Notes under the pieces: model-generated
Database searches by the model: none
The model's input: the letters and a program-made list of their open reading frames with translations, nothing else
What the model was told of the DNA's origin: nothing
Source of the DNA: a virus
Taxonomy: Duplodnaviria > Caudoviricetes
Direction: 5' to 3' (one strand)
DNA: 54,700 nt
Virus record (IMG/VR): IMGVR_UViG_3300028897_000119
Span: 1-54,700 of that record
In this document: piece after piece, positions 1-54,700 of the stretch
Layout of the letters: each line of letters begins with the position of its first letter
Numbering within the stretch: position 1 is the first letter of the stretch
Position numbers and translations under genes: made by a program

Positions 1-144
1 CAGGATGCTTACGCGAAGCTGCGGCGCGAATTCGAGGACGAGGAGGACCGCCGTGCCGCTACACGTTCCTGACTGGTGCGAGAAGCACCGCGTACAGTTG
101 CGCGGCTATCCGATTGGCGACAAGCAAAACGGCGCATTCCATTT
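1..144. repeat. Terminal direct repeat, copy 1 (identical to 54557-54700); circular-assembly overlap
   Basis: Exact 144-bp match, caggatgctt...cattccattt, at both ends; ORFs read through the junction. Confidence 0.95.
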
Positions 145-394
145 CAGGGAGCGAGGGTTGAGTGTGATCGTGTCGGTTGGCGCGGGGTGGGAACACGCCT
201 CCGTCAGCCGGCGCTCAAAGATGCCGAGCTATGACGACATGACATGGATCGCCTGCACGTTTTGGGGCGATGACGACTGCCTTATGCAGCTCCACGTTCC
301 GCTCAAGGACCATGTCAACAATTTCAATTACTGCCTGCACTGGTGGCGGCCGCTCGATCAGGAGATCCCGAGGCCGCCGCAGTTCTTGGTGTGA
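53..394 (+). CDS. Conserved phage hypothetical protein (WEHxSVS...LHxWRP family)
   Basis: GTG start after GAGGAGGA; motifs GWEHASVS, FWGDDDCLMQLH and CLHWWRP, recalled from a widespread phage family. Confidence 0.75.
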   Translation: MPLHVPDWCEKHRVQLRGYPIGDKQNGAFHFRERGLSVIVSVGAGWEHASVSRRSKMPSYDDMTWIACTFWGDDDCLMQLHVPLKDHVNNFNYCLHWWRPLDQEIPRPPQFLV

Positions 395-403
395 GGAGGA
401 CGC

Positions 404-595
404 ATGAAAATCTTTTGGTGGGGTGACGTCGATGATCTCTACGCACAATTGCCGACGCTGCATTTCACGCAGCCGGAAACGATGACGGTCATGGTCGAGT
501 ATGGCGACAAGGCCGGCAAGCTCGAGGAGCTGATTGGTGCCGGCTACATCGAGGTCAGCCGGCGCACGGCGTTCACGATGGGGCTGCCGGCATGA
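404..595 (+). CDS. Hypothetical protein
   Basis: GAGGAGG Shine-Dalgarno; ATGA overlap with next gene. Confidence 0.7.
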   Translation: MKIFWWGDVDDLYAQLPTLHFTQPETMTVMVEYGDKAGKLEELIGAGYIEVSRRTAFTMGLPA

Positions 596-933
596 TTGAT
601 CGAAGTGACGAGAAGCCCCGCTTTGTGATCGCGCAGCCGGCGCCGACGCACATTGCATTCATGGCGCAGGGCGAGGAGGTCGGCCGAATGTACCTCGAGG
701 ATCCGCTGCGGTTCGAGGGGCGCGCGGATTGCGCGGCGCAAGTGTTCTTCAACCATGTGGTGAATCACCACTTGCAGATCCGCGAACTCCTGATGCGATA
801 CATCCGGCATGTCGGAAACTGCGAGGGTGTTGACTTCATCTCGCGCCCAGGTGATCGGCGCGGCAGCAACGAATTCACCGACGACCAGTGGGCAAAGCTC
901 GAAGCTCTTGCGAGGGAAGCGTGGAACACGTAG
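592..933 (+). CDS. Hypothetical protein
   Basis: Translationally coupled ORF with typical codon usage. Confidence 0.7.
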   Translation: MIDRSDEKPRFVIAQPAPTHIAFMAQGEEVGRMYLEDPLRFEGRADCAAQVFFNHVVNHHLQIRELLMRYIRHVGNCEGVDFISRPGDRRGSNEFTDDQWAKLEALAREAWNT

Positions 934-1237
934 ATTCGACAGCTCGGCATTTTCAGGTGCCGAAAATTTTAGGCCCCCGGAGTAACCAGCTCCGAGGGCC
1001 TCGGGAATCGGGTAGTCGATTACCGGCGCACACGGATTGTAACGCAAAATCCGCGTGTCGCCCTACCGGCGCCGCTTCCTGCGGTGCTAATTCCACACTC
1101 GACCGGAACTCGAGCAGGCAAAAATCTCGGGGAGGTCCGACCGGCCGACCAGTGATCCGAGTGGCCATAAGGGCAACGGCAGCGACCAAAGGCGAGCCTA
1201 GTAGCCTGTCACCCGACAGGGCCAAAGGCCGGTAGAT
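934..1237. other. Hairpin-dense intergenic region (candidate ncRNA, regulatory leader or origin)
   Basis: Several inverted repeats, e.g. tcggcat/gtgccga, aggccc..ggag/ctcc..gggcct, ggcg-cacacggatt/aatccgcgtgtcgcc, cctgtc/gacagg. Confidence 0.45.
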
Positions 1238-1732
1238 ATGCCCGCGAATCACGAATTGTTCCTCGAGCGGCTCGACGCCAGTCAAACGGCGGTGTGGTGG
1301 GTCGCGCATTACCTGTGGCAGCGCGGCCATACCGTGAAGCTGCCGCCATACGAGCGGGCACCCACTTACGAGGAGCGGGGAGGCTACAGCGACAACGGGG
1401 ATCTCTACGTGGACGCCGGCGACGATGCCGGCTGGCACCGCTGCGAGGTCAAGCGGCTTGGCTACCCGTTTACGTGCCGCAAGGACTGGCCGCACAAGAC
1501 ATACATGGTTTGCTCGACATCGTCATTTGATCGAGCGACCGAGAAACCTGACTGGTATTTCCACCTCAATCCCGACATGACGCACTTTGGCTTTGTGGAT
1601 GTCGGCAAGACGGTGGACCAGTGGCAAAAGCAAACTGCAAAGGACAGCAATTTCGGCGGTCTCGAGCAGGAGGTGTACGTGGTCAATCCCGACCGCGTTC
1701 GATTCATGGAGCTGAGGTTTGATAATGGCTAA
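1238..1732 (+). CDS. Putative PD-(D/E)XK nuclease-fold protein
   Basis: DNGDL...EVK motif. Confidence 0.55.
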   Translation: MPANHELFLERLDASQTAVWWVAHYLWQRGHTVKLPPYERAPTYEERGGYSDNGDLYVDAGDDAGWHRCEVKRLGYPFTCRKDWPHKTYMVCSTSSFDRATEKPDWYFHLNPDMTHFGFVDVGKTVDQWQKQTAKDSNFGGLEQEVYVVNPDRVRFMELRFDNG

Positions 1733-2033
1733 GAAAAAACAAGCGAAAGCAATGACGTTCCGGCAGCGCCTTCGGGCTGACTGTGCTGACCGGCTCGAGA
1801 AGATCTGCGAGGCAGTGCGGCTCAACGCCATCAATGCCGTGCAGGCATCGGACTCGGCAATCAATCCGTATGACGTCATGCGGCTGATTACCGGGGGGCA
1901 GACAAAGACGCTGCGCGAGCGGCTGATTACCGAGCTGGCCAATGAGATCGAGGCCGAGCTCGAGCAGATCTACAACCGGCAGATCGGTCTCGACTTGGAG
2001 GACGGCAATGGCGTCGAAAAAACCGAAGATTGA
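1725..2033 (+). CDS. Hypothetical helical protein
   Basis: ATG after GAGG; overlaps neighbouring genes. Confidence 0.7.
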   Translation: MAKKKQAKAMTFRQRLRADCADRLEKICEAVRLNAINAVQASDSAINPYDVMRLITGGQTKTLRERLITELANEIEAELEQIYNRQIGLDLEDGNGVEKTED

Positions 2034-2724
2034 GTCGCTGCCGGTCGAGTCAATCGAGGCCACTGCGGCGACGCAGGTACGCAAGCGTCTCGACAAGGAC
2101 ACCATCGAGCAGTATCGGGAGGATCTCGAGAATGGCGACCAGTTCCCGGCGATCATCGTGTTCCGCGAGAAAAACAGCAAGCGCACGGTGCTGGCTGATG
2201 GCTTCCATCGCCTGCTCGCACACATTCACGCCGAGAAGGAAACCATCGACTGCGAGATCCACGAGGGCGACATTCACGCGGCGCTGCAATATGCCCTGGG
2301 TGCCAATGCGCAGCACGGCCTGAGACGCACGAAACAGGACAAGCGCAACGCGGTGGAGCTGGCCCTCAAGGATCCTGAGATCTCGTCTCTCGAGCGTCAG
2401 GAGATCGCTGACTTGTGCCGTGTGCATGTGCGCACGGTCTACAAGATTCAGCGGGAGCTGAATATCGGCGACGAGCCGGCGACCGAGAAACCCAAGAAGC
2501 CGGAAAAGGCCAAGCCCGAGGACAATCGACCCTCGGCCAAGCCGGAGCCGACGCAGGAGGAGGTCGAGCTCGAGGAGCTGCGACAAGCCTGCTCGCTCAT
2601 CAAGGCGTTTCCCTATGGTGGCGAGGACTCCACCAAGCTCGAGCTCACGCCTGACGATGTCGCGGATCTCGAATACGTGAGCACTTGGACGGCGGCGGCC
2701 GTGATCGTGGCGAGGAAAAAGTGA
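2008..2724 (+). CDS. ParB/Srx-like N-terminal domain protein with HTH
   Basis: FPAIIV...LADGFHRL...NAQHGL motifs followed by RQEIADLCRVHVRTV (HTH-like); GGAGG Shine-Dalgarno. Confidence 0.8.
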   Translation: MASKKPKIESLPVESIEATAATQVRKRLDKDTIEQYREDLENGDQFPAIIVFREKNSKRTVLADGFHRLLAHIHAEKETIDCEIHEGDIHAALQYALGANAQHGLRRTKQDKRNAVELALKDPEISSLERQEIADLCRVHVRTVYKIQRELNIGDEPATEKPKKPEKAKPEDNRPSAKPEPTQEEVELEELRQACSLIKAFPYGGEDSTKLELTPDDVADLEYVSTWTAAAVIVARKK

Positions 2725-4238
2725 AGATCGAGACGCGCGAGTATCAGGCGAGCGATGTTGACTATGCGATGGGGCATGGCGTCAACGACCGCGTGATCCA
2801 CTGTGCGCCGACCGGCTCAGGCAAGACGATCATCCAATGCCTGATAGCAAAGCGGGAAATGGATCGCGGCAATTCGACCGCGATCCTGACCCCGCGCAAT
2901 GAGATCTTCACGCAGACGCACGGCGCAGCCGCCTCGATCTGCGGGGCGAACAACGTCTCGACGATGCGCGCCAAGCGTCAGGGCGAATACTGGAATCCAA
3001 TGAATCCGGTGCATGTCATATCCTGGCCGACGCTCATCGCCCGAGTCCGCAAAGACAAAGACTTCTGGTTCCCGAGGGTCGATCGCGTCCTCGTCGATGA
3101 GTGTCACCTTTCGATGGCACCGAAGATCCTCGAGATCCTCAACCACTACGAGCTCAAAGCCCGCGTCGATGGCTACACGGCGACGCCGGCACGGCAGACT
3201 GGCCGAGGCTTGGGCTACTACTTCACCGAGATCAAAAACGTGGTCTCGGTGCGCCAGCTCATCAAGGAGGGATACCTCGCGCCGGTCGAATACTATGGCG
3301 CTGACGCGCCGGATCTCACCGGCATTAAGATCAGGAAGGGCGACTATGAGGTCGGCAAGTTATCGAAAGCCTGCGTCGAGCTGGTGGGCGACGCGATCGA
3401 CAATTGGCTCAGGCTGGCATCCGACCGACACACCATCACGTTCGCCGTTGACATCCGACACTGCGAGGCCCTCGCCGACCGCTTCAATCGGGTCGGCATC
3501 AAGGCCGAGGCGCTGCACACCGGACTGTCGCAGGGCGACCGCGACAGAGTCGTGGCTGCGTTCAAGGCCCAAAAAATTCAGGTGCTCGTCAACGTAGGCA
3601 TAGCGTCATACGGATTCGACGCACCCTCGGTTCGCTGCGTCCAGGTATGCCGGCCGACCAAAAGCATCGTGTTGCACTTGCAGATGATTGGTCGAGGCAT
3701 GAGGCCCAAGCCTGACGGTGGCGAGTGCATGGTCCTCGATCATGCCGGCAACGTGCCGCGCCTCGGCATGGCTGACGATCTGTTCCGCTGGCGCCTCGAT
3801 GATGGCAAGAAAGCCTGCGATAACTGGTCGCGTCATCCGAAATCGGGCGAGGCCGAGGAGTCCAAGCAATACGAGTGTCAGGAGTGCCGGCACATATTCA
3901 GCCGCCAGCGGATCTGCCCGAAATGTGGCTGGCAAGTACCGTTCTCGAAGCGTGACATCGAGGCCAAGGACGCGGATCTGGTGCCGATCGGCAGGAACAC
4001 GGCCAAGCCGCTGCCGCCCGACTGGCCGAGCTATGAGGTGTTCTACGCCATGCTTCGGCACTACGCTCAGGAGAAGGGCCGCAAGCCCATGTGGGCCGTG
4101 TTTACGTTCGAGAAAAAGGCCAAGTGCCGGCCGCCGCACGAATGGAATAATCACGCGCTGGTGCCGCCGTCGCCGCGCGTACTCAACTACATCAGGAGCC
4201 GAGAGATTGCCTTCTATAAAGCCAAGCAACGAGCATAA
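2721..4238 (+). CDS. SF2 DExH helicase (RadD/YejH-like) with C-terminal zinc finger
   Basis: Walker A APTGSGKT, DECH, TATP, GFDAP, QMIGRGMR, LDHAGN, CxxC...CxxC. Confidence 0.92.
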   Translation: MKIETREYQASDVDYAMGHGVNDRVIHCAPTGSGKTIIQCLIAKREMDRGNSTAILTPRNEIFTQTHGAAASICGANNVSTMRAKRQGEYWNPMNPVHVISWPTLIARVRKDKDFWFPRVDRVLVDECHLSMAPKILEILNHYELKARVDGYTATPARQTGRGLGYYFTEIKNVVSVRQLIKEGYLAPVEYYGADAPDLTGIKIRKGDYEVGKLSKACVELVGDAIDNWLRLASDRHTITFAVDIRHCEALADRFNRVGIKAEALHTGLSQGDRDRVVAAFKAQKIQVLVNVGIASYGFDAPSVRCVQVCRPTKSIVLHLQMIGRGMRPKPDGGECMVLDHAGNVPRLGMADDLFRWRLDDGKKACDNWSRHPKSGEAEESKQYECQECRHIFSRQRICPKCGWQVPFSKRDIEAKDADLVPIGRNTAKPLPPDWPSYEVFYAMLRHYAQEKGRKPMWAVFTFEKKAKCRPPHEWNNHALVPPSPRVLNYIRSREIAFYKAKQRA

Positions 4239-4281
4239 CCCTGGGCGCCAGCAACGGCGCCTGATATTCCTCGCCGACCGA

Positions 4282-4521
4282 ATGGCCTTGCTGTTATTGG
4301 AGCTGGTGCGCCGAGACTTTGAGTTTGGCAAATTTTGCTTCGAGGAATTCTACGAGGGTGAGATCCCCGACCATCACCGCAAGAGCAGGGACTACGAGAT
4401 CTGCCTCGATTTTGTCCGCATGATGCTGAGGAAACACGATGAAAAAGAAAGGGCCGAGAGTCAGGAATCCACGGCGCAAGCCGGATCGCTACCAGAACAT
4501 CGAAAAGCACAAGCATCCTGA
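4282..4521 (+). CDS. Possible hypothetical protein (start uncertain)
   Basis: Fills the gap between helicase and DUF1064 genes; no clear Shine-Dalgarno. Confidence 0.3.
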   Translation: MALLLLELVRRDFEFGKFCFEEFYEGEIPDHHRKSRDYEICLDFVRMMLRKHDEKERAESQESTAQAGSLPEHRKAQAS

Positions 4522-4840
4522 CGGCACGGTCTGCGACTCGAAGCGGGAGCTCAAGCGATACGAGGAGCTGCTACTCATGCAGCGCGCCGGCGTGATCCGA
4601 GATCTCACGGTGCATCCACGGTATGCCATCACCATCGGCGGCACACCGATCAAGATTCGCTCGGCTGGCTACCCGAACGGCCGGCACCTCACCTACGTCG
4701 CTGACTTCGAGTATCACGATCTCGAGCGATCCAAGCTGGTCATCGAGGATGTGAAAATGCAAAGCGGCTTCCGCACGGAAGTCTACAAGATCAAGAAAGC
4801 ACTCATGGAGGCGATGGGCTATGCCATTACCGAGTATTGA
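4439..4840 (+). CDS. DUF1064-family putative endonuclease
   Basis: DSKRELKRY...YVADFEY...IEDVK...YKIKK motif. Confidence 0.85.
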   Translation: MKKKGPRVRNPRRKPDRYQNIEKHKHPDGTVCDSKRELKRYEELLLMQRAGVIRDLTVHPRYAITIGGTPIKIRSAGYPNGRHLTYVADFEYHDLERSKLVIEDVKMQSGFRTEVYKIKKALMEAMGYAITEY

Positions 4841-5000
4841 GGCCAAGCGCCGGCAGCTACAGCGCCGAGGCTGGTCGCCGAAGCGGATCGAGCAGTACCT
4901 CAAGGACTGGAAATGGAAGATCCACCCACCACTCGAAACGCGCGGCAATGCCCGCCGGCCCAAGGCGGTCGGCAAGGGGAGCCTGCCTCATGGTAGGTAA
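4821..5000 (+). CDS. Small basic hypothetical protein, 59 aa (MPLPSIEAKRRQ...); not in the ORF track
   Basis: GGAGG at 4807; open frame to TAA at 5000; bridges the DUF1064 and Ref-like genes. Confidence 0.55.
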   Translation: MPLPSIEAKRRQLQRRGWSPKRIEQYLKDWKWKIHPPLETRGNARRPKAVGKGSLPHGR

Positions 5001-5445
5001 AACCGCGCCGATCAAGGTCTCGCACCGCCAGCGATTCAAGATCATCAAGGAGGCCATTGGCTGTCTGCCTTGCGCCTGTGTCGGCTACCTCGATGTGCAT
5101 ACGAGCATCGAGCATGTCACCGATGCGGGGCGCCGCCTTGAGGGCGAACACGATGCGACGATAGGGCTATGCGCATGGCACCACTTCGGCACTTGTCACC
5201 CTGGAAGAACTCGGCAGTGGATGTCCGGCGAATTCGGGCCTAGCCTTGCTTGGGGCCGGCGAGTGTTCGAGGAGCACTTCGGCGACGAGGTCACGGTGCT
5301 GCTACCCTTGCAGGATCTCGTCATCGGCTGGTACTTGGAGTCGCCGTGGCCTGACTATACAATGCCCCGGAACATTGCCCGCAAGCTGCGAATAGAATGG
5401 ATCGAGCTGAATCATGCCTACACTACACGGTCGAGCGAAGCGTAA
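4990..5445 (+). CDS. Ref-like (recombination enhancement) HNH nuclease
   Basis: GCLPC...EH...TIGLCAWHH...GPSLAWG...FEEHFG pattern. Confidence 0.75.
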   Translation: MVGKTAPIKVSHRQRFKIIKEAIGCLPCACVGYLDVHTSIEHVTDAGRRLEGEHDATIGLCAWHHFGTCHPGRTRQWMSGEFGPSLAWGRRVFEEHFGDEVTVLLPLQDLVIGWYLESPWPDYTMPRNIARKLRIEWIELNHAYTTRSSEA

Positions 5446-5539
5446 AGAAAAATCCGCTGTTTCCCCGCCTCGCCTTGATTTGTGGAGATTTCATCAGAAT
5501 TCGGGACCGGAACTCGGTGCCGGAGAGGTTTGATCGCCT

Positions 5540-5869
5540 ATGTCAAAGATGGGTCGAGGACCAGCCGCCAAGATAGACGCGCCTCGCGATCTGCCGAGCG
5601 GCATTCCCTGGGTGCAATGGCGGGTCGAGAATGAGGACGAGATCGCGCGGTTCCTTGAGGGCTTCGAGGTCCGTATGCGGCCGGCTCCGGGGAATCAATT
5701 GCTGATTCAGGGCCGCTATCATCGCTGGTCGCTACAACTCAGCCCCGGCGACTGCCTCGTGCTACAGCCTGCCTCGGCTGAGTACCCGCGCGAGCGGCTC
5801 GGGCTCGTCCGTGTGCCCGAGTCCGCAAAGTTCCGCGAGTCAGAGAACCCCGAGGACTTCCGCTTCTAG
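5540..5869 (+). CDS. Hypothetical protein
   Basis: GGAGAGG Shine-Dalgarno; converges on the minus-strand operon. Confidence 0.65.
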   Translation: MSKMGRGPAAKIDAPRDLPSGIPWVQWRVENEDEIARFLEGFEVRMRPAPGNQLLIQGRYHRWSLQLSPGDCLVLQPASAEYPRERLGLVRVPESAKFRESENPEDFRF

Positions 5870-6043
5870 CGTGAATTGCACGGCGTAGGGAAAGCGGCGG
5901 TCGCCGGCGATCCACATGCGAATAGCCCGCTCCGAGCAGCCAAGTATTTCCTCGGCCACTTGGCGCTGAGTCTTGCCAGTGCTGGCGATTAGCTGGCGCA
6001 GGTACTCAGGATCGGGATTGTATTCGGCCGGATTGGGTTTCAC
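5840..6043 (-). CDS. XRE-type HTH transcriptional regulator; last gene of the minus-strand operon
   Basis: YLRQLIASTGKTQRQVAEEILGCSERAIRMW. Confidence 0.85.
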   Translation of the reverse strand: MKPNPAEYNPDPEYLRQLIASTGKTQRQVAEEILGCSERAIRMWIAGDRRFPYAVQFTLEAEVLGVL

Positions 6044-6267
6044 CGCGCCTCCCTTGCGGCCTGCCGCCTTGCCATATATTCGAGCACCGGGACCGGCAGA
6101 CTACGCCACTCGACGGCCAGCGCGTCGAGCAGGTATTGCCGGCCCTCGGCGGCCGTCTCGGAGTATTCCGAGTCCGGCGGCCATAGGCAGCTAATGGTTT
6201 CGATGGCGTCTACTCGGCGCCGGTCAAGCTCGCGACGGTCGTCGCAGTGGTGGCAACAATTGCTCAT
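6040..6267 (-). CDS. Early hypothetical protein
   Basis: Coupled ORF; GGAGG Shine-Dalgarno. Confidence 0.7.
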   Translation of the reverse strand: MSNCCHHCDDRRELDRRRVDAIETISCLWPPDSEYSETAAEGRQYLLDALAVEWRSLPVPVLEYMARRQAAREAR

Positions 6268-6509
6268 GGCTCGCCTCCTGGGTAAGTAAGCATGAAATCG
6301 TCAAGCGCGTCATCGGTGACGCCTGCCTCGCGATCCTCCTTGTCTCGCTGCTCGATGGCCGCATACCAGCCCTGCACGAATGCGTCCTGCTGTACGCAAT
6401 GCAGCGGGTCAACGTCGCCCTCGTAGCAGTCGCAGCAAATTGGTTCGCCAGTGGCGGCGGCGAACACCTCAAAAATCGGGTCGCCGCACTTCTCGCATAG
6501 TCTCGTCAT
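6264..6509 (-). CDS. Early protein with small zinc finger
   Basis: CEKC...CCDC; ATGA coupling. Confidence 0.7.
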   Translation of the reverse strand: MTRLCEKCGDPIFEVFAAATGEPICCDCYEGDVDPLHCVQQDAFVQGWYAAIEQRDKEDREAGVTDDALDDFMLTYPGGEP

Positions 6510-6739
6510 TGGTTCGCCCTCCGGTGCTTGGCCTGTCCTGGGCCGTGGAAGTGGTGACGCTCGCCCGAGGTGAACACGACTGTTCCCACCTCGAACCAGC
6601 TTTGCCAGTGGCAGACCCGATGCACAAGGCCGTCATCGCCTATGCACTGAATCTGCTGCCCCGGCAATGGATTGCCGAGGCGCCATGTTGTCGCGGGCTC
6701 GCCCTTGCCCTTGCTGATAGATACGTGTGTCGGTTTCAT
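6506..6739 (-). CDS. Early hypothetical protein
   Basis: GGAGG Shine-Dalgarno; ATGA coupling. Confidence 0.65.
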   Translation of the reverse strand: MKPTHVSISKGKGEPATTWRLGNPLPGQQIQCIGDDGLVHRVCHWQSWFEVGTVVFTSGERHHFHGPGQAKHRRANQ

Positions 6740-7338
6740 CGTGGACCCTCCGAAAATGCGCCAATACATTCGAGCGAGTGCCGGACGCAATAGCCGAACT
6801 CTTTGGCCGCGTCGGTGTCGCTGGTGGTTTCTGTCGCCTGCTTGCCGTAGGTAATGCGGTGCAGGGCCTCGCCGTCGCCGAGGTACTTGTATTCCCACTT
6901 AACGGGATGATCGCCCTCGCTCCACTCGGTGAGAATCATCCACGGCGGCGGCGGCGGCAGCCCCTCGCGGAACATGCCGGCCGCGTCGCAGTGGGCAAGG
7001 TCACGCTCGCGCGCAAGCCTCGCGATCTCGTCCAGGGTGTCGGCGCTCCACTCCTCCTCAGCTTCGAGGAGGTGCAGCACGGCGGCCGCGAAGTCGGCGC
7101 GCCGCTGGTTGGTCTCCTCGATACTGCCTCGCGGGCCGGAGCCGTTGAACCAGTTATCGGAAACCCAAGCGGTGCCGCACTCCTCGCCCTCGGAGGTGCG
7201 CAGTATCGCCGTGCCGGCCTCGGAGTCGGCCAGCGTATTGATTAGCTTCGGCGCGTTGAGTACGTGCGCCATCTCCTCGCTCAAGCGGTCATCGAAAGCC
7301 TCGGCGTGAGTGTCAACGCTGATATGTATGAACCTCAT
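6736..7338 (-). CDS. Early hypothetical protein, acidic, probably multi-domain
   Basis: GAGGAGG Shine-Dalgarno; 200-aa ORF. Confidence 0.75.
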   Translation of the reverse strand: MRFIHISVDTHAEAFDDRLSEEMAHVLNAPKLINTLADSEAGTAILRTSEGEECGTAWVSDNWFNGSGPRGSIEETNQRRADFAAAVLHLLEAEEEWSADTLDEIARLARERDLAHCDAAGMFREGLPPPPPWMILTEWSEGDHPVKWEYKYLGDGEALHRITYGKQATETTSDTDAAKEFGYCVRHSLECIGAFSEGPR

Positions 7339-7559
7339 GGCTGCACCTCCTCGGCGCTGTCGAAAAACGCGCCCGAATAGGTGCCGATATGCAAGTCGCC
7401 CGCCTCGTCGATCTCGGCCGGATAGATACCGCTCGGGACATCGTCGGGGTCGTCTTGGCGCAGGATTAGCGCCTTTGCGTCGCGCTGGTCGGGGTCGTCA
7501 TAGGGCCCGTAGAGCGTGGGCTCGACATCCTGATAAATGAACAAAACGTAAAATTTCAT
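7335..7559 (-). CDS. Early, very acidic small protein (74 aa)
   Basis: ACGCGAGGAG leader; Asp-rich sequence. Confidence 0.75.
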   Translation of the reverse strand: MKFYVLFIYQDVEPTLYGPYDDPDQRDAKALILRQDDPDDVPSGIYPAEIDEAGDLHIGTYSGAFFDSAEEVQP

Positions 7560-7614
7560 CGTGTTACTCCTCGCGTGAACGGGCGCCGACACTGTGCCGG
7601 CGCCCTTGTTGGTT

Positions 7615-7866
7615 TCAGTAGCGCGCAAGCTGCTCGATCCAGTCGAGGCCGTTGCTTATGGGTGCCTCGATCCGCTGGCAGCCCTCGCCATTGCTGAACG
7701 GGTACAGGATCGTGCCCCGCCTTGCTTCTCGGTCGTAGTAAAGCCAGCGGTCGCCGTGCGCGGCGAAGCCGAGACCCTGGGCGAGCGCCTCGACATACTC
7801 GCGCTGCGCCCATACCTGCCGAGCCTCGCCCTCGCGGGGCTCGGTGAGTGTCTTGCTGATTGTCAT
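7615..7866 (-). CDS. Early hypothetical protein (MTISKTLTEP...)
   Basis: AGGAGG Shine-Dalgarno directly after the upstream stop. Confidence 0.7.
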   Translation of the reverse strand: MTISKTLTEPREGEARQVWAQREYVEALAQGLGFAAHGDRWLYYDREARRGTILYPFSNGEGCQRIEAPISNGLDWIEQLARY

Positions 7867-7876
7867 GGCGTACCTC

Positions 7877-8161
7877 CTAGAATTCGTCGGCCTCGATAAT
7901 TCCCCGGCCGCACTCGTTGCACGTTTGCCCGATGGCGTCGGGCTCGGCCCAAGTCCCGCAGTCGGGACAAATAGCAGACTCCGGCGCGGTAGCCTCGAAG
8001 CTCCACGCGCCGCAAGTGTTGCCGTTAATGTCGAGCAGGTTCCCGCAGTCATGGCCGGCCTCGATACGGTTGGCGGCCTGCCGTAGCAGGCGCGCCGTCT
8101 CAGTCTCGCCGCCGTCCGCGAAAGCGGAGCCGTTGCCCTCGATCTCAAGACTAAGCCGCAT
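7877..8161 (-). CDS. Early conserved phage protein (AF...E.ARLL...DINGN.G) with C-terminal zinc finger
   Basis: Family motif recalled from small phage proteins; CPDC...CNEC. Confidence 0.75.
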   Translation of the reverse strand: MRLSLEIEGNGSAFADGGETETARLLRQAANRIEAGHDCGNLLDINGNTCGAWSFEATAPESAICPDCGTWAEPDAIGQTCNECGRGIIEADEF

Positions 8162-8813
8162 CTTTCGCCTCCTTCGCGCGGTAGTCGCGCAGGAACTCGA
8201 TAACGGCCGCCATCTCGCGGGCGCTGAGGTCAATCTTTACGCTGCCGGGGCTGCGGTATTCAATCGTCAACGGCCCGCCCTCGATCTCGCGGACAAAATA
8301 GGGCCGGTCGGCCTGCCGGTGCTCGTTGTGAGTGTCGCGCGTTGCTTTCCATAGCAAGTCGATAAGCTCGGCCTCGCCGTCGCTGCTCTTTTGCCGGTCG
8401 GCTGCGATCTCCTCGGCCCTCGCATAAAGGCGCTCGTATTCCGGCAATAGCCGGCGCTCGATGTCGCGCGCGATAGCCTCGGGAGTCCTTGAACGGGCGC
8501 ACGAGATAACCGGCCGCGACTCTTTCGGGTTCCACATTGTCGAGGGGTCCACGGTCATCGTGCGGCCATCGGGGTCGGCGTAAGTCGGCCAGCCCAGGGC
8601 GCGGAACTCGAAGCGGTCGGGCTTGTTCCATACCACCTCGGCCACTATCTGCCGGCCTTGCCCGTTGCTGAAATAGTGCCAGCGGCTCCATGCGTCCTGT
8701 TCCTCGGGGTCGGGGTCAAGCTGCCAGCCGTTGCCGAGTGCCTCGGCTACTGGTGCAAGCTGCTCCCGCATATATGCGCGCTCCTCGGCGCGTTCTTTCT
8801 GGTAGTCGTTCAT
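8151..8813 (-). CDS. Early hypothetical protein
   Basis: ACGCGAGGAG leader; 220-aa ORF. Confidence 0.8.
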   Translation of the reverse strand: MNDYQKERAEERAYMREQLAPVAEALGNGWQLDPDPEEQDAWSRWHYFSNGQGRQIVAEVVWNKPDRFEFRALGWPTYADPDGRTMTVDPSTMWNPKESRPVISCARSRTPEAIARDIERRLLPEYERLYARAEEIAADRQKSSDGEAELIDLLWKATRDTHNEHRQADRPYFVREIEGGPLTIEYRSPGSVKIDLSAREMAAVIEFLRDYRAKEAKDAA

Positions 8814-8857
8814 GCTCTTACTCCTCGCGTAAGGGTTACGGGTCCAATGCGACCCAC

Positions 8858-8882
8858 CAAGCCGCCGACTCGCGGCGGCTTG
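8858..8882. repeat. Intergenic hairpin CAAGCCGCCG-N5-CGGCGGCTTG, copy 1
   Basis: Perfect 10-bp stem, identical to the stem at 10358-10382. Confidence 0.85.
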
Positions 8883-8891
8883 AGGGGGGCA

Positions 8892-9038
8892 CTAATGCCA
8901 GTCGTGGACGTAGCCGCCAAGGCGGCGAATCTCGGCCATTGCCTCGCGGTGCTCGGCCTCGCTGCGGGTTATCCACGTATTGCCGGCCATGCCGGCGCGC
9001 GGGGGCGAATAGCCCCAATGTATGACGCTGTACCTCAT
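8892..9038 (-). CDS. Early small protein (48 aa)
   Basis: GGAGG Shine-Dalgarno; ATGA coupling. Confidence 0.6.
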   Translation of the reverse strand: MRYSVIHWGYSPPRAGMAGNTWITRSEAEHREAMAEIRRLGGYVHDWH

Positions 9039-9295
9039 AGCCGCGCCTCCTGCGTTGTTAGCCAGCGGTCGAGGCGTCGCTCCTCGGCTTCGAGGTCGGC
9101 GATAAGCTGCAACGACTCGGCCAGCGTCCACGCGGTCGAGCCGGTCGCCTTTTCGCGCGCTCGCTGCGCGATCTCGACAATGGCGCCGGCTAGTTGCTCG
9201 TCTACCGGCCGCGCCGACTGCATGATGCAGCCGACACGCCGGCCCAGGGTGCGGGCGCCTTGCTCCCGCAGTAGCTCCACCGCGCTAGTAGTCAT
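9035..9295 (-). CDS. Early hypothetical protein
   Basis: GGAGG Shine-Dalgarno; coupled to neighbours. Confidence 0.65.
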   Translation of the reverse strand: MTTSAVELLREQGARTLGRRVGCIMQSARPVDEQLAGAIVEIAQRAREKATGSTAWTLAESLQLIADLEAEERRLDRWLTTQEARL

Positions 9296-9653
9296 AGCCG
9301 TAAGCCTCCCCGCCCTCGGCGTCGCACCAATTGGCCAGCCGCTTCGCGGCATAGATGGCGCTCAGCCCGTTAATGTATTCGGCCTGCTCCTCGTAGTCGG
9401 TGAACGTGTCGGCGATGCGCTCGCCGTCGCGGAACACCTCAAGGCCGGCATAGCCGAGCGAATCGCGGCGGGCCAGCACGTAGAGCGCGCCGCCCTCCTC
9501 GAATAGATCGAGGTCGTCGCCGGTGCCGGCGCCGATGGCGTAGCGGTGCCCGCGCCATATGACGACAGTGGCGGGGTTATAGCGGCCGGCGGCTCGCTGC
9601 TCCTCCCATGTCTCGCGGTCTAGCTGATACTCGAACGGTTTAAGGGTTCGCAT
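9285..9653 (-). CDS. Early hypothetical protein
   Basis: ACGCGAGGAG leader. Confidence 0.75.
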   Translation of the reverse strand: MRTLKPFEYQLDRETWEEQRAAGRYNPATVVIWRGHRYAIGAGTGDDLDLFEEGGALYVLARRDSLGYAGLEVFRDGERIADTFTDYEEQAEYINGLSAIYAAKRLANWCDAEGGEAYGYDY

Positions 9654-9870
9654 GTCGTGACTCCTCGCGTTGAATCCAATAGGTGAGATCGCCGAGGGTG
9701 CGGCCGACTGGCCGCCACTCCTCGGATTTATCGCAGGGCTGCGCGTACCATGCGCGGACCCACTCGCCCCGGTCGTTGTAGACTTTGCGCCGGGGGTTAA
9801 TGGTCAAGCCCTTGCGGGCGCGCCACTGGCGGCCCGCGATGCGGAATACTCGGGTTTTCTCGTAGGCCAT
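9640..9870 (-). CDS. Early basic hypothetical protein
   Basis: GAGG Shine-Dalgarno; overlaps next gene. Confidence 0.65.
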   Translation of the reverse strand: MAYEKTRVFRIAGRQWRARKGLTINPRRKVYNDRGEWVRAWYAQPCDKSEEWRPVGRTLGDLTYWIQREESRHANP

Positions 9871-9873
9871 CGG

Positions 9874-10302
9874 TCACACCTCGAAGCGGTCAAAAACGGG
9901 GATAGGCGAGGCGCTCGGGCCTCGGCTGTCGCTGGTGTCGATGTAGTGGCCGCCGAACATACCGCCGAGGCGGGGCCGGCCGTTGTCATCGACCGGGACG
10001 GCCTTGGCGCGCATTAGCTTGTGCTGCTTGGCGTAGCAAAGCGGCCGGCCGTCCGCGTCGTAGCGGTCAAGCTGGCCGATCTCGCCGAGCCACTGCGGCG
10101 ACGCCGCCAGCATGTAGCCACTGGCGCAGCCCTGCGGGTCGAGGTCATAGACCAGCGCCAGCGCCGGCATATCGTCGCGCGCCTCGAATATCTCCGGCAT
10201 ACCGTCGCCGATCAGGCAGGCGTGACGCTTGCCGCTGGTGACGCCGCCGGCGGTGCAATCCATGCCCTGCACGAAAACCATTAAGCCTTTCAGTGTTGTC
10301 AT
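9874..10302 (-). CDS. Early conserved phage protein (DCTxGG...MFGG...TSDSR...DRxE family)
   Basis: Family motif recalled; ACGCGAGGAG leader. Confidence 0.8.
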   Translation of the reverse strand: MTTLKGLMVFVQGMDCTAGGVTSGKRHACLIGDGMPEIFEARDDMPALALVYDLDPQGCASGYMLAASPQWLGEIGQLDRYDADGRPLCYAKQHKLMRAKAVPVDDNGRPRLGGMFGGHYIDTSDSRGPSASPIPVFDRFEV

Positions 10303-10357
10303 TGTCTTACTCCTCGCGTTGTCGCGGACCCTGGGCCCGCTGTTGTGAAAGCACTAA

Positions 10358-10382
10358 CAAGCCGCCGGCGCGCGGCGGCTTG
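10358..10382. repeat. Intergenic hairpin CAAGCCGCCG-N5-CGGCGGCTTG, copy 2
   Basis: Perfect 10-bp stem, extended by GCAC/GTGC. Confidence 0.85.
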
Positions 10383-10391
10383 GTGGTGCCC

Positions 10392-11336
10392 TCAGATAAG
10401 GGCAAGCTGTACCGGCTCGGCCAGCGGCTCGGCCGCCCGCCTCGCGACGCTTGCGACGCCGCCCCACTGGTCGGCCATCGCGCGCGCTATGCCGGCAAAG
10501 AATCGGCTCCGCTTGTGGCCTCGGTCGTCGCTCGGGCCCATACGGTCGGCGCCGCATGGCGACTGATTCGCCCACCGCTTAACCGGCTTGCCCTTGTAGG
10601 TGTCGAGGCGGGGCGCGACATAGTCGGCGGGGTCCGCTTCGAGCTTGGGCAGGCCGTGCAACCATAGGCCGGTTTTCTTGCTGTGGTCGTGGCCGTACTC
10701 GTAGGGCTGCACGTATTGGTCGGCCGGCCGTATCTCGGTGCCGATGCAGCCCACCGGATTTTCAAGCGCCCACCGCTCGACCGGCGCCGCCATGAGATCG
10801 CGGACAAAGTCGAGCGCCTCGATACGCTTGGCCTCGCGCTCGGGGTCACGCTGGCAGCGCCAAAGCTGGCAGGCGGCGAGGTAGGTACAGGGTGGGTGGA
10901 AAATGGCGAGGTGGTAGCCGTCGCCGATAATGTCCCGAACGTCGCCGGTGTAGTGCTGCCCCTCCGGCGACTCGGTCGGCAGGATGTCGCAGCTTGTGGC
11001 GTCGTGGCCGGCGGCCGCGAAAGCATCGCGGACAGTGCCCGAGAATTCGCAGCCGACGAGTACGCGGCTCAGGTGGTAGCCGCTGGCGCTGGCGCGCTCC
11101 TCGGCCGCTGCGATCTCGTCGCCATAGTCGGCGATCGACTCGGCGCCGGGGCGCTGCGTATAGACCGCCTCGGCGAGTAGCTCGCCGGTGTCGATGTAGT
11201 CGGCGGCCACGGCGTCGCCGTTTCGCACGTTGAGAAGCTGCGAGGCGGTCAGTGCGGCCCGCACGGCTGCCGAGTAGTCGGCAGCCAAGCGGGTCACGTT
11301 CAGCCGGTCCAGTCGAATCAGGCGGCCGCTGGTCAT
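10392..11336 (-). CDS. DNA cytosine-C5 methyltransferase-like protein with about 85 aa of N-terminal extension
   Basis: VLVGCEFSG (motif I-like), HPPC (catalytic), ENP, C-terminal RSRFFAGIARAMADQWG. Confidence 0.85.
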   Translation of the reverse strand: MTSGRLIRLDRLNVTRLAADYSAAVRAALTASQLLNVRNGDAVAADYIDTGELLAEAVYTQRPGAESIADYGDEIAAAEERASASGYHLSRVLVGCEFSGTVRDAFAAAGHDATSCDILPTESPEGQHYTGDVRDIIGDGYHLAIFHPPCTYLAACQLWRCQRDPEREAKRIEALDFVRDLMAAPVERWALENPVGCIGTEIRPADQYVQPYEYGHDHSKKTGLWLHGLPKLEADPADYVAPRLDTYKGKPVKRWANQSPCGADRMGPSDDRGHKRSRFFAGIARAMADQWGGVASVARRAAEPLAEPVQLALI

Positions 11337-11749
11337 TGCTTCGCCTCCACGTTGCGGCGTACCTGCGTCGCGTTGTACTCGGCGGCGTCGGCAGCATAGG
11401 CGCGCTCGGCGCTGCGGCGGTCAAGCTCGGCGCGCATGGCGTCCCTGAGTGCCCGCTGATAGTTGGGCAGGCAGCGATAGCCGTGGCCGTCCATTGTCAT
11501 CGCCTTGTCGCCGCCAGCCATATCGGCATGGCAGGCGCTCGCGTTCATCAGCTTGGCCTCAATGCTTCCCCGGCTGCGGCCGGCTAGTGGTCCGGTATCG
11601 CCGGGGCCGTTGCTGCGGCTGATATGGCGAATCATGGCGGCCTTGTTGTAGTCCTCGCGGCGCCGGACTCGGTCGAGCATGTCGAAGTAAAGGCGGCAAA
11701 GCGCAAGATTCTCGGCAGCCGTCCAAGGGGTGCGTTTCGTGACAGTCAT
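11333..11749 (-). CDS. First early gene: stand-alone domain resembling the N-terminus of HNH/DUF3883 restriction-type nucleases
   Basis: WTAAEN...YFDML...YNKA...RSRGSIEAKLMNASA...GY...NYQ pattern; no nuclease domain follows. Confidence 0.65.
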   Translation of the reverse strand: MTVTKRTPWTAAENLALCRLYFDMLDRVRRREDYNKAAMIRHISRSNGPGDTGPLAGRSRGSIEAKLMNASACHADMAGGDKAMTMDGHGYRCLPNYQRALRDAMRAELDRRSAERAYAADAAEYNATQVRRNVEAKQ

Positions 11750-11818
11750 GGTGTTGGTCCTCGCGTTGTAGTGTCGGCCTAGTGAGGGCCGGCTCGCTCG
11801 TTTGAGGGAGCATCGCGG

Positions 11819-11848
11819 ATTCTGAGGCACAATGTGCCGGGATGTCAA
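11819..11848 (-). promoter_or_regulatory. Sigma70-like early promoter TTGACA-N18-CAGAAT with palindromic operator GGCACAnTGTGCC in the spacer
   Basis: Consensus -35 directly upstream of the minus-strand operon; palindrome at 11826-11838. Confidence 0.7.
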
Positions 11849-11902
11849 GCGGCTAGGCTGAGGAGTAGAATTCCCGGCAATCCGGCAGGCATAGGGTGCA
11901 TT

Positions 11903-12556
11903 ATGCAAAACACTGACGCGCAAACGAAAACCGACCCGGCAGGCAGCAACTCACACAAGGGAGGGAGACCCACCACCTACCGGGAAAGCGTCGGCGCTCT
12001 TATCTGCGCGCGGCTCAGCGAGGGCGAAACACTGACCGAAATATGCAGGACACCGGGAATGCCAGCACGGCAAACGGTCCACCAGTGGCGGCGCCGATTT
12101 CCGCAATTCGACGACGATTACATGCGCGCGCGGGCCGATGGCATGGAGTCAATGGCCGATGAGCTACTGACGATAGCGGACGACGACACCGGCGACCTAC
12201 TGCCGGACGGCTCGCCGAATCACGCCAACGTCGGCCGTGCCCGCCTCATGGTGGACGCTCGCAAGTTCCTCATGTCGAAGCTGTCGCCCCGGTACGCCGA
12301 CAAGGTGGAGCACCAGCACACCGGGGCAGTGGCGCACCTCGTGACCCTCGACGACCGGGAGCGTATGCGCCGGCTCGCCTCGTTCATGCTTGAGGACCAG
12401 CGCGCCGGGGCCTTGATCGAGGGGCAGGCCGGCCGACTGCATAATGCAGCCGAGGAGGGCAGCCAAGCCGGCGACCCTGCCCGCCCCACCTCGGAGGGCG
12501 AACCGCAGCCGGGGGCAATGAGTAAGGACAGCGACGGCGATGGCGATGGATCGTGA
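11903..12556 (+). CDS. terS: Terminase small subunit (Sf6/P22-like)
   Basis: GRPTTY...ICARLSEGETLTEIC...GMP...W...YMRAR...ARLMVDARKFLMSKLSPRY; upstream of TerL. Confidence 0.9.
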   Translation: MQNTDAQTKTDPAGSNSHKGGRPTTYRESVGALICARLSEGETLTEICRTPGMPARQTVHQWRRRFPQFDDDYMRARADGMESMADELLTIADDDTGDLLPDGSPNHANVGRARLMVDARKFLMSKLSPRYADKVEHQHTGAVAHLVTLDDRERMRRLASFMLEDQRAGALIEGQAGRLHNAAEEGSQAGDPARPTSEGEPQPGAMSKDSDGDGDGS

Positions 12557-12661
12557 TAGGGTTCCTTATCCCACGGCGGGGGGCCGCTGTGGCGCGGCCA
12601 GGGCTGCTGCTGCACCATCCTCCCCACGATTTTCCGAAAAAATCCCGCGTGGAGGTGAATA

Positions 12662-12847
12662 ATGCTCGAATATGCACTTTGGTTTTGGTTGGTTCTTCCG
12701 GGCGGTCCCATTTCGGCGCCGGTCGAGATTGGGGTGTATCGCACCTTGGAGGCATGTGAGGCTGAGGCAGCCCGCCAAGCTGATGCAGATGCCCGCGAGG
12801 AGGCGCGTTTTGGAGCGGTATGGCGGTGTGTAGAGCGTCCGAAGTGA
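12662..12847 (+). CDS. Small hypothetical protein with hydrophobic N-terminus
   Basis: GGAGGTGA Shine-Dalgarno. Confidence 0.65.
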   Translation: MLEYALWFWLVLPGGPISAPVEIGVYRTLEACEAEAARQADADAREEARFGAVWRCVERPK

Positions 12848-13125
12848 TTGGCTGTGAGGAGTTTATTGAGGGCTTGAAGCGGCAGAAGCCGGCTGATGGA
12901 TTTGGGCTGGTTTTTGTGGATCCGCGTCGTTCGGGTGTGGAGGTGATTCAGGTTGAGAATCCGAGTTTTGCGTGGCCGTTGCCGGTGGAGGACATGGATC
13001 GGTGTCGGCGGTTGTTGGTGGTGAGCCCGCTGATTGCGGACGATTTGGTGTCGGAGTTGAATGCGTCGCCGGTTGAGACGATGGTGAGGTGGTATCGGTT
13101 TGCGATGTGGGAGGAGCGCGGGTGA
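12844..13125 (+). CDS. Hypothetical protein
   Basis: GTGA coupling on both sides. Confidence 0.6.
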   Translation: MIGCEEFIEGLKRQKPADGFGLVFVDPRRSGVEVIQVENPSFAWPLPVEDMDRCRRLLVVSPLIADDLVSELNASPVETMVRWYRFAMWEERG

Positions 13126-14765
13126 GCGATGCGGTGATTGACGAGTTATTGGCGTCGTATCGGTCGATGACGCCGGAGGCTCGAGCGGAGTTGGATTCGC
13201 TGATAGATGCGCGCAGCCAGGGCAAGATGTGGGTGCCGTCGCCGGGGCCGCAATTTGAGGCGGTGCATTGCAAGGCTGATGTGTTGTTGTATGGCGGTTC
13301 GGGAGGGTCGGGCAAGACGGATCTGATACTCGGGCTGGCGTTTGAGCATCACAAGCGATCGTTGATTGTGCGCAAGCACTATGTGGATCTGACGGCGATC
13401 ACGGATCGCGCGAAAGAGATCAACGGCACGGACAAGGGTTACAACGGTTCGTTGCCGCCGAGGCTGACCACGGTGAATGGTCGGGTGATTGATTTTGGTG
13501 GTTTGGCGAAGCCGGGGGATGAGGAGCACTGGCAGGGTCAGGCGCACGATTTGCTGGCGATTGACGAGGTGGTTCAGAACCGCGAGGCGCAGGTGCGGTT
13601 TTTGATGGGTTGGGTGCGCTCGGCCGATCCTGAGCAGCGTTGTCGGACGGTATTGGCGTCGAATCCTCCGACCTCGAGCGCGGGCGATTGGATCATTCCG
13701 ATGTTTGCGCCGTGGCTCGACAATCGTTACGACAATCCGGCGGCTCCTGGGGAGCTGCGGTGGTGCGTGACGATGGTGGGTTCGGATGGCAAGAGTTTCG
13801 ATTTGTGGGTGGATGGGCCGGACTCGAAGATCGAGTCGGGTCGTACCGATCCGGTGACAGGGGAGCCGATTTACCTGATTCCGCAGTCGCGCACGTTCAT
13901 TCCGGGCCGGCTGGCTGACAATCCGTTTTTGGCGCGCACGAATTACGCGGCGCAGCTCGATGCGTTGCAGGAGCCGTTGCGATCGGCGATTCGTGACGGC
14001 AATTTCATGGCGGCGCGGCAGGACGAGCCGGATCAGCTCATTTCGACGGCGTGGATTCATGCGGCGCAGAATCGCTGGCGCGAGTGCAATGGTCAGCCGC
14101 CGCGTGGGGTGCCGATGTGCGCGATTGGTGTGGACGCGGCGCGCTCCAAGGATGAGACGGTGCTGGCGCCGAGATATGACGGTTTTTATCCCGATCTGAT
14201 TTGTGTGCCGGGGGTGGAGACGCCGCACGGTCGCGATGTGGCGGCGCTGGTGTTGAAGTACCGCAAGCATGGCGCGTTGCCGGTGATTGACTGCGGTGAG
14301 ATGAACGGTGCGGAGGCGTTTGCGCATCTTGAGGAGAACGGGGTGCGCTGTATCCGGCATGTGGGCATGGACAAGTCATCGGCGCGCACCAAGGAGAAGA
14401 TGCTCAAGTTTTTCAACAAGCGCGCCGAGGTGTACTGGAAATTCATGGAGGCGCTCGATCCTGAGCAGGATGGTGGTTCGCCGATCATGTTGCCGGACGA
14501 TCAGAAGCTCGTTGCGGATCTCACGGCGTTGTCGTGGGAGCTGACGCCGAACGGTATCAAGGTGACGTCGAAGCGTGACGTTGTGGAGATGCTCGGTCGT
14601 TCGCCGGATCGTGGCGATGCGGTGGTGCAGTCGTGGAGTGCGGGTGACAAGGCGATTACGCACCTCGGCGAATGGCGCAGCGATCAACGCGGGGGTATCA
14701 TCGGCAAAAATCGGCGGCCGGCCGTGAACATGGGGCCACGGAGGGCTCGCGTAAGGAGGCACTGA
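13122..14765 (+). CDS. terL: Terminase large subunit
   Basis: PGPQ, YGGSGGSGKT, AIDE, ASNP, IGVDAA (RNase H-like), SPDRGDA. Confidence 0.95.
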   Translation: MSDAVIDELLASYRSMTPEARAELDSLIDARSQGKMWVPSPGPQFEAVHCKADVLLYGGSGGSGKTDLILGLAFEHHKRSLIVRKHYVDLTAITDRAKEINGTDKGYNGSLPPRLTTVNGRVIDFGGLAKPGDEEHWQGQAHDLLAIDEVVQNREAQVRFLMGWVRSADPEQRCRTVLASNPPTSSAGDWIIPMFAPWLDNRYDNPAAPGELRWCVTMVGSDGKSFDLWVDGPDSKIESGRTDPVTGEPIYLIPQSRTFIPGRLADNPFLARTNYAAQLDALQEPLRSAIRDGNFMAARQDEPDQLISTAWIHAAQNRWRECNGQPPRGVPMCAIGVDAARSKDETVLAPRYDGFYPDLICVPGVETPHGRDVAALVLKYRKHGALPVIDCGEMNGAEAFAHLEENGVRCIRHVGMDKSSARTKEKMLKFFNKRAEVYWKFMEALDPEQDGGSPIMLPDDQKLVADLTALSWELTPNGIKVTSKRDVVEMLGRSPDRGDAVVQSWSAGDKAITHLGEWRSDQRGGIIGKNRRPAVNMGPRRARVRRH

Positions 14766-15010
14766 TGTCAGGACTAAAAAACACCGGCAAGCGGTTGGTC
14801 AATTTCTCGCTCGGCAAGGGCTACAAGACCAACAAGGAGCGGCGCATGGAGAAGGAAGCCAAGCAGCAGGCCGCACTCGACAAGATCTACCAGTCAGCGG
14901 AGATGCCGGATGACGAGTACATTCGCCGCAACGAGCGGCGCAAGGCCGCCAAGCGTCGCGGCTCTCGCACCTCCAACATTCTTACCGAAGCCGATGAGAC
15001 ACTCGGATGA
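14765..15010 (+). CDS. Small basic pre-portal virion protein
   Basis: AAGGAGG Shine-Dalgarno; ends R.S.ILT...TLG, as I recall for this position in similar podoviruses. Confidence 0.7.
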   Translation: MSGLKNTGKRLVNFSLGKGYKTNKERRMEKEAKQQAALDKIYQSAEMPDDEYIRRNERRKAAKRRGSRTSNILTEADETLG

Positions 15011-16638
15011 TGCGACCCAAGGATCTCATTGCTCGTGGCGAGCAGCTTTTCAAGGAGCGAAAGGCCATCACGACGCTGTGGCAGGAGATCGCGGAGAATT
15101 TCTACCCGCAGCGCGCGGATTTCACGATTCGGCGTTACGTGGGCGAGGAGTTCGCCGAGCATCTCTACTCATCGTATCCAATCCTGGTTCACCGGGATTT
15201 GAGCAATTCCTTCGCCGCCATGTTGCGGCCGCGCAAGAAAGAGTGGTTTCAGATCATCGTCGATGATTACGACGAGCTGCCGATCCCCGGCAAGATCTGG
15301 CTCGACGAGGCTGGCAAGCGAATGCGTCGCGCGATGTACGATCGCAAGTCGCAATTCGTGCGCGCGACGGCCGAGGGTGACGCGGATTTCGCGGCGTTCG
15401 GGCAGTGTTGCATCACGCGCGATGTGAACTGGCACACCGAGTCGCCGCATCTTCTTTATCGGTGCTGGCATCTCAGGGACGTAGCCTGGGCCGAGCGCGC
15501 TGACCAGCAGGTCGGCGAGGTTTACATCAAGTGGCAGCCGCGCATCAAGGAGCTGAAAGCGATGTTCGGTGCTGGCGCGATGCACCCTAACATCGACAAG
15601 GTCAAGAAGGACCAGAATCTCAGCAAGGTCGATTGCATGAGGCTCGCGGTGACGAGTGACGTCTACGCGGGGCAGATGGATCAGGGTGCCGGTTATCCGT
15701 GGATGATCGTGTACCTCGATGTGCAGAACAGCCACATCATCAATGAGCATCCGGCGTGGAGCTCGGGTGTGACGTTGCCGCGCTGGCAGACGGTATCGGG
15801 CTCGCAGTATGCGTATTCGCCGGCGGCCGTGGCCGGTTTGCCGGACGCGCGTTTGCTGCAGGCGATGAGCCTGACGCTGCTCGAGGCTGGCGAGATGAGT
15901 GTGCGCCCGCCGATGATTGCGACGCAGGATGCGATTCGCGGTGACATTCAGCTCTACTCGGGCGGCATCACATGGGCTGATGTCGAGTACGACGAGCGCA
16001 AGGGTGACGTATTGCGGCCGATCACGCAGGACCGGCGCGGACTGCCGCAGGGCTACAACGAGCGCGACAATCAGATGGCGATGCTCGCTGAGGCGTTTTA
16101 CATCAACAAGCTAACGCTGCCGCCGCCGGAGGGCGACATGACAGCGTTCGAGGTCGGTCAGCGCGTGGAGGAGTATGTCAGGGCAGCCTTACCACTATTC
16201 GAGCCGATGGAACACGAGTACAACGGCCAACTTTGCGAAGATACCTTCGACACCCTCCTACGCGCTGGCGTTTTTGGATCCGTGCAGGACATGCCGCGCG
16301 AGCTCCAAGGACGCGAAATTCACTTCCGGTTCGAGTCGCCATTGCACGAGGCGATCGAGCGCAAGGACGCATCGACGTTCATGGAGTCAGCGGAGCTGAT
16401 TCGGGTGGCGCTCGAGATGGATCCGACTGCGCTGGCGCATTACGACAGCGGTTCGGCCCTGCGCGCGGCGCTCGAGGGCATCGGTGTGAAGCACAAGCAC
16501 ATCCGTACCGAGCGCGCGGCCCAGGAGATCATTCGCTCGAATGCCGAGCAGGCTCGTGCCGAGGAGGAGGCCGAGCTGGCCAAGACGCAGGCCACGGCGG
16601 CGAATCAGTTTGCGGCTGCGCAGGAGAAAGTAGCGTAG
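15007..16638 (+). CDS. Portal (head-to-tail connector) protein
   Basis: WQEIAENFYP, PRW..SG..Y.YSP, MTAFEV..R.EE motifs; 543 aa after TerL. Confidence 0.92.
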   Translation: MMRPKDLIARGEQLFKERKAITTLWQEIAENFYPQRADFTIRRYVGEEFAEHLYSSYPILVHRDLSNSFAAMLRPRKKEWFQIIVDDYDELPIPGKIWLDEAGKRMRRAMYDRKSQFVRATAEGDADFAAFGQCCITRDVNWHTESPHLLYRCWHLRDVAWAERADQQVGEVYIKWQPRIKELKAMFGAGAMHPNIDKVKKDQNLSKVDCMRLAVTSDVYAGQMDQGAGYPWMIVYLDVQNSHIINEHPAWSSGVTLPRWQTVSGSQYAYSPAAVAGLPDARLLQAMSLTLLEAGEMSVRPPMIATQDAIRGDIQLYSGGITWADVEYDERKGDVLRPITQDRRGLPQGYNERDNQMAMLAEAFYINKLTLPPPEGDMTAFEVGQRVEEYVRAALPLFEPMEHEYNGQLCEDTFDTLLRAGVFGSVQDMPRELQGREIHFRFESPLHEAIERKDASTFMESAELIRVALEMDPTALAHYDSGSALRAALEGIGVKHKHIRTERAAQEIIRSNAEQARAEEEAELAKTQATAANQFAAAQEKVA

Positions 16639-16639
16639 C

Positions 16640-16960
16640 GTGGCGATTCAGGAGAAGATCGAGGACTGCCGGCCGCACAAGGATCCACTTGAGCGGCCGG
16701 ATTACACGGAAGCCGAGATACAGGCGCTACGTGCTTGCTGGCGTGGCGAGGCCACGGAAAGGCAGCAGCGCATGTGTCTCGATTACCTGATTCGGGCATC
16801 GGGCACTCACGATGTGAGTTACCGGCCCGGAGATTCACACGCGACGGCGTTTGCCGAGGGCAAGCGATTCGTCGGCACGACGCTGGTATGGATGCTGAAA
16901 GCGGCCCCGACACGGACGGACCCCGACAAAATAAGTACAAGGAATCCTGACAATGAGTGA
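16640..16960 (+). CDS. Conserved protein between portal and scaffold (Bbp19-like)
   Basis: TAFAEGKRFVG motif and gene position. Confidence 0.7.
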   Translation: MAIQEKIEDCRPHKDPLERPDYTEAEIQALRACWRGEATERQQRMCLDYLIRASGTHDVSYRPGDSHATAFAEGKRFVGTTLVWMLKAAPTRTDPDKISTRNPDNE

Positions 16961-17894
16961 CCCCGCAGAGAACCTCGACAACCCGATCAACGACGACTGG
17001 AAATCCGATTTTGCTGGCGACGACGCCGAGAAGCTCGAGCTGGTCAAGGACTTCGATTCACCGGCGGCGCTGCTCGACGAGTTCTCGAAGATGCGCTCGC
17101 ACGACTGGCGTTCGGACTTTGCTGGCGACGACGAGAAATTTATGGAGCAGTTGCAGCGGTTCAAGTCTCCGGGCGATTTCGCGAACAGCTACCGCGAGGC
17201 GCAGCAGAAGATCCGCTCGGGCGAATTGAACCAGCCGCCGGAGACTGGCCTGCCGAAGCCGCCGGAGGGCATCGAGGAGGAGAAGCTGGCCGACTGGCGC
17301 AAGGAGCATGGCCTGCCGACCGAGGCCAAGGGCTATCTCGAGAACCTGCCCGATGGGCTGGTGATCGGTGACGACGATCGCGAGATCTTCGAGGACTTCG
17401 CCGGCGAGCTCCTGGCCAACAACATGCCGCCGGAGGCCGCGCATGTGGCGCTCGGCTGGTACAACAAGTTCATGGAGCAGTCGCAGGACGATCTTGTCGA
17501 GATCGACCGCGAGCACAATCAGGCGTTGCAGCAGGAGCTCCGCGAGGAGTGGGGCAAGGACTACAAGGCGAACATCAATCTTGCCACGGCACTCGTGAAA
17601 AAGACGTTCGGCGAGGAGGCGGCCGAGCGGTTCCTGAATGCGCGCGACCCCGATGGCGTGAGCATTTTCAACGTCAAGGAGATCATGGAGGGGTGGGTGC
17701 AGCTCGCCCGTACCGTGGATCCGCTGAGCGCGATCGTGCCGAGCGGCGGCGATGCGCAAAAGGCGCTGAATGACGAGATCGCGGATCTCGAGAAGTACAT
17801 GCGCGACAAGCGCAGCGAGTACAACAAGGACACCGAGGCGCAGGAGCGCCTGCGTTACCTGTACGATCTGAGGCTAAAAGCCGAGTCAAAATAG
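16953..17894 (+). CDS. Capsid scaffolding protein
   Basis: Acidic and helical; LREEWG.DY..N motif; position before the capsid gene. Confidence 0.8.
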   Translation: MSDPAENLDNPINDDWKSDFAGDDAEKLELVKDFDSPAALLDEFSKMRSHDWRSDFAGDDEKFMEQLQRFKSPGDFANSYREAQQKIRSGELNQPPETGLPKPPEGIEEEKLADWRKEHGLPTEAKGYLENLPDGLVIGDDDREIFEDFAGELLANNMPPEAAHVALGWYNKFMEQSQDDLVEIDREHNQALQQELREEWGKDYKANINLATALVKKTFGEEAAERFLNARDPDGVSIFNVKEIMEGWVQLARTVDPLSAIVPSGGDAQKALNDEIADLEKYMRDKRSEYNKDTEAQERLRYLYDLRLKAESK

Positions 17895-17904
17895 GAGGTT
17901 AGGG

Positions 17905-18123
17905 ATGAGCTCGTTGCTGAAAAAGGCCGTGAACAAGGCGCGTTACGGCACCATTCAGGGATCCATGCGCTACACCGGGATTCGCCCGCCATCGGGCACC
18001 CAGGGCAGCAATGTGACGGCTCGAGACCGCGCCGATGACGAGGGTGGCCAGCCGCCGCGTCGTCCCGGCAGGCCCCGGCGCGTCCGGCGCATGGGAGGCG
18101 GCGTCACGCCGTTGTCACCGTGA
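17905..18123 (+). CDS. Small Arg-rich protein
   Basis: AGGAGG Shine-Dalgarno; coupled to next gene. Confidence 0.55.
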   Translation: MSSLLKKAVNKARYGTIQGSMRYTGIRPPSGTQGSNVTARDRADDEGGQPPRRPGRPRRVRRMGGGVTPLSP

Positions 18124-18317
18124 GCGGGCTTCTCGGAGCCAAGGCGCCTCCGGGTCCGGTATCGCGGCAGATTCAGCTCCACCGCAAGCTGATGGGCCGT
18201 GGTGAGGACAAGGGCGAGGCGGCCGGATTCAAGACCACTCAAGGCCAGCGGGCTCGCCGGCGTGGCAAGAAGAAAGTGGACATCAAGGACGTCAACGTAC
18301 CGGATCGCTACCTATGA
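18120..18317 (+). CDS. Small Lys/Arg-rich protein
   Basis: GTGA and ATGA coupling. Confidence 0.55.
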   Translation: MSGLLGAKAPPGPVSRQIQLHRKLMGRGEDKGEAAGFKTTQGQRARRRGKKKVDIKDVNVPDRYL

Positions 18318-18478
18318 GCGAAACGGCAGGGATGGTGACATACGTGCCTTTCAGGAAAACAGGACGCAACGCCTACCGCTCACCGAGTGGTCGCAAGTTC
18401 ACAAAGCGACAGGTCGCGATGTACTACGCTACCGGCGGCTTCCGCAAGGGAGTTGACCGGAAAAAGAAACGAGCGTAA
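18314..18478 (+). CDS. Small basic protein (PFRK...YRSPSGRKFTKRQV..YYAT); not in the ORF track; may start at GTG 18344
   Basis: Open frame with a motif recalled from a widespread small phage protein. Confidence 0.65.
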   Translation: MSETAGMVTYVPFRKTGRNAYRSPSGRKFTKRQVAMYYATGGFRKGVDRKKKRA

Positions 18479-18494
18479 ATTCCGAGCTGAACCA

Positions 18495-18642
18495 CATCGC
18501 CGGCCAACCCGCACTCGCGGCCCCGGCATTCCGGCCCCTGCCGGCAGAGCAAGGCCCTCGTCCTGAGCCAACCCTTGTGAAGCCACACGCAGGCTAACCC
18601 GACCAGTGGAAAAGGACTTTTCATTGTTTGGAGGATGCCTCA
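18495..18642 (+). promoter_or_regulatory. Structured leader of the major capsid gene with repeated GCYAACCC and GGCCC motifs
   Basis: ggccaaccc (18502), agccaaccc (18566), ggctaaccc (18592), ggccc three times, nested stems. Confidence 0.55.
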
Positions 18643-19494
18643 ATGGCTGAAACTGCTTTTCAGATTCAATACCGGCAAGAGTTCATTGCGGGTTTCGAGC
18701 AGCTACAGTCGCTCCTGCGTTCCTCGACGACCACCGAATCGGTCATCAAGGGCAATCAGGCGACTTTCCTCGTAGCTGATTCCGGCAACGCTACGGCCAA
18801 GACGCGCGGCGTCAACGGCCTGATCCCGGCTCGCGGCGATAACCTGTCGCAGCCCGTTGCAACGCTGGTCGAGTGGCACGATCTCGTGCGCAAGACCGAT
18901 TTCAACATCTTTGCCTCGCAGGGCAACCAGCGCGCCATCATGCAAAAGACGACGATGGGTGTCATCAATCGCAAGATTGACCAAGACATCATCGCCGAAC
19001 TGGCAACGGGTACGCAGAACCTCGGTGTTGCGGCCACGGCCGACACGCTCCGCACCCTGCGCGCAAAGACGATCCTGGGCAACAACGAGGTGCCGTGGGA
19101 TGGCTGGATCACCGCTCTGGTGACGCCCGGTTACGAGGCGTACATGATGGGCGAGAACGATTTTGCCAGCCGCGACTACACCATGAACGGCCCGTTCGAT
19201 GCCGCCGATCCGGCATGGAAGGACCAGCCGGTCACGTACCGCTGGCTCGGCATGAACTGGATCGTTCACCCGCGTCTCCCCGGTCAGGGCACGGCGGCTG
19301 AAACGTGCTTCTTCTTCCACAAGTCGGCGATCGGCCATGCCTACAACGCCGACGACATGGAAATGCGGGTAGGTTACGACGAGGAGCAGGACTACTCCTG
19401 GGCCCGTTGCTCGATCTACATGGGCTCACAGGTCTTGCAGAACAGCGGCATCGTGCTCAGCGCGCATGACTCGTCTGCACTGGCCGCAGCGTAA
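18643..19494 (+). CDS. Major capsid protein
   Basis: QYRQEF..FEQ..S.LR, NRKIDQ.II, WLG.NWIVHP.L, HKSAIG; position after scaffold. Confidence 0.9.
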   Translation: MAETAFQIQYRQEFIAGFEQLQSLLRSSTTTESVIKGNQATFLVADSGNATAKTRGVNGLIPARGDNLSQPVATLVEWHDLVRKTDFNIFASQGNQRAIMQKTTMGVINRKIDQDIIAELATGTQNLGVAATADTLRTLRAKTILGNNEVPWDGWITALVTPGYEAYMMGENDFASRDYTMNGPFDAADPAWKDQPVTYRWLGMNWIVHPRLPGQGTAAETCFFFHKSAIGHAYNADDMEMRVGYDEEQDYSWARCSIYMGSQVLQNSGIVLSAHDSSALAAA

Positions 19495-19508
19495 GGAGGT
19501 AACGAGTA

Positions 19509-19805
19509 ATGGCTTACAAGTCTGCATCTCTGAACCAAATCACTCCTCGCGTCGGCACGGCAGAAGGTGCTCCGGGCGATCCGTCCGGTCTCGGCTCGGC
19601 GATCCACACGTATCGCTCCGACGATCCGGTTGCGACGGTAATCGCAGCCGCCTATGTCGATGACGGCTACGACAAGGGTGTTCGTGTCGGTGACACGGTT
19701 ATCGTCATTGACGACAACCTCGGCACCATTGATCTCTGCCTCGTCACGGTGGTCGATATTTCGACCAATCCCGCCGGCGATGTCACGATGATTAACGGCA
19801 CGTAA
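19509..19805 (+). CDS. Small virion protein (decoration-like)
   Basis: AAGGAGG Shine-Dalgarno; follows the capsid gene, precedes a terminator. Confidence 0.7.
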   Translation: MAYKSASLNQITPRVGTAEGAPGDPSGLGSAIHTYRSDDPVATVIAAAYVDDGYDKGVRVGDTVIVIDDNLGTIDLCLVTVVDISTNPAGDVTMINGT

Positions 19806-19836
19806 TTGCCGTAGAGGGTAAAACTGCGCGACAATC

Positions 19837-19875
19837 GAAGGGCGGCTCCGGCTTGGGGTCGCCCTTTCGTTTATT
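19837..19875 (+). terminator. Rho-independent terminator-like hairpin
   Basis: GAAGGGCGGCTCC-ggctt-GGGGTCGCCCTTTC followed by GTTTATT. Confidence 0.7.
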
Positions 19876-19886
19876 CGGAGAAACCA

Positions 19887-20417
19887 ATGCCCAAAGAAGC
19901 TACCGCTAAAAAGACGCCCGCCAAAGAGGCCAAGGAGCCGGAGGTCACGCAGGAGCCCGCAAAGGAAGCGGCACCGGAGGCGCCCGCGAAATCAGCACCA
20001 GTAACGCAGTCGCGATTCGGCCTGCAGGCCGAGTTCAATACGCCGTGGCGCGTGAACGTCGAGCTCGGCACGACGCCGGAGGAGACCCTCGACGAGAAAT
20101 ACTGGCAGCACATCTCGCAGCACTTTCGCCCAGGAGACACGATCGTTGTCATGCCGGATGACATGAGCTGGAAGCAAGTGCTGCATGTCGTCGCGTCAGG
20201 TCGGAACTACACGATCGTCGAGCAGGAGGAGTTCTACCAGTACAAGTCAGCGATGGTGGCATCCGTGGATGCACCGAGCGAGTACGACATCGAGTTTGCC
20301 GGCTCGCATTACAAGTGGCGTGTGCGCCTCGGCGACCGCGTACTCAAAGACGGCTTTGAGACGCGGCCACTGGCTGCACGATGGGCCGCGAACCACCAAG
20401 CGGCTACCGAGCGGTGA
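19887..20417 (+). CDS. Conserved podovirus hypothetical protein
   Basis: 176-aa ORF in the structural operon. Confidence 0.75.
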   Translation: MPKEATAKKTPAKEAKEPEVTQEPAKEAAPEAPAKSAPVTQSRFGLQAEFNTPWRVNVELGTTPEETLDEKYWQHISQHFRPGDTIVVMPDDMSWKQVLHVVASGRNYTIVEQEEFYQYKSAMVASVDAPSEYDIEFAGSHYKWRVRLGDRVLKDGFETRPLAARWAANHQAATER

Positions 20418-20473
20418 GCCGATCTAGGATTGAACAGTAGCGCAGGGATGCGCTGGCCCTTTGGAGGACTGAT

Positions 20474-21118
20474 ATGCCGACGAAACTGACGCTTTACAAT
20501 GGTGCCCTCAGCATCATTGGTGAGCGCAAGCTCGCAGATCTCACCGAAAACCGTGAGCCGCGCTACAAGCTCGACGACATATGGGACAACGATCTTGTCC
20601 GGCGTGTCCTGCAGATGGGGCAGTGGAATTTCGCCAAGCGCACGGTCGAATTGGGGTCGTCGCCATCGGTGACACCCTCGTTCGGCTACCAGTACGCATT
20701 CGACAAGCCAGCCGATTTCGTGCGCACGATCATGGTGGCGCACGATCAATACTTCAACATCCCGATCACGCGCTACTCGGACGAGGGAGCGTGGATATTC
20801 TGCGATCAGGAGACGATCTACTTCGCCTACGTCTCGGATGACACTCAGTGGGGTTCCGACTTCACCTTGTGGCCGCCGAATTTCACGGAGATGGTCGAGC
20901 ACTATCTCGCCTACAAGGTGGCGCCGCGCATCACCGGCATGGACTTCAATGAGCGCGAGCTCGAGCGCAAGTGGAAAACATGGCTGGCCGAGGCCAAGGC
21001 TACCGATGCGATGGAGTCGCCGGCGAAGTTCCCGCCGAAAGGCGGTTGGGCGCGTAGCCGGCAAGGGTTCCGTGGAGGCAGTCGCGATCGCGGCAACCGT
21101 GGCCAGCTCATAGGCTGA
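20474..21118 (+). CDS. Tail tubular protein A (adaptor)
   Basis: N.AL..IGE, WNFA, YAF..PADF.R, W...F...V...LA motifs. Confidence 0.85.
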   Translation: MPTKLTLYNGALSIIGERKLADLTENREPRYKLDDIWDNDLVRRVLQMGQWNFAKRTVELGSSPSVTPSFGYQYAFDKPADFVRTIMVAHDQYFNIPITRYSDEGAWIFCDQETIYFAYVSDDTQWGSDFTLWPPNFTEMVEHYLAYKVAPRITGMDFNERELERKWKTWLAEAKATDAMESPAKFPPKGGWARSRQGFRGGSRDRGNRGQLIG

Positions 21119-23892
21119 TGGCCAAGCAAGATAAAATGCTGCTCGCCTTCAACCGAGGGGTGGTGTCCTCGAGGGGGCTGGCGCGCGTAGATCTCGAGCG
21201 CATGGCGATGTCGGCCGAGATCCAAAAGAATTTCGTGCCCAGGGTACTCGGCTCCATGATGCTGCGCCCCGGCACCGCCTACATCGGAAGCTGCTACGAG
21301 GATCTCAACCGAGTGCGTCAGCTTCCGTTCGTGTTCGGCGTCGATGACACGGCACTGGTCGAGCTCAATTCCGGCGGTGTCGCGCGGATCCGTATTGACG
21401 ATCAGCTCCTCGAGCGCGTTGCGGTCTCGACGACGATCACCAATGGCGGTTTTGGCAGCGGCCTGACCGGATGGATCGACGCCTCGGATCCCGGTGCGTT
21501 CGCGTGGAATGATGGCGGCATCAACGCGATCCTGCGCGGCAACGGCACCAATTACGCGCGTATCCGGCAGCAGGTTACGGTGGCCGTGCCTGACCAGTTT
21601 GTCGCGCACGGTATCAGGATCTCATGCGGCACTGGCACGGTGTTCCGTGTCGGCTCGAGCGCCGGCGACGATGACTACATCCCCGAGCAGATTCTTAACG
21701 GCGGCACCTACGACTTTGAGTTCACTCCGGGCGGCGATTTCTGGATCGAGCTGGCGAACGGCAAGGACTACAACGTCTTTGTCAACGACATCAACATCTC
21801 CGGCGCTGGTCCGGTGCTGTTCTTCCACCCGTACTCGAGCGATCAGGACATCCTCAACGTGCGCTATGACCAGTCCGGCGACGTCATGTACCTCGCCTGC
21901 AAGGACACGGATCAGCGCAAAATCGAGCGCCGCTTCAATTCCCGATCCTGGGGCATCGTCACCTACCGGCCGGAAAACGGGCCGTTCAAGGTGCAGAACA
22001 CCGGCCCGATTGCGATGTCAGTGTCAGCGATTCAGGGCGATGCGGACTGGTCGCTCAGCTTCGAGCAGGCGCCAGTCATCCTGACCGCTACCGCGCCTTA
22101 CTTCGAGGCGCCGCAACATCACGGCGCCCTGTTCCGTCTCGAGAGCTCCGGTCAGGTGGTGACTGAATCAATCACCTCACCGCCGTCCGATGAGTGGACC
22201 AATCCGATCCGCGTCACCGGCAGCGAGGAGGCGCGCCGCTTCGGCATCATCATCGAGGGCACGTTCACGGCGACGGTGACGCTGCAGTTCGCGTTCACCG
22301 AGGATGGTCCGTGGAATGACCAAGGCACCACATGGACTGCACCGACAGACACCAGCTTCCTCGATGGTCAGGACGGTCAGATCATCTATTACCGCATCGG
22401 CGTCAAGGTGGCCGATTACACCAGCGGCACGGTCACGGTCACGCTGAACTATTCCGGCGGCTCGATTCAGGGCATTTGCAGGGTCTACGAGGTGACGAGC
22501 TCGACCACGGCGAAAGTGCGAGTCCTGCAGCCGTTCGGCAACTTGCTGCCGACAAAGGACTGGTGGGAGGGCGAGTGGTCGAATCAATCCGGCTGGCCGT
22601 CAGCCGTGGCGATTCACGAGGGCCGGCTCGCGTGGGGCGGCAACGAGAAGCTCATCCTGTCGGAGTCCGATAATTTCGAGTCCTTCGATGACCAGCTCGA
22701 GGGCGACGCGCGCACGATCTCGAGAACCATTGGCCAGGGCCCGATCCGCGACATCAACTGGTTGTTGTCAATGGCGCGCCTGCTCATCGGCACGACTGAC
22801 AATTCACACAACGTCGCCGCGATGCGCATGGACGGCAATAACCCACTGTCGGCGAGATCCTCGAATTTCGATGAGCCGCTGACGGTCTCGAATTTCAACA
22901 TCAAGACGATCAGCTCAAAGGCGGTATTTGTCGATCGCACCGAGCAGCGTCTTTACGAGCTCCTGTATGACATCGACGTTCAGGACTACAAGAGCGTCGA
23001 TCTGTCGGTCTACGCGCCGGACTTCAACGTCGCCGGCATCACGCACATTGCCGTGCAGATGAAACCTGATGTGCGCATTCATTGCGTCCGTGAGGACGGC
23101 ACTGTCGGGATGCTGGTCTACGACAGGCTCGAAAATGTGATCTGCTGGATCGACATTGAGATGGGGCTCTATAACTCCGTGCCGAATGGGTGGGTCGAGG
23201 ATGTTTGTGTGCTCCCCGGCAGGGAGGAGGATCAGGTCTATTACACGGTGATCCGCAACACCGGACCCTCCGGCTTGGGCGAGGAGCGTTATCTCGAGAA
23301 GTGGGCGCTCGAGTCCGAGGCCATTGGCGGTGCGATCAACAAGTGCGTCGATTCGCATGTCGTCTACGATGGCGCGCCGACATCACTGCTCACCGGCCTC
23401 GATCATCTACAGGGCCTCACGGTGAGCATATGGGCTGACGGCGCCGACAAGGGCACGGCTCAGGTGACGATCTTCGGTACTCCGGGCGAGCTCGATCTCT
23501 CCGGTCTCGCTGGTGCGCCATTCTCTCAGGTCGTTGTCGGCCTGCCTTACACGGCGCAGTTCAAGTCAACCAAGCTCGGCGACATCAATGGCCTGAGCTT
23601 GCTCGAGGAAAAGAAAATCAATCGGATCGGCTTCATTGCTGAAAACCTGCACCACCAGGGTTTGCAGTACGGACCCGATTTCAACAACCTCTACGATCTG
23701 CCAGCGGTCGAGGACGCTCAGGTAACGCCTGCGGACACGATCTATGGTCGGTATCACGAGGGGCAGTTCGGTTTTGGTGGTGAGTGGGATTCGGATTCGA
23801 GAATATGCCTGCAAGCGCAGTCGCCGAGGCCGTGTACGATTCTGGCGGCATTAGCCGAGATGGAGTCGATCGAGAAACGCGGCCGGAGATAA
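21118..23892 (+). CDS. Tail tubular protein B (nozzle/stabilisation protein)
   Basis: FNRG.VS..LARVD, QSGDV, GWPSAV..HEGRL, VGLPY, P.PCTILA motifs; 924 aa. Confidence 0.88.
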   Translation: MAKQDKMLLAFNRGVVSSRGLARVDLERMAMSAEIQKNFVPRVLGSMMLRPGTAYIGSCYEDLNRVRQLPFVFGVDDTALVELNSGGVARIRIDDQLLERVAVSTTITNGGFGSGLTGWIDASDPGAFAWNDGGINAILRGNGTNYARIRQQVTVAVPDQFVAHGIRISCGTGTVFRVGSSAGDDDYIPEQILNGGTYDFEFTPGGDFWIELANGKDYNVFVNDINISGAGPVLFFHPYSSDQDILNVRYDQSGDVMYLACKDTDQRKIERRFNSRSWGIVTYRPENGPFKVQNTGPIAMSVSAIQGDADWSLSFEQAPVILTATAPYFEAPQHHGALFRLESSGQVVTESITSPPSDEWTNPIRVTGSEEARRFGIIIEGTFTATVTLQFAFTEDGPWNDQGTTWTAPTDTSFLDGQDGQIIYYRIGVKVADYTSGTVTVTLNYSGGSIQGICRVYEVTSSTTAKVRVLQPFGNLLPTKDWWEGEWSNQSGWPSAVAIHEGRLAWGGNEKLILSESDNFESFDDQLEGDARTISRTIGQGPIRDINWLLSMARLLIGTTDNSHNVAAMRMDGNNPLSARSSNFDEPLTVSNFNIKTISSKAVFVDRTEQRLYELLYDIDVQDYKSVDLSVYAPDFNVAGITHIAVQMKPDVRIHCVREDGTVGMLVYDRLENVICWIDIEMGLYNSVPNGWVEDVCVLPGREEDQVYYTVIRNTGPSGLGEERYLEKWALESEAIGGAINKCVDSHVVYDGAPTSLLTGLDHLQGLTVSIWADGADKGTAQVTIFGTPGELDLSGLAGAPFSQVVVGLPYTAQFKSTKLGDINGLSLLEEKKINRIGFIAENLHHQGLQYGPDFNNLYDLPAVEDAQVTPADTIYGRYHEGQFGFGGEWDSDSRICLQAQSPRPCTILAALAEMESIEKRGRR

Positions 23893-24230
23893 CGTGGCGT
23901 CTCGCCACGGCTGATGATGTTCGGGACTACTACGGCAAGATCCCGAACACGCTGCGCGCCTATGCCGTGTTCATGGACGGCAAGGTCGAGGGACTGGTAG
24001 GCGTCTCCCGCGAGCGCGACTACGGCATCTATTTTTCGGATCACTCGGAGAAGCTGCGCCCCTACCTGAATTCGATTACAGTTATGCGCGCAATCAGGGC
24101 GAGCCTGGATCTCGTCGATCAGTACCGGGGGCCGGTCATGTCAATTGCTACGGACGCCGAGGCTTGCAGATTGCTGCATCGCCTCGGTTTCACACACCTA
24201 CATGGAGCGTGGTACGGATGGCTCAACTAG
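23805..24230 (+). CDS. GNAT-like virion assembly protein (T7 gp13-like position); start uncertain
   Basis: WRLAT..D and RLLHRLGF motifs; position after the nozzle gene. Confidence 0.6.
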   Translation: MPASAVAEAVYDSGGISRDGVDRETRPEITWRLATADDVRDYYGKIPNTLRAYAVFMDGKVEGLVGVSRERDYGIYFSDHSEKLRPYLNSITVMRAIRASLDLVDQYRGPVMSIATDAEACRLLHRLGFTHLHGAWYGWLN

Positions 24231-24763
24231 CGATAGTGGCAGCGGTCGTCGCCGGTGCCGGTCAAGCCTACAAGGCGTATCAGACCAAGAAGCTCAAGGA
24301 TCAGGAGGCCAAGGGCTACCGCGAGGCGGCTACTCGTCGCATGGCGGCGGCGACCCGCGAAGCCGGCGAGGAGGAGCGCAATCGCAAGCGCATTCATTCG
24401 CGCGCCATTGCGGTCAGTGCAGCCTCCGGTGCTGGCGTCGATGATCCGAGCATTGTCGCGCTGCTCGGCGATCTCAATGCCGAGGGCGAATACCGCGTAA
24501 TGTCGCGGCTATGGGCCGGCCAGAATGATGCCGAGGGCCTGCAGTTCCGTGCTGAGGCGGCCGAGCGTGAGGGCAAGACAGCAATCAAGATCGGCGTCGT
24601 CAATACGATCACGGCGGCCATGTCCACGTATTCAGCATTCGGCGGCAGCTTCGGCGGCGGTGGTGGTGGTGGCGCAAGCGGCTACAGCGTGACGACATCG
24701 CAACCGGGAGGCATGGAAATTCCGGGTTACGGTTACACCTCGACAGGAGCGATGAACGCATGA
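24218..24763 (+). CDS. Internal virion (ejection) protein, small
   Basis: Ala/Gly-rich hydrophobic N-terminus; AASGAGV motif; coiled coil. Confidence 0.75.
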   Translation: MAQLAIVAAVVAGAGQAYKAYQTKKLKDQEAKGYREAATRRMAAATREAGEEERNRKRIHSRAIAVSAASGAGVDDPSIVALLGDLNAEGEYRVMSRLWAGQNDAEGLQFRAEAAEREGKTAIKIGVVNTITAAMSTYSAFGGSFGGGGGGGASGYSVTTSQPGGMEIPGYGYTSTGAMNA

Positions 24764-25857
24764 CCGCGCAAAAGAATTTCCGCTCCGATAGCTTCGTCTC
24801 TGGCCTCGCCATCAAGGCGCCATGCCAGCATCTCGCGACGACACCGATCACGCTGAGCGGAGAATACTTCCCGTACAGCGTCGGCGATCGAGTTCTGGTC
24901 ACGGCTCAGGCCGATCCGATTCAGAATGGCATATGGGTGTGCGAGACGTCAGCATGGCAGCGCGCCGGCGACTTCGACGGCAATCGGGATCTTGTCGGCG
25001 GCACACTGGTTCCTGTCGATGACGGTGCCGGCGCACTGGTGCTCTACCAGCTCGACGGTGCAATTGCGGAGATCCTCGAGCCGGACGTCGATGCGCTGAC
25101 GTTCACGCTGTATCTGGTGGGGTCAGGCGGCGGTGGCGGCGACGATCTGCAGGCAGTGACAACGGTCGGCAACACGACCGATCAGGGCATCGTCATTCAG
25201 ACCGGCGCCTCGCTGATTATTCAGACGCCGGACAATCTCGACACGATCACGTTCCGCGTCAATGACACCGAGCAGCCGTTTCCGTTCCTCGAGGTGCTCG
25301 GCAGCGCAGCGGTCGAGGTCATGCGGTTCAACGAGCCATTCTGGTCAACTGGCAACGGTATCTTTATCAGCGGCGTCGGCACTCGGCGGTTCGCCTTCTA
25401 CGGCTATGGCGACGCGATTGAAGGCAGCATCGCACAGGACGGCAGCAGCAACATCACGGTCACGGCGCTCGGTGATTTCGAGATCATCACCGGCGGCAAC
25501 ATCAATCTGAACAGCTACCCGATCCTCGATTTCACCATCAAGCAGCAAACGGTCATAGCGAACGGCGGTGGCATCACCATCAACTACGCACTCGGTCAGT
25601 CGGTGTGGCTCATCGTCAATCAGGACATTCCGAGCATCACATTCAGCAATCTGCCGATTTCCGGCGAGCTGGCGCAGATGGAGATTGAGGTGCTGATGAA
25701 CGGCCCGCAGCGCACGATCACATGGCCGGTATCGTTCGAGTGGCCAGGAGGCAATGCACTGCCGGATCCGGCGCCGAATGACACGGCGTTACTCGCAATT
25801 CGCTCTCGTGACGGAGGTTCGACATGGCTCGCCACATTTGCCGAGGCATTTGCGTGA
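24760..25857 (+). CDS. Short tail or head fibre protein
   Basis: N-terminus GDRVLVTAQ...NGIW...WQRA.DFDG; C-terminus TWP..FEWPGG...DGGSTW. Confidence 0.75.
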   Translation: MTAQKNFRSDSFVSGLAIKAPCQHLATTPITLSGEYFPYSVGDRVLVTAQADPIQNGIWVCETSAWQRAGDFDGNRDLVGGTLVPVDDGAGALVLYQLDGAIAEILEPDVDALTFTLYLVGSGGGGGDDLQAVTTVGNTTDQGIVIQTGASLIIQTPDNLDTITFRVNDTEQPFPFLEVLGSAAVEVMRFNEPFWSTGNGIFISGVGTRRFAFYGYGDAIEGSIAQDGSSNITVTALGDFEIITGGNINLNSYPILDFTIKQQTVIANGGGITINYALGQSVWLIVNQDIPSITFSNLPISGELAQMEIEVLMNGPQRTITWPVSFEWPGGNALPDPAPNDTALLAIRSRDGGSTWLATFAEAFA

Positions 25858-26606
25858 AGCTATTGCTCGGATCAGTGCTTGGCGGCGCGGCTGCTCCTAC
25901 TGGTGGTTACACCGGCTTTGTCGAGGGCACACCGATCGCGCTGCCGGTCGGCAGTTTTGTCGGCAATGCTGAGCGCACGGTTGCAGCGCCGCCACGATCT
26001 GTCGGCGACATTATGATCGCTATTGCCGCAAACGGGCCGAATGTTCCTGGCATGGGTTCGGTCACGCTGCGCACACCGACATTTCAGATCTGGTCAAGCA
26101 CTGGCGGCGTCCTGAATTTCAATTCGCTGCAGAGTCGATTCAACCTCGGTATTTTTCCGCGCATTGCGACCGGAGACTCAGAAGATAACTGCCTGATATT
26201 CGGTCAGGGATCGCCGTCGATCCTGCATGTCATCGTGCTTACCGGCAATCAGTATGCTGGCGCGCTCAGCGGCATCACGGTTGACAACGAGAATTCACAG
26301 AATACGTCCGACAGCGCATTGTTCCGCGAAAATATGCCGGGGGCTGCACTTTGGACATTCAAGATCGCGGCGTCCATCAAGGACAATACTGCCGACGACA
26401 CGGTCGATGTGGTTGGTGTCGATAGTGGCGCGACGTTTATGCGCGGCATCAATACAGGTCTCAATTTCAATTCGATGTCGATGGGCATTGCTTACAGGAT
26501 CGAGCCTGCCGTATTCGATCCCGGTGTCGGTAATTTCTCAGAATCAGGTGGGCTGACGGCATTCTCGACATCGGTATCCGCAACATTCAGGAGTGGTGAC
26601 AGCTAA
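25854..26606 (+). CDS. Fibre-associated, putative receptor-binding protein
   Basis: GTGA-coupled to the fibre gene; beta-rich Gly/Ser/Asn composition. Confidence 0.6.
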   Translation: MKLLLGSVLGGAAAPTGGYTGFVEGTPIALPVGSFVGNAERTVAAPPRSVGDIMIAIAANGPNVPGMGSVTLRTPTFQIWSSTGGVLNFNSLQSRFNLGIFPRIATGDSEDNCLIFGQGSPSILHVIVLTGNQYAGALSGITVDNENSQNTSDSALFRENMPGAALWTFKIAASIKDNTADDTVDVVGVDSGATFMRGINTGLNFNSMSMGIAYRIEPAVFDPGVGNFSESGGLTAFSTSVSATFRSGDS

Positions 26607-28459
26607 TGGCAAGGCTACCGACAGTTGAGGACTACGGCGCACGGCCAAGCCTGCGCTCGAATCGCATCGACTTACCCGACAAGAGCGGCGTCGAGCTGGC
26701 TGACGCGCTGAATCGTTCGATTGCCACGTTCGTCAACATGGCAGCCGAGAAAAAGCAAAAGAATGATCGGCTGCAATACGCGCTGGCGAAAAACGCACTC
26801 ATCGACGCCGAGCTCGAGGAGCGCGAGGCGCTCAAGGACGATCCCGATACCGAGACGCATGATCGTCGCTATCGGGAGGCCACTGCTCGCCGGCGAGAGG
26901 AGGTCTTTGGTCGGTACGCAATGGACCCGAGCGATCAGGAGCTACTGACCGCTGAGTCCGAGGTCATCTTCGAGCGTGGCGCAGTCTCCGTAAATGACCG
27001 CGCGCGTGAGGTGCGCAACGAAAAACGTCTCGTCGAGCTCGATGGCAACCTGCGTCGCAATGCCGAGCGCATTCGGCTGGCTGACCCGAACACCGCCAAT
27101 GATCTGATGTTTACGACGCTCGATCAGGTGGACGCGGCCGTTGAGCAAACTGGCCTCGATCCGCTCGAGGCCGAGAAGATGAAACAGGGTTTCGTGCAGG
27201 AGGTCGCCCAGGACCGGCTCACGGTCATGGATCCCGAGGTGCGCGTCAAGGAGCTCGAGCGATCGCTGATGACGCGGCGCACCGATGGGCCGATCACGCA
27301 GGAGGACATTCGCGAGGGCAAGGGCTCTGGTTCGATTGCTGACTTCCTGCCGGCAGACACGGTCAAGAAGATGCTCGATGCGACCAAGGAGGAGCTGAAA
27401 ACCGAGAACGTCAAAGGCGACGTCTACGACATCATCGACACGGTCACGCGCATGTATGGCGAGACCGATGCCGCGAGCCTGTCGCTGCGCAAGCGCAAGG
27501 CGCGCGAGATGCTCGATCGTAATGATCCTGATTACGCGCAAAAGCGTGACTTCCTCGAGATGGAGCTGACGCAGCGCAACAACGAGGACAAGGCTGTCGA
27601 TGAGATGGCGCGCGACGAGATCGTCACCACACTGTCGCAGGCCATCGAGGGCGGTGCGAGCTACGGTCAGCTCGACTCCGGCTTGCTGTCGCTACTCGAT
27701 GTGCCGACCAAGAATCAGCTCCGGGTGTACGCCGAGCGGTGGCAGGACAATGACGGCTTCGCCGAATCCACGAATGAGGATATGTATTACGCATGGACCC
27801 GGATGCCGCAGGGTCAGCGCGCCAAGCTGAATATCAACACGCCGGAGTGGAAAACGCAGTTCACGCGCGAGGACTGGAACAGGCTCGCGACTGAGCAAAA
27901 GGTCATTCAGGACGCGCAGGCGACCGGCAAGGATCCGAACATCTATCGCGGCGATCCCGATGACGAGGTGCTGCGCGGATTGCTGGTCGGTCCCTCCGGC
28001 ATGTTCAAGCGGGTGCCGCCTCCGGGCACCGCCGAATACGAGCGGTATCTGCGCATCGACACCGAGGTCAACAAGCGTCTCGTGGACGAGTCGCTGCGCA
28101 AGTACAACCAGACTGGCTCCGGCTACCTGTCGCCGCAGGAGGTCCGCGAGATCACTGCGCAGACCGTGGCTGAGCGCGTATTCGTGCGCGAGATCGGCAC
28201 CGATCCCGAGCGCGTCGCAGCCGGTCTCACCGAGGACGAGAAAAAGAAAGCCTACATCCCGATCGAAAAGGCTCAGGCTCAGATCGTGGATACCGATGGC
28301 CAGGGCCGTCCGCTGTCGTTCGCCGACTACGCTCGCAATCTGGCCGAGTCGGCCGGCAAGGAAATCGACGACAAGGACATCGAGGAGGCGTACTACTACT
28401 ACGTCACCGGCGACACTGCCGCCGCCAAGTCTCGGATCCTCGGCATAGGTGACTACTGA
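26606..28459 (+). CDS. Internal virion (ejection) protein
   Basis: MARLP start; helical and charged; gene position. Confidence 0.7.
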   Translation: MARLPTVEDYGARPSLRSNRIDLPDKSGVELADALNRSIATFVNMAAEKKQKNDRLQYALAKNALIDAELEEREALKDDPDTETHDRRYREATARRREEVFGRYAMDPSDQELLTAESEVIFERGAVSVNDRAREVRNEKRLVELDGNLRRNAERIRLADPNTANDLMFTTLDQVDAAVEQTGLDPLEAEKMKQGFVQEVAQDRLTVMDPEVRVKELERSLMTRRTDGPITQEDIREGKGSGSIADFLPADTVKKMLDATKEELKTENVKGDVYDIIDTVTRMYGETDAASLSLRKRKAREMLDRNDPDYAQKRDFLEMELTQRNNEDKAVDEMARDEIVTTLSQAIEGGASYGQLDSGLLSLLDVPTKNQLRVYAERWQDNDGFAESTNEDMYYAWTRMPQGQRAKLNINTPEWKTQFTREDWNRLATEQKVIQDAQATGKDPNIYRGDPDDEVLRGLLVGPSGMFKRVPPPGTAEYERYLRIDTEVNKRLVDESLRKYNQTGSGYLSPQEVREITAQTVAERVFVREIGTDPERVAAGLTEDEKKKAYIPIEKAQAQIVDTDGQGRPLSFADYARNLAESAGKEIDDKDIEEAYYYYVTGDTAAAKSRILGIGDY

Positions 28460-31038
28460 TGCCCGAGAGCTACCTCCCCGAGCTCCGCGACTACTCCGAG
28501 GTCAAGCGGGAGGAGGAGCAGCGCCAGCGGCTCGCGGCCGGTAACGCGGTCAACGTCGAGCCGAACCGCGCCTCGAGGATCCTCGAGCTCGGTGGGCAGA
28601 CTGGTTTGCCGCTCGAGGTCATCGACGCTGACTTCGACAATATCAGTCAGCTCGTCGAGATGCGGAAGTTCGACCCCGATCAGTACCGCGACAGCAATCC
28701 GAAGTGGCTCGAGTTTGCGGCCGACAATCCGTATCACCTTTCCGTGCTCAAGGCCGACAAGGAGAACCTCACGCGCATGGAGCGCGCCTTTCGGCCGATT
28801 CAGCAGGCGTGGCATCACTCGTGGGCAATGCAGGAGCTCGGCGAGATTGGCGCCCGCCAGCAGGAAGGTGTGTTTCTTCCCGGTGACGAGGAGCGCATCA
28901 AGGAGCTCAAGAAGTATAGCGTTGACCACGATTTCGACACCTCCGGCATTCACTCGCTGGTCGTTGCGCTGACCAAGCAATCGGCGAATTTCATTGGCGC
29001 GTGGGAGTCGGGCGCGAAAGGCGCAATGGTCGGCGGCACTGTGGGCGCCACGACTGGCGCCATCACTGGCGGCACGATCTTTCCGGTCGTCGGCGCGGGC
29101 CCCGGCATGTTGGCCGGCTGGTCAAGCGGCCTGACGATCGGCTTCGGTGCCGGCGCATTCAGCTACTCAGAGACGCAGGAGGGCGGTCATGCCTACCTAG
29201 AATATCGAGAGATGGGTTTCAGTCACGAGGACGCAGCCTGGGCCGCGACCATTGTCGGCAATCTCGGCGGTGCGGCCGAAGCCCTTGGCGGCGGCGTATT
29301 GCTGTCAAAGCTGCCGGGGATCAGGGAGATCAAAGGTCAGCTCGCCAAGGAGGTCGTTGCAGACGCGCTCAAGCGCAAGACGTTCCGCGACGCCGTGTGG
29401 CAGGGCACCAAGGATTTCGGCATCGGCATGACGTCCGAGATCGCGACTGAGATCTTTCAGGAGTCGGTGACGATGGCCGGCGGTGAGGCCCTCAAGTACA
29501 TGAACGATCGCGACGACTACCTGACCCGCGAGCAGGTTATCGAGCGCATCGGCGCCATTGCAGCCGAGACCATGAAAAGCACGGTGCTGCTTGCCGGCGC
29601 CGGCGGCACCACCACCATCATCCGTGACGGCATGAAAGCGCGCCGCGCGAAACAGATGGAGCTCGTGTATCAGGCACTCGGCGACTCGGCCGAAGCGTCA
29701 CGGCTGCGGCAGGAGGTGCCGAAAACCTATCAGGACTTCGTCAGCCGCGTGACGGCCGATGGCGATGTGCAATCGCTGCATGTCGATGTCGAGCAGTTCG
29801 ATCAATACTGGCAGGAGAAGGGCCACGATCCTGACGAGGTGGCGGCGCATCTCAACGTCAAGAAGGAAGATATTGAGCTGGCGCGCGAACGCGGCGGCAC
29901 GGTTGAGATCCCGATAAACGACTACGCCACGAAAATAGCTGGAACCGAGCATCACCAGTTTTTCCAGAAGCACATCACCAGCGACCCCGAGACGCAGATG
30001 TCGGCGCACGAGGCCGATCTCTACGATAAAAACAAGCCAGCCATGATCTCCGAGCTCGAGGAGCTGGCGGCGAAGATCCTCGATCCTGAGCAGGATGTCG
30101 ATGAGCAGATCATCAACGATGTCGTGAACCAGCTTGTCGCCACGGATGCGTTCGACCCGCAGACGGCCAGGACAACGGCCGAGATCATGCGCGGCATTCC
30201 GAATCTGGCGCGTCGCGCCGGCGAGGATCCGATGCAGCTCTACAAGCAATTCTTTGGTGGAGTGCGTCGGGTTCTCGCTGACGCACATACCGACAAGGAC
30301 ATCGACGCCTATGTAGATCCGTACATCAACATGCTGCGGGAGGGCACCGGCCCCAAGGAGCAAGACTTGTTCGGCACCAGACTGAGCGAGTTCCTGCGCA
30401 AAGCTGGCGGTGTCATGGACGAGGGTGGCGAATTGTCGGCTATGGACGCCGGTAAGGCGATCAGGGGGCTGGTGAAGCGGGACGGCATGACATTGGCCAC
30501 GGCAGCGGAAAAGGCCGCTGAGGCGGGCTACATTGCGTCACGCGACGAGAACCTGCTCGTGGAGGCCATACGGGACGAGATCGGCGGTAAGCCCGTTCTC
30601 GGGCCTGACGCTGACCCGCAGGCGATGGAGATGCAGCGGCGTCTCGATGAGCTCGAGGCGCTCATTGGCGAGGCCGGCCTCGATCTGAACACCATGACCA
30701 ATGCGGAGGTGCGTGAGGCACTCGATGCGCTCGACACCTTCGATCAGATGGACGATCTCAGCTTTCAGCAGCTCGTCGAGCTGGTTGGCCTGCTCGACTC
30801 CGTGGATACGATGCAGGACGAGCAATACGGTGTGGACCACCTCGTGCAGCAGGTAATGGACCACATGCCCGATATTTGGGAGCGGCAGGACTTTGGCGAT
30901 TTAACATTTACTGATAGAGTTCGCGTCAGGGAAACGGGCAAGGTGGCTGAATTGAAAGTTGCTGCACAACGGAGATTTGACGCAGCAGTTGAGCGTCGAA
31001 ACTTGCTCAAAAAGCTGCGAGATTGCGTAAGTGGCTGA
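28459..31038 (+). CDS. Internal virion (ejection) protein with Gly-rich membrane-insertion segment
   Basis: GAMVGGTVGATTGA...; E..TE..QE motif; C-terminal LRDCVSG. Confidence 0.75.
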   Translation: MPESYLPELRDYSEVKREEEQRQRLAAGNAVNVEPNRASRILELGGQTGLPLEVIDADFDNISQLVEMRKFDPDQYRDSNPKWLEFAADNPYHLSVLKADKENLTRMERAFRPIQQAWHHSWAMQELGEIGARQQEGVFLPGDEERIKELKKYSVDHDFDTSGIHSLVVALTKQSANFIGAWESGAKGAMVGGTVGATTGAITGGTIFPVVGAGPGMLAGWSSGLTIGFGAGAFSYSETQEGGHAYLEYREMGFSHEDAAWAATIVGNLGGAAEALGGGVLLSKLPGIREIKGQLAKEVVADALKRKTFRDAVWQGTKDFGIGMTSEIATEIFQESVTMAGGEALKYMNDRDDYLTREQVIERIGAIAAETMKSTVLLAGAGGTTTIIRDGMKARRAKQMELVYQALGDSAEASRLRQEVPKTYQDFVSRVTADGDVQSLHVDVEQFDQYWQEKGHDPDEVAAHLNVKKEDIELARERGGTVEIPINDYATKIAGTEHHQFFQKHITSDPETQMSAHEADLYDKNKPAMISELEELAAKILDPEQDVDEQIINDVVNQLVATDAFDPQTARTTAEIMRGIPNLARRAGEDPMQLYKQFFGGVRRVLADAHTDKDIDAYVDPYINMLREGTGPKEQDLFGTRLSEFLRKAGGVMDEGGELSAMDAGKAIRGLVKRDGMTLATAAEKAAEAGYIASRDENLLVEAIRDEIGGKPVLGPDADPQAMEMQRRLDELEALIGEAGLDLNTMTNAEVREALDALDTFDQMDDLSFQQLVELVGLLDSVDTMQDEQYGVDHLVQQVMDHMPDIWERQDFGDLTFTDRVRVRETGKVAELKVAAQRRFDAAVERRNLLKKLRDCVSG

Positions 31039-31432
31039 AAAGACTATCTCTCTGCGGGAGCTCGATGAGCTCGAGGAAGATGGCGCTGAGGTCGAATACG
31101 AGCGCGAAATCACCAAGATCGAGCAGTTCGACCAGCTTGTCGATAAACTTGACAGGCTCATCGCAGCCCAGGAGGAGCGCGCCCGCGCCGATCTTGCCCG
31201 CTCACAGACTCAGCTCGAGGTGCTGGCAACCCTGCAAGCACTGATTCGTGACAAGCGACTGAATAATGCAGTCGTGAATGTTGACCTGACTCCCCTCCGC
31301 TCCGTGCTAGAGGAAATTCAGGCGGCCCAGGAGCATCGCTCTCGGGTCGCCTATTTTTTCGATGTGAAGCGGGACGGCAGGGGCTACATAGATTCAATCA
31401 CTGCTCAGCCAAGAGGCGAGACACTAAACTAG
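31031..31432 (+). CDS. Coiled-coil protein ending RDGRGYI; gene 1 of inserted cassette
   Basis: Coupled ORF. Confidence 0.7.
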   Translation: MAEKTISLRELDELEEDGAEVEYEREITKIEQFDQLVDKLDRLIAAQEERARADLARSQTQLEVLATLQALIRDKRLNNAVVNVDLTPLRSVLEEIQAAQEHRSRVAYFFDVKRDGRGYIDSITAQPRGETLN

Positions 31433-31442
31433 GGGTTCAAGG

Positions 31443-33863
31443 ATGACCGTTTACTACAACGTGACCTACAGCAACCGCGCCGGCGGTAGCTTTGTGGAGG
31501 AGGGAGCCTTTGTCACATGGAATGCTGGCGCCGACTCCGGTTTCATCGTCTCCGACATTCCGGGCGTTCCGACGACGACCGGCAAGCTGGCCATTGCCAT
31601 CATCGACGGCTCAATCCCGCCGGATGCCGCCGACACGCTGACGCAGGGAGCTGTGACGGCTGACGTCGATACCTCGAATCTCCTGCTCTATCCCGCGTAC
31701 CTGCGCGATGACGTTTCGGTCACAGACACGGCCGGCGACATCGACATCGCGTGGACCGGCCCCGCCATCGGGGCAACGCACAGTTTCCTGTTCGACGGAC
31801 AGACGTCGAACGTGGTTGCCGGCGAGATCCTCACGTTCTCCGGCGGCCAGCAGGCCGAAGTCATCACGGTAGTCTCTGACGCTGGCGCGACCGGCGAGCT
31901 CGACGTCCGCTTCATCACCGAGATCGACACCTTTGGCCTGCCGGTCAACAACGACACATTCACTGGCGACATCGCTGGTGACGGCACGGTCAACGGTGAG
32001 GTGCATCCTCGCGGCTACACGCCGCTCGAGCTGCATCGCTTCCTGTCGGATCTCAACGATGACGAGACCATCGCGGGTGACGACGATCTTTCGATGATCG
32101 ACCCGACCGCGACGGATCGGCAGACCGACCAGATCATCCGACTGCTTGGCTTGGTGACGATCAACGATACGGTCGCGCAGCATATGTACGGCGGCTCGGT
32201 GGAGCAGGGCTCGGGCAACACGCGCACCCTGTACTCGGGCCTTGGCGTACAGGTGACGACGCCGCTGACGACGACGCGGCCGATCCTCATTCAAGAGGAC
32301 GCGATCATCACCGACTACTGGAACAACGCCTACTTCCCCGATTCGGTATCCGGCAAGGTCCGAATTCTGGTCAAGACGATCGAGAATGGCGTCGCTATCG
32401 ACGGCCAGCGCATCAAGGGCAAGCTGCTCGAATATGGCGAGTCCTACTTCGAGGGCTTCACGACAGTCGGCACCGCCGAAACGTCGCTCGCCCTGTTCTC
32501 CTCGGGCGACTCGAACAACAACACGGCAGCCGGCACGGTTGCAGGCGCGCCGTACAACACGATTGTTGTCACCGAGGGCTACCAGACGCTCGACTTCAAC
32601 GAGGGTTCGGGCCCGACACCTTTCGGCCTGTCGATCGACTTCGGCTCAGCGAGTGCGCTGCAGACTTACGAGCGCACCAAGTACATTCAGCGCCGTGGCA
32701 CGGCCGAGACGCTGTTCGGTCGCAACGCTCAGCTATTCACCGGCTTCAATCGCAACTTTGCGTATGACGGCGAGACCGCCAATCTGACCGAGCCCGAGGT
32801 TCTGGCCTACGGCACCGAGATCCCGTACACCGGCGGCAGCGGCACACTGGTCACTGAGGGCGAGGTGGTCGAGGGTGCCGGCGGTGCTCGAGGTCGCGTC
32901 ATCTACGTCGATGATACGGCTGGCACTGGCACGATCATCGTTGCCGACCCGTTCGGGCAGTTCAACAACACCGAGGCGATCACGACGCTGCGCGGTGCTG
33001 GCGAATGGACGGCTACGACCGGCACGGTAGTCAACAACACGGCCAGCGGTCAGATCCTCCTGCTCGCACTCGACGACCAGGGTACGACCGGCAACGTCTA
33101 CGGGCAGCAGCTCACCGGCGTTGTGCCGCTCGACAATCAGACGCTTTTCGGCAAGACGTCCGGCAATCAGATCGACGTCAACGGTGCAGTCGCTACGCGA
33201 ACGATCAACAACCAGTTCGTCGGCAACTTCACCGGCACAAACTTCCAGACCAATTTCGGTATTGCCATCGACCCGAGCGACGCGATCGCCGGCGACAGCT
33301 TCCCGAACCTGCTCGAAGTCACGATTCAGCCGCCGGACAATCGCTCTGGCACAGTCACAAACCTTGTCATCGGCGACCGCATCTCGGTTTATCCGTGGGA
33401 CGGTGCCTCGCTCGACGTCAACGGCGATGCCGAGCCCAACTTCGACGAGATGACGATTACCGCCGGCGTGACTGGCGGCGTATCGACGACCGTTGTGGTA
33501 GGCGCAGGCAACATCCCGAACAACACGCCGGCGGCCGGCTTCCTGCGGCTCGAGCGTGACTCCGATGGCAACTACGATCTGCTCGAGTACAGCTCCTACA
33601 CCAACACGACCGGCACGTTCACGCTGGTAGGCACGGCTCCGAATACAGCGACCATCGGCAATAACCTGATGCGCGCGCTGATTGACAAGGAGCACGTTTC
33701 TGGCAGCGGCAACGAAAGCTACACCGCTACGTGGACTAACCCTGGCGAGCAGGTAGCCGTCACGGTGCGTCGTGGAGGCTCGCCGAATCCGATCAAGACG
33801 TTCAAGACGACGACCACTTTTGGCCCGTTCTCCGTCTCGACGATTCGGACACCGGATGAGTGA
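31443..33863 (+). CDS. Large Thr/Gly/Asp-rich beta-strand virion protein; cassette gene 2
   Basis: 806 aa; composition typical of fibres and appendages. Confidence 0.7.
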   Translation: MTVYYNVTYSNRAGGSFVEEGAFVTWNAGADSGFIVSDIPGVPTTTGKLAIAIIDGSIPPDAADTLTQGAVTADVDTSNLLLYPAYLRDDVSVTDTAGDIDIAWTGPAIGATHSFLFDGQTSNVVAGEILTFSGGQQAEVITVVSDAGATGELDVRFITEIDTFGLPVNNDTFTGDIAGDGTVNGEVHPRGYTPLELHRFLSDLNDDETIAGDDDLSMIDPTATDRQTDQIIRLLGLVTINDTVAQHMYGGSVEQGSGNTRTLYSGLGVQVTTPLTTTRPILIQEDAIITDYWNNAYFPDSVSGKVRILVKTIENGVAIDGQRIKGKLLEYGESYFEGFTTVGTAETSLALFSSGDSNNNTAAGTVAGAPYNTIVVTEGYQTLDFNEGSGPTPFGLSIDFGSASALQTYERTKYIQRRGTAETLFGRNAQLFTGFNRNFAYDGETANLTEPEVLAYGTEIPYTGGSGTLVTEGEVVEGAGGARGRVIYVDDTAGTGTIIVADPFGQFNNTEAITTLRGAGEWTATTGTVVNNTASGQILLLALDDQGTTGNVYGQQLTGVVPLDNQTLFGKTSGNQIDVNGAVATRTINNQFVGNFTGTNFQTNFGIAIDPSDAIAGDSFPNLLEVTIQPPDNRSGTVTNLVIGDRISVYPWDGASLDVNGDAEPNFDEMTITAGVTGGVSTTVVVGAGNIPNNTPAAGFLRLERDSDGNYDLLEYSSYTNTTGTFTLVGTAPNTATIGNNLMRALIDKEHVSGSGNESYTATWTNPGEQVAVTVRRGGSPNPIKTFKTTTTFGPFSVSTIRTPDE

Positions 33864-34258
33864 TTGTTGTTGGCGTATGGGAGTCTGGTTTCACCGATGA
33901 GCAGCTATTCGTCGAGTGGCGCATGTGGAAACAGACGATCGCCGCCTACCAGATTAAGGATTGGCGCATGGTCGGAAATGTACCGGGGTGCGGCGCGTAT
34001 CGAGAATTCGACAGGATTGCAGATGCGATAGCCGACATCGACGAGGAGCGCAGGATCTTTCTGATTCCCGGCGCTCGGGAGACGATTGACGAGATCCAGC
34101 CGGTGAAAAATCCGGCTGTGATCTTCGGCAATTACGATGAGAACCTCCGTCGCTACGTGACGCCGGCCGCACAGGCCGCGCGCATCTCAACACCGCAGGA
34201 CACAGATATGTTTGCCGCAGCATGTCTGCCGCTGGTGCTCGATAGGGTGTGTCGATGA
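33860..34258 (+). CDS. Putative SPOUT (TrmH/TrmL-like) methyltransferase-fold protein; cassette gene 3
   Basis: AVIFGN.DENL...ARISTP...DMFAAACLPLVL resembles the SPOUT knot motif. Confidence 0.45.
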   Translation: MIVVGVWESGFTDEQLFVEWRMWKQTIAAYQIKDWRMVGNVPGCGAYREFDRIADAIADIDEERRIFLIPGARETIDEIQPVKNPAVIFGNYDENLRRYVTPAAQAARISTPQDTDMFAAACLPLVLDRVCR

Positions 34259-35916
34259 GCACGGATCTCCGCACTGAAATCAACGACTGCGAAGATGTCT
34301 CAGTTACATTTTCGACATCCGGCGGCGCACTCGCTGATGAGCCTCTGGCCGGTCAGTTTTACGAGGGTACTCAGGCTGTCAGGGCGCAGCACTCGAACAA
34401 CGACGACGAGCTCTACACGACGACCGACTCCGGTGGCACTGGCCTGAATATAGATCTCAGTGACGCCACGGCCTACGTGCTTCTCAAGGACGCATTGCCG
34501 CAGACATTTGCGAATCGTGGGGTGCAGATCCTTCTTGGCGACGGCACCGATCGCATCGGCTATTCCGTTGGTGGCAACGATGCACAGGGAATGCCTGTTG
34601 GTCCGTTCTTCAACGTCTATAAGCTCGATGTTTCAGAGATCGTCGCAGCGCCGGGAACAAACTTTGCGGTCTATGCCGGTAGCGAGGCGAACCTCGACCA
34701 GACGGCTGTAACTCAATTCGGTATCGGCACATTCCACAACGCCAAGGCCCAGGGTAACGTCGCGAACCTAGCCCTCGATCGCATGACGTATCACGCCAAT
34801 GGCAGCTATGCGTTGCGCATCAATGGCGGCACGGTCGGCACTCCCGAGACGATGGCCGATGTGCAGGGCGACGATGTCACAAACGGGTGGGGCATGGTCG
34901 CCAATCCAGTCGGCGAATCGTATTGGTTCTTTGCGCCTACTGAGTGGGGTGAGCCGACAGCCAATGCTGATGCGTATTTTTCAGCCGCAAATGAGCAGTG
35001 GTTTTGGGTTGGCGATAACGCTGGCGGCCGCGCTGTAGGTGCGACGCACTTTCCGTTTCGGGTTGTCGGCAATGCCACTGACACGATCAGCTTCGTGCTC
35101 GACAACGTGGTCATCGTCAATACCGGGACGCGCGCTCAGTTCGATATGTCGAGCGCCGATGTCAATACGCTGCAGCTCGATTCAGTCACGTTCACCGATC
35201 TAGGTGCTATCACTTTCCCGGCGAACACCGCGAGCAAGTACGCCAATGACTGCATTTTCAATAACTGCGATCAGGTGTATTTCGAGGATCTCACTTGCAA
35301 TCGGCTGACGTTCAACGGCTCGAATGATGCCAATGGTGCGATTCTGTGGGATGGCAATTCCGATCCCTCCGCGCAAGACAACATCACGCTGAATTCCGAT
35401 GGCACTGGCTACGGTATTCAGATCAACCTCAACACGGCCAGCCTGACGACATTCAATATCGACGGCTATGAGGTAAATGGTTACGAGACGACCAGTGGCG
35501 GTTCCACGGGAAACACGGTCTTTTTCATCGACAATGCCTTGGATGGCGATGTCACCATCAACATCACAAACGGCGTCGGCACTTTCAGCTACGAGGTAGC
35601 CGGCGGCTATACAGGCACGGTCACGATCAACCAGACGGTGACGGTCACAATCACGGTGCTCGATACTGAGGGTAGCCCGATCGAGGGTGCCAAGGTGTTC
35701 CTCGAGACGACTCCGGGCGGTGTCGATGTCATCACCTACGGCATCACCAATGCGAGCGGTCAGGTATCAGCGAGCTATGCCGGCTCGACGCCGCAGGCGG
35801 TCACTGGTTACGTGCGCAAGGGCACGGCATCGCCGGTCTACAAGGCGGCCAACATCAACGACACCATCGGCGCGGGAGGGCTTGCTGCGACGATTACCCT
35901 GGTGAGTGACGAGTAA
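34255..35916 (+). CDS. Beta-helix-like virion protein with C-terminal Ig/carboxypeptidase-regulatory-like domain; cassette gene 4
   Basis: DCIFNNC and LTFNG stacking motifs; VLDTEGSPIEGAKV...TNASGQV. Confidence 0.65.
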   Translation: MSTDLRTEINDCEDVSVTFSTSGGALADEPLAGQFYEGTQAVRAQHSNNDDELYTTTDSGGTGLNIDLSDATAYVLLKDALPQTFANRGVQILLGDGTDRIGYSVGGNDAQGMPVGPFFNVYKLDVSEIVAAPGTNFAVYAGSEANLDQTAVTQFGIGTFHNAKAQGNVANLALDRMTYHANGSYALRINGGTVGTPETMADVQGDDVTNGWGMVANPVGESYWFFAPTEWGEPTANADAYFSAANEQWFWVGDNAGGRAVGATHFPFRVVGNATDTISFVLDNVVIVNTGTRAQFDMSSADVNTLQLDSVTFTDLGAITFPANTASKYANDCIFNNCDQVYFEDLTCNRLTFNGSNDANGAILWDGNSDPSAQDNITLNSDGTGYGIQINLNTASLTTFNIDGYEVNGYETTSGGSTGNTVFFIDNALDGDVTINITNGVGTFSYEVAGGYTGTVTINQTVTVTITVLDTEGSPIEGAKVFLETTPGGVDVITYGITNASGQVSASYAGSTPQAVTGYVRKGTASPVYKAANINDTIGAGGLAATITLVSDE

Positions 35917-36503
35917 TGGCTATCAGTGTCGATCCGATCACCGGCGAGATCTTCGTTCCTCGCGCGGACATGCCGATCATTCAGGCATCGCCGGAGGTTC
36001 GGCAGCTCGACACAGTGCAGTTCTGGCGAGATCTCAAGGATTGGGAAAAGTCGGTCGATGGAATTCCGTGGCCTGACACGCAGCAAAACTTTCCGTCCTA
36101 CACGATTTCCGGCTTCACCTACGCTCAGGCGTTCCTGATTATCCCGCCGTATTTCGTCAGGTTTGAGGACGGTCAGTACGGTGTCGCCCTGCAGGGCACC
36201 AACAACAACATCCTCGATGTCGCAGCCTCGAATCAGGTGCGCATCCTGTCGCAGAATTCCGGCGGCTTGATTGAGGGTCGGATCTCTGATGCGGACATCG
36301 CCAACATCTTCAACTACGTCATCGAGAACAACGAGACGTTCGCTGAGCAGATGAGGCTGATTCGTGCTGATGCCGCCGGCCGCGTGGTACAGGCTGGTGA
36401 CGGCAGCTATGCGATCAGGGATGCCGCTGACAGCAAGAATCGAATCGAGGGCGATGACGCGGTCAACGGTGGCCGTGACATCACCAACACGGACGGCACA
36501 TGA
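35916..36503 (+). CDS. Conserved phage protein; cassette gene 5
   Basis: Coupled ORF, 195 aa. Confidence 0.7.
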   Translation: MAISVDPITGEIFVPRADMPIIQASPEVRQLDTVQFWRDLKDWEKSVDGIPWPDTQQNFPSYTISGFTYAQAFLIIPPYFVRFEDGQYGVALQGTNNNILDVAASNQVRILSQNSGGLIEGRISDADIANIFNYVIENNETFAEQMRLIRADAAGRVVQAGDGSYAIRDAADSKNRIEGDDAVNGGRDITNTDGT

Positions 36504-36730
36504 GTAGCCACTATGAAAGCTCTCATTACGGTGCAAGCCACTACCTGTCGAGCCACTTCGGCAGGACTGGTGTCACGCCGCCGGTGCCGCCGATCACGCC
36601 TGAGCCTACCTACCCGCCGGGGATGGGGGAGGCTGAGCAGCTCAGGCATAGGCGTATATTGCAAGAGGACGAGCTGCTCATCGCACTGGTGACGGCGTTC
36701 CTTGATGTGAAGGACAACGATGGCGGTTAG
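36500..36730 (+). CDS. Small protein with four xSH(Y/F) pentapeptide repeats; cassette gene 6
   Basis: MSSHY ESSHY GASHY LSSHF; ATGA coupling. Confidence 0.7.
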   Translation: MSSHYESSHYGASHYLSSHFGRTGVTPPVPPITPEPTYPPGMGEAEQLRHRRILQEDELLIALVTAFLDVKDNDGG

Positions 36731-39700
36731 GGACTGCATACGCAAACTCGAGGCGGCTGGCTACAAGGTCAGTGACCGCGACAAGCGGTTGCTCGAGCAG
36801 TGGGTCCGCGACGGCCTAAGCGATACGCAGGCCGTCAATCGGATGCTGGCAATGGCTGAGTTCGATGTCGTTGACATCGCCAGTCGTGCGCGCGATCGCG
36901 GTGCCGAGATCCGCAAGCGTCCTGATGTCCTGGGCGAGATCCGCGAGTACCGGGAGGGCCAGCTCAAGCAATTGCGCAAAGATCTCGCTGCCGTGCAAAA
37001 GGAGTCCCGCGAGCTCGACATTCAGTACGGCGATATTCAGTGGATCAAGGACACGGTGAAGCACTGGACGCCGCTGAATCCTGATACCGAGCGAGGCGCG
37101 CCGATCGTCGGTGCCGGCCCGTTCGAGGGCATGGATCCTCCGGTAGATCTCAACGATGATCTCGCGCTGCAGAATCGCCTGAGCGCCATGCTGTTCGCCA
37201 ATCCCGATATGTGGACAAAGGGGCAGATGGCCGGCGGCCTGCTCCGTGGCAATAGCCCGCGCGAGCTGTTCAACAACTTCCGCAAGATGGAGGAGCAGCA
37301 GCGGAAGATCAGGGATCGACTGCGCGAGCTGCGTCCGCAGGAGGCGGCGCTGGTCGATCAGATCGACGAGATGACCGGCCAGCGGCCGAACCAGTTTTAC
37401 CAGTCCACGGATCTCGGTTTTTACTCGGCCGTCGAGGTAGCGGTGCGCACCATGCCGATGCCGAAGGGTGACGCAAAGACGGTCCTGGGCTGGTTGCAGA
37501 AGCAACCGGGAGTCACGGCCGATGAGATCACTTGGCTGCAGATCCCCGAGTACCTCGATCTCATGGAGAACGTCACGCGCGAGGAGCTGCTCGATTACGT
37601 GCGCGCCAATGGCGTTGTCGTTGAGGAAATTCAGCAGGGCGGTGGTCAGCAGATTCAGCCGAGCCTTGATGCGCAGCCGGCACCATACGATTTCGCGGCT
37701 GAGAAATGGGAGGTCGATTTCGATGACGTCATGGACGGTCGCATCGAGATATGGGATGTAACCGAGCGCGAGACTGGCCACGTTTTTGAGGTGCTGGTCG
37801 ATCACGACGCCGGCAACGTCGCGGTTCGCAATGAGCAGGATGGCGAGTTTCTGCCGATCGACGCACCGATCAACAAGCAAGACTTCGACGATGCGATGGC
37901 CGCCATCGAGAAGCATTACCTCGGTCTCGATCCTGCCGGCACATTCGATGCGCCGGCTTCAATCAACGAGGACCAGACGCTCGGCGGCGGTCGTAACTAT
38001 CGCGAGATCATCCTCAAGCTGCCCGAGGTGCAGGAAGCGCAGATTCTCTACACCGGCGAATTCAAGGGCGCCGGCATGGGATCAGCCGAGCTGCGTAATG
38101 CAGTCGTGCAAAAGGCGCTGAGCCGCAAGATCGAGATGCGACTGGTTGAGGCCAGCGACGGCTACGAGCGATGGATGTTCAATGGCCTGCTCGAGAAGGA
38201 CGTCGATTGGTTCATGCGGGCAATGGGCGACTACGGTCTGCGGTTCGAGTTCAAGCGCGAATACTCAATGACCGACGCGGAAGTGAATCCGGTCGGGATG
38301 CAGCAGAATTACGATTTCAGCCACTTCGACTATCCGAACATCATGGGATGGGCGAGGGTCAAGGACCGCATCGGCCCGAACGGCGAGAAGATCCTGTTCA
38401 TCGAGGAGATTCAATCGGATCTCCACCAGCGCGGTCGCAAGCGTGGCTACCGTGAGGGCATCCCGCCGGCGCCGAATTTCGTCGTCGGTCAGGATGAGTT
38501 TCAGTGGATCGCCCTGGACCCCAAGACTGGTGAGCAGATCTATTACGGCACGAATCAAAGCGGCCAGCCGAGCAAGATGTCAGTCGGCAAAGGTGCGGTC
38601 GCTGACCAGTTCGAGGCTGAGGTCTACCTGCAGCGACTCATTCACGGCAAGCACAAGGAGATGGTCGATGCGCAGATCGACGCCGTGCCTGATGCGCCAT
38701 TCAAGAACAACAAGTGGGTCGATCTCGTTCTGAAACGCATGGTCAGGCTGGCAGCCGAGCAAGGCTACGATCAGGTCGCATGGACGACTGGCGAGACTCA
38801 GGTCATTCGCAATTCGCTGGCTACCTACGCCGACGAGGTGCAGTACAACTGGGTCAAAGAGGAGCTCAAGGTCTACTCGAAGGACAGCGAGGGACGCATA
38901 GGGCTCAACTTCTCGGAGACGGTGCCGCGCGCCAAGCTGGCAACGTATGTCGGATCCGAGATGGCTCAGATGCTTGAAACCGAGCAGCGCAAGCGTTTCG
39001 AGAACAATCTCGAGCGCGGCACCATTCAGGTAATGACCGGCCGGGAATACCTCGAGCAGACCGGCGGCATGATTCGCTTCCCCGAGATGGATAAGGGTGA
39101 GCCGGCGGCGGCTGATATTGGGCAGCAGCTATGGGGTGATCCGGCACGGCCGTTCCTCGATGCCTATGTCGTTGTGCAGCACGGCGACACGATTCAGCGC
39201 AACCAAGCCATGCACGATCTGATGGTGTTCGCTGACAAAGATAAGGCCATGCGTGAGGCCGAGCATCACTTCAACTACCAGTATCCTGTGACGCTGACCG
39301 GCGATGATATGCAGGTCAAGGGCTGGCCGATGCGCAACTTCTACGACAAGACGGTGCCGCAGCAGCTCCGCAAGATTGTCAAGAAGCTCGACCGCGACGC
39401 GAAAGTGCGACTCAACGGCCAGCAGGTACGCACCAAGGATGGCGAGCCATTCCGGCTCGACACGGTCTTGGATCACGCGCGCTACAAGAACACGAATGGC
39501 CAGTGGTCTCGGACCACGACCAAGGTGCCGCAGTATTACATCCTCGATCGTGACGGCCGCCGGCGCGCTGGTCCGTTCGATACCAGTGACGTCGCTCAGG
39601 CGAAGCTCGACGAGTACAACGGCGAGCAAGAGATCGTTCATGTCATGGATCTGACCAACAAGATCCGCAACAACGTAATGAACGGTCAGCAGCTCTTTCA

Positions 39701-42700
39701 GGGCAAGCGCGGCTCGATCACGTTCAACAATGCCCGCCAGGGTGTCATCCGTCTCTACGAGTCGCACAACCTATCGACGTTCATTCACGAGGCCGGCCAT
39801 CTCTATCTCGAGATCATGGGATCGCTGGCGTCGAGGGCTGACTCGCCGCAGCAGATCAAGGATGACTGGCAGACGATCCTCGATTATCTCGGCGTTGACA
39901 GCTATCACGAGATCACGCGCGAGCACCATGAGAAGTGGGCCGAGTCATTCGAGGCTTACACGATGGAGGGCAAGGCACCGAGCATCAAGCTGCGGGATGC
40001 CTTCAACGCATTCCGCTCATGGCTGCTCAACGTGTACCGCACCATTCGCGGCGGCCCCAAGGCGCAGGTACTCACGCCGGAGATCCGTGGCGTCATGGAC
40101 CGGATGCTGGCGAGCGATGAGGAAATCGCGATCGCCGAGAATCATCAAGAGTACGCCTCGCTGTTTATGACGCAGGAGGAGTCCGGCATGTCGCCGGAAG
40201 CCTACGCGGTGTATCGCAATGAGCTGGTGCGCGCCCACAACGAGGGCGTCGAGAAGGAACACCAGACGGTGCTGCAGGCGCTCAAGCGTGAGTCGATGGC
40301 ATGGTGGAAGCACGAGCGCGAAAAGGTGCGCGCCGAGGTCGAGACCGAAGCTCACGAGATGCGCGTCTACAAGGCGCTGTTTATGCTGCAGCGCGGGACG
40401 CAGCCGGATGGCAGTGCGCCGACGATGTCGCCGTTCAAGATCAACAAGCAATCGCTGCTCGATCTGCTCGGCCCTGACCAGACGTTTCTCAACCAGCTCC
40501 CGAGGCCGTGGGTGTACGCGGCCAAGGGTGGCGTCGATGTGAATGAGGCGGCCAGGATCTTCGGCTACCGGGATGCTCACGCCATGATGAACGAGCTGGC
40601 CAGTGCTCCGAAGATGACCGATTGGATCGAGGCTGAGACCGATGTCCGTATGCGGCAGCGGTATCCCGACCCGCTGCATGACGGCACACTGTCTGAGACG
40701 GCCCTCAAGGCGGTCCACAACGAGCGCAGGGCGAATGTACTGATGACCGAGCTGCGGCAGCTACGGGCCCTGCAGCGTCGCGACAGGGGCATTGTGAGGG
40801 CTACCGAGCGCCGTATTGCCCGCGAGGAGCGTCAGGCCAAGGCGGCGAACCGTGGCATCCTGCCGAAGCGGGCCGAGCTGGCAGCGATCAAGGCCGGCGC
40901 CAAGGAAGCCATAGGCCGGCGTCGTGTGCGTGAGGTGAAGCCGCATATCTACCTCGCAGCCGAGCGCAAGGCGGCACGGCAGGCATTCGAGGCAGCGACC
41001 CGCAAGGATTGGGAGGCGGCCTACAACTTCAAGCGGCAGCAGATCATCAATCACGAGATGTATCGTGCAGCCGTGCGCGCCGAGGCCGAGATGACCAAGG
41101 CGCGGAACTATCTCGCGAAATTCGAGAAGCCTCGCAAGCGGCAGCAGATGGGCAAGGCTGGTTTCCTCGATCAGATCGACGCGGTCCTCGAGGGCGTAGA
41201 TCTGCGCAAGAAGTCGCTGTCTCAGGTCGATCGCGAGGAGCGTCTCAAGGATCTCCGCGACATGGTCGAGGACGGTCGCATGATCGTGACGCCGGAGACG
41301 CTGGCGAAGATTGTCGATGAGACGGTCAACTGGCAGCAGCTCACGGTCGAGGAGATGCGCGGCCTGCGGGATGTCGTCAAGCAGCTTGAGCACATGGCCA
41401 AGCAGGCCGAGATGAACAATTACCTCGTCAACGGCGAGACGCTGAATCTCGATGATGTGGCTGTGGAGCTCGAGGCATCGGTGCTCGAGAACAATACCGA
41501 GATCGCGCTGCACGGTGGCCACAAGACCAAGAAACAGGGCGTCGTCAAGGCGAAGGATCAGGCGATCACCAACTGGTTGCGGCCGAGCTCGATCGCGAGG
41601 GTGCTCGACAAGGCTGGCTTTGGGGCCGTGTCGCGCTACATCATCGTGCCGCTCAGGCGGGCCTACTCCGAGCGATTGATTCCGGCGCTGCACAAGGCGC
41701 AGGAGGATGTGTCAGGGATCTACCTCAAGCACTACAGCACCAAGGATCTCGCCAAGCTCCACAAGAAAAACATCACGATCGAGTCGCAGGGCGTCACTTA
41801 CAGCAAGGCTGATGCAATCGCGGTGGCGCTCAATTGGGGCAACGAGGGCAATCGCCGCGCGCTCCTGGGCGGCGTACTCGACAACGGTCAGCTTGCGTAT
41901 CCCGAGCCTGTAGCGCGCCAGCTTCTCGCGCAGCTCAGCGAGAAGGATTGGGCATTCGTGCAGGATGTGTGGGATTACATCGACACCTACTGGAAGGATC
42001 TCAGCGAGGCCGAGCAGCGCCGGCGTGGCATTGCGCCATCAAAGGTCGAGGGTCAGCCGTTTCAGATACGCACCGCCGATGGCAAACAGATCACTGTGCG
42101 CGGCGGCTACTACCCGCTGATGTACGATCACGAGCTGTCGGATCGCGTCAAACAGGACAGCCTCGAGGACATCTACAAGAAGCTCGGCACTGGCGTCTAC
42201 GTGTCAGCGAGCACTCGTGCCGGCGCTACGCACGAGCGCACACGCCAGCAAGGTCTTGTTGTCAGGCTCGATCTCAATGTCATCGACATCCACTTGCGCG
42301 AGATCATTCGCGACATCGCAATCGGCGATGAGGTCAATTTCGTCAAGCGGATCCTGAATGACCGCAGGTTCCGCTCCGCGATGAAACGCACCGGCAACAA
42401 TGAGGCGCTCAAGTCGCTGAACCTGTGGCTGACTGATGCAGCCGTGGGTGAGATGCCGGCGCAGAATATCTACCAGAAGGGCGCGCGGTGGATCCGTGGC
42501 GGCTTCACCAAGTCACGGCTTGGCCTGAACCTGCTCGTCACGGCGCTGCAGTGGACCGGCTTTTTCCAGTCGATCGCGTTTGTCGGCACCAAGGGCATGA
42601 TGATGGGTGTCGGCAAATTCATGCAGAACCCCGCGAAATGGTGGAACTACGTCAGCGAGAGCAGTGACTTCATTCGGACTCGCTACGATGTAGGCGCATG

Positions 42701-43532
42701 GCACAAGGATGTGCAGGACGTCGATGCGCACCTCAATGCGTGGTTCGGGGCAGCCCCGACGATCGCCAAGGAGACCATGACGCGGATCAGCTACGGTCTA
42801 TTCCTGCCGATCAAGTACGCGCAGAAGGTGGTCGATGTCATTACGTGGCTCGGTGCTTACGAGAAAGCGCGCAATGTCGATGGCGAGAATCACCAGCAGT
42901 CAGTGCTCATGGCTGATGCGGCCGTCGAGGGCGCGCAGACTTCCGGCTTTTTCACGGATCGCTCGAACATCGAGCGCGGCACCCTGAGCGAGAACACGCG
43001 GCAGGCTGAGTACATCCGAATCTGGACGACGCTCATTGGCTACATGCTGGCCAAGGGCAACATCGCCTACGAGAAAACTAAGAACACGAATTTCAGGAAG
43101 CCGTCGCAGATCTTGTACTGGTCGATGGACATGATCTTGCTGTTCACGGTTGAGGGCATTGCCAGCTATCTGCTCTACGGCAGGCTGCCGGAGGAGGATG
43201 ACGAGGGCGACGAGCTCAAGCGGTGGGCGAAATGGACGGCGGCCGCCACGGCAGACTCGATAGTCAGCGGCATCCCGTTCGTGCGCGAGATCCCGAGTCA
43301 GCGGTATGGCAGCGGCAGCACTCCAATCGGTGCATTCGCCAAGGATCTGTTCAACGTGTGGGTGCAGGCCGAGCAGGGTGAGGCCGACGAGGCTCTGCGC
43401 AAGGCCCTGGTCAATGCGGTTGGCACGGCCACTCACTTGCCGTCATCGCAGACCAATCGGGTGCTCGATGCAATTTGGGACGAGGACGACACGGAGCTAT
43501 TGGAGTACATTACAGGCCCCAAGGATGATTAA
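36720..43532 (+). CDS. Giant internal virion (polyvalent) protein with a zincin-like HEAGH domain
   Basis: 2270 aa; STFIHEAGH...HEKWAESFEAY..EGKAPS; also an IEEIQSD domain. Confidence 0.8.
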   Translation: MAVRDCIRKLEAAGYKVSDRDKRLLEQWVRDGLSDTQAVNRMLAMAEFDVVDIASRARDRGAEIRKRPDVLGEIREYREGQLKQLRKDLAAVQKESRELDIQYGDIQWIKDTVKHWTPLNPDTERGAPIVGAGPFEGMDPPVDLNDDLALQNRLSAMLFANPDMWTKGQMAGGLLRGNSPRELFNNFRKMEEQQRKIRDRLRELRPQEAALVDQIDEMTGQRPNQFYQSTDLGFYSAVEVAVRTMPMPKGDAKTVLGWLQKQPGVTADEITWLQIPEYLDLMENVTREELLDYVRANGVVVEEIQQGGGQQIQPSLDAQPAPYDFAAEKWEVDFDDVMDGRIEIWDVTERETGHVFEVLVDHDAGNVAVRNEQDGEFLPIDAPINKQDFDDAMAAIEKHYLGLDPAGTFDAPASINEDQTLGGGRNYREIILKLPEVQEAQILYTGEFKGAGMGSAELRNAVVQKALSRKIEMRLVEASDGYERWMFNGLLEKDVDWFMRAMGDYGLRFEFKREYSMTDAEVNPVGMQQNYDFSHFDYPNIMGWARVKDRIGPNGEKILFIEEIQSDLHQRGRKRGYREGIPPAPNFVVGQDEFQWIALDPKTGEQIYYGTNQSGQPSKMSVGKGAVADQFEAEVYLQRLIHGKHKEMVDAQIDAVPDAPFKNNKWVDLVLKRMVRLAAEQGYDQVAWTTGETQVIRNSLATYADEVQYNWVKEELKVYSKDSEGRIGLNFSETVPRAKLATYVGSEMAQMLETEQRKRFENNLERGTIQVMTGREYLEQTGGMIRFPEMDKGEPAAADIGQQLWGDPARPFLDAYVVVQHGDTIQRNQAMHDLMVFADKDKAMREAEHHFNYQYPVTLTGDDMQVKGWPMRNFYDKTVPQQLRKIVKKLDRDAKVRLNGQQVRTKDGEPFRLDTVLDHARYKNTNGQWSRTTTKVPQYYILDRDGRRRAGPFDTSDVAQAKLDEYNGEQEIVHVMDLTNKIRNNVMNGQQLFQGKRGSITFNNARQGVIRLYESHNLSTFIHEAGHLYLEIMGSLASRADSPQQIKDDWQTILDYLGVDSYHEITREHHEKWAESFEAYTMEGKAPSIKLRDAFNAFRSWLLNVYRTIRGGPKAQVLTPEIRGVMDRMLASDEEIAIAENHQEYASLFMTQEESGMSPEAYAVYRNELVRAHNEGVEKEHQTVLQALKRESMAWWKHEREKVRAEVETEAHEMRVYKALFMLQRGTQPDGSAPTMSPFKINKQSLLDLLGPDQTFLNQLPRPWVYAAKGGVDVNEAARIFGYRDAHAMMNELASAPKMTDWIEAETDVRMRQRYPDPLHDGTLSETALKAVHNERRANVLMTELRQLRALQRRDRGIVRATERRIAREERQAKAANRGILPKRAELAAIKAGAKEAIGRRRVREVKPHIYLAAERKAARQAFEAATRKDWEAAYNFKRQQIINHEMYRAAVRAEAEMTKARNYLAKFEKPRKRQQMGKAGFLDQIDAVLEGVDLRKKSLSQVDREERLKDLRDMVEDGRMIVTPETLAKIVDETVNWQQLTVEEMRGLRDVVKQLEHMAKQAEMNNYLVNGETLNLDDVAVELEASVLENNTEIALHGGHKTKKQGVVKAKDQAITNWLRPSSIARVLDKAGFGAVSRYIIVPLRRAYSERLIPALHKAQEDVSGIYLKHYSTKDLAKLHKKNITIESQGVTYSKADAIAVALNWGNEGNRRALLGGVLDNGQLAYPEPVARQLLAQLSEKDWAFVQDVWDYIDTYWKDLSEAEQRRRGIAPSKVEGQPFQIRTADGKQITVRGGYYPLMYDHELSDRVKQDSLEDIYKKLGTGVYVSASTRAGATHERTRQQGLVVRLDLNVIDIHLREIIRDIAIGDEVNFVKRILNDRRFRSAMKRTGNNEALKSLNLWLTDAAVGEMPAQNIYQKGARWIRGGFTKSRLGLNLLVTALQWTGFFQSIAFVGTKGMMMGVGKFMQNPAKWWNYVSESSDFIRTRYDVGAWHKDVQDVDAHLNAWFGAAPTIAKETMTRISYGLFLPIKYAQKVVDVITWLGAYEKARNVDGENHQQSVLMADAAVEGAQTSGFFTDRSNIERGTLSENTRQAEYIRIWTTLIGYMLAKGNIAYEKTKNTNFRKPSQILYWSMDMILLFTVEGIASYLLYGRLPEEDDEGDELKRWAKWTAAATADSIVSGIPFVREIPSQRYGSGSTPIGAFAKDLFNVWVQAEQGEADEALRKALVNAVGTATHLPSSQTNRVLDAIWDEDDTELLEYITGPKDD

Positions 43533-43534
43533 AC

Positions 43535-46500
43535 ATGGCAGTCAGCAACTCCACGGATAGGTTCAACGGGATCATCGCCAGCAAGGCGATCAAGGTGCCA
43601 TGCAAGCGCGCGGCGACGACCAACATCGCCAGCCTGAGCGGCCCGCTGTTTCTCGATTTCTACAACTTCAATGACGGCGACCGCGTCCTGCTCACGGCGC
43701 AGACCAATCCTGTCGAGAACGGCATATGGGAGGTCAACACCTCGAGCGCATGGAGTCGTGCGCCGGATTGGGATGGCTCTCGCGACATCACCCTGAACAC
43801 ACTGGTCACGGCTGAGCGCAGCTCGGGTGTGCCGGTCATGTACCGTGTCTCGTCGCCGGCCACGGATCCGATCGTTGTTGGCTCGACGCCAGTCCTGCTC
43901 GATTTCTATTTCGATCCTGACAATCCGGCTGCCGCCGATCTGCAGACAGTTACGGATGTTGGCAACACGACCACCAATCCTATTCAGATCACAAATGGCT
44001 CGGCGCTGATTCTCACCGAGGGCACTGGTCGCACTCTGACGATGGAGGCGACCACCAATCCGATCAACTTCACGGTGTCTGGTGCTGCGTCAGGTATTCA
44101 GTTCCTTGGTGCTGCCACTGAGTATTTCTTCTCGAACGATGTGCGCGTAGCCGGCAACGTCACAGCGCAGCAAAACGGCATCTTCGTCGGCTTCAATAGC
44201 ACTGGCGCCGAGTCCATTCAGATGTCACACAATGACACTGACGGAATAATCTCTGCGTCTCTCGGCTACCTCCGCTTGCAGCCAGCAACCGCAGTCATCA
44301 TTCCAGATGGCAGCTCATCGCAGGCCGGCATAGGTTTCGATGGCGAGGAAGGCATGGGCATGTATCGGCACCAGCCGAACATGATTGCATGGACCGTCGC
44401 CAGCGCGAGACGCATGTCGCTATCGCTTGGCGGTCTCATCGTTCACGACAACTTCATGTCAGTGAACGATGGCACTCAGTCGATCTACCTGAATAGTGAC
44501 GATCTTGGGTCGGCCATTCTCGGCACGACTGGCCGCACAAACCTGCAGGTCAATGGCGTCGGTCTCGATTACTTCACGCTGCGCGAGCCCAATTTCAGGA
44601 TGCTCGAGAAAGCGGCAGCACCGGCAGATCAAGCGGGTTTCGGTCAGGTGTGGGTTCGGAATGATGTGCCGAATACGCTCATGTTCACCGACGATGATGG
44701 CAATGACTATGTGGTAGGTGGTCAAGCCTTCGGTGATCCGCTGATTGTCACGCGCCTTATTGCCGGAGACCCAGGAACAGAATCGACCGGCATCTCGATC
44801 GACGGTGTCAATTACCTGGGCTCAGCCAAGGTCTCGGATCTTGGTGGCACCAATCTCGCGCAGTTTATCCTGCACCGGCATTCGACGACGATTGCTCCTG
44901 TCATCGTTTCGGCTCGATCGAACAGTGACGACGCGACTCATGCGCTGGTCACTGACGGTCAATCGCTGTTGTGGATTACGGCAACGGGTTGGGATGGTGC
45001 GGCTTATCAGCGAGCAGCCGAGATCGAGCTCGAGGTCGATGGCACTGCGGCGCTCAACGATATGCCGGGGCGCGTCATCTTCTCGACGACTCCGGCTGGC
45101 GCGAAAGTGCCTGTCGAACGTATGCGCATCTCGAGCGAGGGTAGCCTTTATCTGAGCGAGATTGCTGCGGCAGACACCGACATTGTCGGCAAAGGTCAGC
45201 TATGGGTGAACAGCGCCGATGCGGGCTTGCTGTACTTCACCGACGAGGCCGGTAACGATTACTCGCTGACGGCCGGCGGCGGCGGCGGCTTCGACAGTTT
45301 CAACTACGTCTACGACTCAACCACGACGATCAATGATCCTGGTCCCGGTAACATCCGGTTCAACAATGCCGGAGGACCGGGTTCGTCACAACAATTTGCT
45401 ATCGACACGACTGATAGTGACGGCACCGATCTTTACCAGTGGATGCTCGACTGTTGGGGACCGACAAACGGTGCAGTCAACGGCATCCTGTTCCGCATCG
45501 TCAAGGCAGACGATCCGACTGTCTACGCCTACGGCTCGATCAACGAGACGGCCACCATCAGCGCAGGCTACGTTGCTGCCTACATCAACTGGACTGAAAC
45601 CAACGGCACCTTCACGAATGGCGATGCCTGCAAGGTCCAGATCACTCCGCAGCCTTACGTCGCGCCGCCAACAACGGCCTTCGGTATTTATGTCGGTCGC
45701 GAGGATATTGGTGGCCAGCCGCTCAACGGTGTGCTGCAGTCGAGCCTTATCACGCACCCGCTGAATGTTGGCACCGCAACACTGAACTTCATTCAAGGCG
45801 GCACCTACTCGATCACGATGAACGCGGGTTCGGTGACAACCAGTGGCGCTGCCATCTGTCGCCACAACGCCAGCAACCGGCACGAGTGGTACGGCTCTGG
45901 AAACATTCTGCCCCGGCTGCAAGTCACTGAGACCAGTGTCGTCATCGGTCATGGCAACGACGCCGGCAACGGCGCCCCGCAGCTTTACTTGCGTGAGCGC
46001 ACCAGCTTGACGGCTCCGGGCACTGGATGGGGCGGCCTCGCTGTTCTCAACAGCACTCCGAATCAACTGTGGTTCATCGACGATGCCAATAACACCTACA
46101 ACCTGACGAATCCGGGGGCAGCGGCAACGGTGATTTCGGCCGGCTGGTCCACTGGCTCAGGCGGCTCGTTCACGGTGGGCGCCAATGCGCCGTTCTTCTA
46201 CACGGAGCAGGCCGCTAACGATACTCCTGCCGCCGGTCAGGGACAGGTATGGGTGCGGAATGACACGCCGAACACCCTGATGTTCACCGACGATGCTGGT
46301 GGCGATCACCCTCTCTCGATCATATTCACCAGCACCGAGAACGGCTTGGCACCGGCATCCGGTGGCGGTACGACTAACTTCCTGCGCGCCGATGGCACAT
46401 GGGCAGCACCTCCGGGCGGCGGCATTACGCAGCTCACCGGAGACGTAACCGCAGGCCCAGGGTCAGGGTCTCAGGCGGCCACGATTGCGAACGACGCAGT

Positions 46501-48025
46501 CACCTACGCCAAGATGCAAAATGTCGTCGGCAACAATGTCCTGCTCGGTAACAATGCAGGCGCCGGCGGCATCGTCGATGAGCTGACTGGCACCGAGGTC
46601 ACGGCGCTACTCGATCAGTTCACGACTACGCTGCAGGGACTCGTGCCGGGATCAGGCGGTGGCACGACAAACTTCCTGAGAGCTGATGGCACATGGGCTG
46701 CGCCGGCAGCCGGCGGCTCGATCGGCGGCTCGATCACCGACAATCAGATCGCTGTCGGTGCGGCAGCGGCCAATGACATCGAGGGCAGCGCCAACTTCAC
46801 CTACGATGGCACGACGCTCGCGATTGCGACTGGCATCCTGCCGTCAGCACCGGCGATCGAGGTGTCGAACACTCGGCCTGTAATCGTTCTCGATGAGAGT
46901 GATGCGACGGCAGACAATGGTCGCTGGTATCTCCATGCGTCAGCGGAAACCTTCGAGATTGTAGCGATCAATGACGCTAACACGGTGAGCGATCCGGCAA
47001 TCACGATCAATCGCACTGGCGCGGCAATCGACAATCTCATATTCGGTGCGCCGCTGCAGGCTCCGACCGGAAGCGCAGCAGCTCCGGGCATCGTGTTCTC
47101 GAGCGCGACAACGACCGGCTTCTACAACGTCACGACCAACACGATCGGCTTTGCCGGTGGCGGCGTGGCGCTGTGGCAGGCGAACAACAATGCGATGACG
47201 TTCCTGACCGGCAAAGATCTCATCATGGAGGACAACTCCGAGATCCAGCTCGGCACCGCAGGAGCGGACGGCAGGATCTACTCCGATGGCACGAATGTAA
47301 TCATTCAGCACTTGGTCGGGGGCGGCGACATCCTGCTCAACACGGCGACGTCAGGGCTGGTTGCCATTCAGGAGGGCGGCAGCACCAAGTTCGAGGTCAA
47401 TCACGGATCTGACCGAGTCATCATCAACGACTACACGCTCTATCTCGAGGAGCGCGCGGCGGCGCAAGGCGACACGGCCGCTTACGGTCAGCTATGGGTG
47501 CGCAACGATACGCCGAACAGCTTGATGTTCACGGACGATGCCGGCAATGACATCGTCCTGGCCAGCCAAGGTAATCCCGCCGGCATCCAAGGCGACTTCA
47601 ATACTGGCTCGCTGACGCTGACCGGCACGACATTTGCTGGTGCTCTGAACCTTGGTCTGCCGGTCTCGAGCACGTTCATGCTCTACATCGTCTTTGATTG
47701 TCAGGCGCCCTCGGCCGATGACGTCAAGATTCAGTTCGCCACGAATGCTGGCACGGTGGTCAACGGCATGGTGACGGAAAGCAACACGAATACGTCGCAG
47801 CCAATATGGGCTACTGCAGCTCAGGTTGTCACCAACTCGGTAGTCATTCCGACCAATGGCGGCGCGAATTCGCAGGGCTCAGGCACCTATGTCACGATCA
47901 TGGCGCTGGTCAAGACGGACGCCAATCCGCACACGTTCTCGCTGCGAGCAGCCAAGAACGGCACCAGCGGCGGCAACGGCTTCTTCCGCATCCATGCCGG
48001 CATGATGGCCATTCAGATCCCGTAG
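43535..48025 (+). CDS. Long modular tail fibre
   Basis: N-terminus paralogous to 24760-25857; repeated GQ.WVRND.PN.LMFTDD and GGGTTNFLRADGTWAAP modules. Confidence 0.85.
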   Translation: MAVSNSTDRFNGIIASKAIKVPCKRAATTNIASLSGPLFLDFYNFNDGDRVLLTAQTNPVENGIWEVNTSSAWSRAPDWDGSRDITLNTLVTAERSSGVPVMYRVSSPATDPIVVGSTPVLLDFYFDPDNPAAADLQTVTDVGNTTTNPIQITNGSALILTEGTGRTLTMEATTNPINFTVSGAASGIQFLGAATEYFFSNDVRVAGNVTAQQNGIFVGFNSTGAESIQMSHNDTDGIISASLGYLRLQPATAVIIPDGSSSQAGIGFDGEEGMGMYRHQPNMIAWTVASARRMSLSLGGLIVHDNFMSVNDGTQSIYLNSDDLGSAILGTTGRTNLQVNGVGLDYFTLREPNFRMLEKAAAPADQAGFGQVWVRNDVPNTLMFTDDDGNDYVVGGQAFGDPLIVTRLIAGDPGTESTGISIDGVNYLGSAKVSDLGGTNLAQFILHRHSTTIAPVIVSARSNSDDATHALVTDGQSLLWITATGWDGAAYQRAAEIELEVDGTAALNDMPGRVIFSTTPAGAKVPVERMRISSEGSLYLSEIAAADTDIVGKGQLWVNSADAGLLYFTDEAGNDYSLTAGGGGGFDSFNYVYDSTTTINDPGPGNIRFNNAGGPGSSQQFAIDTTDSDGTDLYQWMLDCWGPTNGAVNGILFRIVKADDPTVYAYGSINETATISAGYVAAYINWTETNGTFTNGDACKVQITPQPYVAPPTTAFGIYVGREDIGGQPLNGVLQSSLITHPLNVGTATLNFIQGGTYSITMNAGSVTTSGAAICRHNASNRHEWYGSGNILPRLQVTETSVVIGHGNDAGNGAPQLYLRERTSLTAPGTGWGGLAVLNSTPNQLWFIDDANNTYNLTNPGAAATVISAGWSTGSGGSFTVGANAPFFYTEQAANDTPAAGQGQVWVRNDTPNTLMFTDDAGGDHPLSIIFTSTENGLAPASGGGTTNFLRADGTWAAPPGGGITQLTGDVTAGPGSGSQAATIANDAVTYAKMQNVVGNNVLLGNNAGAGGIVDELTGTEVTALLDQFTTTLQGLVPGSGGGTTNFLRADGTWAAPAAGGSIGGSITDNQIAVGAAAANDIEGSANFTYDGTTLAIATGILPSAPAIEVSNTRPVIVLDESDATADNGRWYLHASAETFEIVAINDANTVSDPAITINRTGAAIDNLIFGAPLQAPTGSAAAPGIVFSSATTTGFYNVTTNTIGFAGGGVALWQANNNAMTFLTGKDLIMEDNSEIQLGTAGADGRIYSDGTNVIIQHLVGGGDILLNTATSGLVAIQEGGSTKFEVNHGSDRVIINDYTLYLEERAAAQGDTAAYGQLWVRNDTPNSLMFTDDAGNDIVLASQGNPAGIQGDFNTGSLTLTGTTFAGALNLGLPVSSTFMLYIVFDCQAPSADDVKIQFATNAGTVVNGMVTESNTNTSQPIWATAAQVVTNSVVIPTNGGANSQGSGTYVTIMALVKTDANPHTFSLRAAKNGTSGGNGFFRIHAGMMAIQIP

Positions 48026-48033
48026 GAGGGAGC

Positions 48034-48354
48034 ATGAAATTCAGAATCGTCTACAACGCATGGTGGATGCGACGCGGGTGGGGCATGGTGTTCTGGTCGT
48101 GGATGTGGTTTGGCCTCAAGGAGTCCGAGGTCAGCGATCGGCACTACCGGCACGAGCTGCAGCATTGCTATCAGGTGAAGCGCAAGGGGCGGCTATGGTT
48201 TCTGATTTCCTACGCGCTCTTGTGGCTGCGGCACGGAGCATTTTGGGGCGGCTATCGCAATCATCCCTACGAGGTCGAAGCCCGCCAGCACCAAGACAAT
48301 CCGCTGACAGCGGAGGAAATCGCATGGCGGGAGCGCCGGAGGATAACGCTATGA
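48034..48354 (+). CDS. Small HExxH metallopeptidase-like protein (DUF4157-like)
   Basis: RHELQHCYQ...YRNHPYEVEAR; AGGAGG Shine-Dalgarno. Confidence 0.75.
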   Translation: MKFRIVYNAWWMRRGWGMVFWSWMWFGLKESEVSDRHYRHELQHCYQVKRKGRLWFLISYALLWLRHGAFWGGYRNHPYEVEARQHQDNPLTAEEIAWRERRRITL

Positions 48355-48800
48355 ACGTGACCGCATTCGACATCGCACAGCGATTCACCGGGATTCAGGA
48401 GGTCGGTGGCAGCGTCGATAACCCGCAGATCCTCGCCATGCTCAAGCTCGACAACTCGTGGCCTGAGAATGACGAGGTGCCGTGGTGCTCGGCCTTCGTG
48501 AACTACATCGCGTGGCTGCTCCGGCTGCCGAGATCCAAGGATCTGCGGGCCCGCTCATGGCTCAGTGTCGGCAAGGGCATCACGCTCGAGCAGGCCGAGC
48601 CCGGATTCGACATCGTGATTCTCAAGCGCGGGCAGGGAGACCAGCCGGGGCCGGAGGTCATCGACGCTCCTGGGCATGTGGGTTTCTACGCCGGCAGGAG
48701 CGACGCTCTCATTGAGGTGCTAGGCGGCAACCAAAGCGACACGGTCAAGGTTTCGCGATATGCTTCGAGCCGACTTCTCGGTGTGCGGAGACTGCTATGA
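48351..48800 (+). CDS. Putative endolysin, TIGR02594 / NlpC-P60-like
   Basis: DEVPWCSAFVN, ARSW, GHVGFY, LGGNQSD. Confidence 0.85.
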   Translation: MNVTAFDIAQRFTGIQEVGGSVDNPQILAMLKLDNSWPENDEVPWCSAFVNYIAWLLRLPRSKDLRARSWLSVGKGITLEQAEPGFDIVILKRGQGDQPGPEVIDAPGHVGFYAGRSDALIEVLGGNQSDTVKVSRYASSRLLGVRRLL

Positions 48801-49255
48801 GGGATTGGATTTCGGACAGGTGGGCGCGGCTCAAGGTGTGGAGTCGCCGGCAGTGGCAGCGGTTCAAGGCGTGGATCTACAGCATTCTGGTGGGCCTCGG
48901 CCTGATTACCGGCGTTGCCCTGGCTGACAATGACGTCAATCTTTCGTGGACCAATGCGACGCAGTACGAGGATGGCACCGCCATGCCGGTCGAGGAGATC
49001 GAGGAGACGGTGCTCTACAAGCAATCGTTCCCGCTCGACGGCACTGGCATGTCGGATCCTCGCAGCTACACGGAGCTCGCGCGGGTGCCGCCTTCGGTAA
49101 CTACTTACTTGGACGCGAACCAGCCGAACGGGGTGCATTGCTACGTGGCGACACACATTGCGACCAATGGCGAGGAGTCGCAGCAATCGAACGAGTCCTG
49201 CAAGACGATAGATGTCCGGCTTCCGGGCGCTCCGCAGGGCCTCAGTGCCAACTGA
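48797..49255 (+). CDS. Membrane-anchored or exported fibronectin-III-like protein
   Basis: Hydrophobic segment ending ALA, then LSW...Y...CYVAT...GEES..SNE..K...P.AP. Confidence 0.65.
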   Translation: MRDWISDRWARLKVWSRRQWQRFKAWIYSILVGLGLITGVALADNDVNLSWTNATQYEDGTAMPVEEIEETVLYKQSFPLDGTGMSDPRSYTELARVPPSVTTYLDANQPNGVHCYVATHIATNGEESQQSNESCKTIDVRLPGAPQGLSAN

Positions 49256-49264
49256 CAAGGAGGT

Positions 49265-49633
49265 ATGGCAATGGCAGTAAAACGACCGGGATTCAACAAC
49301 GCGAGCGGCTCGCGCAATCGGCGCGTCAATCGCTACGCGAACGCAGGCGACAATCGTCCTGACCGCCGGCACAAGGTAGTGGCCGGCACCACGATCGGCT
49401 TCAATACAGTGCCGACGCCGGACGAGGTCACGGATTCGGCAAACGGTCTCGGCGGCTACGAGGTCGGCGAGTACATCGGGGTCGAGGGATCCACCGGCAA
49501 CGATGGTGTGCTCAGTGTGCAGACCGTTGCGGCCGGTGCCCTTGGCGTGAATGAGGCGCTGACGCTCGAGGGGGCAGGCGCAGCAGTCAGGCTGGCGTCG
49601 CTCAACAACGAAATCGTCAACCGCTTCTCATAG
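49265..49633 (+). CDS. Hypothetical, virion-like protein
   Basis: AAGGAGG Shine-Dalgarno. Confidence 0.7.
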   Translation: MAMAVKRPGFNNASGSRNRRVNRYANAGDNRPDRRHKVVAGTTIGFNTVPTPDEVTDSANGLGGYEVGEYIGVEGSTGNDGVLSVQTVAAGALGVNEALTLEGAGAAVRLASLNNEIVNRFS

Positions 49634-49667
49634 GGGCGCCCCGGAGGAGAACAGCGTCAGGGGCTTG

Positions 49668-49708
49668 CCGGCGAGGTTTTTGCTGTTTCTCTCGCCGGAC
49701 CCTTTTTT
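49668..49708 (+). terminator. Terminator-like hairpin before the holin, with a competing upstream pairing partner
   Basis: CCGGCGAGG/TCTCGCCGG stem followed by ACCC and T6. Confidence 0.6.
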
Positions 49709-49723
49709 GACAAGGAGGTCAAT

Positions 49724-49921
49724 GTGCCTAAGAAGCCATCAAGTACGATCACCGCAGCTACGCTGGCCGGCATGGGAATGGCGGCCATATGGGCGCTCGT
49801 CGATAACTTCACTGCCGTCTCGGTATCGCCGACCGTGGTCAGCACCACGACGACATTCATTTCGGCGCTGGTCGGCTACATGAAACGCGAGCTGGTACTC
49901 AAGCCGGAGGATCTCGGTTGA
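49724..49921 (+). CDS. Putative holin
   Basis: 65 aa, two hydrophobic segments, charged C-terminus, AAGGAGG Shine-Dalgarno. Confidence 0.65.
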   Translation: MPKKPSSTITAATLAGMGMAAIWALVDNFTAVSVSPTVVSTTTTFISALVGYMKRELVLKPEDLG

Positions 49922-50223
49922 AAAAGTGGCTCATCATCCTCGGCGGGGCATTGCTGGCGGCGGCGCTGGCGATCCTGGGTCGGGACTCGAGGGCGCTCAG
50001 GCGCACCGAGGAGCAGCGTGACGAGATCCTGCAGACCGGCATCGACGAGAATAGCGCCAAGGCCCGCAAGCTGGCTGCCAAGGCTGAGAAGCGCAAGGCT
50101 GACGCGCAGGCGGCAGTCGATGAAACCGTGAGGAGGCTCGATGCTCTCGATGAAAAGGACAACGACATGGGCGATCTGCTTTCTGATTGGCAGTCTGAGC
50201 GGGTGCGCCAGCGATCCGGTTGA
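49918..50223 (+). CDS. i-spanin-like (Rz-like) protein
   Basis: N-terminal transmembrane segment plus coiled coil; overlaps the downstream lipoprotein gene. Confidence 0.65.
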   Translation: MKKWLIILGGALLAAALAILGRDSRALRRTEEQRDEILQTGIDENSAKARKLAAKAEKRKADAQAAVDETVRRLDALDEKDNDMGDLLSDWQSERVRQRSG

Positions 50224-50581
50224 GCTCCCGCCGTGGGATCTTGAATACGCGACGGTCGAGGTCGCCAAGCCTGTCAGGCTGCCTGAGATGCCCTCTCCCG
50301 TATCCTCGACCGAGGAGACGGTGACATTCAGCAAGGATGGCTTCGAGGCGCTGGTGCGATACACGGTGGTTGCTGGCGGCAATTACGAGGCTGCCGAAGC
50401 GAACGCCGAGGCCCTCGAGGATCTCAGCAAGGCGTATAACCATCTCATCGACGCCGGCCAGCTACAGCAGCAGTTCACTCAGGTACGCGAGGAGCAGCTC
50501 GAGCGCGAGCGGCGCGATCACTTCATGGATAACTGGTTTCATCGGGGCTTGATAGCCCTCGGATTATTGGTGGCCCTATGA
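50150..50581 (+). CDS. Spanin-like lipoprotein with hydrophobic C-terminus
   Basis: Lipobox LSGC; Pro-rich linker; ends GLIALGLLVAL. Confidence 0.65.
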   Translation: MKRTTTWAICFLIGSLSGCASDPVELPPWDLEYATVEVAKPVRLPEMPSPVSSTEETVTFSKDGFEALVRYTVVAGGNYEAAEANAEALEDLSKAYNHLIDAGQLQQQFTQVREEQLERERRDHFMDNWFHRGLIALGLLVAL

Positions 50582-51336
50582 CTCTCAAGACAAAGGTTCG
50601 GCTCTACTACGCGCTGGTATGGGCGGTATTCATCCTGTGGTTCGCCTTCGGGTGGAACATCGCCGAGGCCGGCGGCAACAAAAACGACGAGGTCGATGTC
50701 GATGTCAACGTGGATACGCCTGTCGATGTTGACGTCACCGGCGGCGACGTCAACGTGCCGGTGGATGTTACGACTGGTCCTGTATCGGTGCAGGGCGGTG
50801 ACGTCAGCACTAACATGCAGTTCGACTCCAAGGCGCTCGGCATTGCGAATAGCCTGGGCGATGTCGATATTGCTGACTGCCTCGGCTCGACGCAGTGGTC
50901 AACGCCGGTGTTCGGACGGCAGGGTCTCGTGCTGAATCAGGTGTGCATGGCTGAGTTTTACCTGACGGCTGGCAAGTACAAGCTGGCGGCCATGTCGCTG
51001 TGCAACGTCAAAGAGATCCTCAAGGAATTCGAGAGCGAGGAGGAGTGTGAGGAGGCTCACGACTTCACGCCGGTCGCGCCGGCCCCGGAGCCCGCCAGCG
51101 AGATCCTCGAGCAACGAATGCAGATCGAGGAGTATCACGAGGAGGACATCGAGCAGGTGCAAATGCAGCAGCAGCAGCTCGTCGCCCGCATCGAGGCCCT
51201 CGAGAAACGGCCGGAGCCAGCCCCGCGAGTAGTCCGGGCGCCGGCCCCGGAGCCCAAGCCGGCATTCTCGGAGGAGCAAAAGCGCGCTGCTTGGGCTGCT
51301 CTCATGGGTGGCAGTGAGGACGAGGACGATGAGTGA
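50578..51336 (+). CDS. Exported or membrane protein with VDV repeats and several Cys
   Basis: N-terminal hydrophobic helix; VDVDVNVDTPVDVDV. Confidence 0.7.
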   Translation: MTLKTKVRLYYALVWAVFILWFAFGWNIAEAGGNKNDEVDVDVNVDTPVDVDVTGGDVNVPVDVTTGPVSVQGGDVSTNMQFDSKALGIANSLGDVDIADCLGSTQWSTPVFGRQGLVLNQVCMAEFYLTAGKYKLAAMSLCNVKEILKEFESEEECEEAHDFTPVAPAPEPASEILEQRMQIEEYHEEDIEQVQMQQQQLVARIEALEKRPEPAPRVVRAPAPEPKPAFSEEQKRAAWAALMGGSEDEDDE

Positions 51337-51643
51337 GGAGATAACCGTAAAGGACGCCGCCAAGGCGATCGCTACCAGCAAGGCGCTGCTCGCGTCGATC
51401 ATTGCCGCATTCACGCTCATGTCAGCGGTCGGCATCGCGATCCTCGAGTGGCGCGTGAGCGTCAATGTAGCTGAGGCGCTGGCTGCCCAGGATCTCGGCA
51501 CCGATGCCAAGATCGTCGCTATGGATTCAGCGATCGCCGACAACAAGCGCACCGGCTCTGAGAATGCCGAGGACATCGAGCAAAATCGAGAGCGTGTCGA
51601 GGCTGCCTTCGCCGCGCTGTTGGGGAGGCAGAATGACCCCTGA
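51329..51643 (+). CDS. Membrane protein with coiled coil
   Basis: Single transmembrane segment; coupled ORF. Confidence 0.65.
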   Translation: MSEEITVKDAAKAIATSKALLASIIAAFTLMSAVGIAILEWRVSVNVAEALAAQDLGTDAKIVAMDSAIADNKRTGSENAEDIEQNRERVEAAFAALLGRQNDP

Positions 51644-51836
51644 GTTATGGACCGCCATCATCGGGCAGACCATTGTGATCGTGCTTGCGATCATCGGTGG
51701 GCTGCGCCACACCGAGAAGCGCATCACCAAGATCGAGACCAAGGTCGAGGGTCTCGAGCAGCAGGTTCAGGCGGTTCCGGGGATCTCGCGCGCGGTCGCT
51801 CGTCTCGAGGGTAGGGCTCAGGCCCAAGCCAAATAA
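51633..51836 (+). CDS. Small membrane plus coiled-coil protein (holin/XhlA-like architecture)
   Basis: Transmembrane segment then RITKIETKV...RLEG; GGAGG Shine-Dalgarno. Confidence 0.65.
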   Translation: MTPELWTAIIGQTIVIVLAIIGGLRHTEKRITKIETKVEGLEQQVQAVPGISRAVARLEGRAQAQAK

Positions 51837-51862
51837 AAAGGGCGCCTTTCGGCGCCCTCTCC
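51831..51862 (-). terminator. Rho-independent terminator between convergent operons (U-tract on the minus strand)
   Basis: AGGGCGCC-GAAA-GGCGCCCT followed by TTTTATTT on the minus strand. Confidence 0.85.
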
Positions 51863-51960
51863 CTGCACTTTTCACTAGCCGCAGCAGGCTCGGCTTACGC
51901 GAGGTGTCAGCCTCTCAGCCGACCGGGGGTTGTTTTAGATTCCAGACGTCATCGCTACCC

Positions 51961-52281
51961 CTAATGCGACGTCTCTGGTTCTGCGGAGGGAGGAGCCGCA
52001 GGCTCAGGGGGGAACACATCGGATTCCGGCGCCCTGGGGGCATCGTTCCATGCCTTGCTCGCCCGCGTCAATGTCTCCTGCGGATCCTGCGTGTAGTTAT
52101 TGCGAAACTCTACGGACCAGTCGCCGCAGCAGCTACCCATTGCGCGACCGTACTTGGCGCGCTCCGGCATCTCGATCAGCAGGCCATCGGGAAACTGCCC
52201 GCATGGACACATCTTGATCGGCGGCTGCTCGAGTTTCGGTGGCTGTTGCTGCAATGGGATTGTGGGTGGTCTTGAGCTCAT
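51961..52281 (-). CDS. Lar-like (restriction alleviation) zinc-binding protein
   Basis: KMCPCG...CC...A..AWN pattern. Confidence 0.5.
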   Translation of the reverse strand: MSSRPPTIPLQQQPPKLEQPPIKMCPCGQFPDGLLIEMPERAKYGRAMGSCCGDWSVEFRNNYTQDPQETLTRASKAWNDAPRAPESDVFPPEPAAPPSAEPETSH

Positions 52282-52296
52282 AGCTTCTCCTTGTCG

Positions 52297-52947
52297 TTAG
52301 GCCAGTCCGGCCAGTTCATAGCACTCGAGCATGAATTCCTGACAGCGGTGCTCCATTTGCTCGATCAGCTTGTTGTCTCTCGGCACCGCGACTCGGTGGA
52401 TCTTCTGCACGAGGCCGCCTTCGAGGTTGTCGCCGATGTAGTAGTTGATGAACCACCAGTAGGAGAACCCGGTCAGCATCATGTGGCCTTGCACTTGGTG
52501 CCGGTTTTCGGCGGGGCAAGCTCGCGTGGTGCCTTTGTGCTGCTCGGCAATCTCCCGGTACTTCTTGTAGTTCTTGAACAGCGCGCGGCATTTTACCTCA
52601 CCGCCGGCATCGTAGTTGGGAAGATGCAGGAGGTCAGGCGAGCCGGCGAGCCAGTCGAATTTCTCCGAGATCAGGAACACGTTGTGCTCAACATCGACAT
52701 CGTACTTGAACTCGTAGCCGGCGATCGCACGAGGCTCGTGCTCCCTGCCGTGCTGAGCCCACTCGGGGTTCTCCTCGACATGCTTGTGACCGAGGAGCTC
52801 GAGGACTTTCTCATGCCGATATTTCTGATACCGTTTCGTTGTCGGCTTGGCCATTACATCGGCGAGGCGGGAGCAGGTAATCCGATTTCTGCGGAGGTCT
52901 AACCACTCATCGGATCCCTGCTCAACGGTGACTATGCGGCAGTCCAT
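52297..52947 (-). CDS. YqaJ / lambda-exonuclease family recombination nuclease
   Basis: QGSDEW...R...IT.S, G...EP.A, GSPD, EVKC, QVQG.M. Confidence 0.92.
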   Translation of the reverse strand: MDCRIVTVEQGSDEWLDLRRNRITCSRLADVMAKPTTKRYQKYRHEKVLELLGHKHVEENPEWAQHGREHEPRAIAGYEFKYDVDVEHNVFLISEKFDWLAGSPDLLHLPNYDAGGEVKCRALFKNYKKYREIAEQHKGTTRACPAENRHQVQGHMMLTGFSYWWFINYYIGDNLEGGLVQKIHRVAVPRDNKLIEQMEHRCQEFMLECYELAGLA

Positions 52948-53777
52948 TACGACTCGTCCGCGTCACTCTTGCTCGCCTTCGCCTGTGGCTTCTTATCGGC
53001 CGGTTTCTTGTCCTGCCCCGCTTGCTGCTTCTGCGCGGCTTCACGCTTCGCTTGGTTGCGGAGCAGATTGATCGCTGCGTCAGCCTGACCAGCGGGGATG
53101 TCGCGTACCTGCGTGATCGGCACATCGCTGGTGCTGAATACCTTGGCCAGCATCCGGTCAACGACACGGTCGCCATCGTCGCCGAACAGATTTTGAGCCT
53201 CGACCAGAATGTCATCGGCTTCCTTCGGCGAGATCCGGTCATACTGACTCGGGTCTTTCATGGCTGCCTGCGCATCGTCATCGGCCTGAGCCACGGCGCA
53301 GATCGCCGACAGCATGTAGCGGCGCATGTAGGTGAGCGTCGAGCCGATGCCCTGGGGGTTGGGCTTCTCGCAGTACATCTGCCACTCGGTCGAGATCGAC
53401 TGGCCTGACTGGTGCGTCAGCATGGTAATCAGGCGCACGTAATTCGAGGTCGGTGTGCCGTCATCGTTGTAAGCCTGCACCGGAAGCTGCACGACAGCGA
53501 GCCCGTTCTTGGCCAGCGGCTCGCGCACGACATCGAGCACGGCAGCGAGGTTCGCGTACTTGCTGTTGAGAAACTCGTTTTCCGTGTTCTTCTCGGCGTT
53601 CCTGATTTCAGTCTGCGCCTTGGCGAGTGCGGTGTAGAGCTCCTTGCAATCGTCGGCCTCGGTGAGCGCGGCGTGGCTGTTCAGTCGTTGCTCGACAAGG
53701 CTCTCGATCAGATCCTTGAAAAACTCCTGCGTCATGCGGATCGGCAGGTCAGGTGCTTCGGTGTATTGGTCATTCAT
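52947..53777 (-). CDS. erf: ERF-family single-strand annealing protein
   Basis: ALAKAQ...KYANL...PLAKNGL...HQSGQ...PQ..GS.LTY.RRY...DDD. Confidence 0.92.
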   Translation of the reverse strand: MNDQYTEAPDLPIRMTQEFFKDLIESLVEQRLNSHAALTEADDCKELYTALAKAQTEIRNAEKNTENEFLNSKYANLAAVLDVVREPLAKNGLAVVQLPVQAYNDDGTPTSNYVRLITMLTHQSGQSISTEWQMYCEKPNPQGIGSTLTYMRRYMLSAICAVAQADDDAQAAMKDPSQYDRISPKEADDILVEAQNLFGDDGDRVVDRMLAKVFSTSDVPITQVRDIPAGQADAAINLLRNQAKREAAQKQQAGQDKKPADKKPQAKASKSDADES

Positions 53778-54039
53778 TGCGGTCTCCTCGCGTTGCTTTT
53801 GCTACTCGTCCATCACCGCCGCACGTTTTGCACGGCAGCCAGTTGACGTTGTCGGAAAGTGGATCGGCGCCGTGACCCTTGCACTCGGGGCAGCGGTCAG
53901 TGGTGTCGATCTCGTGTTGCCGGTGGCGCTCGTAAGCATCATCCTCGTCCTCCTGACCGAACCAGCGATCCCAGGATTCAGCGGCGTCCTCCGGTGTCTG
54001 TGGGCCGTCAGATATACGGCACGGCATTTTCGGATCCAT
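53770..54039 (-). CDS. Small acidic protein with DnaJ-type zinc finger
   Basis: CPECKGHG...CKTCGGDG; ACGCGAGG leader. Confidence 0.75.
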   Translation of the reverse strand: MDPKMPCRISDGPQTPEDAAESWDRWFGQEDEDDAYERHRQHEIDTTDRCPECKGHGADPLSDNVNWLPCKTCGGDGRVAKATRGDRNE

Positions 54040-54045
54040 TTTTTT

Positions 54046-54093
54046 CCTCGCGTAAGTATTGCTTGTCAGTACAAGTGTCAGTACATTATGCCT
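54046..54093. promoter_or_regulatory. Divergent control region: plus-strand TTGCTT-N17-TACATT promoter and two TGTCAGTACA direct repeats
   Basis: Repeats at 54064-54073 and 54076-54085 between divergent genes. Confidence 0.7.
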
Positions 54094-54246
54094 ATGAAAA
54101 AGAGAACAGACAAGGTCCAGTTTCGGCTCACCGCACAAGAGCTCCGGGCCCTCAAGCTGCTCGCGGCGCGCGCCGGCCTATCGCTGTCGGCGTACCTCCG
54201 CGAGTCCATCCGTAACGACGCCAAAGACAAGGGGATTCCGATATGA
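54094..54246 (+). CDS. Ribbon-helix-helix (CopG/MobC-like) regulator
   Basis: KVQFRLT..E...L...A...GLSLSAYLR. Confidence 0.85.
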   Translation: MKKRTDKVQFRLTAQELRALKLLAARAGLSLSAYLRESIRNDAKDKGIPI

Positions 54247-54461
54247 AAATCCAGAATAGGTCGGTTGACTACAACACGCCGGGGCTCTATTGGGACGGCA
54301 CAACGCTGTGGGCCGTGGGCACTGACGGCATGGGCTACATGATCGGCAATGACCGCTCGGCATTTACTTACCTCGAGAGCGACGACGAGACGCCGGCGCC
54401 GACTGAACCGCGCCTCAGCGTGACCGACATCATTGCCCTGGCTGGTGCATTCAAGCGATGA
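54243..54461 (+). CDS. Hypothetical protein
   Basis: ATGA coupling on both sides. Confidence 0.65.
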   Translation: MKIQNRSVDYNTPGLYWDGTTLWAVGTDGMGYMIGNDRSAFTYLESDDETPAPTEPRLSVTDIIALAGAFKR

Positions 54462-54628
54462 AAGATCCCGACAAGATGAGCATGTCCGAGCTGCGCCGTG
54501 TGGCCAAGGCCGCCAAGCGCGTACTCAAATGCAGCGGCTACGGTGGTTGGGATCTGCAGGATGCTTACGCGAAGCTGCGGCGCGAATTCGAGGACGAGGA
54601 GGACCGCCGTGCCGCTACACGTTCCTGA
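54458..54628 (+). CDS. Small hypothetical protein (56 aa) running into the terminal overlap
   Basis: MKDPDKMSMSELRR...; its stop corresponds to position 72 of the window. Confidence 0.6.
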   Translation: MKDPDKMSMSELRRVAKAAKRVLKCSGYGGWDLQDAYAKLRREFEDEEDRRAATRS

Positions 54629-54700
54629 CTGGTGCGAGAAGCACCGCGTACAGTTGCGCGGCTATCCGATTGGCGACAAGCAAAACGGCGCATTCCATTT
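54557..54700. repeat. Terminal direct repeat, copy 2
   Basis: Identical to 1-144. Confidence 0.95.

Follow-up and report, generated by a model that had tools for sequence, protein, structure and literature searches.

Avoidance of restriction sites (palindromes) throughout phage genomes is reportedly a classical phenomenon, associated with Sharp 1986, Rocha et al. 2001 and Rusinov et al. 2018. Davison and Brunel 1979 is said to be the source for a restriction of T5-like phages that depends on the position of the site, and a bioRxiv preprint (10.1101/2025.04.03.647016) reportedly finds the leading regions of conjugative plasmids depleted in R-M targets. For T5 and BF23 (Tequintavirus), PMC10644984 describes the first-step-transfer (FST) region as a terminal segment of about 8% that carries early genes and enters first. 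According to the same source, Type I and Type II R-M systems restrict T5-like phages only via sites in the FST region, despite many sites elsewhere. For Murciavirus (Autographiviridae), PMC12455610 describes a hypervariable leading region rich in anti-defence genes and reports that a restriction motif matters only inside it. The same article describes conjugative plasmid leading regions as enriched in anti-defence genes and depleted in R-M targets. These are the first DNA into the recipient, single-stranded from oriT, whereas the DNA considered here is a tailed-phage genome.

The stretch analysed (the window, 54,700 nucleotides) is the complete, circularly assembled, podovirus-like genome of a marine phage of 54.6 kb. 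The record ends overlap by 144 bp, contigs from three runs span the terS-terL junction, and the circle closes at 54,556 bp. As in classical genome-wide avoidance, this genome lacks many palindromes: 42 of the 64 palindromic hexamers are missing from it entirely (6–36 in relatives). Unlike genome-wide avoidance alone, there is a second layer on top of the first, restricted by position. Word counts, scans and shuffles delimit a zone of about 7.5 kb (5410–12917, about 5.4–12.9 kb), containing early genes and terS, that is free of RGATCY and SAGCTS. Like the T5 FST region, it is one early-gene block without sites in a genome that has them elsewhere. It differs in covering 13.8% of the genome, in including terS, in belonging to a phage with podovirus-like virion genes, and in concerning at least 6–9 palindromic words, plus the 42 purged genome-wide. 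T5, in contrast, is a siphovirus whose FST region lies within terminal repeats of some 10 kb and which has a non-coding injection-stop region; a search here for a long non-coding or repeat-rich zone border found none. Murciavirus differs in that a single Type I motif was involved and the effect was shown experimentally (PMC12455610), whereas the Type II-like palindromes discussed here are deduced from sequence.

Exact counts agree with the sequence-only reading on the CTCGAG gap that it had claimed from 4726 to 13180: the window holds 84 copies, 13 of them within 1–4726 and the next at 13180. This CTCGAG-free stretch (4727–13179) is broader than the zone. RGATCY, which had been described as missing from 5319 to 12917, occurs 127 times in the window and not once between 5313 and 12918. 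Every GATC in the zone was likewise correctly described as CGATC or GATCG (25/25), and GATC without either flank (DGATCH) is found 0 times inside and 192 times outside. SAGCTS, too, has 127 copies in the window and none from 5404 to 13752, despite 27 AGCT in 5410–12917. This claim holds as well, with the correction that CAGCTG has zero copies genome-wide and is therefore not specific to the zone. The avoidance of the three words is thus real, but it extends to further palindromes. CTCGAG, GAGCTC, GACGTC, CTGCAG, GGATCC and AGATCT are missing from the zone and common outside, and CGATCG, TGCGCA and TGGCCA are nearly missing. At the right edge sites restart at 12918 (RGATCY), 13180 (CTCGAG) and 13752 (SAGCTS). 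GC in 1-kb bins is 61–67% in the zone vs about 56–64% elsewhere, and the k-mer signature of the zone is its own.

Selection acts on these words through synonymous choice that depends on context. Leu-Glu pairs in the zone are written CTCGAA (5), CTTGAG (3), CTAGAA (1) or CTTGAA (1) and never CTCGAG (0/10), which outside the zone serves 49 of 60 pairs. Leu following GAG or CAG is CTT (11), CTA (5) or TTG (1) in the zone, and CTC/CTG in 0/17 cases, as opposed to 103/180 in other contexts (Fisher 1.5e-6). Outside the zone there is no such context effect (81/97 after GAG/CAG vs 528/637 otherwise). CTT and CTA together account for 32% of the zone's Leu codons vs 7% outside, so that the proposed evasion at Leu-Glu, Glu-Leu and Gln-Leu by codons uncommon elsewhere is borne out.

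Of 1992 strand-symmetric 6-mer classes in an unbiased scan, four were depleted past Bonferroni, namely CAGCTC, CTCGAG, AGATCC and GCTGAC, and three of the four fall within the words picked by the sequence-only reading. In 1000 shuffles preserving the zone proteins and the zone codon usage, the depletion survived for SAGCTS (10.7 ± 2.5 expected, 0 observed) and for RGATCY (5.1 ± 1.9 expected, 0 observed), with 0/1000 shuffles as low in either case. CTCGAG alone was marginal: 2.8 copies were expected (p = 0.044), and 4.4 when the codon usage was taken from outside the zone (p = 0.011). When 7.5-kb intervals were slid along the genome (n = 110) and scored for 15 common palindromes, none was missing in 87 of them and at most one in those without overlap with the zone; the interval from −8056 to −556 relative to terL lacked 6 of the 15, with a summed expectation of 31.6. 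Conserved backbone genes in the zone contain 1 site vs 8.9–14.8 expected and orphan genes 1 site vs 12.5–20.4, while six genes outside contain 67 vs 33–50. Both strands are affected (terS and the gene g5540 on plus, about 14–15 ORFs on minus), and the avoidance follows position rather than gene or strand, as had been suggested. We are confident that it is real and specific to this position.

The zone extends from a Ref-like RecA-dependent nuclease gene (g4837, 4837–5445, plus strand; PF16786, 46.9 bits against a cut-off of 26.9; phrog_1588) to the start of the large terminase gene. Next to the nuclease gene lies g5540 (5540–5869, plus), a conserved 109-aa ORF of unassigned function with homologues in 12 loci and no family match in PHROGs and Pfam searches. 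It is convergent with the end of a leftward operon, whose last gene (5840–6043, minus) encodes a small helix-turn-helix protein (phrog_3865, E = 5.8e-13; weaker matches to regulator families, HTH_3 being under the Pfam cut-off). A hypervariable block of about 11–12 small ORFs follows (6040–10302, minus), most of them with no homologue in relatives. Several encode acidic proteins (6264–6509, pI 4.1; 6736–7338, pI 4.6; 7335–7559; 9285–9653, pI 4.5), and these small ORFs are candidate host-takeover or anti-defence genes. Operon gene 2 (10392–11336, minus) encodes a C5-cytosine DNA methyltransferase-like protein (MTase, 314 aa; phrog_757, E = 3.2e-53), for which a Pfam search gave no match. Its model (pLDDT 76) has DNMT3A, DNMT1, M.HaeIII and DNMT2 as best Foldseek matches (prob 1.0, TM 0.3–0.43), and P148, C150 and E192-N193-P194 are invariant across 16 sequences. 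Operon gene 1 (11333–11749, minus; 138 aa) is conserved in relatives, with homologues in 23 loci. Its product matches the N-terminal part of PADLOC PDC-S36 (E = 1.9e-14) and is predicted to be all-helical (pLDDT 93.5), with no match of the predicted structure in PDB or BFVD. An Sf6-type small terminase subunit, terS (11903–12556, plus; phrog_1482, E = 4.2e-38; PF20901, E = 5e-30), lies within the zone. The right edge falls in a pair of small ORFs separating terS from terL (12662–12847 and 12820–13125, plus), the second with homologues in 10 loci. By gene calls and PHROGs, terL (13089–14765, plus) is the first gene past the zone. Profile searches of the zone ORFs gave no match to known anti-restriction families.

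By a gap test, 4 of 9 related genomes have a stretch free of CTCGAG whose borders fall at the same genes; the locus L132 has such a stretch as well. The left border lies 0.1–0.8 kb upstream of the Ref-like nuclease gene or its homologue (G000, G001, G004, G009). In G000, G001 and G004 the largest CTCGAG gap ends at most 300 bp from where terL starts (0/2000 simulations each), and in G009 it ends at +2.0 kb (0/1000). In these four genomes the avoidance is confined to the zones: Leu-Glu is written CTCGAG in 0/11, 1/7, 1/15 and 2/11 cases inside vs 59/72, 57/86, 59/85 and 31/50 outside. L132, with the closest MTase (72%), has 0 CTCGAG in 9.2 kb vs 9 in 6.1 kb, and is also depleted in GGATCC (0/7), RGATCY (3/15) and GAGCTC (2/9). 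The backbone orthologues carry 0 CTCGAG in the four genomes and 8, 11 and 12 in G002, G003 and G005. The pattern is not universal among relatives. The gap test gave nothing clear in G003, G007 and G008; G002 lacks other words at the same place (GGATCC, TCGCGA), and in G005 the CTCGAG gap lies on the opposite side of the genome. The trait requires at least three changes on both the TerL and the MTase tree (15 taxa each), and is present in G001 and absent from its sister G003. Words purged only in the zone here are purged genome-wide in relatives (AGATCT 1, GGATCC 2, CGATCG 0 and GACGTC 0 copies in G004; GAGCTC 0 in G005). They thus behave as real R-M targets, in line with the earlier suggestion that the missing words point to R-M specificities.

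The operon is driven from a divergent intergenic region (11750–11902) in which a motif scan found back-to-back sigma70-like promoters (leftward TTGACA-18-CAGAAT, rightward ATGTCA-18-TAGAAT), the only two promoter-like matches in 4300–13300. The TTGACA −35 box is found at this gap in 18/21 loci. The zone adjoins terS/terL, and a conserved promoter transcribes the operon in the direction leading away from them. In T7 the early genes point inward, starting at the leading end, and the operon here similarly begins near one zone border, with a host-type promoter from which it is read inward. This geometry is compatible with a leading region without proving it. In Sf6 and P22, a terS of this type accompanies headful packaging and permuted ends. 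Two more assemblies of the phage break elsewhere, and every assembly is circular or spans terS-terL; given this and the Sf6-type terS, the order of entry is one that we infer. Unlike in Murciavirus, headful packaging is predicted here, and PMC12455610 states that in phages with headful packaging, avoidance in the leading region should make no difference. In Caulobacter phage SR18, whose TerL is about 40% identical, a 2,078-bp terminal repeat is annotated over terL and part of terS; with ends like these, about 1.9 kb at the last-packaged end would precede the zone, and this piece holds 10 sites for the three words. Autographiviridae use their RNA polymerase to pull in the remaining DNA, whereas no match to an RNA polymerase family was found here among 20 ORFs outside the zone scanned against PHROGs, a set without several smaller ORFs. 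The genes left of the zone are, moreover, oriented against the presumed entry direction, so that a T7-style transcription pull would end at the zone.

Could the gaps arise with no selection on words at all, as a by-product of amino-acid composition, codon usage or GC that was picked post hoc? The zone does have higher GC and different codon usage, its proteins predict 2.8–4.4 CTCGAG and not the 11–13 expected by the outside rate, and the three words were picked by eye. We regard this as highly improbable, since the same words top the unbiased scan, the shuffles reject chance, codon choice shifts according to the adjacent codon at just those places where a word would arise, and the same gap with the same borders is seen in diverged genomes; the codon-preserving and context tests led us to reject it. 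A history of modules deserves more weight, although we still hold it to be unlikely. The early operon and terS would then be a recombination module from lineages or hosts purging these words genome-wide, later joined to the backbone, and fast purging with slow neutral regain would have summed old avoidances without present positional selection. The family is indeed mosaic: terS identities do not follow TerL, and relatives with 75–77% TerL identity reach only 40–45% in terS. The right border is the terS/terL module junction, some zone-only words are purged genome-wide in G004 (RGATCY, CGATCG, GACGTC) and G005 (GAGCTC), L132 shares several of the depletions, and the k-mer signature and GC of the zone fit as well. 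Higher GC upstream of terL is, however, common to most relatives, trait-less ones included. A recent import, which the sequence-only reading had raised, was not seen: the MTase tree largely agrees with the TerL tree, with G000 deep in both, and the zone also follows the genome-wide avoidances. Of 43 words that are missing outside it, the zone contains only one, ATATAT, with 2 sites vs 57–70 expected for the whole set, whereas a 7.5-kb piece from any of 5 relatives would bring 17–46 sites of genome-absent words. The avoided set of the zone is therefore a superset of that of the genome, as in none of the complete relatives. CTCGAG is purged throughout in 0/9 genomes (the lowest being G007, with 17 sites at 53% GC), and CTCGAG-free zones persist across MTases differing by 30–40% at the protein level while the rest of the genomes keep 43–86 sites; at such divergence a neutral relic should have decayed.

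Positional selection independent of entry order would account for the same evidence of selection in situ, but it, too, appears doubtful. The rest of the genome may be shielded by co-injected DNA-binding virion proteins or by a modification that spares the zone, or the early operon may have to stay intact and open to transcription for longer than other DNA, while early anti-restriction expression races against cleavage. Besides the MTase-like protein, the phage encodes virion proteins of very large size (2270 aa and 1496 aa), and the retention of zone GATC only where it overlaps CG hints at an interplay with methylation. By established logic, on the other hand, one double-strand cut anywhere in the incoming genome should kill, so selection can differ along the genome only if exposure differs. 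A methyltransferase from the previous cycle would cover the zone as well, CpG methylation leaves the purge of the CpG-containing CTCGAG, GACGTC and CGATCG unexplained, and delayed entry is the sole known way to shield all but an end-proximal 14% of a phage chromosome.

Among the explanations weighed, the zone is most likely scrubbed of restriction words because its DNA meets host defences first, and we put forward entry order as the cause tentatively. The zone would be a restriction-site shadow maintained by selection, from which the target words of host Type II enzymes are kept out while being tolerated in the remaining genome. Host RNA polymerase would drive the leftward early operon, with its first gene of unknown function, the C5-methyltransferase, about 12 orphan small genes and the HTH gene. 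Zone DNA would be in the cell and exposed before early products neutralise the restriction enzymes, at a time when the remaining genome, held back by a presumed pause, is still unexposed. It would thus be the leading segment of a staged entry, as is the T5 FST region or the T7 early region.

The leading-region principle is already published, and this phage adds a further case. If entry order is indeed the cause, words purged genome-wide would correspond to enzymes beyond neutralisation by the early products, and words purged only in the zone would correspond to enzymes that these products can neutralise.

The zone, as we call the segment from 5410 to 12917 that holds the early operon and terS, was purged of more restriction target words than the three pointed out in the sequence-only reading, CTCGAG, SAGCTS (GAGCTC, GAGCTG, CAGCTC or CAGCTG) and RGATCY. 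The counts of that reading were all correct on recount and the missing words are real, but the pattern was broader than reported. Throughout the genome of this phage (G000), 42 of the 64 palindromic hexamers were absent, many of them expected 10–38 times each. The zone furthermore lacked CTCGAG (84 copies outside), GAGCTC (43), GACGTC (28), CTGCAG (27), GGATCC (26) and AGATCT (22) and contained a single copy each of CGATCG (50 outside), TGCGCA (32) and TGGCCA (25). G/C-only palindromes, GAATTC, CAATTG and TCGCGA were still present there. Among the 16 palindromes with 15 or more copies, 9 had a longest site-free interval (measured on the circle) that overlapped the zone. We take these zone-only words, missing from the zone and common outside it, to be XhoI-, SacI-, BstYI-, PstI-, AatII- and PvuI-like. 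When all 6-mers were scanned without bias, CAGCTC/GAGCTG, CTCGAG and AGATCC/GGATCT ranked highest, joined by the non-palindromic GCTGAC. Indeed, SCTGAC/GTCAGS was missing from the zone altogether (GCTGAC 0 vs 78 outside, CCTGAC 0 vs 62; codon resampling expects 4.1–6.4 and 2.5–4.1 copies in the zone, respectively), and we know of no specificity that corresponds to it. All 25 GATC sites of the zone occurred as CGATC or GATCG, and GATC outside these two contexts (DGATCH) was found 0 times in the zone vs 192 times outside, a feature unique to G000 among six genomes compared. Overlapping cytosine methylation by the phage's own enzyme may protect the CGATC and GATCG sites; this idea conflicts with the purge of CTCGAG, GACGTC and CGATCG, since these words contain CpG.

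The zone has a higher GC content and a codon usage different from that seen elsewhere in the genome. Shuffles that left all encoded proteins unchanged and preserved the codon usage of the zone itself predicted 10.7 SAGCTS and 5.1 RGATCY sites; none of either was present, so for these two words the proposed depletion withstood codon correction. For CTCGAG, only 2.8–4.4 sites are expected in the zone given its proteins (p = 0.044 or 0.011), and the depletion of this word alone is therefore marginal in G000. Codon choice in the zone is context-dependent exactly where a word would otherwise arise. Leucine following GAG or CAG was encoded by CTC or CTG in 0 of 17 cases, as compared to 103 of 180 in other contexts of the zone (Fisher 1.5e-6), whereas outside the zone no effect of context was seen (81 of 97 vs 528 of 637). 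CTCGAG made up 0 of the 10 Leu-Glu pairs in the zone vs 49 of the 60 outside. Taken as a union, the zone-only words had 1 site in the conserved backbone genes of the zone, where 8.9–14.8 were expected, and 1 site in its variable genes, where 12.5–20.4 were expected; six genes outside the zone carried 67 sites (33–50 expected). Since backbone and variable genes were both purged, the avoidance is not confined to mobile orphan genes. As in the first-step-transfer region of T5 and other leading regions, target words are missing from the segment, present elsewhere and depleted beyond what composition explains. We are confident that this position-specific selection is real.

A recent import of the zone, from a donor lacking these words genome-wide, had been raised as an explanation that would undo this conclusion. 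Words that G000 lacks everywhere outside the zone had 2 sites within it, both ATATAT, where 57–70 would be expected from its own composition, whereas a 7.5-kb piece of any of five relatives would carry 17–46 such forbidden sites. The zone thus obeys the rules of G000 itself, plus extra ones. Among relatives, the avoided word sets flip between 0 and 30–110 copies. Trees of TerL and of the zone's methyltransferase (MTase), built on 15 taxa after leaving out L009, L015, L016, L023 and L033 as duplicates of the same phages, were largely congruent, placed G000 deep in both and made no recent transfer visible. Opposite affinities of MTase and TerL in identity ranks, considered as a mosaic signal, were dropped in view of this congruence. 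The zone may have come in very recently from a donor not sampled here, since a metagenome scan returned, apart from the same phage, no relative closer than ~79% TerL identity, with one C-terminal fragment at 85%. Palindrome avoidance in the family was extreme and nearly binary: relatives lacked 21–36 of the 64 hexamers, G007 only 6, and in G000 to G005 copies of CAGCTG numbered 0, 65, 0, 53, 0 and 0 and those of GTCGAC 0, 74, 48, 49, 0 and 40.

The pattern recurred in part of the related genomes. In a largest-gap test applied to nine genomes, G000 included, a CTCGAG-free stretch just upstream of terL was present in four and missing in the rest. Counted from the start of terL, it extended from −8368 to +91 in G000, from −9497 to −220 in G001 and from −10559 to −285 in G004 (each 0 of 2000 simulations as large), and from −11232 to +2015 in G009 (0 of 1000). 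The same test gave no such stretch upstream of terL in G002, G003, G007 and G008; in G002 this region instead lacked GGATCC, TCGCGA and TGCGCA. G005 (L077–L079) had no CTCGAG-free gap upstream of terL either and carried one on the far side of the circle, at +22.4 to +29.8 kb (p = 0.002). Although the zones of the four positive genomes differ in length, the left border was in each case 0.1–0.8 kb upstream of the gene for the Ref-like nuclease, hence the borders track genes and not distance. Leu-Glu pairs avoided CTCGAG solely within these four zones, and six backbone genes contained 0 CTCGAG in G000, G001, G004 and G009 and 8, 11 and 12 in G002, G003 and G005, respectively. Among further loci, L132, whose MTase is closest to that of G000 (72%), had 0 CTCGAG in 9.2 kb vs 9 in 6.1 kb and was also depleted for GGATCC, RGATCY, GAGCTC and DGATCH, control words not being depleted. 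The corresponding CTCGAG counts were 2 vs 13 in L145 and 3 vs 10 in L139; L109 and L114 showed no depletion, and four additional loci did not provide enough sequence for a judgement. The CTCGAG-free trait requires no fewer than three changes on each of the two trees, and the MTases of the lineages bearing it differ in 30–40% of their protein sequence. Over such a divergence a neutral remnant would be expected to erode, so that selection presumably maintains the trait. CTCGAG was never purged genome-wide in the family of G000.

The gene content of the zone follows an order common to the relatives: Ref-like nuclease, the conserved ORF at 5540–5869, a helix-turn-helix (HTH) gene, a variable block, MTase, a conserved gene at 11333–11749, terS and terL. 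The Sf6-type terS (11903–12556, plus strand; PF20901, 104.1 bits with a cut-off of 27; phrog_1482) is separated by a 153-bp gap (11750–11902) from the leftward operon on the minus strand (11749 to 5840). This gap carries two back-to-back sigma70-like promoter matches, the sole ones found by consensus matching in 4.3–13.3 kb, and a consensus match to a TTGACA −35 box was present at the same place in 18 of 21 loci examined. The operon is headed by the conserved gene (11333–11749, minus strand), which encodes 138 residues modeled as an all-helical protein (pLDDT 93.5). Its fold was unmatched in the PDB and in a viral structure library, and its N-terminal part resembles the PADLOC defence candidate PDC-S36 (E = 1.9e-14). 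The MTase gene is followed by ~11–12 small ORFs, several acidic and most of them lacking homologues also in the relatives, and by a small HTH protein as the last of the operon, all on the minus strand. None of 17–20 zone ORFs matched an anti-restriction family (Ocr, ArdA, ArdB/KlcA and the like) in PHROGs or Pfam, nor did any in PADLOC or NCBIfam; ten proteins run against NCBIfam had no match of any kind, and two acidic orphans had no named cluster or relatives in a protein atlas. In one clade (L014, L021, L006, L013, L050, L062, L024 and L109) an extra 1.1–2.4 kb lies between the homologue of the first operon gene and terS, as compared to 125–750 bp in the others; this clade is mostly devoid of the CTCGAG-free zone.

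The second gene of the operon (10392–11336, minus strand; 314 residues) encodes a predicted C5-cytosine DNA methyltransferase-like protein with the conserved motifs and the fold of this family. P148, C150 and E192-N193-P194 were invariant across 16 aligned sequences and correspond to the catalytic Pro-Cys motif and the Glu-Asn-Val-type motif. The top Foldseek matches were DNMT3A, DNMT1, M.HaeIII and DNMT2, with E-values from 2.6e-4 and a probability of 1.0, at TM scores of only 0.3–0.43 and a model pLDDT of 76. By sequence, phrog_757 ('DNA methyltransferase') was the only match; Pfam and NCBIfam gave nothing at E ≤ 0.01, and the PDB gave no match.

The first 144 bases of the 54,700-base record are identical to the last 144, which makes the assembly circular, with a length of 54,556 bp and an arbitrary coordinate 1. 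The phage turned up almost unchanged in three studies, in three sequencing runs that together showed only 21 variable positions over the first 20 kb, and in two other assemblies; the runs date from 2017 and 2021 and stem from marine sediment and seawater. The entire phage also occurs as a single contig in a metagenome-assembled genome titled Acidithiobacillales, a binning result and a weak host hint at best. The virion genes look podovirus-like. TerL (13089–14765, plus strand) is ~40% identical to those of Bordetella phage BPP-1, Acidovorax phage AP1 and the Caulobacter SR18 group, and is followed by a portal/adaptor gene (15007–16638) and a major head protein gene (18628–19494); there are, in addition, a tail protein of 924, an internal virion protein of 2270 and a fibre-like protein of 1496 residues. 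Left of the zone, plus-strand genes for replication and recombination form a block that encodes a ParB-like protein, a helicase and the Ref-like nuclease (4837–5445), and Erf and a RecE-like exonuclease are encoded on the minus strand at 52.3–53.8 kb. A sequence search of solved structures with TerL yielded nothing useful, megablast of the zone and of 13.5–33.5 kb against a phage collection gave no match, and two further proteins used as seeds found no relatives. Across the terL region (13001–15000) the GC skew is between +0.19 and +0.29 and far exceeds that found elsewhere in the genome, and G/T-rich codons begin around 12820, next to it.

What could make selection follow position? For a lone incoming genome a cut at any position should be fatal, therefore unequal selection implies unequal exposure, and this would arise through staged entry, the known route: the zone would be the leading segment, exposed before the rest of the DNA. 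Packaging usually starts at terS/terL and, by last-in-first-out, ejection would begin there. The geometry fits an early entry, as the zone adjoins terS/terL and its operon reads inward from a putative host-type promoter. Furthermore, several zone-only words were purged genome-wide in relatives and so behave as real restriction targets. Precedents exist: PMC10644984 states that restriction-modification acts on T5-like phages only at sites inside the first-step-transfer region, and PMC12455610 that in the T7-like Murciavirus motifs count only within the leading region, with the proposal that restriction mainly filters the first-injected segment. Several observations weigh on the other side. In T7-like phages (Autographiviridae) a phage RNA polymerase internalises the remainder of the genome, whereas no RNA polymerase family was matched among 20 ORFs scanned outside the zone, all large ones included, and no motor for a second step is evident in G000. 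The Sf6-type terS is linked to headful packaging and predicts that the effect should be absent, which makes this a notable case. Further weaknesses are the patchiness of the trait among relatives and the absence, among the zone ORFs, of any match to a known anti-restriction family. Caulobacter SR18, a relative by TerL, has an annotated 2,078-bp terminal repeat spanning terL, and a similar arrangement in G000 would place site-bearing DNA ahead of the zone; excerpts of PMC11053796 do not touch on how SR18-group genomes end. All in all, we regard entry order as a serious candidate for the cause of the positional selection, falling a little short of an even chance.

Assemblies do not locate the virion ends. 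Every assembly of the G000 phage was circular or spanned the terS–terL junction, and the contigs from three runs, compared over 1–20000, both spanned it and closed the circle, which renders them uninformative on this point. T5 carries its early segment inside a long terminal repeat, with a non-coding, repeat-rich injection stop at the inner border; neither border of the zone showed notable repeats, structured DNA or a long non-coding stretch, contig depth being blind to a collapsed repeat. Contigs of relatives (G006, comprising L082–L084, as well as G011 and G014) tended to end inside the zone, within terS or the variable block, which suggests population-level hypervariability of this region. 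Contig ends 1.1–1.3 kb upstream of terL in relatives were considered as a physical end and rejected because G006 shows that they lie within terS and within the variable block and are thus assembly breaks.

Restriction filtering of mainly the first-injected DNA has been demonstrated experimentally only in T5-like and T7-like phages, and the leading-region principle is also discussed for conjugative plasmids. Our literature search found no case in BPP-1-like or Sf6-terS phages and no sequence-only detection over multiple words. The principle is known; new here is its putative signature, detected purely in the sequence of an uncultured lineage with a different architecture, with many Type II-like words at once, sharp gene-defined borders and recurrence in diverged relatives. 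The finding also cautions that whole-genome counts of restriction sites can mispredict phage sensitivity. If the entry-order reading is true, metagenomic phage genomes could be searched for restriction-site shadows of this kind, as predictors of leading ends, of staged entry and of the restriction repertoire of hosts and as pointers to new anti-restriction genes. It is possible, and on balance rather doubtful, that staged delivery extends across this whole uncultured marine podovirus-like lineage, with a leading segment of 7.5–11 kb, bounded by terL on one side and the Ref-like nuclease gene on the other, entering first in spite of an Sf6-type terS and with no RNA polymerase gene found. In that case the restriction-site shadow would be a purely computational read-out of the leading end and of the length of the first step. 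The zone-only words would be the host specificities that the early proteins neutralise, and the words purged genome-wide those that they cannot. To our knowledge, few inhibitors of Type II restriction enzymes have been described; the orphans of the early operon, as well as its first gene, for which no fold was matched, would then encode new anti-restriction proteins, some of them directed against Type II enzymes.

Follow-up and report, generated by a model that had tools for sequence, protein, structure and literature searches.

What use does a virus have for the front end of a putative bacterial defence nuclease? The window examined here, which is the whole analysed stretch of 54,700 nucleotides and corresponds to a complete 54,700-bp virus genome with terminal repeats (IMG/VR record IMGVR_UViG_3300028897_000119), carries a short leftward gene, termed F, directly ahead of a DNA methyltransferase gene. 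The original prediction recognised in F the N-terminal domain of HNH or DUF3883 nucleases and preferred to see in it a decoy or DNA shield against a modification-dependent nuclease, with a partner of the methyltransferase as the alternative. Computational follow-up upheld the domain identity and lent support to the partner alternative through gene linkage and a predicted complex; the preferred decoy gained no direct support.

Gene F and its surroundings

The features on which the argument draws all lie on the minus strand:

11333..11749 (-): gene F, encoding a 138-aa all-helical protein; stop codon at 11333-11335
11333..11336 (-): ATGA, overlap of the F stop with the start of the methyltransferase gene (sequence reading)
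11758..11762 (-): Shine-Dalgarno-like GAGGA, 8 nt before the ATG at 11749 (sequence reading)
11819..11848 (-): sigma-70-like match TTGACA-18 nt-CAGAAT, 10 of 12 consensus matches
10392..11336 (-): C5-type DNA methyltransferase P0002, 314 aa (phrog_757, motifs, Foldseek)
11073..11336 (-): acidic four-helix N-terminal extension, codons 1-88 of P0002, the predicted docking site of F

F is a real, conserved protein, far beyond what chance would produce: 114 homologues of near-equal length were recovered at E<=1e-3 (best non-self match 1.3e-42), and clustering at 50 % yields 113 representatives. Translation from the ATG at 11749 contains every motif quoted in the original prediction, with W9, E13-N14, Y21-F-D-M-L25 and Y34-N-K-A37 in the first half and R58-SRGSIEAKLMNASA-72, G90-Y91 and N96-Y-Q98 in the second. 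This ATG is taken as the true start because homologues share the start position, because GAGGA lies 8 nt upstream and because a 115-aa version from a gene caller would remove the conserved W9, E13 and N14, which the aligned homologues keep. The open frame in the ORF listing reaches upstream to a TTG at 11923; nothing backs the longer frame, and it was dropped as a start.

Two signals bear on how F might be expressed. Firstly, the sigma-70-like match lies where F and an Sf6-type small terminase gene diverge; it comes from a consensus search that gave 2 sites against 0.6 expected. The claim that F is the first gene behind a strong early promoter stands in so far as such a match lies upstream on the same strand; a consensus match alone does not bear out ‘strong’ or ‘early’. 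Secondly, the 4-nt ATGA overlap with the next gene, a match to phrog_757, suggests translational coupling of F and the methyltransferase, as had been proposed.

A nuclease N-domain standing alone

Computation shows homology of F to a candidate defence family, and we regard it as near certain that F is a free-standing copy of the N-domain of PDC-S36-type NOV_C/HNH nucleases. The single match in the PADLOC library is PDC-S36 (E 1.9e-14), with F residues 5-126 on positions 3-109 of a 280-position profile, and profile-profile alignment of phage and bacterial N-domains (hhalign) gives 99.6 % probability with E 7.9e-24. The F-like domain forms the N-terminal part of ~280-aa bacterial proteins, in which NOV_C (PF13020, formerly DUF3883) was found in 49 of 51 scanned ORFs, a set that leaves out L061 (in-frame stop), three ORFs off the contig end, one near-duplicate locus and L091. 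HNH occurs in one alphaproteobacterial fusion (L120; PF01844, E 3.5e-10), and two others (L121, L123) carry a C-terminal part without known family. The proposed identity is borne out by these matches.

With F itself as query, a word-indexed search for longer relatives returned none; the F-family alignment, run against proteins of 441-2000 aa only, a range outside which the ~280-aa class falls, returned solely P0204 (537 aa). This protein carries the full PDC-S36 profile at residues 256-531 and NOV_C at 414-510, and its precomputed Pfam list adds PF26345 ScoMcrA_N ahead of the F-like domain. The motifs RS(R/D)GSIE.K..N, GY and NYQ are common to F and full PDC-S36 members (P0204, L040 and others), and the polar residues K36, R58, S62, E64, K66, N69, Y91, Y97 and Q98 are kept in free and fused forms, with systematic differences between the two at helix-3 positions 60, 65, 67, 68, 70 and 74.

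The nuclease itself is missing, as originally noted: Pfam at E<=1 detects neither NOV_C nor HNH in F, which ends at residue 138. Because F has the PDC-S36 N-domain but no NOV_C part, it represents only that N-domain and not the PDC-S36 system. The Pfam (E<=1), NCBIfam and PHROG profile libraries hold no family for F, and PDB sequence searches with the single sequence and with a profile gave no relative. Nor was there a match to HTH_3-type, restriction-modification controller (C) protein or Xre-type families (Pfam, E<=1), or to the anti-restriction families ArdA, ArdC, Ocr and KlcA (Pfam or PHROG).

An AlphaFold2 model of F with the homologue alignment as input (pLDDT 92.7) places helices at residues 11-29, 36-43, 60-77 and 99-137, giving a helical domain of ~105 residues followed by the long C-terminal helix; the protein has a net charge of +7. 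Of the profile and structure comparisons by which the proposed identity could be checked, hhalign succeeded, and Foldseek with the F model against PDB and BFVD returned nothing at E<=0.001. The best row of an exhaustive structural alignment was the TBF1 Myb domain (Z 5.9, rmsd 3.4, 79 aligned), accompanied by many homeodomain rows at Z about 5, all under the tool's bar for helical proteins; they hint that the modelled fold may resemble three-helix DNA-binding domains, and the idea that F binds DNA stems from these weak fold matches. Structural search of the ESM Atlas gave, as a lead only, clusters with NOV_C, ScoMcrA_N, HNH and MvaI/BcnI (TM 0.63-0.67). A sulfur-binding domain (SBD) identity for F was considered and dropped, with no profile or fold support and differing motifs; SBD is absent among the matches listed for F by Foldseek and the exhaustive aligner, and absence from such a list is not exclusion.

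The methyltransferase and its acidic extension

That the gene following F encodes a methyltransferase was correctly anticipated. P0002 matches phrog_757 ‘DNA methyltransferase’ at E 3.2e-53, and Foldseek of its AlphaFold2 model (pLDDT 82) retrieves DNMT3A/3B, DNMT1 and M.HaeIII (E 4e-5 to 1e-3, probability 1.00). A motif I-like CEFSG (CE.S invariant), P148-x-C150 and E192-N-P194 are present, with P148/C150 and E192-N-P194 invariant in the alignment. The predicted class I fold, the motif IV Pro-Cys and the ENV-like motif VI together identify P0002 as a probable C5 cytosine DNA methyltransferase, and a divergent one, since Pfam PF00145 gives no match; PDB sequence search found no solved relative.

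The enzyme has two parts with different distributions. The core (residues about 86-300) has matches in 160 records of cultured phages, with query coverage of >=80 % in just one of them; tblastn of F against the 50,697 cultured-phage records of INPHARED found no F homologue. As the cultured-phage homologues are almost all core-only and without F, the 88-residue extension goes together with F. Of the 23 rows in the methyltransferase alignment 22 have it, D46 and D49 are invariant in 22/22, and residues 41-83 carry a net charge of -9. Three F-linked methyltransferases (L033/L147, L156 and L169) are without the extension.

Linkage of F and the methyltransferase

The gene-neighbourhood survey that the original prediction called for revealed recurrent linkage. 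The survey covered 37 IMG/VR loci with an F homologue, two of which end just past F and are not informative; the methyltransferase adjoins F in 31 of the remaining 35, directly downstream in 30 and directly upstream in one (L033), and is missing from 4. The 4-nt overlap is retained in 20 of the 30 loci with F upstream, as well as in reversed-order L033. Many of these viruses are related, their TerL proteins being about 70 % identical, and there are several duplicate loci, so that the raw count overstates independence. Among 80 metagenome loci, found with distant stand-alone members as seeds, the methyltransferase is present in 37; about 22 of the other 43 have at least 1 kb downstream.

Three arrangements were seen: 1) F, then an extended methyltransferase, overlapping; 2) F, a gap, then a core-only methyltransferase (L156, L169); 3) the methyltransferase, then F, overlapping (L033/L147). 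In a quick tree of 175 domain sequences, with few columns and many unresolved forks, the stand-alone forms, which were found on viral and metagenome contigs, make up one group outside the fused forms (97 SH-aLRT), and the methyltransferase link, in its three arrangements, appears in all three stand-alone subclades.

Other genes also recur beside F. A Cys-rich viral family related to DUF7227/GP88 is found at L023=L187, L130, L132, L133, L203 and L037; for the DUF7227-like and GP88-like neighbours, neither BLASTP nor a PDB sequence search gave anything informative. The anti-restriction gene ArdC adjoins one F homologue (L034=L193/L194).

A predicted complex

Complex prediction for F with P0002 reached ipSAE 0.80, a score of model confidence, in three of three runs, against 0.21 for the best of three controls. 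Contacts agreed between runs at >=97 %, partner pLDDT was at least 87 and the predicted stoichiometry is 1:1. When the tool was calibrated, 116 of 157 solved complexes cleared this threshold, as did 2 of 215 mismatched pairs, a yardstick that is rough here given custom alignments, self-built and mostly of kin phages. A pass from model memory is unlikely, as neither F nor P0002 has a solved sequence relative.

The predicted interface is confined to the extension on the enzyme side (P0002 residues 28, 43-55 and 66-83) and on the F side involves residues 5-9, 36-37, 58-62, 64-69 and 90-101, with complementary charges (F +7, P0002 -7). It overlaps residues kept in free and fused forms, namely W9, K36, R58, G61, S62, E64, K66, N69, G90, Y91, Y97 and Q98. 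On this modelling F likely binds P0002, and we infer that the complex forms in cells. Together with the recurrent linkage in three arrangements, the control-passing prediction strengthens the reading, originally offered second, of F as a partner of the methyltransferase.

F as a proposed accessory subunit

The explanation that we place first, at about even confidence, makes F a non-catalytic accessory subunit of P0002, one that targets or regulates the enzyme on DNA. The two proteins would be produced together via the ATGA overlap, and the invariant basic face of F (K36, R58-N69, G90-L101; net +7) would dock on the acidic helix pair formed by P0002 residues 43-83. In the nuclease fusions the same conserved face presumably accommodates a ligand shared by the whole family; our best guess at this ligand is DNA. 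The acidic extension may fill this face until DNA takes over. The F domain would then bind DNA, and the purpose of the pair would presumably be to guard phage DNA from restriction.

Several observations constrain this account. The P0002 family occurs without F, presumably functioning so in 160 cultured phages, and F is therefore not a general requirement. Because three F-linked enzymes are without the extension, docking through it cannot account for every linkage. Also against the accessory reading, a P0002-type methyltransferase is missing beside F in 4 viral loci and in about 22 metagenome loci whose downstream sequence runs for at least 1 kb; neighbours there include ArdC and DUF7227/GP88-like genes. 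Finally, the sole conserved face of F is buried on the enzyme in the model, which would preclude simultaneous DNA binding, so that a ‘specificity subunit’ picture needs a hand-over step.

A bolder form of the accessory reading, and quite an unlikely one in our judgement, holds that phages took over a targeting or sensor domain from a host defence nuclease and attached it, via a purpose-built acidic docking extension, to their own C5 methyltransferase. Such ‘specificity theft’ would create a reader-writer pair, in its logic akin to UHRF1-DNMT1; it would deliver the methyltransferase to the very DNA feature that PDC-S36-type nucleases seek and render the phage immune to them.

Bacterial fusions and the alternatives

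The bacterial relatives bear most directly on the decoy or shield originally preferred. According to that proposal the fusions would belong to the type IV-like, modification-dependent nucleases, with the N-domain as a putative reader of methylated DNA, and free F would protect the phage DNA that the neighbouring enzyme methylates, either by competing for nuclease sites or by poisoning the nuclease through mixed oligomers. The fusions are solitary, which fits: no homologue of P0002 was found in 56 bacterial loci (all but L091), and a PF00145 methylase lies within two ORFs of the fusion in 1 of 39 loci. Nor do the 138 ORFs neighbouring fusions in those 39 loci include a recurring partner. Restriction or defence genes lie nearby in about 14 of the 39, a frequency that also favours a decoy; they comprise EcoRII-C or EcoRII-N, GmrSD_N, Mrr_cat with NACHT, type I HsdR, ResIII+PLD, Vsr, HNH and NERD, MTaX1 and one C5 methylase. 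Some of the remaining loci have toxin-antitoxin or transposase genes nearby. Swapped nuclease domains on one N-domain are typical of type IV enzymes, and the F-like N-domain is joined to both NOV_C and HNH; the retention of polar residues from K36 to Q98 in free and fused forms and the ArdC gene beside one F homologue point the same way. PDC-S36 is, however, a candidate defence system only, the helix-3 differences indicate that free and fused forms may have different ligands, and the predicted complex has the methyltransferase occupying the conserved face, something that a pure decoy would not require. On balance a decoy seems rather unlikely.

Improbable in our view is a third reading, pure inference, in which the nuclease N-domain detects acidic phage proteins that resemble DNA, for instance anti-restriction factors or the methyltransferase extension, and F is a cap that hides the methyltransferase from it. 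It is indeed an acidic protein surface that the conserved face is predicted to bind, HsdR adjoins a fusion in one locus (L088), and PDC systems, 145 candidates in all, were chosen for their embedding in BREX, DISARM or type I restriction-modification loci, according to the accessible text of the source (bioRxiv 2024.01.29.577857). Yet the extension is seen only alongside F, a liability would simply be lost, and the search of the bacterial loci turned up nothing homologous to the extension. Least probable of all is that F is a small HTH-like transcription regulator of the leftward operon or of methyltransferase timing, in the manner of restriction-modification controller proteins: its place as first gene behind a promoter-like site, its weak fold matches to homeodomain and Myb domains (Z 5-5.9) and its charge of +7 would suit that role, but it has no Pfam HTH family at E<=1, a promoter-specific role leaves the nuclease fusions across many phyla unexplained, and its recognition-helix-like residues are near-invariant across unrelated hosts, unlike those of operator-specific regulators.

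Relation to known systems

An accessory subunit of the kind that we favour has a familiar counterpart in DNMT3L, a non-catalytic partner of the C5 methyltransferase DNMT3A. F resembles it as a small non-enzymatic protein with predicted binding to a C5 methyltransferase, and the best structural matches of P0002 are DNMT3A/3B; the two pairs differ in that there is no homology and in that F is predicted to dock on the acidic N-terminal extension rather than on the catalytic domain. For the decoy alternative alone, the parallel would be with T4 Arn, which inhibits McrBC, and IPI*, which inhibits GmrSD; both are phage proteins that go with DNA modification and counter nucleases dependent on it. Here, too, a DNA modifier would be joined by a protein that guards against type IV nucleases. 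F is related to these inhibitors neither in sequence nor in fold, Arn and IPI* are absent from the PHROG and Pfam matches of F, and the putative protector here would derive from a domain of the nuclease itself.

Among defence systems the closest relative is PDC-S36 (PDLC05008), a single-gene ‘phage defence candidate’ of about 280 aa. F differs from it in ending after the domain and one helix, without the NOV_C nuclease, in residing on viral and metagenome contigs as a separate clade of the quick tree, and in its own helix-3 substitutions. A second likeness is to the modular type IV enzymes of the ScoMcrA type, described in the accessible text as a head domain followed by reader domains and HNH (PMC6224610). 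The protein P0204 is a similar beads-on-a-string assembly of ScoMcrA_N, F-like domain and NOV_C, and the HNH-fused form exists as well. Unlike in ScoMcrA, neither a sulfur-binding nor an SRA domain is apparent in F, which has no Pfam or PDB sequence match, and the SBD residues given for ScoMcrA in that text, H116/R117/Y164/P165 (PMC6224610), have no evident counterpart in F.

Methylase accessory partners and phage capture of defence parts are already known; new, within the literature searched, are the F domain and the combination. Searches found no paper on PDC-S36, the plasmid protein WP_000080861 or DUF7227, none of the papers listed for DUF3883 and phage defence dealt with the F-type N-domain, and the Vassallo paper does not mention DUF3883. 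The finding hints at phage reuse of host defence parts. If F targets or regulates the methyltransferase, the phage would possess a two-protein methylase made with a part of a defence nuclease; should F be a decoy, the phage would possess an anti-defence protein that stems from the very defence protein it counters. Both outcomes would also reveal what the bacterial nucleases recognise, and phage F, which is small and soluble, with a predicted partner and an interface that is defined, offers a handle on a candidate defence nuclease family.

That family is widespread for one whose N-domain has no Pfam or NCBIfam match. The domain was found at 57 loci in species-representative genomes from many phyla and in 23 of 301 alphaproteobacterial representatives searched, and full-length fusions are carried by >1,100 PLSDB plasmids, mostly conjugative enterobacterial ones. 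Tblastn of F itself against PLSDB gave no match, and the plasmid matches were obtained with a more distant F homologue and a full-length fusion as queries. On one plasmid, a 378-aa fusion copy sits between IS26 and ISCfr1 in a resistance region.

The stand-alone domain and its gene block

The protein-database gene call for F, the stand-alone copy of the PDC-S36-type nuclease N-terminal domain, covers window 11336-11680 on the minus strand and starts at Met24, giving a protein of 115 aa from which the conserved residues W9, E13 and N14 are cut off; this start has probably been mis-called. The left part of the window has two blocks of genes:

5-5869, plus strand: far-left rightward block, with ParB-like, helicase, Holliday-junction-resolvase-like and Ref-like genes
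6040-11749, minus strand: leftward block behind F, chiefly small ORFs without a PHROG family

The methyltransferase (window 10392-11336, minus strand) is a divergent C5 enzyme that gave no match to Pfam PF00145. Its residues ~12-26 form a near-invariant N-terminal motif whose conservation exceeds that of large parts of the catalytic core; the motif lies outside the interface predicted for F.

All seven window query proteins recur, at 100% identity, on a 54,650-base contig filed in a bacterial genome assembly (L091), which is probably a phage binned together with the bacterial genome.

Other neighbours of F homologues

In several lineages without the methyltransferase, F homologues are directly adjoined by a virus-only, Cys-rich family of ~250 aa, matching DUF7227 (weakly), GP88 (PF17338) and phrog_2554 / phrog_1617, which may be another DNA-acting partner. 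An anti-restriction gene follows one further F homologue.

L023:4324-5142, L037:3085-3906, L130, L132, L133 and L203: Cys-rich family members
L034:4625-5494 (= L193, L194): ArdC-type anti-restriction gene (ArdcN plus zincin peptidase)

A DUF932 gene lies downstream in L035.

Other architectures and plasmid copies

Fusion of the F-like domain to a C-terminal part other than a nuclease is a third architecture, found in two alphaproteobacterial ORFs; in L121 this part had no Pfam match.

L121:1375-2229 and L123:1012-1824: F-like domain plus unknown C-terminal part, no nuclease
L096, 6710-7846 (part of an E. coli plasmid): F-like domain in a 378-aa 'DUF3883 domain-containing protein'

The plasmid-borne 378-aa protein is flanked by IS26 and ISCfr1 within a multi-resistance region, and its homologues occur on more than 1,100 PLSDB plasmids, most of them conjugative.

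Follow-up and report, generated by a model that had tools for sequence, protein, structure and literature searches.

[quoted passage not shown] The question arises in IMG/VR record IMGVR_UViG_3300028897_000119, an uncultured member of the Caudoviricetes whose complete genome (54.7 kb, 61% G+C, direct terminal repeats) was analysed over its full 54,700 nt, referred to here as the window. Positions 1-144 and 54557-54700 are identical in sequence (compare, for example, ~39 and ~54595), which fits the direct terminal repeat given by IMG/VR. A near-identical contig sits in a MAG titled Acidithiobacillales bacterium, and Pfam matches in the window are to a T7-type head-tail connector, a capsid protein and an Sf6-type small terminase. 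Among phage records, blastn with 1.6 kb of the window returned no match, and tblastn of cultured phages with the exonuclease described below gave only matches under 32% identity, none of them close. The sequencing runs on record for this DNA include none of RNA. The operon concerned, which we call the early-left operon, is laid out as follows.

51961-54039, minus strand: early-left operon, four ORFs.
53770-54039, minus strand: first cistron, a Zn-ribbon-like ORF with its ATG at 54039.
52947-53777, minus strand: Erf (Pfam ERF, 1.6e-22).
52297-52947, minus strand: YqaJ exonuclease, exo (Pfam YqaJ, 1.4e-17).
51961-52281, minus strand: last ORF of the operon, with its stop codon TAG at 51963-51961.
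54085-54113, minus strand: promoter-like site TTGTCT-17-CATAAT, a consensus match only.

The promoter-like site would give a 5' UTR of roughly 35-40 nt, ending in the leader that is the proposed target. Late genes on the plus strand converge on the operon, and their end at 51836 abuts its terminator. The last ORF had been labelled Lar-like in a first-pass annotation of the sequence, a label we drop, as the ORF matches no Pfam family (E up to 0.01) and no PHROG (0.001); its homologues are rare, with four proteins in a 5.8-billion-protein search and a handful of loci. At the promoter, a 52-aa ribbon-helix-helix (RHH) protein that is NikA-like (E 4.8e-10) is encoded at 54088-54246 (+), and the gene start at 54088 overlaps the -10 hexamer (54085-54090) of the leftward promoter. 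Two direct repeats of GTACTGACA lie on the minus strand at 54084-54076 and 54072-54064, between the -10 hexamer and the leader, and similar repeats occur in two related phages, G003 and L022. The RHH protein and these repeats look like a repressor-operator pair for the early-left operon.

Beyond the last stop codon, the minus strand carries the following elements, in which SD stands for Shine-Dalgarno and MFE for the minimum free energy structure.

51960-51831, minus strand: 3' UTR of the early-left operon, from the last-ORF stop to the terminator end.
51904-51894, minus strand: anti-leader seed CCTCGCGTAAG, consisting of the anti-SD core CCTC and the clade-specific flank GCGTAAG.
51922-51890, minus strand: seed hairpin TCGGCT-ga-GAGG-ctgaca-CCTC-gcgta-AGCCGA, in the RNAfold MFE.
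51888-51884 with 51866-51862, minus strand: stem CCTGC / GCAGG, in the RNAfold MFE.
51857-51840, minus strand, continuing to 51831: intrinsic terminator, hairpin GGGCGCC-gaaa-GGCGCCC followed by TTTTT (terminator-like site 51862-51835).
51835-51905, minus strand: whole 3' module (seed, pseudoknot, terminator), matched by covariance model R1 at 65.8 bits, a match obtained by construction since the window sequence is in the R1 training alignment.

The hairpin, the CCTGC/GCAGG stem and the terminator had been proposed in the first-pass annotation; all three are present, and RNAfold returns that hairpin and that stem as the MFE of the terminated transcript. The fold has a z-score of -3.14 over 95 nt, which 1 of 200 shuffles matches, and of -2.08 over 141 nt, which 4 of 200 match. 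Within the MFE the CCTC core is paired (probability of being unpaired 0.01-0.06) and GCGTA is unpaired (0.68-0.99), the anti-SD occupying the 3' arm and internal loop of the seed hairpin. The hairpin loop CTGACA (51905-51910, minus strand) is identical, and runs in the same direction, to the final six letters of the operator-like repeat GTACTGACA; no equivalent was seen in G003 or L022, and the likeness may be due to chance. The module lies in the 3' UTR and shares the intrinsic terminator of the mRNA on one strand. Across the whole window no Rfam family matched at its gathering threshold, the best sub-threshold match being PrrB_RsmZ (18.9 vs 44 bits), and in the corresponding modules of two relatives, L041 and L037, no Rfam family came near threshold, c4-type antisense RNAs and pseudoknot riboswitches included.

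The leaders that the seed complements in the window are these.

54046-54056, minus strand: target 1, leader and SD of the first cistron of the early-left operon (ATG at 54039), 11 nt.
8823-8833, minus strand: target 2, leader and SD of gene 8151-8813 in a second leftward operon, 11 nt.
7569-7576, minus strand: 8-nt leader, ACGCGAGG.
9663-9670, minus strand: 8-nt leader, ACGCGAGG.
10312-10319, minus strand: 8-nt leader, ACGCGAGG.
11759-11766, minus strand: 8-nt leader, ACGCGAGG.
53786-53793, minus strand: 8-nt leader of Erf, ACGCGAGG.

As the first-pass annotation had claimed, CCTCGCGTAAG is the exact 11-nt complement of the first two of these leaders, and its first 8 nt complement the five further Shine-Dalgarno leaders. 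Target 1 is the single longest complement of the module within the 1754 nt upstream of exo. For the genes with ACGCGAGG leaders in the span 7569-11766, the function of the products is not known except for a DNA methyltransferase neighbour. Directly upstream of three of the motif leaders there are G+C-rich hairpins (7577-7616, 10320-10345 and 11767-11795, minus strand; for example GGCGCCGgcacagtgtCGGCGCC before 7576), which may be processing sites or internal terminators between early cistrons. A reading of the plus-strand copy of the motif as the ribosome-binding site of a plus-strand gene was rejected, as there is no start codon at the right spacing, and the antisense ORF at 51685-52275 has low GC3.

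How far could such matches arise by chance? The 11-mer CTTACGCGAGG, a word chosen post hoc, is present in three copies in the window, at 8823 (-), 54046 (-) and 51894 (+), with 0 expected from 100 shuffles. The 8-mer ACGCGAGG has 10 copies vs 4.61 expected, a count reached by 3 of 100 shuffles; seven of its eight minus-strand copies (7569, 8823, 9663, 10312, 11759, 53786 and 54046) sit 6-9 nt before an ATG and are extended Shine-Dalgarno leaders, and the copy at 19545 is without a nearby start. Counting any 8-10-nt complement to the whole UTR is non-discriminating, with control windows averaging 4.1 leaders at 8 nt, and single-seed and longest-match statistics were used instead. An 11-nt complement to one of the six operon leaders is found in 50 of 4025 same-length control windows (1.2%), and an equally multi-target anti-8-mer in a 130-nt window has a chance of ~0.036. 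The seed-leader match of the window, taken alone, is suggestive (P about 0.01-0.04).

Related phages extend the comparison. An exonuclease alignment yielded 27 viral loci, 26 of them 62-77% identical, and in 25 of these 26 a homologous stretch precedes the first intrinsic terminator downstream of exo, the exception (L029) being without such a stretch before its terminator. A covariance model, R1, was built from 22 related-locus sequences and used to scan 443 kb; it gives one strong match per contig in 26 contigs (32.8-77.5 bits), of which only L055 (51.2 bits) lies outside the model-building set, and it has no match in G001. The most conserved primary-sequence feature of the model is TCCTCG, an anti-SD at its 5' end, and the common module consists of an anti-SD hairpin with this consensus, a candidate H-type pseudoknot and an intrinsic terminator. 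A weak R1 match in the window at 10311-10381 (+), with 18.4 bits and E 0.08, is antisense to the leader of gene 9874-10302 and is probably only a leader antisense plus an intergenic hairpin. The orientation of operon and module relative to exo is constant in every locus with the downstream region read, and on this ground an invertible segment was rejected.

The last ORF often has its stop codon within 5-15 nt of the seed start, or overlapping the seed, and ribosomes terminating at or near the seed could mask it because the stop codon adjoins or lies inside the seed. Many relatives (L005, L031, L033, L036, L039 and others) have a small hydrophobic ORF ending ...LTMM* inserted before the module, its stop 5-15 nt before the seed, and in the L041 clade the TAG stop of the last ORF falls within the seed (TTTCCTCGTAGGAAA). 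A terminator loop of 10-12 nt containing CCTCCGTT, a second anti-SD, occurs in G002 (L024 7242-7269), L025, L026/27 and L055; in G002 it matches 11 nt of the first-gene leader and 9 nt of the Erf leader, and in L026 8 nt of the Erf leader. The first 60 nt past the last-ORF stop of G002 (L004/L024) hold a G001-type pseudoknot-like unit, GCCG...CCCCTGC...CGGC...GCAGGGG, ahead of a CCGG-type unit; G001 itself (L003/L028), which R1 does not match, has only the G001-type unit together with extra hairpins.

The candidate pseudoknot is formed by two helices, S1 and S2, placed in the window as follows.

51895-51862, minus strand: candidate H-type pseudoknot, S1 and S2 with an A-rich linker between.
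51895-51891 with 51881-51877, minus strand: S1, AGCCG with CGGCT.
51888-51884 with 51866-51862, minus strand: S2, CCTGC with GCAGG.

Across members S1 is a hairpin of 4-6 bp, usually CCGG...CCGG, with a C-rich run in its loop, and S2 pairs this run with a G-rich run past the A-rich linker, directly before the terminator. In the MAFFT alignment of 22 relatives (A4), 75.5% of S1, 75.0% of S2 and 88.2% of terminator positions are paired, against 42-55% in slid controls. Changes on both sides are seen at 2 of the 5 pairs of S1 and 3 of the 5 pairs of S2, where the arms vary as CCTGC/GCAGG, CCCAC/GTGGG, CCAT/ATGG, CCTAC/GTAGG, CTCCC/GGGAG and CCCGCC/GGCGGG, and the whole-structure covariation score is 0.295 vs 0.158 in shuffled alignments (0/500). 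We call the pseudoknot a candidate because S2 has only 3-4 bp in 10 of the 22 members, G003-like ones included; pseudoknot searches on single sequences often found shuffles as good, and RNAalifold on the MAFFT alignment recovers the terminator only. The module stems contain 31 G-U pairs on the operon-sense strand, and these, like the L032 seed-leader pairing given below, point to RNA rather than DNA as the form in which the sequence is likely to act. Two conformations are possible for the window's module because S1 and the outer stem of the seed hairpin compete for AGCCG.

The central observation concerns the letters on the 3' side of the anti-SD core, which vary by clade and are matched by those that precede the SD in their own operon's leader. 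The match extends over 10-11 nt to the SD leader of the operon's first or second gene in 7 of 12 clades and over 8-9 nt in 4 more, as in the pairs below.

Window: seed CCTCGCGTAAG, leader CTTACGCGAGG, 11 nt.
G003, L030, L037: seed TTTCCTCGCG, leader CGCGAGGAAA, 10 nt.
L041, L043, L045: seed TTCCTCGTAGG, leader CCTACGAGGAA, 11 nt.
L022: seed CCTCCTCGGGT, leader ACCCGAGGAGG, 11 nt with the second gene and 9 with the first.
G001: seed CTCCTCGTGC, leader GCACGAGGAG, 10 nt.
G002: seed CCTCCGTTTCT (terminator loop), leader AGAAACGGAGG, 11 nt.
L036: seed CTCGTAGTG, leader CACTACGAG, 9 nt.
L040: seed CCTCCGAA, leader TTCGGAGG, 8 nt.
L032: seed TCCTTGCGT, leader ACGCGAGGA, 9 nt including one G-U.

SD and anti-SD cores are complementary anyway, and the information resides only in the 3-7 flanking letters. 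Among 11 clade representatives the own-clade matches that contain the SD measure 11, 10, 11, 10, 11, 7, 8, 4, 4, 8 and 11 nt, a mean of 8.6 vs 6.3 off the diagonal that was reached in 0 of 200,000 permutations; the same own-vs-other permutation over 18 loci gave 0/100,000. A sliding-window control for each locus gives P values of 0.009-0.05 in 10 of the 18 loci and 0.08-0.65 in the other 8, and Fisher's combination of all 18, which are mutually dependent, is 5e-7. A further locus, L055, was found afterwards by the covariance model only and bears out the prediction from the earlier loci: its seed TCCTCGCGTTG has an 11-nt complement, CAACGCGAGGA, at the operon head, 7 nt before a GTG, and compared with the window two flank positions are altered on both sides. 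Each of four L041-clade records, one of them 100% complete, has a single copy of the target 9-mer on either strand, one being the leader and the other the seed. Covariation of seed and leaders across related phages, suggested as a check by the first-pass annotation, is thus found, with the anti-SD seed kept at the homologous place. The same annotation had left room for a chance match; this caution holds for the window alone, where the match is only suggestive, but chance is no longer a good explanation because the seed flanks change together with the leader of their own operon.

A scan free of gene calls looked, at 19 loci, through as much as 3.5 kb upstream of exo for the module's longest perfect complement; in nine of them this was unique and fell on an SD situated 2-8 nt ahead of a long ORF. 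Ties occur in L036, L037 and L039, and the top match lies elsewhere in L023, L026, L031, L032, L033, L040 and L041, the 11-nt SD match of L041 ranking second to a 12-nt match. In L043 and L045 an upstream in-frame start could put the 11-nt site within the ORF. At the operon head of L032 (3553-3635), ACGCGAGGAAAAAAAATG opens a 21-codon mini-ORF, which may be a leader peptide and is followed by a second SD and an ATG. In the L022 genome CGCGAGGA was considered as a generic leader and rejected: coding-like context surrounds 10 of its 11 copies (9 of 10 sites), and a single site, a tandem pair, is leader-like.

Some members depart from the pattern. L023 has only 6 nt of pairing with its first leader, and the six CGCGAGGT sites in its whole 12.6-kb record are the seed's own complement and five non-leader sites. 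For the hairpin seed of L026/27, a genome that is 86% complete offers no 8-nt target; only the terminator loop matches a leader there, that of Erf, over 8 nt. A small hairpin, its loop only 3-4 nt long, holds the anti-SD in its 5' arm and loop in most members, and the seed is not a free single strand because its anti-SD core is paired in the hairpin. The predicted energy of the window's seed-leader hybrid is -18.4 kcal/mol, or -12.2 net of opening costs; with these costs included, 10 of 11 seed-leader duplexes fall between -5.5 and -12.7 kcal/mol, and that of L036 is at +0.4. RNAduplex applied to whole modules and leaders shows no own-vs-other signal (51,483/200,000 permutations) and in the window does not put the motif leaders on top. 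Many imperfect duplexes score equally in this G+C-rich DNA.

The analysis shows the complementarity, its conservation and covariation, the structure signals of the module and its strand. We think it fairly probable that the conserved 3' module pairs with the first leader of its own operon and so provides delayed negative feedback on translation. At its 3' end, over ~70-95 nt, the erf-exo transcript would form the small anti-SD hairpin, the candidate pseudoknot and the terminator, and the anti-SD with its clade-specific flank would base-pair with the ribosome-binding leader of the operon's first cistron. In the window phage and some relatives, other early leaders with the same extended SD would also be paired. 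Such pairing would hide the SD from the 30S subunit, so that completion of the transcript, or build-up of a stable 3' end, would lower translation of the operon head and of look-alike early genes. In vivo pairing of the two RNAs and the resulting translational repression we infer from sequence, with the pairing acting in cis or, in trans, through a 3'-derived RNA. The first-pass annotation had offered a 3' UTR-derived small RNA (sRNA) that shuts off a regulon, or a long-range 5'-3' pairing of the mRNA. The former holds in part, as several leaders match the seed in the window, G001 and the G003/L030 clade, where the extended SD is common to other early genes, but the L041 clade has a single target. 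What the clades keep is a 3' module complementary to the 5' leader of its own operon, and we take pairing within the operon, in cis or through a 3'-derived RNA, rather than a regulon to be the conserved core because the L041-clade pair is unique in the genome.

Three other explanations have to be set against feedback through the operon's own leader. The module could be a structural 3' end only, which terminates transcription and protects the mRNA 3' end, with an anti-SD hairpin that is no more than an internal helix of SD/anti-SD type and a leader match made up of generic SD complementarity and chance in the flank. The core TCCTCG does complement any SD of the CGAGGA type, half of the seed is paired inside the module, P values at single loci are modest, own and foreign leaders are not told apart by duplex energies, and L023 and L026/27 lack a good first-leader match. 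We nevertheless hold this explanation to be unlikely, as the flanks match 3-7 further letters in at least 8 clades with the letters differing between them, no clade-level permutation in 200,000 equalled the observed value, the L055 prediction was borne out and the L041-clade pair is unique in whole genomes. Alternatively, the leader motif and its inverted copy might both be recognized by a protein, whether a phage translational repressor or RegB-like nuclease that acts on the extended SD, or a DNA-binding regulator such as the divergently encoded RHH protein, which would have sites at either end of the operon. An extended SD common to seven leaders recalls the RegB site of T4 early leaders (PMC3014915), the RHH gene (NikA-like, 4.8e-10) and direct repeats flank the operon promoter, and the two sites form an inverted repeat on DNA. 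Yet to a protein that reads single-stranded RNA the complement would be a different site, and the copy sits inside an RNA module whose helices covary with sense-strand G-U pairs. The L032 pairing is kept only through a G-U, the target always takes in the SD beside the start codon, and there is no sign of inversion, with orientation relative to exo constant where the downstream region was read; protein recognition thus appears very unlikely.

The seeds are clade-specific and match several leaders in the window, G001 and G003, which would also suit a purely trans-acting shut-off or immunity sRNA with expression of its own, whose barcode seed silences the early operons of its own phage or of a superinfecting relative. 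The P1/P7 c4 RNA offers a precedent, as c4 is described as acting at a ribosome binding site and underlying heteroimmunity (PMC12197685). Against this, no promoter-like site is found upstream of the seed on the minus strand within 51700-52300, the seed often lies 5-15 nt from the last-ORF stop or overlaps it, the L041 clade has a single target, and no integrase or lysogeny gene was found among the proteins scanned, which are part of the ORFs. A purely trans-acting RNA is therefore distinctly improbable in our estimate, and feedback within the operon remains the reading that we prefer.

Several known systems resemble the proposed feedback in part. Lambda sib, located where the leftward early operon ends, controls the upstream int gene (retroregulation); it is an RNase III hairpin that triggers 3'-5' decay. 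The present module is likewise a 3'-end element of a leftward early operon for which control of upstream genes is proposed, whereas sib works without SD pairing. Enterobacterial 3' UTR-derived sRNAs such as CpxQ, SroC and MicL share the intrinsic terminator of the parent mRNA and carry a conserved seed just upstream of it. The module resembles them in its shared terminator and in a conserved seed complementary to target mRNAs, and differs in that its proposed target is the leader of the parent operon itself. The c4 RNA lies upstream of its targets and is tRNA-like, unlike the module, which is at the 3' end and for which Rfam scans find no c4-type family. The likeness to the c4 RNA of P1/P7 and the CI RNA of P4 lies in a phage RNA that comes from the operon it controls and pairs over short stretches around a ribosome binding site, with specificity shifting between related phages by coupled changes (PMC12197685).

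The T4 RegB/RegA system is a functional analogue in which early genes share an extended SD leader through which they are shut off after transcription; the regulator also controls itself in this way, at its own SD (PMC3014915). Early genes in the window similarly share an extended SD-containing leader; the effectors in T4 are proteins, a nuclease and a repressor, and the effector proposed here is an RNA. A further likeness is to the icaR mRNA of Staphylococcus aureus, whose 3' UTR is reported to carry an anti-SD motif that pairs with the SD region of its own mRNA, blocking the initiation complex and creating an RNase III substrate (PMC3868564). The module shares with icaR a 3' UTR motif that complements the SD region of its own transcript, over 11 nt in the window. 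It differs from icaR in belonging to a polycistronic phage operon of 2-3 kb, in seed flanks that covary with the leader, in its conserved architecture of hairpin, candidate pseudoknot and terminator, and in members that match several other leaders. A search of the literature, supplements excepted, turned up no description of an element in a phage 3' UTR pairing with its own operon's leader. To our knowledge, there are very few cases of 3'-5' UTR pairing within one bacterial mRNA. Relative to known anti-SD 3' UTR or antisense control, the novelty lies in the position at the 3' end of a phage polycistronic operon, the conserved module and the barcode-like covariation.

Post-transcriptional timing of phage early genes is known mainly from proteins, such as T4 RegA and RegB, and from cis-antisense RNAs in a few model phages. 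The present analysis adds an RNA module, defined by its sequence, that recurs in at least 26 contigs of uncultured phages, whose clades supply natural 'compensatory mutants' and whose target is short and clear, and the module would add a structured RNA family with a candidate pseudoknot to the catalogue. It is possible, if rather doubtful, that these modules represent an undescribed family of phage 3'-terminal 'anti-leader' RNAs, with barcode seeds that have co-evolved with their own leader as a self-timing circuit. If so, the finished transcript or a stable 3' fragment of it would close on the operon's ribosome binding site, and the clade barcodes might let a resident phage silence a superinfecting relative that carries the same barcode, though not one that carries a different barcode.
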